Source: a virus
IMG/VR virus record: IMGVR_UViG_3300024052_000085
Coordinates: 14,759-78,758 of that record
Strand: one strand, 5' to 3'
Length of the DNA stretch: 64,000 bases
The notes beneath the pieces are model-generated. The model did no database searches, was not told the DNA's origin, and saw only the letters and a program-made list of their open reading frames with translations. The translations under genes were made by a program, and so were the position numbers. Of the stretch, positions 1-64,000 are shown in pieces (the first letter of the stretch is position 1; every line of letters begins with the position of its first letter).

Positions 1-321
1 AAAGAATATAGCTGGAACAGATTAGACTGGTTATGGGATATGTCCTGGTCCTTCTATGTTTCCTATAGAGACCAATTTAGACAAGGACATTTACAAGTAT
101 ATAAAAGTATTCTAGGAGAAATACCTAGAGGATTAGAAGATATTCCATATCAAAGTGTTATGACAGCTGAACGTAAGTATCGACAAAGGTCTTTTAATGA
201 AAAGATGAGCAAAGCAATACTAAGAAAAGATACTGAAACTCTAGAACATATGGGCTTTACAGAAGATGAAATCTCTAAAGCATATGAGCGTGCTGATCAT
301 ATACAATCTCGAAGGGGGTAA
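1..321 (+). CDS. Hypothetical protein, probably 5'-truncated; paralog of 56352..56630
   Basis: Frame is open from base 1; C-terminal NEKMSKAILRKDTETLEHMGF resembles NEQRKIARAAMKGDMVALAAMGY. Confidence 0.6.
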   Translation, partial: KEYSWNRLDWLWDMSWSFYVSYRDQFRQGHLQVYKSILGEIPRGLEDIPYQSVMTAERKYRQRSFNEKMSKAILRKDTETLEHMGFTEDEISKAYERADHIQSRRG

Positions 322-322
322 T

Positions 323-352
323 TTGAAGCATCAGATTAAATTATATTATAAT
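323..352 (+). promoter_or_regulatory. Promoter with virus-specific AGCATCAGATTAAA element
   Basis: TTGAAG-N18-TATAAT, with the motif 6 nt before the -10 box; AGGAG RBS precedes 374. Confidence 0.65.
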
Positions 353-373
353 AAATCATAAGGAGTTCGAGAA

Positions 374-1213
374 ATGACAACAACATCTGTCTGGGTTGAC
401 GGAAAAAAAGGAAAAACGTTAGATGTATCAGAATACATAGACGGTTCTCCATGGGATGGAGAATATGCTACTTTCAATATGATGATTTATGGTGAACCTG
501 GAGAAGGTAAGACTCCTCTATTAGGTTCAGTTGTAGATGTTCCTTCAATGCTTCCAGCATTGCTTATTGATTGCGATTCGGGAACTTTAAGTATTCGAAA
601 CAGAGATGGATTGAATACGTTACATCTTAATAAGATGGCCGCTCAACTCTCAAATGAACAAGGTAAAGAGATAAGTCCTTGGAAAGCTCTTGAAGAGACT
701 TATAGATGGTTGACTCAAGACGATCACGATTACAAAACCGTAATGTTAGATGGAGGTACAGAGATACAGAGATACTGTGAGTTAGAATGTATAGCTTATG
801 GTATTGAAAAGAAGAATTCAGGAGACCATGATCCAGAGCTTGCTGAACTTGCAGACTATAGAAGGATTCACGAAAGAATGAAGCGTATGTATATGCGTTT
901 TAGAGACCTTCAAACCAAAGATGGTAGAAGGATAAACTTCTTAGCAACAGCACATGAAGGTAAAGCTAAGGATGATCTTTCAGGTAAGATGTATATTCAA
1001 CCTTTATTCATAGGAAAAGCTACAGTTCTTATCTCTTCTGTTTTCGATATATTAGCAAGACTAACTACATCCGATGTAGGTACTAAGAAGGATGTTAAGG
1101 TTCTTGTTCCTGCTGTTAATGGTACAGCTAGAGGACGAGATAGATCAGGCAGTTTAGGTGGGTTTGTTGAAGACCCTACAATGGCAAAGTTAGCAGAAAA
1201 AATAAGAGGTTAA
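374..1213 (+). CDS. Sak4-like / AAA_24 recombination ATPase
   Basis: IYGEPGEGKT Walker A, LLIDCDSG, TVMLD, LATAHE, ARGRDRSG; adjacent to an SSB-like gene. Confidence 0.85.
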   Translation: MTTTSVWVDGKKGKTLDVSEYIDGSPWDGEYATFNMMIYGEPGEGKTPLLGSVVDVPSMLPALLIDCDSGTLSIRNRDGLNTLHLNKMAAQLSNEQGKEISPWKALEETYRWLTQDDHDYKTVMLDGGTEIQRYCELECIAYGIEKKNSGDHDPELAELADYRRIHERMKRMYMRFRDLQTKDGRRINFLATAHEGKAKDDLSGKMYIQPLFIGKATVLISSVFDILARLTTSDVGTKKDVKVLVPAVNGTARGRDRSGSLGGFVEDPTMAKLAEKIRG

Positions 1214-1239
1214 GAAAAGGATTGTTAGATGTTTGAAAT

Positions 1240-1777
1240 CTCATCTAGGGGAAGGTCCTTAGCACATAAAATTATATATAAAAGAAATGGTGAATACATT
1301 GGTTAAAGTTAATTTGGCAAATCAAGAAATGCGAACCTTCGATCCCGTACCTGCTGGTACTTACAGAGTAACTGTAGATCAGTGCGAGGAACGTCAATCT
1401 CAGATGTCTGGCAATGCCAACATCTTCTGGCTGTTCCGTATTACTGACGTCATCAGCACTCAGGGTGATGGAGGCGGCGCTGGTCTAGTAGATCGTACTA
1501 TTATGCATGGAACTTCTCTTCAGGAGAGCGCTCTTTGGAATCTCTTCCGGACTCTAGTAGCTCTGGGTGAAGATCCTCAAGGATTGCAGGATGGTGAGTT
1601 TGAACTCGAGCCTGATACTCAGATTGGTAAGGAGTGTGTAGTTACTGTTCGTATCCGTGACTACCAAGGTCAGCCAACAAATAACATAACAGCTCTTCGG
1701 GCTCTGTCTGAGTCTGAAGCCGGTGCTCTAGCCTAGGTTATAACCTAAAAAGTAGTACCTCACTTCCCCTAGATGAG
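1240..1777. repeat. 15-bp perfect inverted repeat bracketing the SSB gene
   Basis: CTCATCTAGGGGAAG (1240-1254) and CTTCCCCTAGATGAG (1763-1777). Confidence 0.9.
1287..1736 (+). CDS. DUF669-like single-stranded DNA-binding protein
   Basis: FDPVPAGTY..V, SGN, IGKECVVTV, YQG..N pattern; follows Sak4-like gene; CGT/CTG-rich codons. Confidence 0.75.
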   Translation: MVNTLVKVNLANQEMRTFDPVPAGTYRVTVDQCEERQSQMSGNANIFWLFRITDVISTQGDGGGAGLVDRTIMHGTSLQESALWNLFRTLVALGEDPQGLQDGEFELEPDTQIGKECVVTVRIRDYQGQPTNNITALRALSESEAGALA

Positions 1778-1791
1778 GTCTCAGGCATCTA

Positions 1792-2211
1792 ATGATTCTT
1801 TATCACATTAGTCCATCAAAGAGAAGATTAAAGATACGTAGAGAGGGATTAAAACCTCCTACGTTTCTTTGTAGTAAGAAGGATCTCTCAAGCTGGTTAA
1901 TGTCAGCTCTTATTAATTTCTATAATACAGGTAGAGGAGGTGTACTCACACTATACGAAGTTAAAATTCCAAATAACTGGTTCTACGACGGTAGTTTAGT
2001 ATTTAAAAGAAATGCTGATATAGGACCTGAATATGTTATTGGTGAAACTATAGATAAGTCTAGAGTAAAATCTATAGGTACTGTTAGAGTAAAAGATACA
2101 GTTGAAAGAGGTATTAAAGAGGGGTGGTTAATTCAAGTTATGTCTTCAGGTAAAGAAGTAAGACCAAAATGGAAGTCTAGAAAAAGAAAGCAATTTGCTA
2201 GAGTGTCGTAA
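1792..2211 (+). CDS. ADP-ribosyltransferase/Tpt1-like fold protein
   Basis: LYHIS....IRREGLKP..FL...EYV motif. Confidence 0.5.
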   Translation: MILYHISPSKRRLKIRREGLKPPTFLCSKKDLSSWLMSALINFYNTGRGGVLTLYEVKIPNNWFYDGSLVFKRNADIGPEYVIGETIDKSRVKSIGTVRVKDTVERGIKEGWLIQVMSSGKEVRPKWKSRKRKQFARVS

Positions 2212-2657
2212 TGGCTACATTACAAGCTGGAGTCTATTACGACCATCCTGGATGGTATCGTTTAGTATGTCGTTATGATCCTTGGATGCAAGAAAACTTA
2301 AAAGCAAGTATAGGTTTAGGTAATTATAAATATGACCCTAAACTAAAATTATGGTATGTAAGAGAGCCTTATAGAAAGACTACTGTAGATCTCTTAACTA
2401 GTCATGGCTATACTGTTTCCTTCGAAGGTAAAGAAGAAAATAAGAAGGAACAAAAATCAGGACCTAAGAATGTCTCTTCTGTTAGAGGAGATAATCCTTG
2501 GTCCATTATTTTTGGTCGCTTGCCAGATACTAATCATGGCCAAGAACTACGTGTTAAACTTTATAGGGAAGTTACTAAGATATTACACCCAGATAAAGGA
2601 GGCCATGAAGAAGCTATGAAGGAATTGAATGAAGCCTGGAGTAAATTAAAACCATGA
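2211..2657 (+). CDS. HARP-like N-terminal domain plus minimal J-domain
   Basis: KYDPKLKLWYV; C-terminal LYREVTKILHPDKGG..EAMKELNEAW. Confidence 0.7.
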   Translation: MATLQAGVYYDHPGWYRLVCRYDPWMQENLKASIGLGNYKYDPKLKLWYVREPYRKTTVDLLTSHGYTVSFEGKEENKKEQKSGPKNVSSVRGDNPWSIIFGRLPDTNHGQELRVKLYREVTKILHPDKGGHEEAMKELNEAWSKLKP

Positions 2658-2905
2658 TGAAAAATGATTTAGATGATGACAATAATCAATTTATTTGGTG
2701 GTTAGGAGAACTCGGAGTTTATTTATTAGAATGCTATAAATTCAATCTTATGGACCTTCTCGCAAATCATCCAGAAATAGCTAATAAATCTGCAGAGTTA
2801 ATGAGAGAAGAATTTATGAAGGGTATGGATCCTCATACTTTTGGAGATTCTATAGTACCTAAAGAGTATACTAAAGTAGAAGGTATTAAGGAGAATTATG
2901 CCTGA
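2654..2905 (+). CDS. Hypothetical protein
   Basis: Translationally coupled ORF. Confidence 0.6.
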   Translation: MMKNDLDDDNNQFIWWLGELGVYLLECYKFNLMDLLANHPEIANKSAELMREEFMKGMDPHTFGDSIVPKEYTKVEGIKENYA

Positions 2906-3374
2906 TAAAGAAGAGATTGAACTTGACATAGGTTTTTCCTACTTTGGGGATCCTGATTTAGTTACAGAGTATGAAGGTGGGAGTTCTTTTAACTTACAGC
3001 CTGGATCTCATAAAAAGGTTATAGGTATAGATTTACAAACTGTTCCAGAAGACATTCCAGTAGACCAAATAAAAGCAAGTGCTGATTATCTTCCTATACA
3101 AGATCAAAGTGTTGATTCAGTATTTGCAGGTGGAGTCTTCGGAGCTTATGTTGATCTAGAAGACTCTGTTAAAGAAGCAGATAGAGTCTTAAGGCCTGGA
3201 GGTAAAATGTTCATAAGAACTTGGGGTAGATATATGCCTCGTTTGAAATTACTTCTTAAACGTGGATATTACATAACTGAAATGGGTACTCCAGACTCTA
3301 AGGATCTCTTTCCAGGCGAGAACCCTTTAGACTTTGAATGGCACGTAAGAGCAGTTAAGAGAGGTAAGAGGTAA
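2898..3374 (+). CDS. Class I SAM-dependent methyltransferase-like protein
   Basis: LDIG, VIGID, LPIQDQSVD, EADRVLRPGG. Confidence 0.7.
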   Translation: MPDKEEIELDIGFSYFGDPDLVTEYEGGSSFNLQPGSHKKVIGIDLQTVPEDIPVDQIKASADYLPIQDQSVDSVFAGGVFGAYVDLEDSVKEADRVLRPGGKMFIRTWGRYMPRLKLLLKRGYYITEMGTPDSKDLFPGENPLDFEWHVRAVKRGKR

Positions 3375-3376
3375 CA

Positions 3377-3580
3377 ATGGTAGTTGGAGAGTTTTTTAAA
3401 GAAGGTAACAAACGTATGTTATGGGTGAGATGTCCTATGTGTGAAGAGGAAAGAGGAGCACCTGTAAGGACTAAAGAAGATCTACCTAGTCGTTTGTGTA
3501 AAGTATGTAATTTGAAGAACGCTAAAATTAATATGGAGAGTATATGGAATATTATAAAGAATGATCATACTCAGAGGTAG
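3377..3580 (+). CDS. Zinc-ribbon protein
   Basis: WVRCPMC..ERG...LCKVC. Confidence 0.7.
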   Translation: MVVGEFFKEGNKRMLWVRCPMCEEERGAPVRTKEDLPSRLCKVCNLKNAKINMESIWNIIKNDHTQR

Positions 3581-3640
3581 ATGAGAAAACGTAGGCGTAC
3601 TAGAGGTAATAAACGTTATATTAAATATAAGCGAGGTTAT

Positions 3641-4345
3641 ATGAAAGGATTGGTTTTACATTCAGGAGGATTAGACTCTTCTACGTTACTTGCAGCGGCT
3701 GCAGATGAGTGTGATGAGGTAGTAGGTCTTTCTATTGCATACGGTCAAAAACATCAAGATAGAGAGATTAGAGCAGCGAGGGAAGTTTGTGCTTACTTTA
3801 AAGCAGAGCATCTTGAAATTGAGTTGCCAGATGTCTTCAAAGGCTTTGGTAGTACTCTTATGGATTCTGATAAAGATAATCCGCATCTTACCTATGAAGA
3901 GATCCGCGCTAGCGAAGGTCCTTCTCCTACGTATGTTCCGTTCCGAAATGCGAATCTTCTTTCCATAGCAACAGCAACTGCTCAGATACATAAATGTGAT
4001 ATAGTATACTTTGGAGCTCACTCGGATGATGCTCACAATTATGCTTATCCTGATTGTACTCCTGAATTCATTGGAGCTATGGCAAATGCTATTAGTGTTG
4101 GAACGTATTATACTGTACGGTTGAAAACTCCTATTATGTGGATGACTAAAGGTCAAGTTACTGAATGGGGTCAAAGTTTAGGAGTTCCCTTTGCAATGAC
4201 TTATTCTTGTTACGAAGGTACTGAGATACACTGTGGAGAATGTCCTACCTGTGTTTCAAGACAAGTAGCGTTTGAGGAGGCAGGCATTGACGATCCCACA
4301 GAATATACCGGAGGAGCCCAACGCGAAAAAGCCATTCACGGTTAG
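3641..4345 (+). CDS. queC: 7-cyano-7-deazaguanine synthase QueC
   Basis: SGGLDS, YGQKH, TYVPFRN, YPDC, SCY...HCGECPTC; RBS before ATG 3641. Confidence 0.95.
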   Translation: MKGLVLHSGGLDSSTLLAAAADECDEVVGLSIAYGQKHQDREIRAAREVCAYFKAEHLEIELPDVFKGFGSTLMDSDKDNPHLTYEEIRASEGPSPTYVPFRNANLLSIATATAQIHKCDIVYFGAHSDDAHNYAYPDCTPEFIGAMANAISVGTYYTVRLKTPIMWMTKGQVTEWGQSLGVPFAMTYSCYEGTEIHCGECPTCVSRQVAFEEAGIDDPTEYTGGAQREKAIHG

Positions 4346-4493
4346 TCTAAGTATCTCTTATAGTGTTCCAAGACGCTACTCCAGAATACAAGCTGAAAGT
4401 AAAGAACAAGCTTTAGAAATTGCTCTAGAACAGTTACAAAAAGATACTTGGGGAGTACAGGATGTTAAAGTAATGTCAGTTGAAGAGGGTTAA
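4272..4493 (+). CDS. Small hypothetical protein
   Basis: IQAESKEQALEIA phage-type motif; start uncertain. Confidence 0.5.
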   Translation: MRRQALTIPQNIPEEPNAKKPFTVSLSISYSVPRRYSRIQAESKEQALEIALEQLQKDTWGVQDVKVMSVEEG

Positions 4494-5196
4494 TGTGGTA
4501 GACGCTTTAGATATTAAGAAAATAGAAGTTACGGAGATCTTTAGTTCTCTTCAAGGAGAGGGTAAGAGATGTGGAGTTCCTGCAACCTTTGTAAGATTAA
4601 GAAGATGTAATCTAGCTTGCATATGGTGCGATCAAAAAGAGACTTGGGATGTAAACGATCCTGGGTATAACAATTATGAACTTAAGCATATATCTGAAAT
4701 AAGACAACAGATATTAGACTACAATAATAGACTATTAGTTATTACAGGAGGTGAACCTCTACTTTGGCAAAGAGAGCTAAGATATTTAATTGACTCAATG
4801 CCAAGTGAGATTAGTATAGAGATAGAATCTAACGGAACTATAGATCCAAGTTTTCTAAAGTTGACTAGGACTGAATTTAATATTTCACCTAAGATGTCTA
4901 ACTCTGGAAACGGTGAAAGAAATACTAAAGTACATGACGAATACCTCGATCTATTTAAACTTAGAAGGGTCGTATTTAAGTTTGTAGTTAAGACAGCTAG
5001 TGATTTTGAAGAGGTAGATAGGTTTGTAGCTAATTATAATTTAAATCCTAAAGGTATTTATGTTATGCCTGAAGGAGTTGACCGAGAAACCATTTGCACT
5101 AGACTTCCAATCCTCTTCGATTATTGTAATGAGAGAGGATATAATTTAACTACTAGATTACACGTTCTAGCCTTTGGAGATATGAAAGGAGTTTAA
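4480..5196 (+). CDS. queE: 7-carboxy-7-deazaguanine synthase QueE (radical SAM)
   Basis: EIFSSLQGEG, CNLACIWCD, ITGGEPL, ESNG, ISPK, RLH. Confidence 0.95.
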   Translation: MKRVNVVDALDIKKIEVTEIFSSLQGEGKRCGVPATFVRLRRCNLACIWCDQKETWDVNDPGYNNYELKHISEIRQQILDYNNRLLVITGGEPLLWQRELRYLIDSMPSEISIEIESNGTIDPSFLKLTRTEFNISPKMSNSGNGERNTKVHDEYLDLFKLRRVVFKFVVKTASDFEEVDRFVANYNLNPKGIYVMPEGVDRETICTRLPILFDYCNERGYNLTTRLHVLAFGDMKGV

Positions 5197-5388
5197 ATGC
5201 TAAGATCAACCATGATTACATGTTGCTATAAAGTATGTGGTAAAAACCATGGTTCTTCCCTAGGGTTACACTTTGATACTGATATTAAAGAAGTGTATTG
5301 TAACGTAAAGTGTTATGTAGAAGACTATTTCCTGAAACATACAGGAAGACAAGGCGAAATTATAGAAACTGATAGAGGGTATAATTAA
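5197..5388 (+). CDS. Small zinc-finger protein
   Basis: C....C...YCNVKC. Confidence 0.55.
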   Translation: MLRSTMITCCYKVCGKNHGSSLGLHFDTDIKEVYCNVKCYVEDYFLKHTGRQGEIIETDRGYN

Positions 5389-6065
5389 TGGTAGAGCAGA
5401 CTAACGAAGATCCAAGAGTAGTTGGAGGAGACTTTACAGAGATTGTAAAATCAAGAAATAAAGGAGTTGAAGAAGATATTAATTATGGAGATAAAGAGAG
5501 AGGTAAAGATTTAGAAGACGCAGCTAAGTTAATAATCAAAGCTCTAGGCGAAGATATAAATGCAGAAGGACTATCTGAGACTCCAAGACGTTTCAGAGAA
5601 ATGTTTATGGAGGATTTCTGGCCTGGAGATTCTTTAGATACTGTTCTAGGTGAAATGGTAATGGAAGAAAGCTTTGACCAAATGGTTATAGTTAAAGATA
5701 TCCCAATCCGTTCACATTGCGAACATCACATATTACCTTGGTGGGGTAAGGTTTGTTTAGGTTATATTCCTCATGCTAAAACTGTTGGGTTAAGTAAAAT
5801 GACTAGAATGGTTGATGCAGCAGGTAAAGGACTAACTATTCAAGAGAGAGTAACTGATAGTATTGCTCAGAGTATGAATAGAGTTCTAGATCCTAAAGGT
5901 GTAATGATAGTAGTTGAAGCAGTTCATATGTGTACTCTAATGAGAGGAGTAAAAACTGAAATGCAAAGATTTACTACCAGCACGGCTAAAGGAGTATTCT
6001 TAACTAATTCAGCACCTAGACAAGAGTTTCTAACCTTGTTTGCTAAAAATGGAAGTTTGATTTAA
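5388..6065 (+). CDS. folE: GTP cyclohydrolase I
   Basis: GLSETPRR, SHCEHHILP, GLSK, IQER, HMCTLMRG. Confidence 0.95.
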   Translation: MVEQTNEDPRVVGGDFTEIVKSRNKGVEEDINYGDKERGKDLEDAAKLIIKALGEDINAEGLSETPRRFREMFMEDFWPGDSLDTVLGEMVMEESFDQMVIVKDIPIRSHCEHHILPWWGKVCLGYIPHAKTVGLSKMTRMVDAAGKGLTIQERVTDSIAQSMNRVLDPKGVMIVVEAVHMCTLMRGVKTEMQRFTTSTAKGVFLTNSAPRQEFLTLFAKNGSLI

Positions 6066-6078
6066 TTTCTTCTCTAGC

Positions 6079-6197
6079 TTTGCTAGAGAGGTACTGTTGA
6101 TCGGGAAACCGGCATGAGGATCACCTCCCTCAAACTACCTCCCGTCACGTGTGGGGCCGGCTGTAATCGTGGTTATCAACAGTACCTCTCTAGTAAA
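6079..6197 (+). ncRNA. Putative structured RNA with anti-Shine-Dalgarno loop
   Basis: 19-bp perfect stem 6083-6101/6175-6193; inner CCGGC/GCCGG and TGAGG/CCTCA helices; contains GGATCACCTCC. Confidence 0.6.
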
Positions 6198-6213
6198 TAT
6201 AAAGGAGAAATAA

Positions 6214-6417
6214 ATGTTAACAACATTCGAAGAATTGCAAGTCTATCTTAGATCAGAACATCCATCAAGTCATAGTGTAGGGCCTTGTGTACTGTGTAGT
6301 GAAACAACTTCTGATAGATGTATTAGATGTAAAAAGTATTTCTGCGGAACTCATGTAGGACGTAAAGACTGTATCACCCCTAGAGATCTGTATGCAAATA
6401 AAATTGAAGATCGTTAA
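6214..6417 (+). CDS. Small Cys/His zinc-finger protein
   Basis: CxxC..CxxC...FCGTH...C; AAGGAG RBS. Confidence 0.65.
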   Translation: MLTTFEELQVYLRSEHPSSHSVGPCVLCSETTSDRCIRCKKYFCGTHVGRKDCITPRDLYANKIEDR

Positions 6418-6431
6418 GGAAGAGTTAAAGG

Positions 6432-7511
6432 ATGCTTATAGAGAGTTTACACGGAGAATCTCAATGGACCAGAAGTCCAATGACCAACGGAAATATAAGA
6501 ATGTCAATGACAGAAAACTGTCCTAGACAACAAGTGTATGTCGCTTTGGGGATAGAACAAGACTATCCTGAGACTGGAAGATCTCAAATGGCTGCTGATG
6601 ATGGTAATCTACATGAAGCTGATGTAGTAAATAGATTCTTAGCAGCTGGTTATCGTTGTTGGAATTACGGTGAAGACCAAGCTATGGTGCATTTTGAAAG
6701 GGATGGTGTACGCTTTAGAGGACATCCTGATTTATTCATGGAAACTCCCGAAGGTGAAGTAATAGGAGTAGAACTCAAAGGTTATAGAGATGAAACCTTT
6801 AGACAGTTCGTTCAAGGAGCTGTACAGACAGTTCCAGGAATGTGGTCTGTTTCAGATTGGTCTAAACTAACTAAGAGACCTTATCCTTTAATGGGTCAAT
6901 TACAAATGTATCTTCATTCTGATACTTCTACTAGTTATGGAATAGATAAATGGGTTCTAGTTATGAAGAATAAAAACACTGCAGAGCTAGCTGAGTGTAT
7001 TATTACTAAAGATGACGATTATATTAATAGACTAATAAGAAAGTGGAAAGGTTTCTGGGCTTATATTGAAGCTGGAAGACTTCCAGATAGATTCTTTGGA
7101 GATGATAGCATAGAATGTCGAAGATGTCTGTTTCGTCAAAAGTGTTGGAATCTTGGTGAAGTATTTACTTCAAAAGAGGATGTAGTTCACGTTAAAGGTT
7201 TAGAGAAGTTTGCTTCTATGCGAAGAGAAGGAAGTCTTTTAAAGAAGGATGCTGAAGGCCTATTAGAAGAATCTAGAATGGCTTTTCTAACTGAACATAT
7301 TAATAAAGAAGCTACTAGGATAGAGTGTGACGGTCTTACAAGTACTGTAAGCGAAAGAAATAGAAGAGGTTTAGATAGTACAGAAGTAAATAAGGTTCTG
7401 GCCTATATGCTAGAAAAAGGTAATATTGACGATCAACAATATGATGATTGTTTTAATGATGTAAGTTATCAGGAGGTTAGATTTAAAGATGTTAAACCCC
7501 GAGATGCCTGA
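6432..7511 (+). CDS. Cas4-like PD-(D/E)xK exonuclease
   Basis: CPR, GNLHE, GHPD, ELK, QLQMY, CRRCLFRQKC. Confidence 0.85.
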   Translation: MLIESLHGESQWTRSPMTNGNIRMSMTENCPRQQVYVALGIEQDYPETGRSQMAADDGNLHEADVVNRFLAAGYRCWNYGEDQAMVHFERDGVRFRGHPDLFMETPEGEVIGVELKGYRDETFRQFVQGAVQTVPGMWSVSDWSKLTKRPYPLMGQLQMYLHSDTSTSYGIDKWVLVMKNKNTAELAECIITKDDDYINRLIRKWKGFWAYIEAGRLPDRFFGDDSIECRRCLFRQKCWNLGEVFTSKEDVVHVKGLEKFASMRREGSLLKKDAEGLLEESRMAFLTEHINKEATRIECDGLTSTVSERNRRGLDSTEVNKVLAYMLEKGNIDDQQYDDCFNDVSYQEVRFKDVKPRDA

Positions 7512-7869
7512 TACTAAGTCTATGAACTTTGAAGAATTGGTAGAGTATCGTAAAGGTATTGGTTATAATGTTTATGGAGTAGAATTAAGTTATGGCGTGA
7601 TTGTAGATAGTGCTTACTATAAAGATGTTACATGGGAATGCATAGAAGAATTAGCAGACGCTTTTGTATATTTAGACTTTGAAAGAGAAAAGTTGATAAA
7701 CAGATCTTCTAAAGTAAATGTAAGAAGGATAGAATCTATTCAGAATAGAGTTAAAGACTGCGTAGTATTTATAAACAATTATAGAGACCTAATTAAAGAA
7801 AAATTTCCAGAACTTTTGGAGGATACATTACAAGATGAAATTCGCACCGGTACTGTCAGAGAAGTATGA
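7504..7869 (+). CDS. MazG-superfamily-like nucleotide pyrophosphohydrolase
   Basis: RKGIG..VYG...EELADAFVY (EExxD motif). Confidence 0.5.
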   Translation: MPDTKSMNFEELVEYRKGIGYNVYGVELSYGVIVDSAYYKDVTWECIEELADAFVYLDFEREKLINRSSKVNVRRIESIQNRVKDCVVFINNYRDLIKEKFPELLEDTLQDEIRTGTVREV

Positions 7870-8620
7870 TCCAGCTAAATATTCCAATTATCATTTAGTA
7901 TTGGCAAATGAAGTTATTAGTGATAACAGTTACGCTAATTATTATAGCTCACTCGCTATCGACCATACTATTATTCTAGATAGCGGAACTGTCGAAATAG
8001 GTTATGCAGATTCTGAAATGATATTTGCAGCAGTAGAGAAATTAAATAGAGAAGTTATTGTAGTTGCTCCAGATTTCTTAGGAGATAAAGATCGTACAAT
8101 ATTAGAGACTGAAGACTTTCTAAGTCAGGATGGATGTCCTGGCAAAGATAATGTAATGATAGTACCTCAAGGTGAAACTCCTGAAGAGTGGATTGAATGT
8201 TTTGATTACTTAGATCTTAATTACAATGAAAAGTTTAAGTGGGTTGGGATCCCTAGGATATCAGAAGACTTTCCAGGAGGTAGAAGTTGGTTGTATCAAA
8301 ATGTAATGCAGATACACCGTAGGAGGAGGAGTATGAATGATCAACCTAAAATTCATCTTTTGGGACTACAACATACTTTAGATGAGATAGAATGGGCAAA
8401 ACATTTCAGTTCTAGAATTGTAGGTGTTGATAGCAGTGCTCCTCTTAAAGCCGCAGAAATTAACGTTTTATGTTCTGAAGTTGTAGACTTTAGATTACTT
8501 ACAGATATAAATGTAAATCCTTCAGAGGATTTAGTAGCCGAAAGAATACAAGAAATGGTTGAATATACTTCTTTCAGATGGAGTGTTAAAACTCAGGGAG
8601 AATTAATAAATGGAGCCTAA
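7835..8620 (+). CDS. dpdA: DpdA-like deazaguanine DNA transglycosylase (TGT fold)
   Basis: ILDSG, APD, VPQG, VGIP, IHLLG, GVDSS; que gene context. Confidence 0.7.
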   Translation: MKFAPVLSEKYDPAKYSNYHLVLANEVISDNSYANYYSSLAIDHTIILDSGTVEIGYADSEMIFAAVEKLNREVIVVAPDFLGDKDRTILETEDFLSQDGCPGKDNVMIVPQGETPEEWIECFDYLDLNYNEKFKWVGIPRISEDFPGGRSWLYQNVMQIHRRRRSMNDQPKIHLLGLQHTLDEIEWAKHFSSRIVGVDSSAPLKAAEINVLCSEVVDFRLLTDINVNPSEDLVAERIQEMVEYTSFRWSVKTQGELINGA

Positions 8621-11054
8621 ATATCCTGGATGTAATTGCGAAGAGTGTCCTTTAAAAGATGAAGGTTTTGTTCCACCTAGCGGACCTGAAGATTCTGATA
8701 TCTTATTTATAGGACAAGCTCCTGCATATTACGAAGTTAGGAGTGGTAAACCCTTCTCAGGACCTTCAGGTAGTGTACTCGATGGTTCTCTAGAGAGTGT
8801 AGGATTACGTCGAGAAGACGTAAGAACAGATAATAGTGTACTTTGCTTTAATGCAGCAGGTTCAGGAGATCCTTCAATAGCTGCAGTAAGAGCATGTAAT
8901 GGGCACATTAAAGAGGCTTTAAGTAAATCTAAATATGTTGTACCTATGGGCAATAGTGCTTTAACTGCTATCTTTGATAAAGAAGTTGAAGGAATAACTC
9001 AATATGCTAATACACTATTCAGGCATAACGATAATATTATTCTTCCGCTAATACATCCAGCATTTTATCTTAGACAGTCAGGTGAAATGTTTAGAGACTT
9101 TTTAGAGGGTATGGCTCTACTCAAAGATCAAATAGACGGAGGTACTCTTTGGAATGACTTAGACTTTAAGTTTACAGTATTTAGGACTGTAGATGAAGTG
9201 ATTCCTTTTCTAGAGAACCTCAGAGATAATCCTCCAGAGACTCTTGCAGTTGACTTAGAAACAGATTTCCCAGATCCCGTAAGAGGTGTTATAACAGGTG
9301 TTTCGCTTTGTAGTAGATATGATGAGGCTTTTATTATTCCTTGGGACTCTAACTATTTGGAAAGTCACGGAAGCGATATTGAACCGCTTTTGGAATATCA
9401 AAACGTCTTCGACTTGCTCAAAGAAGCTTTAGAAGCTCAAGATGGAGTAGTAATGCATAATGCTCCTTTCGATGCAAGACTATTACGTCGAGAGGGTATA
9501 AATATTAGAGTCAGAGATGACAGTCTTTTAATGCATTATGCTTTAGATGAAAGAGCAACATCTCAAGGATTAAAGAAAGTTGCTAAAGTAATGTTAGGTA
9601 TTCAAGATTGGGAATCTGATCTTAAACAATACTTACCTAATAAGGCCGCTCCGTATACTATGATACCTCCTGAAGTATTATATCCTTATGCTGCTAGGGA
9701 TGCATGCTATACTTTAGTCTTGAGAGATTTACTTAGGAAACGTTTAGATGCTCCGGGAAACGAAGGTCCGTCATCTTTATACGAAAATATCTTAACTCCT
9801 TGTAACGAACTACTAATGGCTCTTAGTTTAGAAGGCGTGTCTATGGATTCGCAAATTCTTGTAGACGCTATGACTGAGATGCCTGCTAAGCTTACAGAGC
9901 TAGAAAAAGAATTAGAAGAGTTGTCAGGAGATAGATGGTTTAATCCTAGAAGCCCTAAACAGATTTCTGAAGTTATGTTTGGAAAACTTGGATTGAGACA
10001 GATTAATGGAACTAGTACAAATAAAGAAGTATTAGAACAGCTCTCTGGAGAACATGCTTTTGTAGATACTCTTATAGAGTATAGACAGTATCTAAAAGTA
10101 TCTTCTACCTATATGGAAAACTTTGCTAAGAGTTACCAAAATGGTAAAGGTTATCCAGATCTAAGATTATTTGGAACTGTTACAGGAAGGTTAAGTGGTA
10201 GTAAACTTAATCCTCTTACAATGCCTAGAGAGAGTAGAGGTGATTTATATCGTTCTATAAAGAATGTATTTATAGCAGATCCAGATTGTTTCTTATGGGC
10301 TTCAGATTACAGAGCTGCTGAATTAAGAGTTATGGCTGTATTAGCAAACGATGATTGGTTAATAGAACAATTAAGTAGTCCTGATATAGATTTTCACTCT
10401 ATAATGGCTGAACAAATATTCGGCGAAGAATTTATGGGTGCGGATAAATCCAGACAGAAGGAACTTCGAGTTATAGCAAAGATGTTCGTCTTTGGTCTTA
10501 ACTATGGAAGAGAAGCTCCCTCAATAGCTAAACAGTTAGGTTGCGGCATTAATGAAGCTACTGATTTAATAGCAAAATATTTTAAACCAATGCCTAACGT
10601 ATTAGCATGGCGTAAAGAAATGGAACGTACAGCTGTTGAAGATGAATATCTAGAGAATCCTTTTGGAAGACGAAGACGCTTTTCTTTAATAACAAAAGAT
10701 AATATTCATGATATAAAGAAGCAAGCTATTAACTCTCCAGTACAAGCTACAGCTAATGATCTTAACTTACTAACTATGGAAAGGATTAGAAGAGAGCTTG
10801 GACCTGAAGTAAGAACATTATGGCCAGTACATGATAGTATACTAATGAATGTTAAGGAGACAGTACCTAACGAAACACTATATGATCTAAGAGATATACT
10901 GTTTAAATATCCCAGTGAATTACTAAAGACAAGACTTCCTTTCTTTATTGATATCGCAGTAGGATATGCTTGGGGAACCTTAAAAGAAGTTAATGAAATT
11001 GAAGAGATTAAGGGTGCTTTAGCTCAACTCACACCTAGCAACTCAGCATCATAG
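8610..11054 (+). CDS. Family A DNA polymerase with N-terminal family 4 uracil-DNA glycosylase and 3'-5' exonuclease domains
   Basis: CEECPL, IGQAP, PFSGPSG, HPA; DLET, HNAPFD, YAARD; TGRLS, DYRAAELR, RVIAKMFVFGLNYG, PVHDS. Confidence 0.95.
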   Translation: MEPKYPGCNCEECPLKDEGFVPPSGPEDSDILFIGQAPAYYEVRSGKPFSGPSGSVLDGSLESVGLRREDVRTDNSVLCFNAAGSGDPSIAAVRACNGHIKEALSKSKYVVPMGNSALTAIFDKEVEGITQYANTLFRHNDNIILPLIHPAFYLRQSGEMFRDFLEGMALLKDQIDGGTLWNDLDFKFTVFRTVDEVIPFLENLRDNPPETLAVDLETDFPDPVRGVITGVSLCSRYDEAFIIPWDSNYLESHGSDIEPLLEYQNVFDLLKEALEAQDGVVMHNAPFDARLLRREGINIRVRDDSLLMHYALDERATSQGLKKVAKVMLGIQDWESDLKQYLPNKAAPYTMIPPEVLYPYAARDACYTLVLRDLLRKRLDAPGNEGPSSLYENILTPCNELLMALSLEGVSMDSQILVDAMTEMPAKLTELEKELEELSGDRWFNPRSPKQISEVMFGKLGLRQINGTSTNKEVLEQLSGEHAFVDTLIEYRQYLKVSSTYMENFAKSYQNGKGYPDLRLFGTVTGRLSGSKLNPLTMPRESRGDLYRSIKNVFIADPDCFLWASDYRAAELRVMAVLANDDWLIEQLSSPDIDFHSIMAEQIFGEEFMGADKSRQKELRVIAKMFVFGLNYGREAPSIAKQLGCGINEATDLIAKYFKPMPNVLAWRKEMERTAVEDEYLENPFGRRRRFSLITKDNIHDIKKQAINSPVQATANDLNLLTMERIRRELGPEVRTLWPVHDSILMNVKETVPNETLYDLRDILFKYPSELLKTRLPFFIDIAVGYAWGTLKEVNEIEEIKGALAQLTPSNSAS

Positions 11055-11060
11055 TAAGGT

Positions 11061-11090
11061 TTGAATGTTTAAAAGAAGCATCCCTATAAT
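11061..11090 (+). promoter_or_regulatory. Sigma70-like promoter of the structural operon
   Basis: TTGAAT-N18-TATAAT. Confidence 0.5.
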
Positions 11091-11138
11091 TAATTAAGGT
11101 GTTACACACTATTTACTTTTTTATGGAGGTAGTCAATC

Positions 11139-11228
11139 GTGGCTAAAGTTAAAGGATACTCTTACAAACGGAAGGGTAAAACCATCCGAGTAAAGGGTTA
11201 CAGTCGCAAAAAGTCCAAGAAACGCTAG
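11139..11228 (+). CDS. 29-aa highly basic peptide (putative genome-condensing protein)
   Basis: GGAGGT RBS, GTG start, MAKVKGYSYKRKGKTIRVKGYSRKKSKKR; not in the ORF track. Confidence 0.75.
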   Translation: MAKVKGYSYKRKGKTIRVKGYSRKKSKKR

Positions 11229-11280
11229 TCTTGACTACTTTGGACATTAAAGTTAAAATATTGAAAGGAGGGAACACCTT

Positions 11281-11481
11281 ATGATTGAGTCAGTTATTAA
11301 CGCTTTGGTTGCAGGTCTGATCGGCACGATTTCTTTTGTAGTTATCAAGAGTGTCGTTGCGGCTCAGAACACCACAGGTTGGTCTGCAGCTGAAATTGCC
11401 ATCGTGACAATTATTCCTGTTGTTCTGGCGATCTTGGTCGTCGTCGGCATGTTTATGGGTCTCACGAAGCTTCGTTCCTAA
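11281..11481 (+). CDS. Putative major capsid protein 1, hydrophobic hairpin (spindle-shaped-virus-like)
   Basis: Two hydrophobic helices, NTTGWS loop, IIPVV, basic C-terminus; strong RBS. Confidence 0.7.
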   Translation: MIESVINALVAGLIGTISFVVIKSVVAAQNTTGWSAAEIAIVTIIPVVLAILVVVGMFMGLTKLRS

Positions 11482-11529
11482 GTGGAAAATCCTATTAGGC
11501 AAAATTTTGAAAAAGGAGGTTAACTTATT

Positions 11530-11730
11530 ATGATTGAGTCAGTTATTAATGCTCTAGTCGCAGGTTTGATTGGTACGATCTCCTTCGTTGTAATTAAGTC
11601 TGTTGTTGCAGCCCAGAACACTACAGGCTGGAGTGCAGCTGAGATTGCTATCGTAACTATTATCCCTGTTGTACTCGCGATTCTCGTAGTTGTGGGTATG
11701 TTTATGGGACTAACTAAGATGCGAGCTTAG
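11530..11730 (+). CDS. Putative major capsid protein 2 (64/66 aa identical to copy 1)
   Basis: Tandem paralog with AAGGAGGT RBS. Confidence 0.7.
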   Translation: MIESVINALVAGLIGTISFVVIKSVVAAQNTTGWSAAEIAIVTIIPVVLAILVVVGMFMGLTKMRA

Positions 11731-11760
11731 GGTTAACTATGGGCTGATTGCCCAGGGTAT

Positions 11761-11805
11761 TGGGGATTCAGAACTTTTCGTAGCTGTTCTGGATCCCCAT
11801 TTTTT
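11761..11805 (+). terminator. Intrinsic terminator after the capsid genes
   Basis: TGGGGATTCAGAAC/GTTCTGGATCCCCA stem followed by a T run. Confidence 0.85.
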
Positions 11806-11822
11806 ATTCTAGGAGTTTCCAA

Positions 11823-14800
11823 ATGGGTCTTGATCATAGGTTTGGGGGAGATCATCCTCTTTCTTCTGGTCCTGCTAATGTACCAGAGCCTGAAGAATTA
11901 CAACAAATTACAGAATCTGAACCTGAATCTGTAGATACTTATGAACCGCCTGAAATGATCTCTTCAGGTATTCATGAAGTGTTTACTCAGGAAGATATTG
12001 ATTCTGCAGCTGATGATTGGCAAGATATAATGGATGCTCAGGAGCCAGATCCAGAACCTGAGTATGAACCAGATCCTGAACCTGATCCTATACCTGAACC
12101 TGTTGAAACTTTTATAGAAGATGACATCTTTTTCGATCAAACTGCTTCAGATGAAGAATATGAAGAGATAATAGATGCTGCTATTGAAGCAGCTATAGAA
12201 GAGCCTGTTGTAATAGTTCCTGCACCTGCTATAGGACCTCAGGAATCCGAACTTCCATTTATAGCTCCTCCTGACGAAATTATACTTCCTGATTCAGTTA
12301 CATCTGAAAGTCAAGAAGAGACTGAAACTAACGTTGAACTAGCTACTATTGCATTACAGACTGAGAAAGATTTATTAATAGTAGAAACTCAAAATGATAA
12401 CTTTGAAGAACTTGTTGAAAATATAGAAACAGTAACGGCTTCAGACGTGTTTAGGCAAGAAGCTGTAGGTAGTATTACTTCAGAACAAGCTGCTACTGTT
12501 TTAACTGAGATTAAAGGTAATCAAGAACAAGAACAACACGCTGCTCAGGTAGAGGCTTTAAGGCCTGCTACAGAGATTCAAGAAAGCTTAACAACCTTAA
12601 TCGAAATGGAAGGTGAAGGTTCAAGTTTCTTCTCTACCGTAAATAATCACTTTACAAGACATGTAGAATCTAGAACTGAAAGAGGTCTAGTTACTGATGA
12701 GGCTGAAGCAACTAGACTTTTTGAAACTATCCGAGATCAGTTAGCTCCTCAGTTAAAAGATCAGATAACCCACTTAGTATCTTCGGGAAACACTAGTATT
12801 ATAAATGCTCTAGATCATGGTTTTACTGAGAGAGAACTTAGAGATTTTGGTTACACTACTGAACACTATCAAAATGCAGTAGAAACTAGAACTATTAGAG
12901 ACGCTGTTATTATCAGCCATCAAGGAAATGTAATAGAGGCACTTGTAAAGAGTGAAGATGTTACAGAAGATAATTTAATTAAATTATATTCTGAAGAGAC
13001 TGTAGCTCAAATAGTTAACGTTTCTAACTTCGCAGACTCTGAAGGAATTGTAGATCCTTATGCTGCTATAGTTACAGATTCTGACAACATAGCAGAAGAT
13101 CTTAAATTGTTCTTTAACGAAGATTTTATAGATACTCTAGGAGAAGTTAGTGAGTATATTGAAGTTGGAGAAGAGGGTGAAGAGTCTTTAGTAAATGCAG
13201 AAAGTTACGTTAGAGACAGCCTTGAAGATGGTGATCTAGAAGTAGTAGAAGAGAATCTAACTAAGTTAGGTTTCTCTAATGCTTCATCTTATATCGAAAG
13301 CGTACAGACAATTGTAAAGGCCGAAATTGCTACAGATGTAATTGAAGAAGCTATAGGTATAGAAGATCTAAATAATTTCGAACCAGATAATAAAACTAGA
13401 TCCAGTAAAATATTTACATTATATGCAAGAACAGAAAATTCTGATTCCCAAGTATTAGTAGACTACGGTTATCCTGAAGATATTTCTGAAGGTATAATAG
13501 TAGTTAAAGATTTTATTGATACTGAAGGTGTTTTAGATTCTTATGGTGCTGCTCTAGGTGGTAAGACTAAAGAAGAACTAGAGGGTGCTGGTATTACAGA
13601 AGCTGATGCTAATTCAGCCACTCAATGGGGTCGAGTATCTAGAGCTATTTATGCAGATATTGGAGTACGTCCAGAAAATGTTACTCCTCTACAAGCAGCT
13701 AAATCTCAAGGTATTTATGGTACTTCAATACTATTTGGAGATAACATTGCTTGGGCTGCAATGCATACTGTTCCACATCTTACTAAAGATGGTACCTTAC
13801 TACCTCAAGTAGCTATGGCTAACGGTTTAAATAGTAATCATTTAATTACTTTGGGCGTTCCGGAAGAGAGAGTAAGGAATCTTCGAACTTTATCTACGTA
13901 CTTTAATAAAGATAATAGAGAATACGATACCGCTTTAATGTGGTCAGATCCAGAAGCTCGAGAAGCAATCTTAAATCTAGCTCCTCAAGATACCGATAGT
14001 TTAGAATCAGCTTTTAAGTTCGGAGAAGCTAGAGAAACCTTTAGACTATCTTTTGGTATTGATTCGTATTCAGACGATCCAGGAATAGATGCTCCTACAG
14101 ACCTCAGTACTGCTACTCCTATAGCTTTTATTCATCAAGGCGGTGATCCTCAAGTTCTTAAAGATATGACTGTCGATCCCGAAACTGTAGATGCGATAGT
14201 TACTTTAAATAACTTTGGAACGATATCTAGAGAAGGTAGTATAGATATTAGAAGATCTATGGATCATAACGAAGCTGAACCTGATAAAGGAATTAAAGCT
14301 GCGTTAAGAACTTTAGAAGTGTCTTGGGAAGATATAAACAAACAAGAGAAAAGAATAGAAGAAGCTCCTTTAGTAAGAGCTGCTCAATCTAGACTTGGAT
14401 TAACTGATAGTAGTCTGCCTGATGAGATAACAGGAGATGTTAGTACTTTTAATCCTACTAAATACTATCTAGAAAACGGTCCTGAAGATTTTACAATTGC
14501 AAAGTTTAAACCTGAATACGTTGAAGCTTTAGAAACTTTATATAACAACGATAGAATAGCTTCTGATGGCTCGCTGTTAATAGGTAATTTAATCACTCTT
14601 AAAGATGATTTTACTACTGAATGGGTTCCTGCTGCAATACCTTTAGAAAACGAAGAGTATCAAGCTTTAACTACTTTAGGAGTCGATGTAACTGAGATTC
14701 CAGAGTATGAAAGCTATATGCATTCTTTAGTAAAGACTGAAGGTGTTCCAGATGAGCTTAGTTTAATTACTGAATACGATTCTAATGGTGAGCTAGTAAG

Positions 14801-17800
14801 ATCTTCTCAGGATATGGTCTTAGCTAGATTAAATATAATTAACAATCCTGGAAGTAATAGAGAAACTCCAGATGAAGTAAGAGAAAGAGAATCTGGGAGA
14901 GGTTCTCTAGCTTCTATATCTAGAACATCTATTCCTGATATTGCTTCTATAGCTAATATTAAGGGCGTCGATAATATTATCAATTACTTTGATTGGAGTG
15001 GACCTCAGGAAGTAGTAGATTTAGGTAAAAGGTATTTTAATTATCTACGTACTCAGAAAGAGAGAGATAAAGAACGAAGAGAGCAAATAGCTCTTCTAAA
15101 GGCAGAGGGTGAACTTGCTTTAGAAGACACTAGATTCATTTCTGCTTTATCTGGTGATCAAACGTTTACTCCTAACGTTGCAACTCTTTGGAAGTCCGTA
15201 ACTTCGGATGATAAGTTTGACTATGAAGATTATTTACCAGGTATGTTGCCTTTAGATTCTAGAACTCCTTTAGGTGTTAGGGATCAAGCAAGAATAGCTG
15301 CCTCAGGAGAAGGTATAGGTACTCAGGCAGCTCTTATGGCGGCTGGAGCCGTTATGGGTATGGTAGATCCTCTTCAGATAGGTTCAGATGTAAAAGAAGG
15401 TTGGGGTGCATGGGAGCAGGAACAAGAGCTTATCGATCAACGTAGAGCAGAAAGAATTGAAGCCTTAACTTCTACAGAATTAGCAGAAGAGGAACGAGTT
15501 AAAGAAGAGGGATTGTCTAGAACTGAAATGATGTTCTCGTCTGCAGCACTTTCAGGAATTGATTCAAAAGGGCCTTCAGCAGATGTAATAAGAATGATTC
15601 CTGGCCAAGAAGATTATGCTCCAGGTAGAATAGAATGGTTTACTAAAATGATGGCTGTAGGTATGGTTCCTGGAGTAGGAACTGTTCAAGGTGTTACTGC
15701 AGCTATTAAAGCTCCAGAACATATTTCTAGAAGCATGGCTATAGGTCAAGCTGTTGGCTCTACTATTATGGATCTAGCTTTCTTCCTTCCTTTGGCAAAA
15801 ATTAGAATACGTCCTTCAACCATTAAAAATACTGGAGTGACACATATTTCTAATAGAGCTGATGATGCTATAAGAGAGTTTTCTAAAGCTCGAGATGTTC
15901 TATTAAAACAAGGTAAAGATGCTCCTACACTAAAATTTGAAGAAGTCTCTAGTTATGACCATATACGAGAAGTTAATAGAGTTATAGATAATCTAGAAGA
16001 CGTTGAGGGATTAAATATACTTCCAGACGAGTTAGTCGTTTCGAATAATTTAGATCCTATGCACGTATCAAATTCTATAAACGCTCGGAAGGGTATAATA
16101 GATCATCTAGATAGTAAGGTAACTGTTGAAAATCTTCTTGATGATGTAAACTCTCCTAAAAATATTTCAGACAAAGTTAAATTAGAATTTGAAATCGATA
16201 CTAACGTACCCGATCCTAGATTAAATTCTGAAGATCTTAATACTGTTATTCAACTTCTTAAAGAAGACAAACCTGAAAGTGTACAGATTGAATATTGGGC
16301 AGTTAAGGAATCCAAAGATTCTGCTCCAGCAATAAAACCAGAAGGTACTATTAAATCTAAAAGTCCTGCTGCAGAGATTGCAGAACTTCGTAGATCTGCT
16401 AATTCTATTGAAGAACTTAATATCCCAAGCATGAAAGAGACAATACGTGCTAATGAACAAAACCCTAGTGGAGGTATTGATAGAGCACAATTTTTAGACG
16501 AATCTTTAAATCGTTTAGAAGAACAAGTAGCGAGTAAGAGAAGTAGAGCGGATCTTCTTGAAAGAGGAGAGACACCAGAAGACTTTTCAACAATAATATC
16601 TGAAGGAGATTTACTATCTTCAATCAATAGAGTTACTCCTACTGAACTTAAAGCTTATGTTGATGGTATTCGTGAAGCACTTGAAGAAGCAGATATAACT
16701 GTAGTTGTTAAAGTTAAAGAAGGAAAGGCAATAACTGCAGATCAAGTATTGACTCCTGATGAAATAAAATTTATACCTGAACAATCTAAGTTCGACGCTG
16801 CTGCAGAAGGTTTTGGAACTCCTCCTAAAGATGAAGTTGTAAAGATGCCTTCTGAGGATGATTTTTTTACTCGTTTAGATGATCAATGGGAGCCAGAGGG
16901 TACATCAGATTTTAATATTCAAGATATTATAGGACCTGGACCTAGCGATGGCCCTACGGCATTTACAGGAACGTCTGCTGTTATGGAACGAGTAGGTGCG
17001 GAAGTACAGCCTCAAGTATCTTCTGCTCAACTACAACAAGCTATGCAGCAAGCAGACAACCTAGGTATACAAATAAAAGGTACTGTAACAAGTCCTGAAG
17101 ATTTAAATTACTATGTTCAATATACTACTGAAACGACAGCTACACCTGTAACTCTTTCTTTCACTGACTTCTTTGGTCCCGCTTTAGGTACTTCTCTATC
17201 TTCGACTATGGAACAATATAGAGGTCTTGATTATGCTGAGTTACCTAAATCTTTATCTGTTACAGGTTATACTCCTGTAATTGATTTGTCTGCCTATAAC
17301 TTTAATACTTCAGGAGAAGCTTCAGCTGTTCCAACGTCTTATACCCCCTACTTTAGTAGCTATATTGGAGAAGACCAAGTAAGTCAGGGAATTAATCCTA
17401 TTCTCTATAATAGAGGTTTAGAAGGTTTAGCTATAGCCCCTAATATAGGTTCTAATAAATCTCCTCAAGGTCTATTAGGAGGAGTAGATACTATAGGTAA
17501 GTTTGATAAAACGATTCCTATGATGTTAACTGCACCTGATAATCCAGTAAGATTTGAACCAGGTAAAGGTTGGGTTCAAGATACTGGAGAGTATACTTTT
17601 ACTGATGCTACAGGCGGTCAAGAACAAAGAATAATATCTACAGGCACTGGAACAGAAGGAATGTCAGGTGTAACACCTTCTGAATTTACAAGTCCGGGCT
17701 CTAGACAATTTGTAGGTCCTGGATCTAAACAATTTGTAGCTCCTGGAGAGGGTATATCTAGTAGTCCTGTTTCAGGCACTAGGTCGAGTACTAGTTCTTC

Positions 17801-18434
17801 TACAAGCGCAGCTAGTAAGGCGGGAACTAAATCATCTACTAGTTCAGCAACTAAATCAGCAACTAGCTCTGGAACCAAGTCTGCTACAAGTGCTACTACA
17901 GCTTCAGCTCAATCAATTCAGTCAGCTATGTCCACAGGAACAGCTTCTGCAGTTAGTGTTTCGACTGGAGTTAGTGTAGATGTATCTCCTTTAATATCTC
18001 CGGCGATCAAACCTGTAGTTAAACCTAAACTTAAGGATAAGCTTAAGGAAGATACAAAAGTTAAGAGTCCAAAATTACCTAAGAGAAAACCTAAAGTTAG
18101 GGGAAAGGATAAGGATAAGAAAGTGGACGAGAAATATAAGGCAGCTAATATTAAAGGTGCAGTAGCTTGGAAGCAAGATGATGTTACTGGTGTTTATGTA
18201 ATTTGGTATCCTCCGTATAATTTAGAGACTTTAGATTATGCTCTTCAAATTCCTGGGGGAGTTAAACGAGTAAAGACTATTCAAACTGCTTGGAGATGGA
18301 TACATAATAGAGGAGGTGAGGTACCTGAAGATTCTTTAAGAGAAGTAGCTCTACTAGCTAAATCGTCTGCTCCTAGTCCTGCAAGTACTTTAGATGATAT
18401 CTTGGGAGGAGAAGGAAAATTAATATTAAAGTAG
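11823..18434 (+). CDS. 2203-aa putative virion/DNA-delivery protein
   Basis: Acidic PE-rich N-terminus, degenerate helical repeats, hydrophobic segment, S/T-rich linker, K/P-rich C-terminus; follows the capsid genes. Confidence 0.55.
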   Translation: MGLDHRFGGDHPLSSGPANVPEPEELQQITESEPESVDTYEPPEMISSGIHEVFTQEDIDSAADDWQDIMDAQEPDPEPEYEPDPEPDPIPEPVETFIEDDIFFDQTASDEEYEEIIDAAIEAAIEEPVVIVPAPAIGPQESELPFIAPPDEIILPDSVTSESQEETETNVELATIALQTEKDLLIVETQNDNFEELVENIETVTASDVFRQEAVGSITSEQAATVLTEIKGNQEQEQHAAQVEALRPATEIQESLTTLIEMEGEGSSFFSTVNNHFTRHVESRTERGLVTDEAEATRLFETIRDQLAPQLKDQITHLVSSGNTSIINALDHGFTERELRDFGYTTEHYQNAVETRTIRDAVIISHQGNVIEALVKSEDVTEDNLIKLYSEETVAQIVNVSNFADSEGIVDPYAAIVTDSDNIAEDLKLFFNEDFIDTLGEVSEYIEVGEEGEESLVNAESYVRDSLEDGDLEVVEENLTKLGFSNASSYIESVQTIVKAEIATDVIEEAIGIEDLNNFEPDNKTRSSKIFTLYARTENSDSQVLVDYGYPEDISEGIIVVKDFIDTEGVLDSYGAALGGKTKEELEGAGITEADANSATQWGRVSRAIYADIGVRPENVTPLQAAKSQGIYGTSILFGDNIAWAAMHTVPHLTKDGTLLPQVAMANGLNSNHLITLGVPEERVRNLRTLSTYFNKDNREYDTALMWSDPEAREAILNLAPQDTDSLESAFKFGEARETFRLSFGIDSYSDDPGIDAPTDLSTATPIAFIHQGGDPQVLKDMTVDPETVDAIVTLNNFGTISREGSIDIRRSMDHNEAEPDKGIKAALRTLEVSWEDINKQEKRIEEAPLVRAAQSRLGLTDSSLPDEITGDVSTFNPTKYYLENGPEDFTIAKFKPEYVEALETLYNNDRIASDGSLLIGNLITLKDDFTTEWVPAAIPLENEEYQALTTLGVDVTEIPEYESYMHSLVKTEGVPDELSLITEYDSNGELVRSSQDMVLARLNIINNPGSNRETPDEVRERESGRGSLASISRTSIPDIASIANIKGVDNIINYFDWSGPQEVVDLGKRYFNYLRTQKERDKERREQIALLKAEGELALEDTRFISALSGDQTFTPNVATLWKSVTSDDKFDYEDYLPGMLPLDSRTPLGVRDQARIAASGEGIGTQAALMAAGAVMGMVDPLQIGSDVKEGWGAWEQEQELIDQRRAERIEALTSTELAEEERVKEEGLSRTEMMFSSAALSGIDSKGPSADVIRMIPGQEDYAPGRIEWFTKMMAVGMVPGVGTVQGVTAAIKAPEHISRSMAIGQAVGSTIMDLAFFLPLAKIRIRPSTIKNTGVTHISNRADDAIREFSKARDVLLKQGKDAPTLKFEEVSSYDHIREVNRVIDNLEDVEGLNILPDELVVSNNLDPMHVSNSINARKGIIDHLDSKVTVENLLDDVNSPKNISDKVKLEFEIDTNVPDPRLNSEDLNTVIQLLKEDKPESVQIEYWAVKESKDSAPAIKPEGTIKSKSPAAEIAELRRSANSIEELNIPSMKETIRANEQNPSGGIDRAQFLDESLNRLEEQVASKRSRADLLERGETPEDFSTIISEGDLLSSINRVTPTELKAYVDGIREALEEADITVVVKVKEGKAITADQVLTPDEIKFIPEQSKFDAAAEGFGTPPKDEVVKMPSEDDFFTRLDDQWEPEGTSDFNIQDIIGPGPSDGPTAFTGTSAVMERVGAEVQPQVSSAQLQQAMQQADNLGIQIKGTVTSPEDLNYYVQYTTETTATPVTLSFTDFFGPALGTSLSSTMEQYRGLDYAELPKSLSVTGYTPVIDLSAYNFNTSGEASAVPTSYTPYFSSYIGEDQVSQGINPILYNRGLEGLAIAPNIGSNKSPQGLLGGVDTIGKFDKTIPMMLTAPDNPVRFEPGKGWVQDTGEYTFTDATGGQEQRIISTGTGTEGMSGVTPSEFTSPGSRQFVGPGSKQFVAPGEGISSSPVSGTRSSTSSSTSAASKAGTKSSTSSATKSATSSGTKSATSATTASAQSIQSAMSTGTASAVSVSTGVSVDVSPLISPAIKPVVKPKLKDKLKEDTKVKSPKLPKRKPKVRGKDKDKKVDEKYKAANIKGAVAWKQDDVTGVYVIWYPPYNLETLDYALQIPGGVKRVKTIQTAWRWIHNRGGEVPEDSLREVALLAKSSAPSPASTLDDILGGEGKLILK

Positions 18435-18441
18435 GTTAATT

Positions 18442-18759
18442 ATGAGAAATATTTTAAGAAGGCAGTTTCATTGGGTTTATGGTAAAACGGGTATGGGTAA
18501 ACCTATAGTTATGGGTCCTTATAGTGAACATTTAAAAGCGAATACAATTTCTGAGAAATTAGAAGATGGTAGAGTCTTCAGTCTCAATACTCGAAATATG
18601 CAGCAAGCTACAAGAACTATTAAAGCTCAACTCGTTCAATCAACAGGTAAAATAGATGAACATATTCAAAGACATGGACACTCTGTAGAAGGTCAGAAGG
18701 TTTCTTTTGATAATCCTACTTCTAGTTTAGCTAACGAAATTATGAGATCCTCAGATTAA
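18442..18759 (+). CDS. Hypothetical protein
   Basis: ORF within the morphogenesis operon. Confidence 0.65.
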   Translation: MRNILRRQFHWVYGKTGMGKPIVMGPYSEHLKANTISEKLEDGRVFSLNTRNMQQATRTIKAQLVQSTGKIDEHIQRHGHSVEGQKVSFDNPTSSLANEIMRSSD

Positions 18760-18772
18760 ATTAGGTTATAAT
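18751..18772 (+). promoter_or_regulatory. Virus-specific promoter motif
   Basis: TCAGATTAAA-N6-TATAAT followed by AAGGAGGT RBS. Confidence 0.65.
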
Positions 18773-18791
18773 TTTTCAAAGGAGGTTTAAT

Positions 18792-19382
18792 TTGGAACTT
18801 ATTATAACGCTTATAAAATCATTCAGTCTTATGATGGGTATCTCAGGCGGAACATTATTAGTATTCGGTCTAGCGATGATCGTTTGGGTCCGCAAGAACG
18901 CTAAGTCAAAAGTATTTGCATTTTTTGTAGAACCTAATAGAGAATTAACCACAGAACTTATTACAATAGATCCTCAAAGCAATCCAGATAAAGTACGTTC
19001 GGAAGATGGCGGCGATTATCTAATACATCCTACTAAAATGTTTTGGCATTCATGGCCACCTGGATTTCCATCTTGGGTTAAAGAACCAATTCCTGCTTGC
19101 TTATATGTTAGAAATCAAGCAGAACCTTTAGATCCTGTAAACACTAAATCTATATTAACTGCTCACTCTCTTCGTTATATGACAGATGAAGAAATGTTAA
19201 GACAAACGTGGAAAGATGCAAGAGAACAATTAGATGCAGATAAACCATTCAATCAGTCAAAAATAAGTTTATATCTTTCTGTAGCAATAGTAATAGCACT
19301 TTGTGCTGTTGCTTATATGTCTTATAATAGTATGTCTATAATGCAAGAGATTCAGTTACTACTTCAAGGAGCTGCATCGTAA
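18792..19382 (+). CDS. Membrane protein with N- and C-terminal TM helices
   Basis: TTG start with strong RBS; two hydrophobic segments. Confidence 0.75.
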   Translation: MELIITLIKSFSLMMGISGGTLLVFGLAMIVWVRKNAKSKVFAFFVEPNRELTTELITIDPQSNPDKVRSEDGGDYLIHPTKMFWHSWPPGFPSWVKEPIPACLYVRNQAEPLDPVNTKSILTAHSLRYMTDEEMLRQTWKDAREQLDADKPFNQSKISLYLSVAIVIALCAVAYMSYNSMSIMQEIQLLLQGAAS

Positions 19383-19705
19383 TGGCTATAATACCTAGAG
19401 GTTTACTTGATGATGAGATGGGGGAGGATCCTCGTCCAGCTCCTTATAAAGTATTATTTGATAGTGACGATACGGAGTTAATTAAAATAACAGAAACTCC
19501 TACAAGAATGATACTTCCAATGGTTAGAATGGCTTTGATTGATCAAGCTACCAATAAAAAAAGAAAGGAGTCTCTCATAAGTATTTTTATGAGAAACTTT
19601 GACTCTAGAATGATTTCTAGAGATCGTAAAGGAAGAATAGAAGCAGTTCAACTCCTTCAAAATAGAAGAATGGAAGAAGAAGGGTCTGACGATATTCCGT
19701 TATAG
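19382..19705 (+). CDS. Hypothetical morphogenesis-module protein
   Basis: Coupled ORF before the ATPase; MISRDRKGRIE. Confidence 0.7.
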   Translation: MAIIPRGLLDDEMGEDPRPAPYKVLFDSDDTELIKITETPTRMILPMVRMALIDQATNKKRKESLISIFMRNFDSRMISRDRKGRIEAVQLLQNRRMEEEGSDDIPL

Positions 19706-19716
19706 GACATTAAATT

Positions 19717-20514
19717 ATGGCTACAGAATTAATAACACCAGATACAGAACTAGTAACTGCTACTCCACAGCAGGTAGAAAAACCTTGGAACAAACTTACT
19801 CAAGCTGAACAAAGAGTTCTTATAGCTCAGGCTAAGCAAGAAAGGATTCTCCAAAAACAAGCTGAAGCTATAGGTTCTCTAGTACGTAACATTACATTAT
19901 TCGAAGGTAAAAAGGGTAGAGGTAAAACTCTAGCTGCAGTAGCTATGGCTTATCAAATGAGAGAGTTTTTTGATATTCCAACTACTGTTATAGGCTCCAG
20001 TATGGATCTTACTGATAAATATGGTCCTTACACTTTCTTAGATGAGAGAGAGTTTATAGATAATCTAGATCGCATTACCAAAATCAGTAAAGGTACTGAA
20101 GATGCTGAAGTAGGTGATGCTATAGAACAAGTTATGGATAATATGGGAATCTCAATCCATAATTCTCTTCTAGTATTCGACGAGGCTTACAAGTTCTTCG
20201 ATGCTAGAACTCCTTCTGATAAGTTAGTTAGAGTATTCGGATACTTTGTAGCCCAGAGTCGTCATTATAAATGTAGTCTATTCTTAATATCTCCAAATAG
20301 AGATATGATAGATAAAAGAGTACGTAGACAGATAGATTGGTTTGCTAGATGTTTTACAAATAAGAGAACCAACATTACAACTGTAAGACTTACAGGCGGT
20401 GTTGAATCTTGGAAGCTTAGAGTTAACGGTCCTACCTATTGGGATATGTATGACACTCATGCTATACTTGGTTTTAGAGCTAAGCATCTCAATATAACGA
20501 CAGAACAACAATGA
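19717..20514 (+). CDS. Zot-like (FtsK/HerA-type) morphogenesis/packaging ATPase
   Basis: GKKGRGKT, LLVFDEA..FFDAR, QSRH, IDKRVR. Confidence 0.85.
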   Translation: MATELITPDTELVTATPQQVEKPWNKLTQAEQRVLIAQAKQERILQKQAEAIGSLVRNITLFEGKKGRGKTLAAVAMAYQMREFFDIPTTVIGSSMDLTDKYGPYTFLDEREFIDNLDRITKISKGTEDAEVGDAIEQVMDNMGISIHNSLLVFDEAYKFFDARTPSDKLVRVFGYFVAQSRHYKCSLFLISPNRDMIDKRVRRQIDWFARCFTNKRTNITTVRLTGGVESWKLRVNGPTYWDMYDTHAILGFRAKHLNITTEQQ

Positions 20515-20717
20515 TCTTGACTCTTACAACCTCAGGAAGAAGAAAAGCTAAGGACGTTATGGGTAAAGGGATAGAGCAATCTATCCTTTCTACCTTAGAA
20601 GAGAATGGTCCTGCTACTATCGAAGAACTAGCAAAAGATATTGCCATTGCAGAGTTTAAAGTTAAAGAAGCTGCTGCTAAGCTAGCTAACGGCAATTATC
20701 TTACGAGGGAAGACTAA
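20511..20717 (+). CDS. Small winged-helix protein
   Basis: ILSTLEENGPATIEELA...L..GNYL. Confidence 0.7.
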   Translation: MILTLTTSGRRKAKDVMGKGIEQSILSTLEENGPATIEELAKDIAIAEFKVKEAAAKLANGNYLTRED

Positions 20718-21022
20718 TGCCTGCTCTGTTTTTTATCTTAGGATCTGTAATGCTATTTATGTTTATATTTATAGCAGGCAAAACAGGTCTAGGTACTATA
20801 AAACCTTTACTCTCAGTAGCTTATGTGGGTCTCTGGTTATATTGTATGTTTGAAGCTGTAATGATATTTTCTACAGATAGAAAAAAGGGTAAAATGACTG
20901 TAGAAGAAGTACAGTCTGAATATGGAAGAAGAATTGGAGGAGGAAGAAGGAGAAAAAGAATTAGTACTCAGGAAGCTTATGCTGCAAGGATAGCAGCTTA
21001 TGGTGAAGTATACAAAAGATAA
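20717..21022 (+). CDS. Two-TM membrane protein with basic tail
   Basis: Hydrophobicity pattern. Confidence 0.7.
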   Translation: MPALFFILGSVMLFMFIFIAGKTGLGTIKPLLSVAYVGLWLYCMFEAVMIFSTDRKKGKMTVEEVQSEYGRRIGGGRRRKRISTQEAYAARIAAYGEVYKR

Positions 21023-21114
21023 TGTTTACATTTGAACAAAGACATATTTTATTGTTTGCAGTAATTGGAATTGTATTAATAGCTACGTTTATAGTTTTAT
21101 ATGATACGCCGTAA
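21022..21114 (+). CDS. 30-aa single-TM peptide
   Basis: TAATG-coupled; MFTFEQRHILLFAVIGIVLIATFIVLYDTP. Confidence 0.55.
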   Translation: MFTFEQRHILLFAVIGIVLIATFIVLYDTP

Positions 21115-22207
21115 TATAGTAATCACGTCACTCCTAATAATTGTATTAGCTCTCATTCCGATGAGGGCTTTTGCTCTGTCTGATGTTCCAAATAAATTTG
21201 AAATTATAGACGTTATCAAAGCTCGTAGTGTAGTAGAAGTCGGAGATGCTTTATACATTATGCAGTACAATGTAGAATATACTGCACCAGCTTGGAGTTC
21301 TGCCTTTGATTCAATAGGAGGTTCAGGTTCAGGTATTGATGGAACTTTCCTAGGTGCTCTAAGAGACTATGATAGTACAGGTCCGTCCTATAATGATGCT
21401 GCTGGATTAATTGGAGGTATTTATACTGGCTCTAGTTTACAAGAAGGGTACGGATACGGAATTTGGTCTATATATGCATCTGCTAATACTTATGCTACTT
21501 ACACATTTCCTAATGAAGAAGTTTTGTGTATGTTTAACGGTGCAAATGGGCCCGCTAACCAACTAATATGTAAAAATGCAGGTGACTTTGAAGAAGTAGG
21601 TTATGACAACCTAATAAATAATAGCGGTCTTCAGACTGAAGTAGTTAAGATGTTTAATACTTTGGAGATTCAATGGGACCAGATTAACCAAACCCAGAAT
21701 AGTGGAGCTCCAAATAGTATTGACTTAATAAATATAGCCTCTAATGGAGAACCTCTATTAACTGCTTTAGGTTCGGATTATGCAAATAATACTATACTTA
21801 AATTAAAGTTAGCTTTGGTAGACCTCTTTGAGGCGGGTACTGTTTCACCTAGTTATATAGAAGAAACTTTTGATACTACTTATTCAGACAATATGACTAA
21901 CTATTTTGTAGGTACTGATTTAGATCAAGATCCTGCGTCAGGCTCTCCTTTAGTTATGTTAGGTGTCTGGTTAAGTATGCCTACTATAGTTGTTTCTACT
22001 TTAATAGTTCTTATGGTAGGAGGTAGTATTGCGGGAGCTACTATAATAGCTACAGGACGTTCTGAGATAGGAATGTTCTCGATGATAATGATAATTCAAG
22101 TAGCTGCATTTGTTGGAATGATAAGCTTTGCAGTAGCAGCAATCTTAGCAATGTTAGGAGCTTTAGCATTGGGTTACATATTCTTCTATAAGAGTAGTAC
22201 ATCTTGA
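21101..22207 (+). CDS. Secreted protein with C-terminal TM anchors (putative virion protein)
   Basis: Signal peptide ending AFA; three C-terminal hydrophobic helices. Confidence 0.7.
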   Translation: MIRRNIVITSLLIIVLALIPMRAFALSDVPNKFEIIDVIKARSVVEVGDALYIMQYNVEYTAPAWSSAFDSIGGSGSGIDGTFLGALRDYDSTGPSYNDAAGLIGGIYTGSSLQEGYGYGIWSIYASANTYATYTFPNEEVLCMFNGANGPANQLICKNAGDFEEVGYDNLINNSGLQTEVVKMFNTLEIQWDQINQTQNSGAPNSIDLINIASNGEPLLTALGSDYANNTILKLKLALVDLFEAGTVSPSYIEETFDTTYSDNMTNYFVGTDLDQDPASGSPLVMLGVWLSMPTIVVSTLIVLMVGGSIAGATIIATGRSEIGMFSMIMIIQVAAFVGMISFAVAAILAMLGALALGYIFFYKSSTS

Positions 22208-23529
22208 AAAAGAAAAATCTAGTAACTATAATATTAATAACACTTACTACTCTTCTTTTAGGAGGTGTAGTTCAAGGGGATTCGGTACACGTAGGAGGAG
22301 CTGCATTAGTTCAGGGTATTGAAGTTCCTGCAGCCTCTGTTGCGGCTGTAGATGTTACTGTAGCTGTAAAAATTGATAGTGAATCCGAAATAGCTTCTGG
22401 TATAAGCGACGATGAAGTAGGAGATACTGGAGTTGCAACTGCTTTGATAACAATGCAATTGCATTCAGGAACTACTGATGTTCCTTTTATGCCTGGAACT
22501 AAGAATCAGCCAATACTTCAATATATAGATAAAGTGGGGACTAATGTTACCTCAGGTACTACTACACCTGCTTATAGTGGAGTAGGTGAAGATTTATTAC
22601 CCTCTGCCCCTGCTGAAGAAGTATTTATGGCTATAGATCATAGAGCTCTTACTTTAGAAATGGATATGGGTCAAACTTCTTCAGGTACTTCAAGTGATTG
22701 GGAACTATACTATTTTAATCCTACAACCAATCTTTGGGTACTTTTTCCTGATGCTGAGGCACGTTTTACTACAACAGTAGGTCTTACAACTTTAAGTAGT
22801 ACTACTGATCTACCTCTTGGGTGGACTAAAGGTACTCCGACAGACTTTGTAAGTATGACAGCTAATGCTTATTGGATTAAACTTAAACAAATAGCTGTAA
22901 TAACTCCAAAGGTTCCGCAAGTAAAAACGATAGAATATAGAACAGGAATCATGTTGTTTCATATGGATGAACATCAGATAAGCTTTGCGCAAGACTTCCT
23001 AGTCTATAAAGGAGGTACTACTACAATGAGAACGTTTAATAGTTATTTTCCAGGCTTTGATGGAATTACCCAAGCAGATCAGCCTTATCTAGAAATGAAT
23101 TATGGAGCAACTACATCAGGATCTACTGATTGGGGTTTTGAAAGTTCTGTAGGCCTTAATTTAGACAAGAATGAATCGGGAAGTATATTTTCTAAATCAG
23201 GTTCTATGACTTTTAACTTTACTACAGCTGCTGCAGCTGGAGGTAATAACGCATTTACATTGTCTACGCCTGGATCTTCAAGCTACTACGGAGAATGGTC
23301 ACATAATGAAAATGATGGTGGTGGTTATTATTCAGGAGCTGGAATAGAATCTCACTCAAAAGGATTTACTAATAAAGCAAGTAAATATAAAACAGCGAGA
23401 GAAGAAGATAATTCGGATAGCGTAACCTCAGATACCGGCGTAGTCGGAATAAGTAATTTAAAAGGAACAGATCCGGGGGGAACTGACACTACTCCCGTTT
23501 TTGGAGCGAAATTAAATGACCCTAGTTAA
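22204..23529 (+). CDS. Secreted beta-rich putative virion protein
   Basis: Signal peptide; S/T/G-rich. Confidence 0.7.
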   Translation: MKKKNLVTIILITLTTLLLGGVVQGDSVHVGGAALVQGIEVPAASVAAVDVTVAVKIDSESEIASGISDDEVGDTGVATALITMQLHSGTTDVPFMPGTKNQPILQYIDKVGTNVTSGTTTPAYSGVGEDLLPSAPAEEVFMAIDHRALTLEMDMGQTSSGTSSDWELYYFNPTTNLWVLFPDAEARFTTTVGLTTLSSTTDLPLGWTKGTPTDFVSMTANAYWIKLKQIAVITPKVPQVKTIEYRTGIMLFHMDEHQISFAQDFLVYKGGTTTMRTFNSYFPGFDGITQADQPYLEMNYGATTSGSTDWGFESSVGLNLDKNESGSIFSKSGSMTFNFTTAAAAGGNNAFTLSTPGSSSYYGEWSHNENDGGGYYSGAGIESHSKGFTNKASKYKTAREEDNSDSVTSDTGVVGISNLKGTDPGGTDTTPVFGAKLNDPS

Positions 23530-26500
23530 ACATGCAGACAAGTCCTGGATTTTAACCTGGACTTTAAGTCTTTTAACGATTTTAGGTTTTATAGGTTTAC
23601 TAGTATATTCTAGTTTACCTACAACTGTACTTGCTAGTCATGATCCTACAGCAGATCCCGATGACCCACATGCTGCCTTTAGAGTAGTTGATGTTAGGGA
23701 GGCTTACGGCAGGTTAGTACTTGAAGTTCAACACTTTAAGTCTAATGGAGACCATTGGTTCTATGAAGTTTATACTTGGGAAGGTACAGAAGAATTTAAT
23801 AGACTTCCAGCTATTAATCCTCAGGGTCAATTATTATTAGAAGATAATAGTATTGCTCCTTATATTGCTAATCCTGAATATAATGAAGTAGGTATACTAA
23901 ATCTAGACGAGTACAGAAAGGATGTTCCTCCAGAAGTACAGTACATACCAATTAAGAAAGTAGAGTTTGAATTCCAAAAGGTAATAGAGGATGTAATTCC
24001 GTCAGATCCAGGAAAAGATACTTACTTTCAGTTTCTTGTAACTTCAGGGGAAACTATAGGCTGGGAACAAGAGCAAGTTCTACAGAAACTAGGCCCACCC
24101 CTATCCAGTTCAAATAACGTAGTTGGAGATTTAGCCCCCGTAGTTGGGGATACATTAACTTATATTTACAGTGATGGTCCTGAACTACAATATTCTAATG
24201 AGACAGCCTTAAATAAAGAGGCTATTATTCAACAGGTAGCCTCTATTCATCAAGTACGCACAGAAAAGGGTTGGACAGGTAATAAGGGTAGAGTATTATC
24301 TCCTGAAGTTAAAAGCACTCCTAAATCAATAGAGGGAGCTAAACTTCTAAGTATTAGATTTGCTCATCTACAGGGAACTACTTATTTTGAAGATGGAACT
24401 ATATTTAATGGAGACACTGATCTCTTAGCAGGTATTGACGATTATTTTGAGAGAGTTGATTTAAGGACTGATAGAAGTAAGACCTACAGTATTGGAGAAG
24501 ATCTATATAGAACTGAACTGTATCAGACTGCTATTCATAGTGAAAATGAAAATGGAGAACTCTTAGATATATCCTATGACTTCATCAGAGTGCCAGATAC
24601 CGATACCTGGGTAATGGGGACTCATCCAGATTATAAAGTTATTGCTGATGAATCTACTCTAACTATAATAGATCCCACAGACACATATGGAGGTAGATGG
24701 TATACTCCTGCTCCTCTAACTTTTAAGGATAATACTGCTTACTACTATGATGATGGATTAAAGTGGGTCTATTCTCTAACTCCTTCTGGAATAAAACTTG
24801 ATGCTGAAGTTCATGAACCTAGGGGAGAAAGAGACTATGAATTTACTTTCTTACCTTTGGGTGAAGGTATACAACCCTTTAGAATAGATAGTGATGGTAA
24901 TGCAGTAACTGCTGATAGAGCTGTATCCACTACAGGTGGGGAAATTTACTTTGACTTTACTTTAAATGAGAATGATTATAGTATTGAACCTCAGTTAGTT
25001 GTTCCACGAGCTTTTGCTGAATTTGGAGAGGATATTAATAAAGTAAGGGTGAGTGCTTCTCCTTGGGAGATAGTAGACGACTATACGATTAAATTTACTT
25101 TTGATGATAAGGATATAACGAGTTATCCTTATGTACTTGATCCTACTACTACTATTTCACTAGTTGGAAATCCTCTACAAAATGGTATGATGTTCGGGAC
25201 TATGTACTGTAATCCTATAACAGCTGGGTTTTACCCAAACTGGACTTGTGGTAGTGTTCATGGAACTGGACCAGAAGACTATTATATAGGTAAGTCTTCT
25301 GGTTCAGCTTATGAAGCAAAGAGGGGGATGATTAAGTTTGACTTGAATAGTCTTCCTGCAGGTATTGTTATAACTAGAGCTTATATAGATATGTATAACT
25401 TTACTGGTGGAAGGAACTTTGATTCCACAGATTATGGGGATGACCGTATTAATTTCCATAGACTTAGAAAAGAATGGGATATGAACGCAAACTGGACTAA
25501 AGCTACCAATAGTGTAAACTGGACAGGAGGTGGTGCTAGTCAAGACTGTTGGCATATAACTGCTAATAGCAATACTGGTTGTGATAGAGATACTGAAGTG
25601 TCTGCATCACTTGATGCTTATTCTGCTACCTCTCATCCTAATGATAGCAATGCAGACTGTAACTGTTGGCATAGATGGGAAGGTGAAAAGTTATTAGTAG
25701 ATGTTAGGCAGATGTATAGTGGTATGCGCCCTAACTATGGATGGGTTATTGAACATCCTCAAGCTGAAAACTCTGCTAAACTGCAGGGTACCTGGGCCTA
25801 CTGGTATTATGGCTATTATGGCTATAACCAAGTAGTAACACTTGGTCTTGCTACATATGCTCCACATATGACTGTGGAATATACTTTCCCTTCAATTGAC
25901 AGTTGTGTTACTCAGACTAATTGGTATACAACAAATCAGGGTAGTTCCCCAGCTATGTGGGATGGTCAGATAGCTCACAACAATAACCACGTTGCTGCAA
26001 CCTTCGTAACTAGAACTAGAGAACCTACAACATCTAATTCTGGGAACGCTAATTATGATACTGATATTACTGATACCCATATTAAAGTAGGTTGGTATGC
26101 AAAGCAAGGTATGACAAACGTTTTCTGGATACAACGAGGTGTTGTAATGTACGACACTTCAAATCTTCCAGATGATGCTATAGTAGTAGATGCAAAGTGG
26201 CACTTCACAATTAGTGCTAAAGCCAACCAAAATACTTCTGTTACAGCTGAATATGCCTATGATGGGTCTGTTGGTAGTTTCAACTCCTTAGCTAGTCAAT
26301 CTATAAATTTAGTTGGACTGAATTATACAGACCCTGATGGACTGAATCCTAATAGTGGTTTAGCTGGAGCTAATAGACATGACTTAACTAGTATGACCAC
26401 TTGGAATACTAATGACTATGGCGTCCTAAAACGTTCTGTAGAACCAATGACAGTAGATATGTATATCTACGATGCAAAACAGAATTCTCAAGGTAATATT

Positions 26501-29500
26501 AACAATGCAGGAGGAGGCCTTTACGGTCAAACACATTATGTAGATAGTCCCTATCATCATAGAGACCTTACAGACTTTGGTATGGCCTACATAAATAAAA
26601 CTGGTATTACTAAGTTTGCAATTCTACATAGTGATGATAGACAAGGTGACCCTCCTATTTGGTATAATGACTTGTGGTCTTACCTCAATATAGCCTCTTC
26701 TGAGGCAGGTTCTCAGTATGAACATAAGTTAGAAGTTACTTATAGAGTACCTTGTGCTGAAGTGGGTACTGAAGCTACAGATACAGTTACTAATACCGCA
26801 GTTAGTACATACTATGGTACAGATGCTAATGACGATTGGAGTTATCAAATAGGTAACTATCCTGCTCAGGGAGCTACTAGAAAATGGCATGGTATGTGGG
26901 CTGATTCAGCTCATGCTATGCAGAACGCTTCCATTCTGTATTTGAGTTTTGGTCAACATAGTTCAGGGCAAACTAACTGGTCAACCCTTGCTGGGGATGA
27001 ATACTACTTTGCTTTTAGATCTGTAGTTAACTTCGATACTAGTAACCTCCCAGATTATACTCAATGTACGTCTGCTACTCATACTTCTTATCCAGCTGTA
27101 GATGGAGAGTATCAGACATACAACTCAGCTGGTTATGAATGGTATAACATGACCAATGAGAACAGAACTACTGGCTCCAATACTCAAACAACTGATTCTA
27201 CATCTACTACTATGAGAGTAGGGTTCCAGATGCATTCTACTCAAAGGAAGTATACTCATCAGTGGCGATCTGAATTACAGTTTGATACTTCAGGTATTCC
27301 AGCTAATGCTGTAATTACTGATGCTACCTTAAGGTTGAAGAAAGCTAACTCACCTGGTGTTTATAGTGCTAATTCTGTTGTAGGTATGGAGAGATCTAAT
27401 ACTTGGGGTGCTGGACCTAATGGTACTAGCCTACAAGAGGATGACTATGATAATATGGACTTTAGAGCCATAGCTTTTGGTCAACCAAATGATACTGCTC
27501 CAGGTATTAAGTATTTCCAGATTAATAGCCTGGGTCTTGAGAACTCAATAAAGAAAGGTGTTGGGGCTATTACTCAGTTAGGCCTTATGGATTCAAGGAT
27601 ATTAAATAATAAAGAGATTTGGAACGGCAGCAACAGTACTGCTACCTCATGGTATACAGTAGAGAATGGTAACGCTACCACTAAACCTCAATTATCTGTA
27701 AACTACTATGTACCTTGTGACAATGGTATTATAGATGCATGGTTAGACCTTGGAATCTCTGGAGCTAGACTATGGTCTAAAAATAGTCCACTAGGAGCCC
27801 ATAACTGGTTTGGCTCAGGAAATGCATACACACTTAACTCCTTAAAACCTCATCCAGAAAGTGACCTAACAGTTGTGGGAGTAAAGGTAGAAGCTGGGCA
27901 TGCGGATAACTATGGTTCTGCTGTAGCTAGTGATTTCCATAAACATACTAAAGGCCAGATTACAGAAGAAATACCTGCTGTTAGGATGAACTGGGACGAT
28001 TATACTAGATTCCAGTTTACTGATGAAGGTCTATATTCTGTAAATACAACTGGACATACTCAAATAGGTTTGCAGTTAGGTAATGACTACTGGGATTATG
28101 AACCAGTACATAATGGAGGAGGGTGGTCCTACGAAATTGTTCTCCATTCCTATACTGATGCTACTTCCAGGCCTAAGTTAACTGTTGTTCATGGTTATCA
28201 GAATCAAGCAGCTTTCTATTCTAATGCTATACATAATAAAGTATTAACTATCAATACTAGTGGTACTACTTGGGTAAACCCTCTGACTAATACCATGAAA
28301 CAGGATATAATAAATGGTATAACAGGTCACTTATCTGAAAGTACTTCTTGGAATACTGCTGTTAAAGCCAATATGTCAGTTGGAGAAGTAATAAGGACTG
28401 ACGATGATACAGTTACTATAACTTTCGGGAATCATAGTACTTATGCTCCTAGTGTAGCTGAAACTATGACCATACTTATACCTGCTAGTGCTACTAACGA
28501 TGCTCTTGCTAGTCTACCATCTCGTAGTACTTTTCAGGTAGATCCTGTTCCATTTTCTTTTACAGCAGCAACTCCTACAATGGCTACTAATACAGGTCCT
28601 TTGACTTTAACCTTAACAGGTGCAGGTCTTCCCCCAGGAGGTAGCTTACCTTTCCAAGGATCAGAAGATGTAAGGATGCAGAAATCTGGTGAACCTGATA
28701 TTGTATGTTCAGGAGTTTCTGGAGGAGGTAGCTCGTCTGTTGTTAGTTGCCCTACAACTGGAGCACCTGTAGGAGCTTGGGATATTAAAGTTATAAACGG
28801 TGCAGGACTAACTGGTACACTTTCTGCTAATACTACTTTATATTCTCCTTGGTCTAGTACAGTAAATGGAGGAGACTTTAGTCCTGGAGGATCAGACTAT
28901 GGTGTATTTGCTCATGATGCAGTTCCCTACTTCACAGTTCAAGCTTTTGATGAAGTAGAAAAAGAATGGGGTGTCGCTTCTAGTCCTCCTACTTCATTAC
29001 CTACTACTGCTGGTATGGATGCTGAATTTAATTTAACAAAGACTAGAATAGTAGTTGCTACTTCTACAACTATAACCCCTTTATATGCTTATGAGTTTTC
29101 ACCTCTAACAGGAGTTATTGGAGGAACATCTTCACCTGCTTCACCAACTCTTATGGGAACTACCTCTTTAGACTTTGGATATGCCGATAATGTTATCGGA
29201 ACAACAACTACTGGTGGTGACTATTTCTACATAAATGATGTTGACACATCAGCTGCTATAGCTAGCTTCTGGACTAGTACATTAGCTAATACTTCTACTA
29301 AACCTACAGCTACTTGTAACGATATTGATGTTACGGTAAGTTATATAGCTGTAGGATGTGATTCTGCTCCCTACTTATTTGTATACAACTTCGATAACGC
29401 TACTCCTGCTATAGGTACTAAACTTAGTGATCCTGCTAATCCTCCTACAGCTTCTGTAACTGGAGTCGAGTTTAGTCCAGACATGAATAAGATAGCTATA

Positions 29501-37014: not shown

Positions 37015-37693
37015 TCCAAGTGGATACATTTGGTGCCCCCTATGTAAAGCAATGAGACCTGGAGGTCTTGCCGGACATCCTACAGATACTGAAGGTAGAT
37101 TGATAAATGCAGTAGTTCTACATAAAGACGTAGAACGTTCTACAGGCAATCCTTTTAAAGGAATAGATTTAGATCCTCAAGAAGCTTATAGAGCTAGTAC
37201 CCGTCAGAAAGGACGTTGGGTTGAGGGAGGTCCTGAAGCTGATCCCAAGATGTCTATAGGTCAATTAATAGATGTTATGGCTTGGAATCTTTATACTACA
37301 GCAGCAGCTTATAAGTCTAAACATCCGGGATCTACTATGGATCAGATTGCTTCAGGGATGAACTTAGATCACTTCTGGGAGCTAGCACAAGAATCTAGAG
37401 ATTCAGGTTTCTTAGATGAACAATACTCTAATGCATGGATATATGAAAATATAATCCTACAACCTAATACCTGGAATAGAGTAATAAGAGATCTCGAAGG
37501 TTATCAAGCTACCAACCGTAACCGTGTATGGGATAACTCTTATCTGAGTCCAGAACCAGGTTCTCGATCACGCCTACCTAAATCTGGAGGAGAAAAACGA
37601 AAGACATTCTACAGGAGACTATATCCTTCTATCAGAGGAGAGTCGACTGCAGGACCAGACGATCCAGGCAAGACTTCAGAATTCGGATTTTAG
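37007..37693 (+). CDS. Hypothetical protein
   Basis: Coupled ORF. Confidence 0.6.
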   Translation: MTSPSGYIWCPLCKAMRPGGLAGHPTDTEGRLINAVVLHKDVERSTGNPFKGIDLDPQEAYRASTRQKGRWVEGGPEADPKMSIGQLIDVMAWNLYTTAAAYKSKHPGSTMDQIASGMNLDHFWELAQESRDSGFLDEQYSNAWIYENIILQPNTWNRVIRDLEGYQATNRNRVWDNSYLSPEPGSRSRLPKSGGEKRKTFYRRLYPSIRGESTAGPDDPGKTSEFGF

Positions 37694-37696
37694 ATA

Positions 37697-37972
37697 ATGC
37701 CTAATAAACGTTACATTCTAACAGTTAAGTTTCCTACAAAGGATCCTAGTCCTCCAGAGATGCAGGAGTTCTATGAAAACCTTTCAGATACTCTAAATGA
37801 TAAATGGTACTATCAAGAGTATGGTGTTGCAGGTAAAAACAAAGGCTTTAGAAGAATTGGATTTCTTAATCTGACTCCTCTACAATTAAAAACAGTCAAG
37901 AAGAAAGCTAGAGAGTACCTTTCTAAAGTAACATTCTCTAAAAGCGTAAGTACAGAGAGGTCTGATGGCTAA
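37697..37972 (+). CDS. Hypothetical protein
   Basis: ORF in operon. Confidence 0.6.
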   Translation: MPNKRYILTVKFPTKDPSPPEMQEFYENLSDTLNDKWYYQEYGVAGKNKGFRRIGFLNLTPLQLKTVKKKAREYLSKVTFSKSVSTERSDG

Positions 37973-38534
37973 GAAAAGACGAAGGCTAAATCTAGATATA
38001 GGCTATGCTGATGGTGAACCTGTAAGAGGAACTACTATAGGACTAGATCCTTATCCACATTATCCTGAATCGGATTATCTGAAAGATCCAGAATTCATAG
38101 TACCTGATATACAAATTAAAGGAGAGGGTGAATCTCTTCCTTTTAAAACTGGTTCTTTAGATCGTACAACTTCTTTTTTCCCTGACGGAATAATGGCATT
38201 TCCTAATGAAGGATATGCTCAATTCAAGTCAAGAAAAATGTATCCTTATCCTGAAGATTTTGATCCTGAAGAACATTGGATAGCTCTTATAGAGAGTCTT
38301 AGAGTATTAAGACCTGGAGGAACTACTAGACATGTTTGGGATAATGAAATGGAAATCCCAACACCTTTACAAGTACGAAAGGATCCTTACTATCTAGCTC
38401 TGATACAGCTTCTTAAAAACCATGACATGGAAAATATTAAGATTGAGATAGAAGACAACGGTCTCCAAGGATGGGAAGATGGAGTACCTCAATATCATTA
38501 TGCATTCATATTGACTGCTAGGAAGAAAAAATAA
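37965..38534 (+). CDS. Class I methyltransferase-like protein
   Basis: LDIG, IGLD, LPFKTGSLD, ESLRVLRPGG. Confidence 0.7.
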   Translation: MAKKRRRLNLDIGYADGEPVRGTTIGLDPYPHYPESDYLKDPEFIVPDIQIKGEGESLPFKTGSLDRTTSFFPDGIMAFPNEGYAQFKSRKMYPYPEDFDPEEHWIALIESLRVLRPGGTTRHVWDNEMEIPTPLQVRKDPYYLALIQLLKNHDMENIKIEIEDNGLQGWEDGVPQYHYAFILTARKKK

Positions 38535-38545
38535 AGGAGAAATAG

Positions 38546-39958
38546 ATGGTACAAGTTTTACAAAGGCCTTGGGTTATTCCCTTAGCAATATTTATTATTG
38601 CTTCGGGATATTTCCTTTCTATGGCCGCAACGTTTCCTACATTTTTTAACGCAAATTCGGATTCAGCATTATTCTTAATAGCAGCTAAATTCCTTAGAAT
38701 AGGACATCCTAGCCCTGGCTATCCTTTATATACTTTAATAAACGCAGGCTGGTTATATATAACTCCTTTCTGGAGCGAGGTATTCTCTCTTACATTCCTT
38801 AACGTAATATTCTCTGGTGCAGTTGCTGGTATACTCTACTTAATAACTCGTACAGTGATGGCACCTCTACTTTGGATGTCTGCAGGTATAGTAGTAAGTC
38901 AATCTACCATCTTAGAGCAATATTCTTTGATGATTCTTTTTATGGTAGTCTCTTATTACTTCTATCGTCAAGATAAACGTTCCTTAGCTTATGCAATTGC
39001 AAGCTTTGGAATTATGGTAAACCATCAAGCAGGCTTTTGTATCATAGCTTACCTAGCTAACGATATATATCGCCATAATTCATTAAAACCTTTCTTGTGG
39101 TCTTTTATATCTCTTCCATTATTAGCTTATATACCTTTAGCTAACAGACCACCTTTTCTAATGATAGATGGAGACAGTCCAAGGAACTACATTAATTACT
39201 TCCTAGGTCAAAGAGGCCTCATAATGGGTCTATCTATAATTCCTACAGACGATCTAATAACCAGATCTTGGGAAACAGTCAGACTCGTATTAGGTGGATT
39301 AGGCATATCTGTAATACTTATATTCTTTGCGATTAAGAATACAATCAAAGATAGTATAGTCTTACCTATAATGTTCTTTCTACCTCTATTATATTACTTC
39401 GGTATGTTAAGCTCTTGGGCCTATACATATACATTGCCTATTATAGCATTCGGAATAATTCTAGCTTGTCAATACGAGTGGAAGTTTATTAGAAACGCTT
39501 GTATAGCAGGTTCTATAGTCCTTATAGCTATGAATTTCATGTGGTATGACTTCGGAAGAACATTAGATGAAGAAAGAACCAACGTACAATTCTTAGAGAC
39601 ATTAGAAGAACTTCCATCAGACGCTGTAGTAATAAGTAATAAAGGATTTCTAACTCCTTTATGGATAATGTTACATAATCTAGAAAACGATACAGAAATT
39701 AAAAATCTCAGTTGGGATCTCTTAGGAGAGTATGCTACCAATACTAAAGATTGGAATCCTGATTTAGATGTTCTTGTTAATGCTGAAGAGGATGGAAGAT
39801 TATATGAGTATTCTTTGATAGATGCAAAGACTTTAGAAGTACAACTTAAACAGTTAGATAAGGACGATAAAGAATATACTGATTTTATTAAGTGGTTAGA
39901 AAGTCCAATAACTGCAAGATTAGACTGTAAGCTTAGAGAGAGGCAATGGACATGTTAA
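38546..39958 (+). CDS. DUF2723/TMEM260-like GT-C membrane glycosyltransferase
   Basis: DS..F..AA..L.I.HP.PGYPLY motif, many TM helices, SQS...E.Y. Confidence 0.75.
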   Translation: MVQVLQRPWVIPLAIFIIASGYFLSMAATFPTFFNANSDSALFLIAAKFLRIGHPSPGYPLYTLINAGWLYITPFWSEVFSLTFLNVIFSGAVAGILYLITRTVMAPLLWMSAGIVVSQSTILEQYSLMILFMVVSYYFYRQDKRSLAYAIASFGIMVNHQAGFCIIAYLANDIYRHNSLKPFLWSFISLPLLAYIPLANRPPFLMIDGDSPRNYINYFLGQRGLIMGLSIIPTDDLITRSWETVRLVLGGLGISVILIFFAIKNTIKDSIVLPIMFFLPLLYYFGMLSSWAYTYTLPIIAFGIILACQYEWKFIRNACIAGSIVLIAMNFMWYDFGRTLDEERTNVQFLETLEELPSDAVVISNKGFLTPLWIMLHNLENDTEIKNLSWDLLGEYATNTKDWNPDLDVLVNAEEDGRLYEYSLIDAKTLEVQLKQLDKDDKEYTDFIKWLESPITARLDCKLRERQWTC

Positions 39959-40257
39959 CCAAAATCATTCAGGGAGCTTCAGTACTACTAATTCCTGTAT
40001 GGATCCTACTAGCATATTTGTCAGTACCTTTAGTGACAGGAGTTGAAATAGTATACCCGCTTAGAGGAGTAATTCTGTCAGGGAAGAATGCTTTATTCTT
40101 TTTCAACATTATAGCTGTAGCTGCTATGGGAGGTTATTTAGCTAGTAAGTTTAGGAATAACAAACCAGTATATATTGCTATACAAACTACAACATTTATT
40201 CTGGTAATTCTAATAGCTTGGATAACTTCGAAGATTCAGCATTCTTATACAATATAA
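39946..40257 (+). CDS. Three-TM membrane protein
   Basis: Hydrophobicity; overlaps the GT-C gene. Confidence 0.65.
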   Translation: MDMLTKIIQGASVLLIPVWILLAYLSVPLVTGVEIVYPLRGVILSGKNALFFFNIIAVAAMGGYLASKFRNNKPVYIAIQTTTFILVILIAWITSKIQHSYTI

Positions 40258-40258
40258 T

Positions 40259-40405
40259 ATGGGTAAGAAAAGAAGACTATTCAAGATCAGGTTTAAAGTA
40301 AATGGCAAAGCTAAGACATATAGAACGATGGCTAAGTCTAGTCATGATGCTGCAAAGAGAATGAAAAGTATAGGTCAAATAATTAGTATAACTCAGGAAC
40401 ATTAG
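40259..40405 (+). CDS. Small basic protein (48 aa, not in the ORF track)
   Basis: MGKKRRLFKIRFKVNGKAKTYRTMAKSSHDAAKRM... Confidence 0.55.
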   Translation: MGKKRRLFKIRFKVNGKAKTYRTMAKSSHDAAKRMKSIGQIISITQEH

Positions 40406-40424
40406 CTCACACCACACCATATAT

Positions 40425-40450
40425 AGCATCAGATCAAATTAGAGTAAAAT
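40425..40450 (+). promoter_or_regulatory. Virus-specific promoter motif
   Basis: AGCATCAGATCAAA-N6-TAAAAT. Confidence 0.6.
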
Positions 40451-40481
40451 ATCCATATAGAAGTACAAAAAGAGGTTTCGT

Positions 40482-42515
40482 ATGGCAGCTACCGTACATA
40501 ATTATGAAGCAGGCGACGTGGTATCTATTACGTCCCAAAAAGGTTTCTATACAGAAGAGTTCGGTGAGATAAATAGAAGTAAGCCCGGAGGTCCCGGATT
40601 ACTGCGTCTAAATCCTGGAATTGAGACGAAGTATTCTATTTGCTTTATTGATGCAGACGGTGATGGTAATGTAGACACTACCGAATGTATTTGGATTCCT
40701 ATTCCTAACACTATAGGTGTTATGGCAGTTCATGGTTATGGATTAAACTTTCCTATTCCTCCTACTGACGAAGGCGTAAACCTACTTCGTAGTGCATTTA
40801 GGAAAGTAAGGGGAGCTGCTGCTAATGTTCTTGAACTAGGTAGTCCGAGTCCTCGGGAAAATAGAGAGCAAAGAGACGCTCCTTCAGACGATAAGAGGAT
40901 GTATATAACTGACGAGGGAATGCAAGCCTTCGACGATGTATATACTAGAGAACAAGAAAGAGTACAACAACTAAAAGGTCCTGAAGCTCTTTCAGAAGCA
41001 AAGAAGATACGTCAAGATCGTGCAGATATCCTTTCATTCATTAATGAGAAGAGATCAGATAAAGAAATTCATGCTAGATTTGGTGACTCAGAATTCCATC
41101 GCATGAAAGCCGAAGGGCATTATTCATATAATGAAGAAGACTGGCATTTTTATGAATCAGAAGAATCTGAAGAAACAGTAGCAGACTCTTCAGGTCAAGA
41201 TCTGTATAATCTAGAAGGTCCCGAAAGTGTATTTGAAGCTGGCAAAGAAACTTCAGAAACAAGACCAGATCAAGATACTGATTTAGTAGTATCAGAACCA
41301 GAAGTATCTACTGAAGTATCAGACTCTCCAGGTCCCAAAGCTTCCAGAAATGGTAAACGTGCTTTGGGTAATATAGCTAACTTAGGTAGATCATTTGCTA
41401 TTGGAAAATTAGCCCAGACAGATATAGGACAGAAGCTTGGTGTAGAAGCAAGAACACATAGAATGCTTGCACATATTCCAATTGAGACAGCTGTTGTATT
41501 CTTATCAGATATGCCAGAGCTTGGAGTTGAAAAGAATGATAAGGGTACAGTTAAATTAGGTCCTAGAGGAAGAGAAAAGGTTGTTTACTTTGGTGAAGGT
41601 GAATACGTTATACCAAAGCAAAATACTATTCTTGGTTTAGCAACCTCTGCTCCTACTCAAGCAACTTCAGTTACAGCTATTACAGGTAAGTGGGGAGCTA
41701 CTTCAACTACACCATCTAGTGTTCTTTCTTCTATAGATCCTTTTACAGGTAGAAGTTCAAGAAGTTCAATAGACTTTAATGACGGTTTACCTCCAGGTTT
41801 TAATGCTGAACACTATGCAAGTTTATCTCGTACGGCACGAAATCAATACTTAAGATCTTTTAAAAGTATTGATATAGGATATATAGGTACTGCAAAAGAG
41901 CGTAACACAAGACCTAGCATTGAAAGAAAAATACAAGCCAGACTTAGAAAAGAAAACCAACATATTCAAAGTCAAAGCGAATCAGAAGAAAGAAGGAAGA
42001 ATAAAGCACCCAGACCCCCCAGCGCAACTACTATAAGAGAATCGATGGTTAAAGTTGTCTTTGACGAAGAAACAGATCGCTGGGTAGCTCTAATACAAAT
42101 ACCTTCTGACAGAGTTCCTTCTACTGCAGTAGCTCCTGGAGGTATAGATCTGGAAACTTCTAGATGGAAACCTATTTCAACCTCTGAGAGAAATAAAATA
42201 CAAAATGTTATAGAGGAATGGAAACGTCTTAATCCGAGTAAAATTCCAAACTACGAAATACGCGATAAACTAAAGATAGGTACTCAAGACAGTGCTATTC
42301 GAGATATCTATAGCGGAAATATAGGAATGGATAGAAGCGATATTGATGACGTAGCAAATTTTGTTGATGACGGTATGATTAATTTCGTTCAACAACATGC
42401 TACAGGACAACCAGGCTATACAAGCGAAGACATGTCTAAAATTAATTTAGGTAGAGGTTTTGAAATCAATCCACAAAACTTAGAACACGATTATAGTTTT
42501 GACGATGAAGAATAA
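40482..42515 (+). CDS. Large multidomain hypothetical protein
   Basis: 677-aa ORF with RBS; internal YITDEG wHTH-like segment. Confidence 0.65.
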   Translation: MAATVHNYEAGDVVSITSQKGFYTEEFGEINRSKPGGPGLLRLNPGIETKYSICFIDADGDGNVDTTECIWIPIPNTIGVMAVHGYGLNFPIPPTDEGVNLLRSAFRKVRGAAANVLELGSPSPRENREQRDAPSDDKRMYITDEGMQAFDDVYTREQERVQQLKGPEALSEAKKIRQDRADILSFINEKRSDKEIHARFGDSEFHRMKAEGHYSYNEEDWHFYESEESEETVADSSGQDLYNLEGPESVFEAGKETSETRPDQDTDLVVSEPEVSTEVSDSPGPKASRNGKRALGNIANLGRSFAIGKLAQTDIGQKLGVEARTHRMLAHIPIETAVVFLSDMPELGVEKNDKGTVKLGPRGREKVVYFGEGEYVIPKQNTILGLATSAPTQATSVTAITGKWGATSTTPSSVLSSIDPFTGRSSRSSIDFNDGLPPGFNAEHYASLSRTARNQYLRSFKSIDIGYIGTAKERNTRPSIERKIQARLRKENQHIQSQSESEERRKNKAPRPPSATTIRESMVKVVFDEETDRWVALIQIPSDRVPSTAVAPGGIDLETSRWKPISTSERNKIQNVIEEWKRLNPSKIPNYEIRDKLKIGTQDSAIRDIYSGNIGMDRSDIDDVANFVDDGMINFVQQHATGQPGYTSEDMSKINLGRGFEINPQNLEHDYSFDDEE

Positions 42516-42895
42516 TGGTTATTAAAGTTAGATTAGGTAAAACTGTACGTCCTTGGGGAACTTTCTATGATTTAGAAAGAGAAGAGGGTTATCTAGTAAA
42601 GAAACTACACTTACGTCCCGAATCTCGTACTAGTCTACAATATCATACAGAAAGAGAAGAAGTATGGGTTGTAGTAAGTGGCCATGGTAACGCTTGGCAC
42701 CAAAGTATGTTTGATACTAACGATCCTGTATGTGAAACCATAGGTGTTGGCGATACTCTTAGAGTTGGAATAGGAGAACCTCATAGAATAGAAAATACTT
42801 CTACATCTGAAGATTTAGTTATAGTAGAAGTTCAACTTGGTGAAATTTGCGATGAAGAAGATATAGTTAGAATAGCTGATGATTACGGAAGATAA
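42515..42895 (+). CDS. Mannose-6-phosphate isomerase type II-like cupin
   Basis: RPWG, SLQYH..REE.W.VVSG, HRIEN, IVEVQLG...EEDIVR..DDYGR. Confidence 0.9.
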   Translation: MVIKVRLGKTVRPWGTFYDLEREEGYLVKKLHLRPESRTSLQYHTEREEVWVVVSGHGNAWHQSMFDTNDPVCETIGVGDTLRVGIGEPHRIENTSTSEDLVIVEVQLGEICDEEDIVRIADDYGR

Positions 42896-42933
42896 GGGGT
42901 AATTATTTAAGGCCGCAGTTAATTATTTACCCC
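42896..42933 (+). terminator. Intergenic hairpin
   Basis: GGGGTAA...TTACCCC imperfect stem. Confidence 0.45.
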
Positions 42934-42985
42934 AGAGATCAGACATCCTCAAGATCAACCCCACTTTTATTAGGAGAGCAAAATT

Positions 42986-43300
42986 ATGACTATGTATTAT
43001 CCAACAATTAAAGGTATGAAGCTAACTCAGAAGAGCGACTTTGATCCCAGTAGTAAAATTGAAGATTATATATTCAATGAACTTATGTCTAAGCCGTGGA
43101 CTGAAGAGGATTACTTTAGAGAACATCTAGGTCATGGACCTAAACCTAGTTGGAGAAATCTAAACCCAGCAGAAACTATATGGAAGAACTCTATTAGAAA
43201 TGGTTTCATAAGTAGTAATCCTGAAGATAACTTCTATACTATAAGAAGCCACTCTACTTACGGAGAACAAGTAGAATTTATGCAAGATCCTACTATATGA
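42986..43300 (+). CDS. Permuted wHTH-like protein
   Basis: YYPTIKG...NGFIS. Confidence 0.55.
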   Translation: MTMYYPTIKGMKLTQKSDFDPSSKIEDYIFNELMSKPWTEEDYFREHLGHGPKPSWRNLNPAETIWKNSIRNGFISSNPEDNFYTIRSHSTYGEQVEFMQDPTI

Positions 43301-43503
43301 GAATAACTAAAGAACATACAACCATACACGGTGGTCCGATACCTGAGAAAAGAGTATTAGCTGATAAGAAATTCATTATCAATGAGAAGCTTAAAAAGAT
43401 AGTTATTAAGCACCAAAGAGGTTTTTTAAGCGATCGCCAAAAGGCTGAGTTAATAGCTGTACACTTAAAAGAATATAAGGAATTGGAAGATGCCATTCGA
43501 TAA
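43297..43503 (+). CDS. Hypothetical protein
   Basis: Coupled ORF. Confidence 0.55.
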   Translation: MRITKEHTTIHGGPIPEKRVLADKKFIINEKLKKIVIKHQRGFLSDRQKAELIAVHLKEYKELEDAIR

Positions 43504-43918
43504 AATATTCGGTAAATTAAATAGAGGAGTAATTCAACCTGCAGAATCTCAAATTTCTGTAGGTTTCGATCTTGACGATTCTACCCAGAAAGATTGGATG
43601 AACGAAAAGAATTGGAGTAATACTTTCTCAAGCAGAGTATTTTATCCTACATCTTTAGGTATAGAATGGTACTCTAGTATTAGCGATCGTGCACCTGCCC
43701 ATGTTAAGTTTATGATGTCTAAAAGTCCTATGACTAAACTTAACTACCTAGATAAGTATCATAATGATGGTAGAGCAGATTCTGATATAGCCCAAGCTTT
43801 AAGTCTAGGATATATTTCTTTTAACCCTCAAGATAATGCAGCTGAAAGAGATATTGCTCTAACCGAAGGGTTTACTTTAGAAGACCATTTAGATAATACT
43901 CCTAAACATAAGACTTGA
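43490..43918 (+). CDS. Permuted wHTH-like protein
   Basis: FYPTSLG...LGYIS. Confidence 0.55.
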   Translation: MPFDKIFGKLNRGVIQPAESQISVGFDLDDSTQKDWMNEKNWSNTFSSRVFYPTSLGIEWYSSISDRAPAHVKFMMSKSPMTKLNYLDKYHNDGRADSDIAQALSLGYISFNPQDNAAERDIALTEGFTLEDHLDNTPKHKT

Positions 43919-43951
43919 CCCTATACTGGAGACCCTCTGTAAGAGGATATA

Positions 43952-45088
43952 ATGAGAATTAAGTTTCCTAAATGGCGAAAACAGAACGAAGAAGATCTTT
44001 TAACTCCTGATGAGTTAAGAGAGCTTGCTGAGGAAGAAATTGAAGTAGAAATGCTACCTGGATATCCTCACGAAATTCATCCTGTAGGCCTAGTATCTGG
44101 AAGTGGAGTACCTATAACAGATAGTAGAATTTCTGGTCCTGGTACCTATAAATCAGATAGGGGAGGAGTTGCTGAGTTTGCAAGAGAATTTGAAGTTGGA
44201 GATGATTCACTACAAGCTGGATTAGAATTCGAAAGAGATAAATATCCTACTGATTATTCTAAGATAGTAGGAATTCCAAAGTATACTACTAGAGCAATTA
44301 GTCATAAAGATCCTTGGGAAGTATCTGAAGATCTTTCTCACCGCAAAGGTAAGGGAAGTGTAGCAGGCATAAACAAACCTCCTGGAGAAGGTTGGCCAGA
44401 TGTTATGGGCTTTGGAAGTCCTAAAGCTAATGAAATACATTGGCCTTTAAAAGGTATAGATGGTGAACTAGACCATCTCGATGTCTTAGCACATGAAATA
44501 TCACATAAAGCTCTCGGACATTTTGATAAAAAAGCAACATCTGTAGGGCAATCTATAGAGTCTTATAACATATCTAAATTACCTTTTGTTGTAAAACAGC
44601 ATCCAGAATTAATATCCGGAGGAACTACTAACGAGTACAGAGAGATCTTTGTGCAATCAGGTCAAATACTAGATGAATTTGAAGTTAGACTTTATCAAGA
44701 AGCTGAAGAATATCCAATAGACAAAGCATGTAGATTCGATAGATTTGTTAAAACAACAAAACAGAATACTCCTAGAGACTGGCCTTCAGGAATAATAGAT
44801 AGCATAGCAATACAAGCATTAATAAATATGACTCAAGAGGGAGTCATTCACGAAAAGACTGCGAGATTATATATACAGAGAATCAGAGGGGTGACCCCTA
44901 AGGAAGTACGTAGGCATTCTCCTTTAGGTTTATCAGATGAACTAGATCTTGGAGATAGAATATACGATCCAGATGATCTTTGGATGGGACAAAGTTCAGC
45001 GAGCGAAGAAGAATATTTTCAAGCTCTCGAACAAGATAAAAGGAAATGGAGAAGAGTAGGTACTAAAAAAGGAAAGTGGACTAGATAG
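43952..45088 (+). CDS. Putative HExxH metallopeptidase-domain protein
   Basis: VLAHEISH. Confidence 0.5.
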   Translation: MRIKFPKWRKQNEEDLLTPDELRELAEEEIEVEMLPGYPHEIHPVGLVSGSGVPITDSRISGPGTYKSDRGGVAEFAREFEVGDDSLQAGLEFERDKYPTDYSKIVGIPKYTTRAISHKDPWEVSEDLSHRKGKGSVAGINKPPGEGWPDVMGFGSPKANEIHWPLKGIDGELDHLDVLAHEISHKALGHFDKKATSVGQSIESYNISKLPFVVKQHPELISGGTTNEYREIFVQSGQILDEFEVRLYQEAEEYPIDKACRFDRFVKTTKQNTPRDWPSGIIDSIAIQALINMTQEGVIHEKTARLYIQRIRGVTPKEVRRHSPLGLSDELDLGDRIYDPDDLWMGQSSASEEEYFQALEQDKRKWRRVGTKKGKWTR

Positions 45089-45345
45089 TGGAAGGTTTAG
45101 GAAGTGCAATAGTGGGTTTATTTGGTATAGCTGCACTAGCTGCAGTCTATAAGACTTTTCAAGATGGTGGAAGGCCGACTAAATACGAACTACATGAAAC
45201 CTTTAAGACCAAAACCGAAGCATCCAAAGAAGCAGCTAGAATGAGAGCTAAAGGAATTAAAGCTAGATTTACAAAATCTGGCAATAAATTTAATGTTTGG
45301 ATTAGCGAAAAGACTTCAAATATGATGACTTGGCCTTATAACTAA
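45088..45345 (+). CDS. Membrane-anchored SPOR-like small protein
   Basis: N-terminal TM; FKTKTEA...A..MRAKGIKA...FNVWI. Confidence 0.55.
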   Translation: MEGLGSAIVGLFGIAALAAVYKTFQDGGRPTKYELHETFKTKTEASKEAARMRAKGIKARFTKSGNKFNVWISEKTSNMMTWPYN

Positions 45346-45917
45346 TGAATTACCAATTAAATTATAAAGGACCAGAATATTTAAGTAGTCTAAAAGGCGT
45401 TTGGGAAGATACTATACCGGAAGTAGGATCTCCAGGTTTCAAAAGAACTTTAGATAACATATTTGAAGAGGGTTCTTCATATCCATCAGCTAAAATTATC
45501 CAATCCATTTTCATTCTAAAAGCTTTAACAGGTAGAGAGAAAAAACGTCTATCTAGAATAACAAACAAACTTTGGGAAGAAGGAAAAATAGATCTAGACG
45601 AGGCTTCGCGTAGAGAGCTTCAGCAATATAAACTTGCTTATCCTATATTATCTTACGAACAGTTAAGAAGCAAAATTCCGGCTAGAGTAAGAACAATGAA
45701 AAAACAAGACTCTATAATGAAAACCGAAGAAGAGTTAATAGCTGAAGGTTACAGCTTAGTTTTTGAAGAACCATATCAGGGGATTGTAGATACTCGAGGT
45801 ACTTGGAGAGATTCCGAGGGTTTTGGAGCTAGTAGAGAAAAGTATTTTGTAACTTCTTTACCTTGGGAGCAGACTCTAGAAGATCTAGTAGACGAAGAAT
45901 ACGTATTAGAGTTTTAA
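45345..45917 (+). CDS. Hypothetical protein (permuted wHTH-like)
   Basis: YQLNYKG N-terminus; LEDLVDEEYV C-terminus. Confidence 0.55.
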   Translation: MNYQLNYKGPEYLSSLKGVWEDTIPEVGSPGFKRTLDNIFEEGSSYPSAKIIQSIFILKALTGREKKRLSRITNKLWEEGKIDLDEASRRELQQYKLAYPILSYEQLRSKIPARVRTMKKQDSIMKTEEELIAEGYSLVFEEPYQGIVDTRGTWRDSEGFGASREKYFVTSLPWEQTLEDLVDEEYVLEF

Positions 45918-45920
45918 TTT

Positions 45921-46391
45921 ATGAGTACTTATAACGATAGCGGAAGAAGAATAGCTCCAGGTTCTGATCCTGAAGTTCTTGAACATATTTTTGAAATAAA
46001 ACAAGAGATAGGGAAAGCTCGTCAGAAAGAAGCACGTAAAAATAATTCTTGGAAGTATAGACATACTGAGAAGGGAATAGATACACGAAAGAACTATAGA
46101 AAGAATACTGTTAAAGGTATTCAACATAGAATTAATACTCTCATAAACAGACGGGACGAACTTGCAGCAGCAAAAATGCTTAGCAGTCAAAAATACGATA
46201 CCAGCGAGATGTTTTGGAACATTAAAGAACAGTTTCCAGAAATGTCTATAGAGGGTATCGTAAAAGTTATGAGTATGAGACCTAGTAAACTTAGAGGTCA
46301 AGAATCTATTTTAGACTTTTTAGATAGCTTAGGAGAAGTACAAGGTCCTGGAGCTGAATTCTATAACTATCCAGGAGGTAGCGATATCTAA
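45921..46391 (+). CDS. Hypothetical basic protein
   Basis: YRHTEKG..RKNY motif. Confidence 0.6.
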   Translation: MSTYNDSGRRIAPGSDPEVLEHIFEIKQEIGKARQKEARKNNSWKYRHTEKGIDTRKNYRKNTVKGIQHRINTLINRRDELAAAKMLSSQKYDTSEMFWNIKEQFPEMSIEGIVKVMSMRPSKLRGQESILDFLDSLGEVQGPGAEFYNYPGGSDI

Positions 46392-47347
46392 TGCCAGAAG
46401 AACTACCTGATCGAATAAGAGAGCGTATCTACGATCCAGATAAAGATGAAGCTGCTATAGCTCGTAGAAAAAAAGAAGAGCCTAAATCAGCTAATCCTAA
46501 AGGAACGCGAAGAGCAAGTATACCTGGTTATATGACTTTAGACTCGAAATTTCGAGATTATATCCATATAGCAGCTCTAAAATATATGTGGGAATATGAT
46601 TCTGTTCCCGTAGTAGATGCTCGTACAGATGAAGATGATTGGAAAACTTTAGAGTGGTCTAACTTTAAAAAGATACTTATAAAGGAAATAGATGGTAGAG
46701 GATACAATCAAATTCAAAGAGAGCTTATAGACGATTATGAAGAGCTGACTGGATTACAAAAAAAGATATTATCTTTCATTCGAGTTTCTAGAGATGGTCT
46801 AATTAGTGGATATCGTGCAAGAATAGAAGAGCATAATAAACAACTTGAAAACCCTGAGAGAATCACTCAGTTACAAAGACGTAAGCCTGAAGGTTATTAT
46901 ACTAAAACTAGAAAACCCGGAGTTAGAGGAAGACCTACAGGGTCTTTTAAATCTCCCGAAGAAAGAAAAGCTGATAAAGAAAAAAGAGATAAATTCAAAG
47001 AGTCTATAGAAATAGAACAGGCTGCTGAAGCAGAAGTATCTCTTGATTTCTGGAGGCTGTCTACATTACCTCTAGAAGAGGACGGATTAGGCCTTGAGGA
47101 GCCAATGCTTCTCGAAGACTGGCAAGAAATGAAACTTGCAGAAATAAAAGAAAGACAGACTAGAGGAGAGTCTTCAGATGCTGCTTTAGAAGATTTACCT
47201 AGTTGGGCTAGAAGAGCTATACTAGAAAAAGGCCTTTCAGACTTATTAGTAGCAATAGAATCTGAAGAACCTGGTGAATTCAATGAAAACCTTTTTTCTA
47301 TCGATATGAGTATAGAATCTGACGATAATGAAGAGGTCGAAATATAA
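46391..47347 (+). CDS. Hypothetical protein with AT-hook-like motif
   Basis: KPGVRGRPTGS. Confidence 0.6.
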   Translation: MPEELPDRIRERIYDPDKDEAAIARRKKEEPKSANPKGTRRASIPGYMTLDSKFRDYIHIAALKYMWEYDSVPVVDARTDEDDWKTLEWSNFKKILIKEIDGRGYNQIQRELIDDYEELTGLQKKILSFIRVSRDGLISGYRARIEEHNKQLENPERITQLQRRKPEGYYTKTRKPGVRGRPTGSFKSPEERKADKEKRDKFKESIEIEQAAEAEVSLDFWRLSTLPLEEDGLGLEEPMLLEDWQEMKLAEIKERQTRGESSDAALEDLPSWARRAILEKGLSDLLVAIESEEPGEFNENLFSIDMSIESDDNEEVEI

Positions 47348-47763
47348 TGGTATCTCGTGATTACACTTTAAATACAAAACTAGTACAAGCATTGCAGAAG
47401 GATAGTCCTGATCATGTTTATCTACGTACAATCTACGGAACTACAGTAAGACTTAAAAAGTCAAAAGTTAGAGCATTTATTCGCACCTTACAAAAAATGA
47501 AAGCAGCAAGAGCATCTGGAATGGTAAACCAACCTTTCAGTTATAAGAGAATTATTATGAATGCTCCAGAATATGTATTAATAATACCTGCAATAGCTGC
47601 TGAGTATCCTGACTTAATAAACGATGAAATTATGGACTACTTTGATGAATGTTCTCAACATATAGAAGATGCTGCTGTATACTTACTAAGTGAAGCATAT
47701 AAGAATAAATCGAGTACTAAAGAAGTTAAACCGAAACCTTTAGATACATCCGATGCTGAATAA
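47347..47763 (+). CDS. Hypothetical protein
   Basis: Coupled ORF. Confidence 0.6.
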   Translation: MVSRDYTLNTKLVQALQKDSPDHVYLRTIYGTTVRLKKSKVRAFIRTLQKMKAARASGMVNQPFSYKRIIMNAPEYVLIIPAIAAEYPDLINDEIMDYFDECSQHIEDAAVYLLSEAYKNKSSTKEVKPKPLDTSDAE

Positions 47764-47974
47764 ACTAAAACTTAGAAAGATTAACGGTAAGCTATTTACT
47801 CCAAGATATATGGTTCCAGATAAGGAAGATATAGATATGTCTCGTCAAATAGAAGAAGAAATTTACTGTATTATTTGCACAAGCAGTAACATAACAGAAC
47901 GTAACTGTAAAGTAATTTGCAACAACTGCGGGTACACAAGAGACTGTAGCGACCCCTATATTAAAGGAGAATAA
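47753..47974 (+). CDS. Small zinc-ribbon protein
   Basis: CIIC...CKVICNNCGYTRDC. Confidence 0.6.
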   Translation: MLNKLKLRKINGKLFTPRYMVPDKEDIDMSRQIEEEIYCIICTSSNITERNCKVICNNCGYTRDCSDPYIKGE

Positions 47975-47977
47975 GAA

Positions 47978-48499
47978 ATGGAAATAACTAGTCAAGGTAA
48001 TGAATTAAAGACAGCCCTTAGTACTCAAGAAAATCTTCCTGAGGATGGACAAAAAATCTTATCTGTATTACAAAATGCTGATCAAGGATCGTCTCCTGAC
48101 GATTTAGCTTCTGTAATGGAAGATAAAGATGATTCGTTAGACTCCCAACAATGGGAAGAAGTAATAGAAGGTCTCAAAGATAGAAATCTCTTGGCCGATA
48201 GTGTCGGTTCTAGTTCTCTAGAAAATACTATGGGATCTATGGATCCTATAGGAGGCAGTGATACTCTGCAAGGTCATTCTGACGATGTAGGACATTTAAT
48301 GTTACGTCCTCGAAATATGCAAAATGCCTCTAAAGACTGTACACGTTGCGGATCACACTTTACAGGTCAAAGAGCTTTATCAGATATAGATCTTTGTGTA
48401 GCTTGCGCTAGTCAAGATGCTGAATCTACATGGGGTGCAATGGATGATACAATCTCAAATATGGGTCTAACTATCGAGCCAGGAGAATTTAGTATCTAA
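47978..48499 (+). CDS. Permuted wHTH plus zinc-finger protein
   Basis: ITSQG...ILSVL...LKDRNLL; CTRC...LCVAC. Confidence 0.55.
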   Translation: MEITSQGNELKTALSTQENLPEDGQKILSVLQNADQGSSPDDLASVMEDKDDSLDSQQWEEVIEGLKDRNLLADSVGSSSLENTMGSMDPIGGSDTLQGHSDDVGHLMLRPRNMQNASKDCTRCGSHFTGQRALSDIDLCVACASQDAESTWGAMDDTISNMGLTIEPGEFSI

Positions 48500-48954
48500 T
48501 GGCTGACTTTAGCAAACCGCCTGAAGGTGCTTTAGAAGTACTTTCGGCTGCCGCAGAGGTTATAACAGAAGCTACTGGCGGAGATACTGTTTATCTTTAT
48601 GGTAGTGCAGGAAGATACTATAAAGGTATTTCAGACCCAGGAATTAGAACTGTAGGTAGAAATAAAAGAATAGAACCAGGAAGAAGGTTCTCAGCTACTA
48701 GTGACTTTGATATAGGAATACAAACTGCAGATCCTAGAGATACTCTAGCTATATTAAACGAGCTGATAGCTGAAGGTAGAATACCTAGATTTATTCCTAG
48801 AACTATAATACCTAAAGGCGATATCCGTACAATCCAAAATAAAGGAAATTGGCCTTCAGGACATATTGTATCCTATATAATCCATGACGGTCTATTACAT
48901 GGAAGAGGTAAAGACCAATACATATTTGGAGATACCGAGGAATATAGAGTATAA
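48499..48954 (+). CDS. Minimal nucleotidyltransferase (Pol beta superfamily)
   Basis: VYLYGSA...SDFDIG. Confidence 0.7.
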   Translation: MADFSKPPEGALEVLSAAAEVITEATGGDTVYLYGSAGRYYKGISDPGIRTVGRNKRIEPGRRFSATSDFDIGIQTADPRDTLAILNELIAEGRIPRFIPRTIIPKGDIRTIQNKGNWPSGHIVSYIIHDGLLHGRGKDQYIFGDTEEYRV

Positions 48955-49343
48955 TGAATTTAAGCGAGTTATTTAAAATAGCATTGAAGAGCGGTGAGGA
49001 TAAAGCTTTACTTAATAAGACTCTTAATCCTCTACGTAGAGCTGGAACTCAACACATTTTACGTCCTAGATACGGTATTCTAACCTTTGGAAGTCTGTTA
49101 AATGCCTCTGAAGAAGAACATAATAAGTGGCTTCAACTAAGAAGAGATATGGACCATGGTAAAATAGATGTCACAGTAGAAGACATACTTGAAGCATATC
49201 CTGACTACTTCGAAAGATTACGTATTAGAGAGTTCGGGCCAAAGAAAGAGGAATACTTTATGTATCTTCTAGAAAGATATTATCAGCCCTCTAAGGACAT
49301 TTACGAAAGAAGAGATACCTACGGCGGAGAATACGATATCTAA
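48954..49343 (+). CDS. Hypothetical protein, tandem paralog A
   Basis: Aligns end to end with 49343..49747. Confidence 0.75.
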   Translation: MNLSELFKIALKSGEDKALLNKTLNPLRRAGTQHILRPRYGILTFGSLLNASEEEHNKWLQLRRDMDHGKIDVTVEDILEAYPDYFERLRIREFGPKKEEYFMYLLERYYQPSKDIYERRDTYGGEYDI

Positions 49344-49747
49344 TGTACTTATCAGAATTAAAACAAATAGCTTTAGAAAATGGTGAGAATAAATCAACGG
49401 TAACAAGAACCCTTGATACACTTCGAAGAAGTAGTATTCAATACATACTTGAACCTAAATACAGTATAAGAAGATCTCACAATTTTCGACACGGTGGATT
49501 TTCAATACATCCAGATGATCACGAACTTTATAAAAACCTTAGAAGAGATATAGAGCTAGGAAAAGCTGACGTTACTATAGATGAAATACTTGAAGAATGG
49601 CCAGAACCCTACGATAGATTAAAACTTCATAACTTTGGACCTCAAGCAGAAGCATTTTTCATGTATCTCCTAGAAAAGTATTATCAACCCTCTAGAGACC
49701 CTTATGCAAGTAGAGATACTTGGGGATATGGAGAATACGATATCTAA
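49343..49747 (+). CDS. Hypothetical protein, tandem paralog B
   Basis: LSEL..IAL..GE.K...LRR...FGP..E..FMYLLE.YYQPS.D.Y..RDT...GEYDI. Confidence 0.75.
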   Translation: MYLSELKQIALENGENKSTVTRTLDTLRRSSIQYILEPKYSIRRSHNFRHGGFSIHPDDHELYKNLRRDIELGKADVTIDEILEEWPEPYDRLKLHNFGPQAEAFFMYLLEKYYQPSRDPYASRDTWGYGEYDI

Positions 49748-50031
49748 TGGCTGGTAAAGAAATCTGGGACTTCCAAACTACGAAAGAAGGGGCAGACCAA
49801 GTTGAATCTGGTGCGTACCCTAAACTAACAGATGAAGAAACAGTTTGGGAAGAAGTTAATATCCTAAAACACATACATGCTGGATGGTTTACCGAAGATA
49901 TACTTAAAGAGCTAAACATGTCTTGGCAGAAAGATTATATACACTTTCGAAAACTAACCAGTCTTGGTTTAATAAAAACAAAAGAGCATTCTATGCCTTC
50001 AGCATTCAAAGATTTTGAGGTTCACTTTTAA
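49747..50031 (+). CDS. Permuted wHTH-like protein
   Basis: FQTTKEG...LTSLGLIK. Confidence 0.55.
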   Translation: MAGKEIWDFQTTKEGADQVESGAYPKLTDEETVWEEVNILKHIHAGWFTEDILKELNMSWQKDYIHFRKLTSLGLIKTKEHSMPSAFKDFEVHF

Positions 50032-50408
50032 TGAATAACTATCAAATAACGCCTAAAGGCGAAGACTTTGTAGAGGAATTTTATTCTCATTGGCAAGGAG
50101 CAGGAGATCCAGCAATAGCTATTACTTTTCTTTGGTGGTTAAGAGAGGATGGAGATTTTCAAAAACATTTCCAAGAAGTCTTAGAAAGATCAGACGAACA
50201 AAAAGCTATACAAATGGTTCAATGGGCCGTAGACAAAGGATACCTTGCAACTCTTACACCAACACGTGCTCAGATTGAGTATCTGTCATACATTAATAGT
50301 CCTCGAGCAAGGCATAGAGATCAACAATATCGAGACTACATCAAGAATTCTACTAAAGCACAAAAACTCTTGCTCGATAAATCAGTGCGAGATATAAAGC
50401 CTGAATGA
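50031..50408 (+). CDS. Permuted wHTH-like protein
   Basis: YQITPKG...AVDKGYL. Confidence 0.55.
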   Translation: MNNYQITPKGEDFVEEFYSHWQGAGDPAIAITFLWWLREDGDFQKHFQEVLERSDEQKAIQMVQWAVDKGYLATLTPTRAQIEYLSYINSPRARHRDQQYRDYIKNSTKAQKLLLDKSVRDIKPE

Positions 50409-51319
50409 GATATTTCGAAGACAAAGCTATTGATCCTCCTAAGAGAAAAGAAGTTCCTATAAAGAAGGAATCTAAACTCTTTGTAAGTGCAAGAAGAGTA
50501 CTTGCTCCCTTAATGAGACCTCTTATTGAGAGAGTACCTCTCTTTAGAATGCTTGTACTTAAGATGGTTAGCTCATCTCCTACTCAACAATTTAGAGGTT
50601 TGGAATACCAAGTACATCCTAAAGATTTAGGAGTTACTTTCGAATTAGCCTCTACTGGTAAATATGAAACATTAAGCTTAAACACTTTTCTTGATTCCAT
50701 ACAAATCGAAGACACAGTTATAGACGTTGGAGCTCATATAGGTTTGTATACAATTCCTTTATCTCAAAAAGTAGGTTACAGAGGTAAGGTAATAAGTTTT
50801 GAACCACATCCAGATAACTATGAATTATTAAAGAAGAATACTTCAACCCATAAATGTAGCAATGTTACCTTAATGAATGCAGCTCTTAGAAACTTCGAAG
50901 GTGAATCAGATCTTCTAGCTTCCGATTATAATACCGGAGATCACAGTTTCCACGGGCTAGGAAATAGAAAGTCTATCAAAGTACAATGTACTACCTTAGA
51001 CAATGTTATTAGCCCAGGAGAAAAAGTTTCAGCTATAAAAATAGATGTACAAGGTGGCGAAGCAGAAACTATTCAAGGAATGAAAAGAGTACTTTCAGAC
51101 AACCCAAGAATGACTATACTCTGGGAGCTATCACCTGAACAAATGGGTAAATTTGGATTCAGCCCTCTCGAATTTCTAAATTACTTACAATCAATAGGCT
51201 TTTACTCTAGTACAATAAATGAAGAATCTGGAGAGGTAGAACAAAGAGAACCTCAAGAGATTTTAGATAATTGTCCTAAGAGATCTTATGTTAATGTAAT
51301 ATCTAAAAGGTGGTTTTAG
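50405..51319 (+). CDS. FkbM-family methyltransferase
   Basis: IDVGAHIG.Y, FEP, NAAL, TTLD, IKIDVQGGE. Confidence 0.9.
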   Translation: MRYFEDKAIDPPKRKEVPIKKESKLFVSARRVLAPLMRPLIERVPLFRMLVLKMVSSSPTQQFRGLEYQVHPKDLGVTFELASTGKYETLSLNTFLDSIQIEDTVIDVGAHIGLYTIPLSQKVGYRGKVISFEPHPDNYELLKKNTSTHKCSNVTLMNAALRNFEGESDLLASDYNTGDHSFHGLGNRKSIKVQCTTLDNVISPGEKVSAIKIDVQGGEAETIQGMKRVLSDNPRMTILWELSPEQMGKFGFSPLEFLNYLQSIGFYSSTINEESGEVEQREPQEILDNCPKRSYVNVISKRWF

Positions 51320-51669
51320 TTATGTCTAACAATCCTTTAGATTGGTCTCAAGATGAGCTAATAGAAAAAGTCAACGCACGAATAGATAGTCGTGTTATTT
51401 ATGGTTATTATAACGTAACAGCTAGAGCTCCTTCTTCAGTATTACAATGGAGTAATGCTAGCGAAGAATGGTGGATAAATCAATTAATAGGACGCTTGAA
51501 GAAAGGTGAGTCAAGAGAACTAGATGCTAATCAGATTTTAGTTCCAGGTCTTTTAAGAGATATAAAAGAGATCATTCCCCACTTACAACCTTTACCTTTA
51601 CACTCTTCTGGACCTAGAGGTGGATCTTACGAACATAAAGTAGATCTCGAAGAATGGAGAATTACTTAG
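51310..51669 (+). CDS. Hypothetical protein
   Basis: ORF in operon; start may be 51322. Confidence 0.55.
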   Translation: MVLVMSNNPLDWSQDELIEKVNARIDSRVIYGYYNVTARAPSSVLQWSNASEEWWINQLIGRLKKGESRELDANQILVPGLLRDIKEIIPHLQPLPLHSSGPRGGSYEHKVDLEEWRIT

Positions 51670-51710
51670 ATTCAGATTTATGATATTCTTTATTCCGAAA
51701 TGATCCTAGT

Positions 51711-51736
51711 AGCATCAGATTAAAATAAGGTATTAT
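51711..51736 (+). promoter_or_regulatory. Virus-specific promoter motif
   Basis: AGCATCAGATTAAA-N6-TATTAT. Confidence 0.6.
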
Positions 51737-51784
51737 TAAATAAATCAAACGCTCTAGCTAAAAATAAAAAGTTCGGAATGGTGG

Positions 51785-53197
51785 ATGATTAAATTAGACG
51801 AAATACTTTACGATTACCAAAGAGAAGATTCGCAGTCAATGGTTGCAGATCCTTACAAGATGAACGGATCAGAAATGGGTACAGGTAAGACAGAGGTAGC
51901 AATAAAGACGGTGATGGATTCCGGAGCTAAGAAAGTATTAATAGTAGCTCCAGGCGGTATGATATTAGAATGGAGAGATCGTCTCTATAAATATGGTGAA
52001 GAAGATGTCGTACTACCTAAATCAGGGCAAGGATACAAATTAGATAAAGATCACTTCATGCATAAGTACCTTATAGTAAACTATGAGATGCTTAGAGTAC
52101 CTCCTGTTAGAAGAGGTAGAAGAAAGAAGAATGCAGTTACTCCAAAAAACTATATCAACGTAATTGAAATACCTCGTTGGGATGCAATCATATTTGATGA
52201 AGCACATAGATTGAAAAATAGAGATGCTCAGCAGACTAGAGGAGCTGTGCAACTATTAGATTCTGACAGACCTAGAGTACATATGTTATCAGGAACTATG
52301 TTCCTTAACTATCCAAATGAACTATGGTCAATGTTAAATATGTTACACCCTGAAGATTATGATAGTTATGAAGACTTTGTATATCAGTATTGCATAACAA
52401 TACCTTCACATTGGGGTCCTAGAATAATAGGAGCTAAAAAGAAGAATCTACCAGAACTGCGAGAACGCTTAGATAAGCTAATGATAAGAAGAGAGAAGGA
52501 AGATGTACTTAAAGATCTTCCTCCTAAAACTTATAGAGAAATACCTTTAGCTATGGACCCTAAGCAACAGAAAGTTTATAAAGATCTTGAAACAGACTTA
52601 TGGGCATATTTAGAAACTGGAGAAAGTATTACAGCACCTAATGGTTTAGCTCTTACAATGAAACTGAGACAAGTATCTTTAGATCCTCAATTGTTAGGAG
52701 CCGAGATTCCTTCTCCCAAAACGAAAGCATTAAAAGAGTTAGTATCTGACATAGTAGATTCGGGAAAGAAAGTAGCTGTATTCTCTTGGTTTGCAAGCTA
52801 TCTAGAAATACTAAGAAACGAATTCAAAGATTATAAAGTAGAACTTATATCAGGTCAGTCAGGTAAAGAAGAAGAGAGGCGAGAGTCTAGATTAAGATTT
52901 CAAGAAGGAGAATCCGAAATAATGTTAGGTTCTATATCTACAATGATAGGTATAGATCTTACAGCAGCGGATATATGTATCTTCACAGATAGATTTTGGG
53001 TACCCAATACTAATTTCCAAGCTGAAGATAGACTACACAGATTAGGTCAAAAAGGAAACGTCTTAGTTATTGATCTTGTAATGGAAAACTCTATAGATCA
53101 AGATATGAGAACAGTATTAAAACGAAAGAGTGCTGCATTCAACGAAACAATATCAATACAGAGAACTATAGAATTAATGCAAGAGAGACGGGGTTAA
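51785..53197 (+). CDS. SNF2-family helicase/ATPase
   Basis: EMGTGKT, NYE, FDEAHRLKN, LSGT, QAEDRLHRLGQ. Confidence 0.9.
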   Translation: MIKLDEILYDYQREDSQSMVADPYKMNGSEMGTGKTEVAIKTVMDSGAKKVLIVAPGGMILEWRDRLYKYGEEDVVLPKSGQGYKLDKDHFMHKYLIVNYEMLRVPPVRRGRRKKNAVTPKNYINVIEIPRWDAIIFDEAHRLKNRDAQQTRGAVQLLDSDRPRVHMLSGTMFLNYPNELWSMLNMLHPEDYDSYEDFVYQYCITIPSHWGPRIIGAKKKNLPELRERLDKLMIRREKEDVLKDLPPKTYREIPLAMDPKQQKVYKDLETDLWAYLETGESITAPNGLALTMKLRQVSLDPQLLGAEIPSPKTKALKELVSDIVDSGKKVAVFSWFASYLEILRNEFKDYKVELISGQSGKEEERRESRLRFQEGESEIMLGSISTMIGIDLTAADICIFTDRFWVPNTNFQAEDRLHRLGQKGNVLVIDLVMENSIDQDMRTVLKRKSAAFNETISIQRTIELMQERRG

Positions 53198-53200
53198 ACT

Positions 53201-53608
53201 ATGACACTTAAATCATTTTTTCAGGATGGGGGAATAGGCCGATCAATATTCCAAGGAGCAAAAAGTTTAAGTCAATCTTCAGCTACAGGAATATCTGCAG
53301 CCGCAGGTACTGTACAAGGAGCAGTAGCCCCAAGTAAAGCTAAACTTGAGTCTTTTTGGCCTACACAAAAGGGTCGTGAATATTTAGAAGAGCTAGAATC
53401 TTCAGGTCAGATTCAAGATCAAAATCATTGGGTCTTTCAATTATTAAGTGGTCAAGGTCAGACAACTCAATCATATCTTAATAAAATGATGAGTGAGCAT
53501 AATTATAAGGGATCGAGAAACCAGTTAATAAAAAATGTAAACGAGATGTATAGTGCTGATTACATTACAGCAAATAGTCAACAAGAAGAAGAAGAAGTAG
53601 CATTTTAG
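53201..53608 (+). CDS. Permuted wHTH-like protein
   Basis: FWPTQKGREYLE...ADYIT. Confidence 0.55.
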   Translation: MTLKSFFQDGGIGRSIFQGAKSLSQSSATGISAAAGTVQGAVAPSKAKLESFWPTQKGREYLEELESSGQIQDQNHWVFQLLSGQGQTTQSYLNKMMSEHNYKGSRNQLIKNVNEMYSADYITANSQQEEEEVAF

Positions 53609-53941
53609 ATGTCCAAGAATTTAAAACATTTAGATAGGACACTGTCAAAGTTCTTTGATAAGATTGGAGTTCCTAGACTAGATCAATTCGACAAAAGCTT
53701 TAATCGTCAATGGCAAGGAGTAAAGAATTATAAAATAAAGGACACACGTTCTATAGAAGTATCTATGGCTTTCACGTTGGGTTTTGTCGTAGTTGTTATA
53801 GCATCTAGTATTGCATTAATGGCCTTAGATATACCTGATGCAGCTAAAGACGGACTCAGGCTAACTACTTTTATATGTGTCGTAGGTTTACTTTGCCTAG
53901 GTATAAATACTGCTTTCAAGAAAATTATAGGAGATAAATAA
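53609..53941 (+). CDS. Two-TM membrane protein
   Basis: Hydrophobicity. Confidence 0.65.
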   Translation: MSKNLKHLDRTLSKFFDKIGVPRLDQFDKSFNRQWQGVKNYKIKDTRSIEVSMAFTLGFVVVVIASSIALMALDIPDAAKDGLRLTTFICVVGLLCLGINTAFKKIIGDK

Positions 53942-53942
53942 C

Positions 53943-54077
53943 ATGCCAAAAAAGAAAAGAGCTTCCTCTAAAAAGCCTTTTGGAAAAGTTCTCTGGGGGG
54001 CTAATAAAGTAAGTGATGGAATGGGTTTTTCCAAGAAGGGAAAGCTTCGAAAAGCCTTCTCAAGAGTTAAGTTCTAG
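53943..54077 (+). CDS. Small basic protein (44 aa, not in the ORF track)
   Basis: AGGAG RBS; MPKKKRASSKKPFGKVLWG...KKGKLRKAFSRVKF. Confidence 0.6.
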   Translation: MPKKKRASSKKPFGKVLWGANKVSDGMGFSKKGKLRKAFSRVKF

Positions 54078-54087
54078 AGTAGTTAAA

Positions 54088-54123
54088 GGTGGGTCTTAGG
54101 TAATACTGAGGCCCACCCTTATT
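54088..54123 (+). terminator. Intrinsic terminator-like hairpin
   Basis: GGTGGGTCTTAG/CTGAGGCCCACC stem. Confidence 0.65.
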
Positions 54124-54133
54124 GGAGTATATA

Positions 54134-55612
54134 ATGGCAAGAAAAGCAAAAAGATCCGCAATAGATCCTCTAGGCAGTTATTTTGTACGCATTACAGTAT
54201 CTGGACGTAATCTAGATGATGTCGATGACTGGTCCAAGAGTCTAACAGCATTCACCAACAATATAATAGTTCCTTACAACTCTGTAATGGGAATAGAAGA
54301 CAAACAGGAACGAGATGCTGGATATGATATAAGTGAACGCGAAGGTCGGACAGTCTTAAGATTTATACTAGGTGTTTCCGCAGGTCCAAATCATTCAATA
54401 TTTTCAAACTCATCTCAAGCTGAATTAAGTGCCAAAAGAATTGTTGAAACAGAAGCTTACGATGACCGTGGAAATTCTTCAGGTTCTGCTTTTTTAATGC
54501 CTCTAAAAATAGATGCTTGGGAAACAATGTTGCATACTTTTAGAGCTCAAAAATGGTGGACTTTCGGAAGTGAAAAGAAACCTGTAAAGCCAATAGTAAC
54601 TTATATAGCTTCAAATGCTGCAGGTACTGACGAATGGTTCGACTATGCTCTTTCTGACCCGGGACTATTTGGTGCCGAGAAGGGTCCTCAACTTCTAACA
54701 CAAGAACAGTTCGCGGCGATACAATTAGAACCTTATGGACTAGAACATCTTGGACCCGACTTTCGTAAATATGCTGCACCTCTAATAGAAGAAGAAATAA
54801 AGAGATTAGAAGACGACGGTACTACTGTAGTAGATCGTCCTTTTCGTAGAGTAGACCTTGAAACTTCAAAATTACCTGTAAGACTCAGACCTGACTTTAT
54901 TAGTAAACTCATAGAAGGATATGAGAATCTACTCGATGATAAAGGTAAACTAAATGTAGAAGGAAAAAAGGTAGCTAGAGATCCTGAACAAGCACGTCCT
55001 TGGGAATATTTCGTAAGAGACCCTGAAAGATATCCTGAAGATCAAGGACGTATGTATTGGGACGTATTAGGATTACCTAGAGGAAGAGATTCTAAAGAAT
55101 CTACAGACCCTGTAAAGTATCGTAAAGTTAGAACTGCTTGGACTAATTCTACAGAGTACGGAAAACAATATCATCTACAGTGGAACCGAGGTGAGTCTAA
55201 TAAAAGAGTCCAGAACCTTTATGATACTTCTACAAAAGGTAGAGAAAGAAAACAAGCATATAAGGACTCTGAAGGTGGTAAAGAAGCATCAAAACTATAT
55301 CAGAAGAGAAAGAGAGTAAGAGATAAGATATATAGAACTCTGTTTCAAGAAATACATCCCATAACAAATGAAACATGGACAGAACTACAAGTAGATTATT
55401 ACATATGGGATAATTATGGTGATCATCTCTTAAGAGAACAATGGCTCAAAGGAGAAGACTTTTTCCTTTACGGGCCTGATGCTCAGAAGAAAGTAGGAAG
55501 ATCTAGTATGCTAGGAAAGTGGGGTGCGCATACGAGACCCTCTAAAATATCTCCTGAAAGTTTAGATTACCACGATGGGTATACAAATCCAGAAATAAAA
55601 GTTGAAGAGTAG
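54134..55612 (+). CDS. Hypothetical protein
   Basis: GGAG RBS; repeated Y..S..G.E...Y motifs near the C-terminus. Confidence 0.65.
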   Translation: MARKAKRSAIDPLGSYFVRITVSGRNLDDVDDWSKSLTAFTNNIIVPYNSVMGIEDKQERDAGYDISEREGRTVLRFILGVSAGPNHSIFSNSSQAELSAKRIVETEAYDDRGNSSGSAFLMPLKIDAWETMLHTFRAQKWWTFGSEKKPVKPIVTYIASNAAGTDEWFDYALSDPGLFGAEKGPQLLTQEQFAAIQLEPYGLEHLGPDFRKYAAPLIEEEIKRLEDDGTTVVDRPFRRVDLETSKLPVRLRPDFISKLIEGYENLLDDKGKLNVEGKKVARDPEQARPWEYFVRDPERYPEDQGRMYWDVLGLPRGRDSKESTDPVKYRKVRTAWTNSTEYGKQYHLQWNRGESNKRVQNLYDTSTKGRERKQAYKDSEGGKEASKLYQKRKRVRDKIYRTLFQEIHPITNETWTELQVDYYIWDNYGDHLLREQWLKGEDFFLYGPDAQKKVGRSSMLGKWGAHTRPSKISPESLDYHDGYTNPEIKVEE

Positions 55613-55622
55613 GAGAGAATAA

Positions 55623-56036
55623 ATGGTTCACAAGTTAACTTCTAGCGTAACTAAGATAATGAATTTCGAATACGGTCATAGAATATTAAATCACCCTGGA
55701 AAGTGTAAAAGACTTCATGGACATTCAGGAAGGGTCGAATTCACTCTCTGGGGGGATGTAGATCCAGAAACAGGTATGGTAATTGATTTCGGAGATATCA
55801 ATTCTACAGTAGGAGATTATTTAAAAAATACATTAGATCATAGAACGATTCTACAAGAGGGCGACTCTCTAATAGAAAATCTTCCATTCGAAGACATTAT
55901 AACTATGAAAGGACCTCCGACAGCGGAAAATATTTCATTATTAATATTAAAGCAATCATCTCCCTTATTTCCTAACAAGCAAATAAAAGTACGTCTATGG
56001 GAAACAGAAGACTCTTTTGCAGAGTGCTCTTTGTGA
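55623..56036 (+). CDS. queD: 6-carboxytetrahydropterin synthase QueD
   Basis: FEYGHR, CKRLHGHS, GMVIDF, LDH, PTAEN, WET. Confidence 0.92.
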   Translation: MVHKLTSSVTKIMNFEYGHRILNHPGKCKRLHGHSGRVEFTLWGDVDPETGMVIDFGDINSTVGDYLKNTLDHRTILQEGDSLIENLPFEDIITMKGPPTAENISLLILKQSSPLFPNKQIKVRLWETEDSFAECSL

Positions 56037-56278
56037 TTTTCCTAGACAATCCTATCATAGATTTAATAAAGCATAATCTTACTATCTACGGAGTAATTTC
56101 AAGAGATAAAGAACCTAGTACCGAAACAATTACGAGTTGGGCTTTTCTTAAAAAGCCAGTATATAGAATGACCTGCATTATATGTAATAAGAACTACTGG
56201 GGCAGATATAACCCCAAATATGAGTTGTGTGGGAGGTTCGACTGTTACAAGAAAAATAAAAATCTAGCATCAGATTAA
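55997..56278 (+). CDS. Small zinc-finger protein
   Basis: CIIC...LCGRFDC; start uncertain. Confidence 0.5.
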   Translation: MGNRRLFCRVLFVIFLDNPIIDLIKHNLTIYGVISRDKEPSTETITSWAFLKKPVYRMTCIICNKNYWGRYNPKYELCGRFDCYKKNKNLASD

Positions 56279-56317
56279 AAACACCTAATAGATTTAAAAG
56301 CAATTATCAATTATAAT
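56266..56317 (+). promoter_or_regulatory. Promoter region with virus-specific motif
   Basis: AGCATCAGATTAAA at 56266; TATAAT at 56312; AAGGAGGT RBS downstream. Confidence 0.5.
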
Positions 56318-56351
56318 AACTATAAGTTAAATTAAAGGAGGTCATTTTTCA

Positions 56352-56630
56352 ATGACTACACGACGTTCACAGGAAACAGGAGACTCTGGACTTCCAGCTG
56401 ACATTGATGCTCTATTGGAAAAACAGATCAAAGCTGAACAAACTCGTAAGGCTTATCAACAGCGTCCCGATGTCCAGGAAAAGCGTAAGGACTATCAGTC
56501 CAAGCAAAACGAGCAGCGTAAGATCGCTCGTGCAGCTATGAAAGGAGATATGGTAGCTTTGGCCGCAATGGGTTATGATGAAGCCACCGCTCAGGGTCTC
56601 GTAGACCGAGCCAAACAACTAGCTAGCTAG
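56352..56630 (+). CDS. Probably highly expressed helical protein
   Basis: Strong RBS, CGT-rich codons, downstream hairpin. Confidence 0.75.
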   Translation: MTTRRSQETGDSGLPADIDALLEKQIKAEQTRKAYQQRPDVQEKRKDYQSKQNEQRKIARAAMKGDMVALAAMGYDEATAQGLVDRAKQLAS

Positions 56631-56667
56631 AAATTCTCCGGCTTCACCAACCCCACTCCTGCATTTG

Positions 56668-56700
56668 GGCGGCTTCTTTCTTATCTAGATTGAAGTCGCC
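56668..56700 (+). terminator. Hairpin after 56352..56630
   Basis: GGCGGCTTC...GAAGTCGCC. Confidence 0.5.
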
Positions 56701-56721
56701 TAAATGTTTATTAAGAGGATC

Positions 56722-57156
56722 ATGGTACAAATAAAAGTTAAGATTACAGATAAAAAAGCAACAATACCAACTTACGCAACCTCGGGATCTTCAGGCTTCG
56801 ACTTCTATTGTATAAACGAAACATTAATACCTCCGAATACTTGGAGAATGATAATTCCAGGATTCAATGTACAGGTACCTGAAGGCTACGAATTACAAAT
56901 AAGATCAAGATCCGGAGTAGCAATAGATCACGGACTAATAGTACTCAATCAGCCAGGAACGGTTGATAGCGACTATCGAGGACCTTTAGGTATTGTTATT
57001 TGGAATATTACAAACATGGCTATGACTATAGAAGAAGGAACTAGAATAGCTCAAGGAGTAATTTGCCCTGTAGTTAGAGCTGAATTTGTGCTAGTAGACG
57101 AATTAACAAATACCGTTCGAGGAGAGGGAGGATTCGGTTCTACTGGTAAATCATGA
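56722..57156 (+). CDS. dut: Trimeric dUTPase
   Basis: SGFD, RSRSG, GTVDSDYRG, RIAQG, RGEGGFGSTG. Confidence 0.95.
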   Translation: MVQIKVKITDKKATIPTYATSGSSGFDFYCINETLIPPNTWRMIIPGFNVQVPEGYELQIRSRSGVAIDHGLIVLNQPGTVDSDYRGPLGIVIWNITNMAMTIEEGTRIAQGVICPVVRAEFVLVDELTNTVRGEGGFGSTGKS

Positions 57157-57281
57157 TAGGTTTTATAATCGGAATATTTACCTCTATACTAGTTGTTGCT
57201 ATATGGAGATTTGTACTTCCTACAGCTTTAGTATTAGCAATTATTACAGGAGCAGTAATTTGTGATGCAGACACCATTTAA
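57153..57281 (+). CDS. Small hydrophobic peptide (42 aa, not in the ORF track)
   Basis: ATGA-coupled; MIGFIIGIFTSILVVAIWRFVLPTALVLAIITGAVICDADTI. Confidence 0.5.
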   Translation: MIGFIIGIFTSILVVAIWRFVLPTALVLAIITGAVICDADTI

Positions 57282-57990
57282 TTCAGAAGAGGAAGAAGAA
57301 GAAGAAATAACAGAAGAAGAAATAACAGAGGTAATTGAAGAGGATACTGAAACAGAAGAATTTACGGTATCTAAGAGATATGTTAAAATTGGTTCTCTAG
57401 TACTCTTTATAGCCTTAATACTAGCAATAATAGCAACTTGTGCAGCTACTTCTGGAGGGTCAGAAAGTTCAGAAGTCGAAGAAGAAAATAATAAACAAGA
57501 AGAAAGCACTAATCATTATTTAGTAACTATGGCTCAATTAAGAGGGGTTCCTATACAAACCTTCAATCCTCAAGCTCCTATGATAGCAAACACTCTGGGA
57601 GAACTATTAAATCAGTTACCTCCCGAAGGTTGGGAAACATTTAGCTCCCAAACTCCTGACAACAGAGGTCTGGAGGTAGTTTACAAAAAAGAAAGCACAG
57701 AATATAAAGTTTGGATAAATACATATTCAGACAACACTACAGGGCGTCAAGAGTTATTAACAACTTTAAATACTTTAAAGAACAGCACTAAATCAATAGT
57801 AAGTGAAACCTCAGATATAGCAGGAGGAGGATTCTTAGTCAATAATGGACAGACCATTACTTATTGGTTTTATTATGAACCCAACATAGTTGTACGTGTA
57901 AGTTCAGATGTAAATCAAGGTGCAACTCTAATTAAAATTAAAGAGTGGGCTCATAGGGTAAATCATTCCATTTATGCAATACAAGATTAA
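57262..57990 (+). CDS. Membrane-anchored extracytoplasmic protein
   Basis: Acidic N-terminus, single TM, soluble domain. Confidence 0.7.
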   Translation: MMQTPFNSEEEEEEEITEEEITEVIEEDTETEEFTVSKRYVKIGSLVLFIALILAIIATCAATSGGSESSEVEEENNKQEESTNHYLVTMAQLRGVPIQTFNPQAPMIANTLGELLNQLPPEGWETFSSQTPDNRGLEVVYKKESTEYKVWINTYSDNTTGRQELLTTLNTLKNSTKSIVSETSDIAGGGFLVNNGQTITYWFYYEPNIVVRVSSDVNQGATLIKIKEWAHRVNHSIYAIQD

Positions 57991-57999
57991 GGCTGATAG

Positions 58000-59961
58000 A
58001 TGAAAAAGATTATATACGGATTTTACGTTCTGTGGTTAGGTCTACAGGTAAAGACAATAAGAAAGAAAGACCTAAACTTTCAAATGAAGTTTCTACAATC
58101 TGCAATGAAATATACTTCAATGATGCTCATTCTGATTTTTGCATTAGCAGCTTGTACAAATCCTGGAAGTGCATTAACAGTTGGTGATGGTTCAGAAAGC
58201 TCAGAAGAAAAATCAGTACACACTCCAGGTAATTGGAAATCAGGACTTTTTACACCTACACCAGAACCTACTATTACAACAGAAAATTCTCCCGTAACTG
58301 TAAGCAGTCCTGCAAGAGTACAGGAAGGATTAACTTTAATAAATTACAATTTTGAATATCCAGACCTTTCTTGTGCTCATGCTGCGTGTCCCGGTACTAG
58401 CGCTAAAGAATTTACGTCATTAACAACGAGCCAATTTCCAGGTTGGGATGTTTCTAAAGGATCTATAACAATATATGCACAGCCAGGAGTAGTAGGTCAA
58501 TGGGCTCAGATACAGAATGGCGAAATAACTCAAAACATAGGAGTAAGAAAGCTATCTAAATATAAAGTAAATATTAATAAAGCTGTAGGTACCTCATGTA
58601 ACATTCCTGGAGAAATTATTTTAAAATGGGGAGAACAAGAGCCTAGAGCAATTGCAGTAAGTGGAGTAGACTGGACTAAATTAGAAACTACTTATGATAA
58701 CCAACAAGAAGAAAAGATAACTTTTGGAATAGAAGCAATAAATACTCAATGTCCCATACTTATTAAAGATATATCCATAGTACTAATAGGAGATGTAGAA
58801 CCTATTAAAGAAAAGACTCAAGCTGAGATTTTAGACGATAACTTTTTAATACCAAATGGAGACTTCGAAAGTCCTGAAGTATTAAATCCTAAGAGATTAG
58901 CATCTCTACCTAATTGGGCTTTAAATTCAGAGCCCGAAAAATTTCCCGTAATAGTTAGAGAAGGAGATAATCAATATATAAAATTATACGGTCCTATAGG
59001 TCAAGACTTAGAATCAGTCTCAGGCTCAGTTTATAACCTATCTATAACCATCAGAAAACCAAATTCAGAAGGATCTAACTGTAAGGTAGTATATTCTATA
59101 AACGAAATAGAGAACCGTCTAGAAGACGACGTAACAACCATAGAGTCAGAATCTATAAACTGGGAAATTAGAAATCAAGTAATAGAAATAGATTCAGGAA
59201 CTTCATCGTTATCTTTAGAATCTCAACCTGGTTTCTTCTGCGATATAGATAACGTAAAATTCACTTACCTAAGAGATATTAATAATCAAATAGTAGTACC
59301 TACTCCAGTACCCGAAGCAACAGGTCAAGATACTACATCTATTCTACCTACTCCTACTCCCACTCCTACTCCCACTCCAGCTCCCCAAGTTCAGGTAACT
59401 ATAACTCCTACACCTACACCCGTTCCTCAAGTAACTATAACACCCACCCCTTCTTCCAAATATCAAACTGAAGGAAGTAACTTAGTAACCGAAACCAAAA
59501 TGACCTTTAGTACAGGCCCTACAGTATACTCAGGAAAAGTCAACTTTACAGGAACGGTATTAAATAAAGTAGAACCTACAATGATTCAAGTGTGGGCCTT
59601 ATCCGGAGACAGTGGAGCTATGATATCTGATACTACTTATAAACCTGAAGAATGTAGTACCGAGAAACCCATAACTTTCTTCAGAAAATCATTAGCTACA
59701 GGAAGTGTTTACAGTAATACTTCAATAGAAGTAGATTGGAATTATTGCATTAATGGATCAACAACTACATCTAAACTTACAGTACCTTATCAGAATGCAA
59801 CTACTTGGACGTATAATACAACTAGTGGAGTCTTTACATTTGAGGGGGATAAAACTGTGGGGCTTACAAACGAATGGCCTTCACAACCAGGAACTAGCTC
59901 TTATGTAATCACAGTTCTTGATTCTGAAGGCCTCGTTATAAGAACTGAGGAAGTCAGATAG
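58000..59961 (+). CDS. Lipoprotein with carbohydrate-binding-like domains and PT linker
   Basis: Lipobox LAAC; two N.(N/D)FE.P..W domains; PTPTPTP repeat. Confidence 0.7.
   Translation: MKKIIYGFYVLWLGLQVKTIRKKDLNFQMKFLQSAMKYTSMMLILIFALAACTNPGSALTVGDGSESSEEKSVHTPGNWKSGLFTPTPEPTITTENSPVTVSSPARVQEGLTLINYNFEYPDLSCAHAACPGTSAKEFTSLTTSQFPGWDVSKGSITIYAQPGVVGQWAQIQNGEITQNIGVRKLSKYKVNINKAVGTSCNIPGEIILKWGEQEPRAIAVSGVDWTKLETTYDNQQEEKITFGIEAINTQCPILIKDISIVLIGDVEPIKEKTQAEILDDNFLIPNGDFESPEVLNPKRLASLPNWALNSEPEKFPVIVREGDNQYIKLYGPIGQDLESVSGSVYNLSITIRKPNSEGSNCKVVYSINEIENRLEDDVTTIESESINWEIRNQVIEIDSGTSSLSLESQPGFFCDIDNVKFTYLRDINNQIVVPTPVPEATGQDTTSILPTPTPTPTPTPAPQVQVTITPTPTPVPQVTITPTPSSKYQTEGSNLVTETKMTFSTGPTVYSGKVNFTGTVLNKVEPTMIQVWALSGDSGAMISDTTYKPEECSTEKPITFFRKSLATGSVYSNTSIEVDWNYCINGSTTTSKLTVPYQNATTWTYNTTSGVFTFEGDKTVGLTNEWPSQPGTSSYVITVLDSEGLVIRTEEVR
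59346..59450 (+). repeat. Pro-Thr coding low-complexity repeat
   Basis: CCTACT/CCCACT units; PQVTITPTP-like unit twice. Confidence 0.8.
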
Positions 59962-59982
59962 TTTATTGCTTAATGAGTGCTC

Positions 59983-60444
59983 TCATTTATTATTCTCTTT
60001 AAGGAGTTTTAAAACCCTGATTGTTTCTTGCGATCTAACACCAATATTACGTACTCCAAAGTATCTTCCAAAACAGCTTCTACCGCAGAAGATAAAAGTT
60101 TGACCCCTCCTCAGATTGGTAGCATGTAACTTCTCTCTTCTTTTAAAGTCATTATCACAGCTCATACATTTAAGATAAATATATTTAGAAGCTGCATAGC
60201 ACTCTCTAGAACAGAACCTTCTATTTCGCCTACTATAACTAGTGCATTCTGTTTTACAGTACTCACAAATTAGAGGAGGGATAACTCCTACTTTAGAAGG
60301 AAGACCTATTTTATTTAAGATCTGACGTACTGCCTCTCTAGTAATACCTATTTCTCTTGCTATGCTTGCAGCTTTCATTTCAGGATAACGTCTACGTAAA
60401 AGAACAACTTGCCATTGTCTATCTGTATAATCCTGATCTAACAT
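59983..60444 (-). CDS. HTH plus zinc-finger protein
   Basis: SIAREIGITREAVRQIL; CEYC..FCSREC; CMSC..FCGRSC. Confidence 0.8.
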   Translation of the reverse strand: MLDQDYTDRQWQVVLLRRRYPEMKAASIAREIGITREAVRQILNKIGLPSKVGVIPPLICEYCKTECTSYSRRNRRFCSRECYAASKYIYLKCMSCDNDFKRREKLHATNLRRGQTFIFCGRSCFGRYFGVRNIGVRSQETIRVLKLLKENNK

Positions 60445-60453
60445 TTAAAACTC

Positions 60454-60669
60454 CTAACTTTCTGATTCCTCACCTGGATCAATAGTTGTCATTATGGTAA
60501 CTTTATTGTCACAACGATAACAGATATAAAAATCTCCTACTTCACCAATATACCCTTGAGCAGAAAAGGGTCCTCCGCTTCTCTTCATTACAATAGGAGC
60601 ATTATCAGTTTCAGGATTATAACACTTTTCACAGCAAACTTCAAATCTTATTGCAACTGAATAGTTCAT
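60454..60669 (-). CDS. Small zinc-ribbon protein
   Basis: CEKC...CYRC; GGAGG RBS. Confidence 0.65.
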   Translation of the reverse strand: MNYSVAIRFEVCCEKCYNPETDNAPIVMKRSGGPFSAQGYIGEVGDFYICYRCDNKVTIMTTIDPGEESES

Positions 60670-60672
60670 ACA

Positions 60673-60849
60673 TTAACCTCCTTCTTGCAACTTTTTAAGT
60701 TCTTCTTTGATATCGGGATACTTTTCTAAAGCTTCAGCTAATATAGATTGAGCATCTTCCTCACATCCTTGACAGTCAAAACCAATAACAGTACCTAAGA
60801 CTTCCATTCCATTTTTTTCATGAACACACTTAACACTTTGTTCGGACAT
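60673..60849 (-). CDS. Small protein (58 aa, not in the ORF track)
   Basis: GGAGGT RBS; MSEQSVKCVH...DCQGCEEDA... Confidence 0.6.
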   Translation of the reverse strand: MSEQSVKCVHEKNGMEVLGTVIGFDCQGCEEDAQSILAEALEKYPDIKEELKKLQEGG

Positions 60850-60850
60850 A

Positions 60851-61042
60851 TTAACCTCCTTCTATTTCAGACTGTAGATCCTTCACAACTCTACGAGATA
60901 AATGAGTCTTACAACACGCAGTTAGAACTATATTTCCGTAGTTCCATCTAGTATTACATTTTATATTACATCCGGGAAATATGCATAGCCTCAAATCTCC
61001 TTCAACATCTATAAACTTGGTAATCTCATTTACATTAGGCAT
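60851..61042 (-). CDS. Small Cys-rich protein
   Basis: CIFPGC...CCKTH. Confidence 0.6.
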   Translation of the reverse strand: MPNVNEITKFIDVEGDLRLCIFPGCNIKCNTRWNYGNIVLTACCKTHLSRRVVKDLQSEIEGG

Positions 61043-61175
61043 ACGTTCTATTCACTTTCCTTATATGAACGCTAAGACATTTAGGACATCTTTCCTCGCA
61101 AAGAGAACAGTATGTCATACTACAATCAGCACAAGTACCGACCTTCTCGATATGAGGTTTAATTCCTGCTTTCAT
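61035..61175 (-). CDS. Small zinc-finger protein (46 aa, not in the ORF track)
   Basis: MKAGIKPHIEKVGTCADCSMTYCSLCEERCPKC... Confidence 0.55.
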   Translation of the reverse strand: MKAGIKPHIEKVGTCADCSMTYCSLCEERCPKCLSVHIRKVNRTYA

Positions 61176-61269
61176 TTAATCATCTCCCTCTAAACCAAAT
61201 ATTTTATTATTTCTACGTTAATACGCAGATCAGGAGAGCTATTCACACTAGCTCCCCGACATCTACCTA

Positions 61270-61623
61270 TTAATATTCTGCGGAGGGGTAAGCCTTCCAA
61301 TAATTACCTTCTGGAAGAAACTCTCTCCAACCTGAATATACAGCGTTTAAATTATCACCGTTAATTCCGGGAATAGAAGTATTAGGACCCACTTCATCTT
61401 CCTCGTTCCTACCTAACGCGCAAGACAAACAAGAACGATGATATACATTATTTTCTGTATCTTCGTGTTGTAAAACTCCGTCGACATCGCGAACAACTTT
61501 CAGTAATTGGATTTCAATAACTAGACTTCCCACATCCAATACATTACCGCAAGACCAACATTCATCAGGAACTATTTCTGTTTCGGTTGTCAAGATACTA
61601 CTCCTTAGATTTACACTAATCAT
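61270..61623 (-). CDS. Zinc-finger protein
   Basis: CWSC...HRSC. Confidence 0.6.
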   Translation of the reverse strand: MISVNLRSSILTTETEIVPDECWSCGNVLDVGSLVIEIQLLKVVRDVDGVLQHEDTENNVYHRSCLSCALGRNEEDEVGPNTSIPGINGDNLNAVYSGWREFLPEGNYWKAYPSAEY

Positions 61624-61924
61624 TAAAGACCCTAGTCAGAATTTCGTTTTTGTAATCCATATAATCTACGTATACAATACGAGTATCGAGATCACAACGA
61701 ATATTTACCATACCTCCTAAATCACATTTCTTAGGCCATTCTCCGGGTTTCCACCCCAAGACACTAGCCTCTTTATGCTGGTCTACTTGATCTACAGTAA
61801 ACGTACAAAAACCATCTTTAATTTCTGTCGCCATTAACCACCTCTTTATCTTCTGGATTTTTAATAAATATACACGGATCTTCGCATCGAATACAGAACC
61901 CCGAAGGTCCTCCAAACTTAACAC
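61616..61924 (-). CDS. Hypothetical protein
   Basis: EASVLGWKPGEWP; start probably at the internal ATG (MATEIK). Confidence 0.55.
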   Translation of the reverse strand: MLSLEDLRGSVFDAKIRVYLLKIQKIKRWLMATEIKDGFCTFTVDQVDQHKEASVLGWKPGEWPKKCDLGGMVNIRCDLDTRIVYVDYMDYKNEILTRVFND

Positions 61925-61990
61925 TACTCATATCTAACTCACCATAAGGTTCTGCATAACAGCATTCAGATAACCATTCAGTTTGCTCCA

Positions 61991-62392
61991 TTAAGAATTT
62001 CCTAGTTCATTTGAAGCATCCCAAATTCGATCTTGTTCATCTTCATCCATATCTATATTTACTGAATTCATCCAACGAGAAGGATTATGCTCGATCATCA
62101 TTGGAACTACCATTAAGTTTCTTACATTCGATTTACATAGATCCGATAACTTAACAGTAGTTTCCCAACGAAGAGCATTGTCCATCTTTCCAAATGCTTC
62201 TTCAATTTCCGGCATTCCAACCTTGAAAGAACAGCAACCATTTTCGCACCACATTAACAGATCATTTTCACGATGAGAATCAGTTATGCTTCCTTTTTCT
62301 TCTAAATAACATAAAGGACATCCATCTTCACATTCAATTTTTCTATTGTCAGGGAAAAACATTTCCATTAGTACAGTTCTCCTTCTATCCAA
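61991..62392 (-). CDS. Cys-containing hypothetical protein
   Basis: CPLC...CENGC. Confidence 0.6.
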   Translation of the reverse strand: MDRRRTVLMEMFFPDNRKIECEDGCPLCYLEEKGSITDSHRENDLLMWCENGCCSFKVGMPEIEEAFGKMDNALRWETTVKLSDLCKSNVRNLMVVPMMIEHNPSRWMNSVNIDMDEDEQDRIWDASNELGNS

Positions 62393-62919
62393 GATCGACG
62401 ATCTAAAACTATCGGACGTATTGACATCAGGTGAAAGTAAGCTTGATCCATAGTCATTCCATGAATATCTTCTAAATACTTAGCAATAACTAAAGCGCTT
62501 CGTTCCATACCCATTCTACAATTAACAGATACGTTAATACCATCTCGAACTCTTTGATCAATTTCTCCAACCGCTTTATCTATCGCAAGCATAGAAATCA
62601 TACTATACGGTTGAATATTGAACTCTAAATCCGCATTTAATTTTCCTTCAAACTCTCCTGCAGTATTGATTATAAACATACCCTTTTCATGAGCTTCTTC
62701 AACACCGTCGAAAGCTGTAAGATATACCTCTCCGACTCTAGAACAATCCTGATAAGCGGCCCAAACATTATTGTTTGAAACTAAACTCAAAGTCTTCGGA
62801 TCGAACTCCTTAACATCTCTCAACTGTTGAAAGATTTTCGAATCTTCAGATAAGTCTTCAATCAGAGCATATAGAATTTCCGTAGATGGTACTTCCGAGT
62901 GATAAGTCTCATTATACAT
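62368..62919 (-). CDS. Dual-specificity (CX5R) protein phosphatase
   Basis: VNCRMGMERS...YL...GMT..QA......RP. Confidence 0.85.
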   Translation of the reverse strand: MYNETYHSEVPSTEILYALIEDLSEDSKIFQQLRDVKEFDPKTLSLVSNNNVWAAYQDCSRVGEVYLTAFDGVEEAHEKGMFIINTAGEFEGKLNADLEFNIQPYSMISMLAIDKAVGEIDQRVRDGINVSVNCRMGMERSALVIAKYLEDIHGMTMDQAYFHLMSIRPIVLDRRSWIEGELY

Positions 62920-63418
62920 TTGAAGGAATCCTATTAGCTAAATCATCACGCAGATACAACTCTCCTTGAGTATCAAAGAGTCCTTCTGGTTCTGAAGCTA
63001 TGAAATCTGCTAACTCTCCAAATTCAATACCTGCATCATTAAGATCTATTAAACTAGCTTCACCCTCTATAAGGTTCTTAATAGAGCTACTGAAATAAGT
63101 TCCCGCTTGACTAGCTAAACCCAACCATTGAGCTACTTCCCTAGGTAAAATAGATTCTTGGATATCTTCGTCTTTACCGTTATCCATATAACCTACTAGT
63201 TTACCATCGGTACCTTCTAATGTAAAAGGAGTACCCCACCTATCACTTTTTCCTTCACTTATTAGAAACTTATTATAGATATCGCATGCTACACCTAAAC
63301 AACAATAAGTAACTTGAGTACCTTTAGGATCCTCAAATACTTTAGACAGTGCTCCAGTAGTCTGAATATATTTCCCAGACTGTAAAGCTTTAACCCAAAC
63401 TTCAGCGTTCTTATTCAT
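62912..63418 (-). CDS. Phage hypothetical protein
   Basis: WVKALQSGKY.Q...CCLGVACD...LNDAG..F..LAD.I. Confidence 0.75.
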   Translation of the reverse strand: MNKNAEVWVKALQSGKYIQTTGALSKVFEDPKGTQVTYCCLGVACDIYNKFLISEGKSDRWGTPFTLEGTDGKLVGYMDNGKDEDIQESILPREVAQWLGLASQAGTYFSSSIKNLIEGEASLIDLNDAGIEFGELADFIASEPEGLFDTQGELYLRDDLANRIPSNV

Positions 63419-63648
63419 TATAACGGTACTCCAGTATGTCGTATTCCATCTACCACTAAAGTAATTCCTTTATCTAGATCTAATGCTCCATTCCATTGAG
63501 GAGATCCTATACGTTGACAGTAATACATTCGTTTAGAGAAACATTGTTGACAGATCCAATTGATCCCTACGCCCTTGCTAACGTACTGACACAAATAGAA
63601 TTTCTTCGCTCCCTCATGCCCACACATTATCGGAATTCCTTTAATCAA
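63418..63648 (-). CDS. Small Cys-containing protein
   Basis: Coupled ORF. Confidence 0.55.
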   Translation of the reverse strand: MIKGIPIMCGHEGAKKFYLCQYVSKGVGINWICQQCFSKRMYYCQRIGSPQWNGALDLDKGITLVVDGIRHTGVPL

Positions 63649-63836
63649 GATATATACCCCTTATTTCGATAATCTTCATAACGATTTAACAATGCTCGAA
63701 CCTGTTTCGCATTCTTAATCGGTACTCCAAGAACCAGAGATATTTTCTCTCTATTTCGAACTCTGTCTTCCGTTAACGTTAAATGATCGTTCAAATCCCA
63801 TACGTGATGTTTATATTTCCATTTCGACGGTTTCAC
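63645..63836 (-). CDS. Hypothetical protein
   Basis: GAGGTGA RBS, GTG start. Confidence 0.55.
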   Translation of the reverse strand: MKPSKWKYKHHVWDLNDHLTLTEDRVRNREKISLVLGVPIKNAKQVRALLNRYEDYRNKGYIS

Positions 63837-64000
63837 TTAGTAATCACCTCTAACTACCTTTAACTTTTCCATTACCTAGATAATGATCCCTCCCTCCTCC
63901 CTATCTTCATTAGCTAGATACCTTAAACATCTTGAGATCCGGGACCTGTTTATTCTTAATTTGACTCAAGAAAGCCACAGCCTCGTCTCTCGTGATTTGC

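What the first reader, a model, noticed from the sequence alone, without database searches (positions are those of the whole stretch)
6079..6197. Structured RNA displaying a 16S rRNA 3'-end (anti-Shine-Dalgarno) mimic
Seen: a GC-rich island in an AT-rich genome, closed by a 19-bp perfect stem extendable to about 23 bp. Inside are a CCGGC/GCCGG helix and a TGAGG/CCTCA hairpin overlapping GGATCACCTCC, plus a second TACCTCCC. Established: GGAUCACCUCC is the conserved bacterial 16S 3' tail. Inference: a processed sRNA that could mask strong GGAGG(U) ribosome-binding sites (host shut-off or timing of late genes) or decoy an anti-SD-binding factor. Alternative reading: on the - strand the same bases give GGAGGTGATCCTC-ATG and a 10-codon ORF, MPVSRSTVPL (6115..6083).
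Basis: partly seen in the sequence, partly recalled or inferred. Interest (0 to 1): 0.75.

Follow-up and report, generated by a model that had tools for sequence, protein, structure and literature searches.

The report
Knotted three-armed phage RNA, uncatalogued
The flagged stretch is a real, conserved folded RNA of about 120 bases (long stem, three-way junction, pseudoknot) found in a few uncultured phages. It matches no catalogued RNA family, its resemblance to the ribosomal RNA tail is only partly conserved, and its job is still unknown.

Summary
Window 6079-6197 is a GC-rich (51% against 36%) plus-strand RNA element in the 148-nt gap between folE and the next gene.

Seven homologs were found, six in the same position and one (L014) in a different gene context. 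Together they support five helices:
- P1, 15-28 bp
- P2
- P3
- P4
- a CCGGC/GCCGG pseudoknot

Across the helices, 99.4% of cells pair and 17 of 42 pairs show compensatory double changes. No shuffle out of 500 reached this.

G-U pairs and model scores put the RNA on the plus strand. No reading frame is conserved. There is one copy per virus record, no Rfam match and no copy in bacterial genomes.

The 74-nt core is 88-93% identical between phages whose shared proteins are only 23-35% identical, while P1 is completely rewritten.

Only part of the 16S-tail reading survives. GGAUCACCUCC occurs in 1 of 8 sequences. CCUCC is kept in the P3 loop in all 8, and a second ACCUCCC is invariant.

Function is not established. 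My best guess (about 0.4) is a cis-acting gate on the polycistronic mRNA ahead of the nuclease, replication and 7-deazaguanine genes. Rivals are an excised anti-SD sRNA, a ribozyme or RNase III site, and a pRNA-like multimer. No expression data could be obtained.

The parts
5388..6065 (+). Upstream gene folE (GTP cyclohydrolase I). Its stop codon lies at 6063-6065, 13 nt before P1.
   Evidence: Pfam PF01227, E = 2.7e-55. The same gene precedes the RNA in 7 of 8 loci.
6066..6076 (+). Pyrimidine-rich 5' flank (UUUCUUCUCUA). It is predicted to pair with the downstream Shine-Dalgarno region as an outer extension of P1.
   Evidence: MFE folds. Duplex energy against shuffled flanks gives p = 0.03 for the window, 0.004 for L012 and 0.006 for L014, and is not significant in the other five. 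This part is inferred, not shown.
6079..6101 (+). P1 5' arm (23 nt, of which 19 pair perfectly)
   Evidence: 11 of 23 pairs show compensatory changes and 98.9% of cells pair.
6102..6105 (+). P2 5' strand, CGGG
   Evidence: Pairs with CCCG 6141-6144. Invariant in all 8, so covariation cannot test it. RNAalifold predicts it.
6109..6113 (+). Pseudoknot 5' strand, CCGGC, in the internal loop of the first arm
   Evidence: Pairs with 6156-6160. Two of 5 pairs covary: C-G to U-A in 3 sequences and G-C to U-A in 1.
6115..6132 (+). P3 hairpin: UGAGG (6115-6119) pairs with CCUCA (6128-6132). Loop L3 (6120-6127, AUCACCUC) carries the conserved CCUCC together with C6128.
   Evidence: 3 of 5 pairs covary, giving the forms UGAGG/CCUCA, UAGGG/CCCUA and CUGGG/CCCAG. 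The loop varies in length by 1-3 nt but keeps CCUC(C) in all 8.
6133..6144 (+). Invariant strand AACUACCU followed by the P2 3' strand CCCG. It contains the second ACCUCC.
   Evidence: Near-invariant in all 8 homologs: only A6133 varies (G in L013, deleted in L009); 6134-6144 is identical in every sequence, L014 included.
6145..6172 (+). P4 hairpin: UCACG (6145-6149) pairs with CGUGG (6168-6172). Its 18-nt loop L4 carries the pseudoknot 3' strand GCCGG (6156-6160).
   Evidence: One compensatory pair (A-U to G-C in L010) and one U-G to U-A change.
6175..6197 (+). P1 3' arm
6201..6216 (+). Shine-Dalgarno region (AAAGGAGAAA) and the ATG (6214) of the next cistron, starting 4 nt after P1
   Evidence: The nucleotides are predicted paired (unpaired probability about 0) in ensemble folds of the window clade.
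6214..6417 (+). Downstream 67-aa Cys-rich (zinc-ribbon-like) ORF. It is not a fixed partner of the RNA.
   Evidence: It is present in the window, L004, L009 and L012. L010 and L011 have only a tiny ORF there, L013 has none, and L014 has an unrelated 57-aa CxxC protein.
6432..7511 (+). Cas4-like/RecE-like exonuclease, the first conserved gene downstream
   Evidence: PHROG 1990 and 434. It follows the RNA directly in L013.

Best explanation
Window 6079-6197 encodes, on the mRNA (plus) strand, one copy of an uncatalogued structured RNA module.

Architecture:
- A long perfect closing helix, P1 (15-28 bp).
- An almost linker-free three-way junction.
- A first arm made of P2, an internal loop and the P3 hairpin.
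- A second arm, P4, with an 18-nt loop.
- A 5-bp pseudoknot joining the internal loop of the first arm to the P4 loop.

Most likely mechanism (inferred, not shown): the module acts in cis on the polycistronic transcript as a gate in front of the nuclease, replication and 7-deazaguanine gene block. P1 brings the end of the upstream cistron next to the ribosome-binding site of the next gene. In the window clade an outer helix then buries the Shine-Dalgarno sequence. In L014, P1 is followed by a U-run and looks like a terminator. The near-invariant knotted core, including the two ACCUCC motifs, would be the part that recognises an equally invariant partner. That partner could be a small molecule or a host machine such as the ribosome, RNA polymerase or an RNase. 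Binding would set whether the gate is closed.

The CCUCC motifs are a conserved part of this core. The full 16S-tail match is a lineage-specific coincidence laid on top of them.
For: Shown:
- Structure and strand.
- All five helices are compatible in 8 sequences, and four of them covary.
- The core is 88-93% identical between the window clade and L014, although their FolE, QueC and exonuclease proteins are 28%, 35% and 23% identical and P1 shares only 3 bp.
- There is one copy per virus record.
- The RNA always runs co-directionally between genes, 4-30 nt upstream of an SD and start codon.
- In both gene arrangements, que genes, a DpdA-like gene and a Cas4-like exonuclease lie downstream or adjacent.

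Suggestive:
- The SD of the next gene is paired in the MFE of all 8 loci and in the ensemble of the window-clade loci.
- The flank-to-flank duplex beats shuffles in 3 of 8 loci.
- L014 has P1 followed by UUCUUUUUUGUUU.
- Two different output designs on one conserved core is the usual riboswitch or attenuator pattern (my knowledge of those systems).
Against: - P1 is far longer and more stable than the switching helices of known riboswitches, so a thermodynamic switch is hard to picture.
- A competing upstream hairpin exists only in the window clade (p < 0.01) and not in L013 or L014.
- SD sequestration by the flanks is not significant in 5 of 8 loci. Any pyrimidine tract will pair with an SD.
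- In 7 of 8 loci the RNA lies after the queC-queE-folE genes, not before them.
- Relatives with the same folE-exonuclease synteny lack the RNA altogether, so it is dispensable for that pathway.
- No ligand, transcript ends or expression data are available.
Confidence: 0.4

Rival explanations
1. The long perfect P1 is an RNase III-type processing stem. Cleavage releases a stable free RNA of about 80-100 nt. Its displayed ACCUCC motifs (the L3 loop and the junction strand) act as anti-Shine-Dalgarno mimics. They would either pair with GGAGG-type ribosome-binding sites in trans or decoy a protein that recognises the anti-SD region, such as bS21.
For: - CCUCC is kept in L3 in 8 of 8 sequences despite 1-3-nt loop indels, and the second ACCUCCC is invariant.
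- L3 is predicted unpaired.
- P1 is kept at 23-28 perfect or near-perfect bp in 7 of 8 sequences through many compensatory changes. That is more than is needed to close a junction and is the length class of RNase III substrates (my knowledge).
- Near-invariance of the core fits mimicry of a universally conserved target.
- There is a precedent for an anti-SD mimic with a protein partner: OLE RNA P6 binds bS21 (PMC12054373).
Against: - The extended 16S-tail identity is not conserved (1 of 8).
- Four of the six bases of the second ACCUCC lie in or next to helix P2.
- No bS21 gene is present in this virus record.
- Stoichiometric masking of cellular or phage SDs would need a very abundant RNA, and there is no promoter or expression evidence.
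- P1 is only 15 bp in L014.
- The elaborate pseudoknotted core is unnecessary for simple base-pairing.
Confidence: 0.17
2. An RNA-processing module that cuts the operon transcript between folE and the replication genes. It would be either a new self-cleaving ribozyme or a dedicated RNase III or other RNase site, and it would set different stabilities for the two halves of the transcript.
For: - Compact double-helical core with a pseudoknot and many invariant nucleotides.
- Intergenic position inside a co-directional operon.
- Long dsRNA P1.
- Small ribozymes are common in phage intergenic regions (my knowledge).
Against: - No match to hammerhead, twister, twister-sister, pistol, hatchet, HDV or any other Rfam model, even at E <= 10.
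- About 60 invariant core positions is more than known small ribozymes need.
- Nothing identifies a cleavage site.
Confidence: 0.15
3. A pRNA-like self-assembling RNA. The CCGGC and GCCGG loops pair between molecules, not within one, and build a ring or multimer that serves as a scaffold for a phage machine.
For: - The topology and strand order match phi29 prohead RNA: a long 5'/3' helix, a three-way junction, a first arm whose internal loop is complementary to the hairpin loop of the second arm (my knowledge; interlocking loops and 3WJ are described in PMC5340915).
- Covariation cannot tell intra- from intermolecular pairing.
- The nearly linker-free junction (0, 0 and 2 nt) may disfavour side-by-side arms.
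Against: - No hit to the Rfam pRNA model.
- The arms are only 4-5 bp and have 6-7-nt linkers, so an intramolecular knot is sterically plausible.
- pRNAs are poorly conserved in sequence, whereas this core is nearly invariant.
- The RNA sits in the replication block, not near packaging genes, and the phage is not phi29-like (it has a family A polymerase).
Confidence: 0.06
4. Not an RNA-level function: a DNA palindrome, a mobile MITE-like insert, a plain terminator hairpin, or a short protein-coding frame.
For: - The element is absent from more distant relatives in which folE abuts the exonuclease, so it behaves as an insertion.
- A 7-nt direct repeat, TCTCTAG, flanks it in the window clade (6071-6077 and 6187-6193).
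- L014 has a U-run after P1.
Against: - Single copy in three virus records and none in 185,579 species genomes.
- Many G-U pairs that would be C-A on the other strand.
- Covariation in internal helices and in a pseudoknot.
- The window has no U-run and no terminator call.
- Every frame carries stops in most homologs, and loop indels are not multiples of three.
Confidence: 0.03

Closest known systems
Three-way-junction riboswitch aptamers with a long-range loop contact (e.g. purine riboswitch RF00167; THF-I)
   Same: - P1 closes a three-way junction and two arms are tied together by a tertiary base-pairing contact.
- The core is highly conserved while the helices covary.
- The RNA sits on the mRNA strand just upstream of an SD or a U-run.
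   Different: - No model match.
- The junction has almost no unpaired nucleotides.
- One partner of the contact is an internal loop.
- P1 is 15-28 bp instead of 4-8 bp.
- No conserved alternative fold and no known ligand.
- In most loci it lies downstream of the biosynthetic genes.
phi29 prohead/packaging RNA (pRNA, Rfam RF00044)
   Same: - Long 5'/3' helix, three-way junction, and an internal loop of the first arm complementary to the hairpin loop of the second arm, in the same 5'-to-3' order.
- It is phage-encoded.
   Different: - No sequence or model similarity.
- The arms are much shorter.
- The core is nearly invariant, whereas pRNAs vary widely.
- Different phage type and genomic location.
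- Intermolecular pairing is not shown.
OLE RNA P6 anti-SD/SD mimic that binds ribosomal protein bS21 (PMC12054373)
   Same: A conserved CCUCC(U)-type sequence identical to the 16S anti-SD sits inside a large structured non-coding RNA.
   Different: - In OLE the mimic is a duplex with an SD-like strand. Here CCUCC is in a hairpin loop and in a junction strand.
- OLE is a 600-nt bacterial RNA.
- No bS21 gene or binding evidence here.
C-rich-loop regulatory RNAs that pair with Shine-Dalgarno sequences (S. aureus RNAIII, RsaE/RoxS). Recalled from my own knowledge, not tested.
   Same: Unpaired C-rich loop motifs complementary to GGAGG-type ribosome-binding sites.
   Different: - Those are simple hairpins in free-standing sRNAs with their own promoter and terminator.
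- This is a pseudoknotted module embedded between two cistrons.
RNase III processing stems of phage T7 early mRNA and of rRNA precursors. Recalled from my own knowledge.
   Same: A long intergenic double-stranded stem in a polycistronic phage transcript. A flanking stem of this kind could excise the enclosed RNA.
   Different: T7 sites are simple interrupted hairpins with no conserved knotted core. Cleavage is untested here.
Luteovirus BTE (RF00434), the only Rfam model with a sub-threshold hit
   Same: A long closing helix and a GAUC..GGGAAAC..GG stretch resembling the BTE 17-nt box.
   Different: - 19.2 bits against a gathering score of 45, E = 0.12.
- BTE is a eukaryotic plant-virus element that binds eIF4G.
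- The resemblance is judged to be chance.
Uncatalogued pseudoknotted leader RNAs ahead of phage replication and nuclease genes, and int-alpA-like anti-SD leaders (RF02996), noted elsewhere in this scan. These are unchecked AI notes.
   Same: About 100-nt knotted RNA, once per genome, directly ahead of nuclease or replication genes. Some have a loop complementary to the ribosome-binding site.
   Different: - No sequence overlap with any of them and no int-alpA hit.
- No own promoter recognised here.
- Different architecture.

Membership tests
Any Rfam 15 family (4227 models) | Score at or above the family gathering threshold | tested here: not met
   No matches in the whole window at gathering thresholds. 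At E <= 10 on 5900-6400, the only hit on the element itself is BTE at 19.2 bits.
preQ1 riboswitches I-III, THF-II (folE motif) and other known riboswitch classes | Covariance-model match | tested here: not met
   No hit even at E <= 10 with permissive filters.
Riboswitch (generic) | Conserved aptamer with covarying helices upstream of the regulated gene | tested here: inconclusive
   The conserved core and covariation are met. The RNA lies upstream of an SD in all 8 loci, but downstream of the que genes in 7 of 8 and upstream of them only in L014.
Riboswitch (generic) | Expression platform with a mutually exclusive alternative structure | tested here: inconclusive
   An outer SD-burying helix is predicted but is significant in only 3 of 8 loci. 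A competing hairpin occurs only in the window clade. L014 has a U-run after P1.
Riboswitch (generic) | Specific ligand binding | not testable with these tools
   Needs in-line probing, SHAPE or ITC.
Small self-cleaving ribozymes (hammerhead, twister, twister-sister, pistol, hatchet, HDV-like, hairpin) | Model match or characteristic core | tested here: not met
   No Rfam hit. By inspection, the helix order does not fit the HDV nested double pseudoknot or the hammerhead core.
Small self-cleaving ribozymes (any, including a new class) | Site-specific self-cleavage | not testable with these tools
   Needs an in-vitro transcription and cleavage assay.
16S rRNA 3'-tail (anti-SD) mimic | GGAUCACCUCC conserved among homologs | tested here: not met
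   Present in 1 of 8 sequences. The A, U and C positions before CACC vary or are deleted.
16S rRNA 3'-tail (anti-SD) mimic | Core CCUCC conserved and displayed single-stranded | tested here: met
   CCUC(C) is in the L3 loop in 8 of 8 sequences and ACCUCCC in the junction strand is invariant. L3 is unpaired in all folds. The second motif overlaps P2.
phi29-type pRNA | Model match (RF00044) and association with a phi29-like packaging system | tested here: not met
   No hit. The genome carries a family A polymerase and is estimated well above phi29 size.
phi29-type pRNA | Long terminal helix, three-way junction and two mutually complementary loops | tested here: met
   The topology is shown by covariation. 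Whether the loops pair within or between molecules is not testable here.
MITE or dispersed repeat | Multiple copies per genome | tested here: not met
   One copy in the 78.7-kb record and one each in two other virus records.
Intrinsic terminator | GC-rich stem immediately followed by a U-run | tested here: not met
   No terminator call in 2500-9000, and P1 is followed by UAAAUAUAAAGG in the window. The feature is met by eye only in L014.
RNase III substrate | About two turns of uninterrupted dsRNA | tested here: met
   P1 is 23 bp in six loci, 24-28 bp with 2 mismatches in L013, and 15 bp in L014. Actual cleavage is not testable here.
Protein-coding short ORF (either strand) | A conserved open frame | tested here: not met
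   Stops occur in every frame in 7 of 8 sequences. The only open frames in L014 are in a different register, and loop indels are 1-3 nt.

The most novel reading that the evidence does not exclude
The module is cut out of the operon transcript at its long P1 stem and acts as a free RNA aimed at the host translation machinery. Its two invariant ACCUCC motifs, held in a fixed geometry by the knotted core, would imitate the 16S anti-Shine-Dalgarno region. They could soak up SD-led mRNAs or a protein that binds the anti-SD, such as bS21. The core would then be frozen because its target is universally conserved.
Probability: 0.12. Interest if true: 0.85.

Novelty: new variant of a known kind. Interest (0 to 1): 0.58.

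Why it matters
If the structure holds, this is a new family of compact pseudoknotted RNA. Its 74-nt core has stayed almost unchanged while the proteins of the phages carrying it diverged to 23-35% identity. Conservation of that degree is normally seen in riboswitch aptamers, ribozyme cores or RNAs that dock onto universal cell machinery.

The RNA sits next to the 7-deazaguanine DNA-modification and replication genes in two different gene orders, and it carries two conserved anti-Shine-Dalgarno-like motifs. That gives two concrete, testable ideas: a new sensor linked to modified-base metabolism, or a phage RNA that addresses the ribosome-binding-site system. Either would add a new tool to the known repertoire of phage gene control.

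It may also turn out to be one more orphan phage RNA motif among the thousands already predicted.

Tried and rejected
**Exact-motif searches**
- GAGGATCACCTCCCTCA in viral contigs returned only chance hits inside coding regions (L005-L007).
- Three further core patterns in viral contigs returned only L004/L008, L014 and one coding-region chance hit, L021.
- Two core patterns in 185,579 species genomes returned nothing.

**Searches for relatives**
- Cultured phages: no DNA relative, and FolE relatives are all below 60% identity.
- More distant relatives found through the exonuclease (L016-L018) have no intergenic gap and no model hit.

**Other checks**
- No tRNA or tmRNA.
- Sigma-70 promoter scan: no plus-strand site near the element, and the total number of sites does not exceed the shuffle expectation.
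- bS21 gene in the virus record: none.
- A local CGG-GAAA-CCG tetraloop hairpin, as in the BTE-like alignment, is rejected. L013 breaks it, while the same bases covary with the distant GCCGG.
- GAGG paired with the loop CCUC (an SD/anti-SD duplex inside P3) is rejected. The variable P3 5' strand covaries with the distal CCYNR, not with the invariant loop.
- An HDV-like double pseudoknot was rejected by helix order.
- 16S decoding-site resemblance (CCCGUCAC): an 8-mer of this kind is expected by chance, and no SSU model hit appeared.
- Supplementary tables of the 10,006-candidate phage RNA catalogue (PMC10690425) are not held. I could not check whether this motif is one of its unnamed entries.

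Full report
**Where it lies.** The window is bases 14759-78758 of a 78.7-kb linear virus record judged about 55% complete. Almost all genes run on the plus strand. The flagged stretch fills the 148-nt gap 6066-6213 between two genes:
- folE (5388-6065; PF01227, E = 2.7e-55) upstream
- a 67-aa Cys-rich ORF (6214-6417) downstream

Further upstream are queC (3581-4345) and a queE-like radical-SAM gene (4480-5196). Further downstream are:
- a Cas4/RecE-like exonuclease (6432-7511)
- a 261-aa protein homologous to a probable DpdA-like protein of another phage
- a family A DNA polymerase with an N-terminal UDG domain (8610-11054)

These assignments rest.

- A 19-bp perfect stem pairs 6083-6101 with 6175-6193. 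It extends to 23 bp at 6079-6197.
- CCGGC (6109-6113) faces GCCGG (6156-6160).
- UGAGG (6115-6119) faces CCUCA (6128-6132).
- GGATCACCTCC lies at 6118-6128 and TACCTCCC at 6136-6143.
- The element is 51% GC in a 35-39% GC genome.
- The gap folds at -65 kcal/mol, z = -8.3.
- The 11-mer is expected 0.003 times per strand.

**Relatives.** A folE-based scan and core-pattern scans recovered seven homologs.
- L004 comes from viral contigs.
- L009-L013 come from metagenome contigs.
- L014 was found with a core pattern.
- In L004 and L009-L013 the RNA again follows folE.
- L014 has a different arrangement. An unknown 156-aa gene lies upstream. Downstream are a different small CxxC protein, a UvrD-like helicase, queC, folE, a DpdA-like gene, queF, a Cas4-like exonuclease, queD and queE.

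**Structure.** A covariance model built from seven sequences re-aligned all eight. On that alignment I counted a structure of 42 pairs.

| Helix | Pairs | Covariation |
|---|---|---|
| P1 | 23 | 11 pairs with double changes |
| P2 (CGGG/CCCG) | 4 | invariant, so untested |
| Pseudoknot (CCGGC/GCCGG) | 5 | 2 covarying pairs, in 4 sequences |
| P3 | 5 | 3 covarying pairs |
| P4 | 5 | 1 covarying pair |

- 99.4% of cells form standard pairs. Registers slid by 1-3 columns give only 37-56%.
- No shuffle out of 500 reached the observed number of compensatory pairs.
- RNAalifold independently recovers P1-P4.
- In L014, P1 is a 15-bp perfect helix that shares only its three innermost pairs with the window.

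**Strand and coding.**
- Many pairs are G-U on the plus strand. They would be C-A mismatches on the other strand.
- The model scores 94-146 bits on the plus strand and 31-39 on the minus strand.
- Every reading frame has stops in seven of eight sequences, and the P3 loop varies by 1-3 nt.
- The minus-strand mini-ORF and the 45-codon plus-strand ORF (6114-6251) are therefore not conserved genes.

**What it is not.**
- No Rfam family reaches threshold in the window.
- At E <= 10 the only hit on the element is the plant-virus BTE at 19 bits against a cut-off of 45.
- There is no tRNA or tmRNA and no terminator call.
- It is single-copy in three virus records.
- It is absent from one genome each of 185,579 prokaryotic species and from cultured phages.
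- Phages with the same exonuclease at 38-45% identity place folE directly, or one or two small genes, before the exonuclease. They have no gap and no model hit.
- The RNA is therefore an accessory insert of a narrow clade.

**An unusually frozen core.**
- The 72-75 nt between the P1 arms are 83-95% identical among the seven folE-linked copies. That is about the same as the adjacent folE coding DNA.
- The L014 core is just as close, at 88-93%.
- Yet L014's FolE, QueC and exonuclease are only 28%, 35% and 23% identical to the window's, and its P1 is rewritten.
- The differences fall in the P3 loop and in covarying pairs. About 60 core positions never change.
- Either nearly every core nucleotide is constrained, or the core has moved between phages.
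- The rewritten P1 argues against a recent transfer of the whole module.
- I infer that the core recognises something that does not itself evolve: a small molecule or a universal host machine.

**The 16S-tail idea.**
- GGAUCACCUCC is present only in the window.
- The other loops read U-CACCUC, UCCACCUC, AACGCCUCC, A-CACCUC and A--ACCUC.
- What is conserved is CCUC(C) in the unpaired P3 loop (8 of 8) and an invariant AACUACCUCCCG, whose last four bases form P2.
- So the RNA keeps two anti-SD-like ACCUCC motifs but is not a copy of the 16S tail.
- Each downstream SD can pair with the loop by 4-6 bp. That is true of any SD and any anti-SD-like sequence, so it proves nothing.
- A published precedent exists for a functional anti-SD mimic in a structured RNA: OLE RNA P6, which binds bS21 (PMC12054373). 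This virus record has no bS21 gene.

**Relation to the neighbouring genes.**
- The gene immediately downstream is not fixed:
  - a 67-aa zinc-ribbon-like ORF in four loci
  - a tiny ORF in two loci
  - the exonuclease itself in L013
  - an unrelated CxxC protein in L014
- P1 ends 4-30 nt before the SD or start region in every locus.
- In minimum-energy folds of all eight loci, the SD pairs with sequence just 5' of P1. In L013 that partner includes the last folE codons and the stop codon. In L014 the partner is a CACCUCCU stretch.
- Against shuffled flanks this pairing is significant in only three of eight loci.
- In L014, P1 is followed by UUCUUUUUUGUUU, a terminator-like design.
- A 10-bp hairpin that competes with the base of P1 (6069-6078 with 6082-6091) is significant in the window clade but absent in L013 and L014.

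**Reading.**
- Established: this is a new, discrete, plus-strand pseudoknotted RNA family.
- Inferred, at about 0.4: it works in cis as a gate ahead of the nuclease, replication and 7-deazaguanine block. P1 and its outer helix or U-run form the output, and the frozen core is the sensing or docking part.
- The main objection is that P1 is far too stable for a classical riboswitch, and no alternative fold is conserved.
- Rivals:
  - an RNase III-excised free RNA displaying anti-SD motifs (0.17)
  - a processing ribozyme or RNase site (0.15)
  - a pRNA-like multimer (0.06); the helix order and complementary loops match phi29 pRNA topology (for the pRNA description), but nothing else does
  - a non-RNA explanation (0.03)

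**Limits.**
- Only eight sequences from two lineages are available.
- P2 and any further tertiary pairs are invariant and so untested.
- The catalogue of 8,495 unnamed phage RNA candidates drawn from the same database (PMC10690425) could not be checked, because its supplements are not held.
- Earlier notes of this scan describe other uncatalogued knotted leaders ahead of phage replication genes. None shares sequence with this one.

Noticed in passing
window 2898-11054: A 7-deazaguanine DNA-modification block is interleaved with replication and repair genes. In order: a methyltransferase, queC, a queE-like radical-SAM gene, folE, the RNA, a Cas4/RecE-like exonuclease, a 261-aa protein with no Pfam or PDB sequence match, and a family A polymerase fused to an N-terminal UDG-superfamily domain. 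The 261-aa protein is homologous (E = 7e-8) to a 277-aa protein in the que cluster of L014 and is probably DpdA-like.
   Followed up: partly
L017:2417-4077; L018:2026-3735; L016:1574-4068: In more distant relatives folE abuts the exonuclease directly (L017), or is separated from it only by one or two small genes (L018, L016). No RNA element is present, so the RNA, with or without the zinc-ribbon ORF, looks like an insertion at this junction.
   Followed up: partly
L014:10254-10290 (minus strand): Just upstream of P1 in L014 lies CUCACCUCCU, a 9-nt match to the 16S tail as I recall it. It is predicted to pair both with a nearby AAGGGAG and with the GGGGG Shine-Dalgarno sequence of the downstream gene. 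An SD-led 41-codon ORF also runs through the element there, in a frame different from the window's 45-codon ORF.
   Followed up: partly
window 6069-6091: A 10-bp hairpin (CUUCUCUAGC / GCUAGAGAGG, loop UUU) competes with the outer third of P1 and with the SD-burying helix. It beats shuffles (p < 0.01) in the window clade only. A 7-nt direct repeat, TCTCTAG, at 6071-6077 and 6187-6193 is the cause.
   Followed up: yes
window 6161-6167: The P4 loop contains CUGUAAU. From memory this resembles a tRNA-Tyr anticodon loop with the UGU element recognised by tRNA-guanine transglycosylases, which is curious next to TGT-related DpdA genes. L004 reads CCGUAAU instead, and the 7 nt are not closed by a stem.
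   Followed up: no
window, whole: Strong strand asymmetry of SD-type words. GGAGG occurs 80 times on the plus strand (about 37 expected), and CCTCC occurs 32 times. CACCTCC occurs once on the plus strand, inside this element.
   Followed up: partly
window about 58000-64000: GC skew switches from positive to strongly negative (-0.31) near 58-60 kb, suggesting a change of gene orientation or a replication-related boundary.
   Followed up: no
L010:1131-1175 and L011:2262-2306: In these two loci the zinc-ribbon ORF is replaced by a very short ORF that starts at the same SD-ATG position and overlaps the exonuclease start out of frame. It may be a deletion remnant or a coupling uORF.
   Followed up: no
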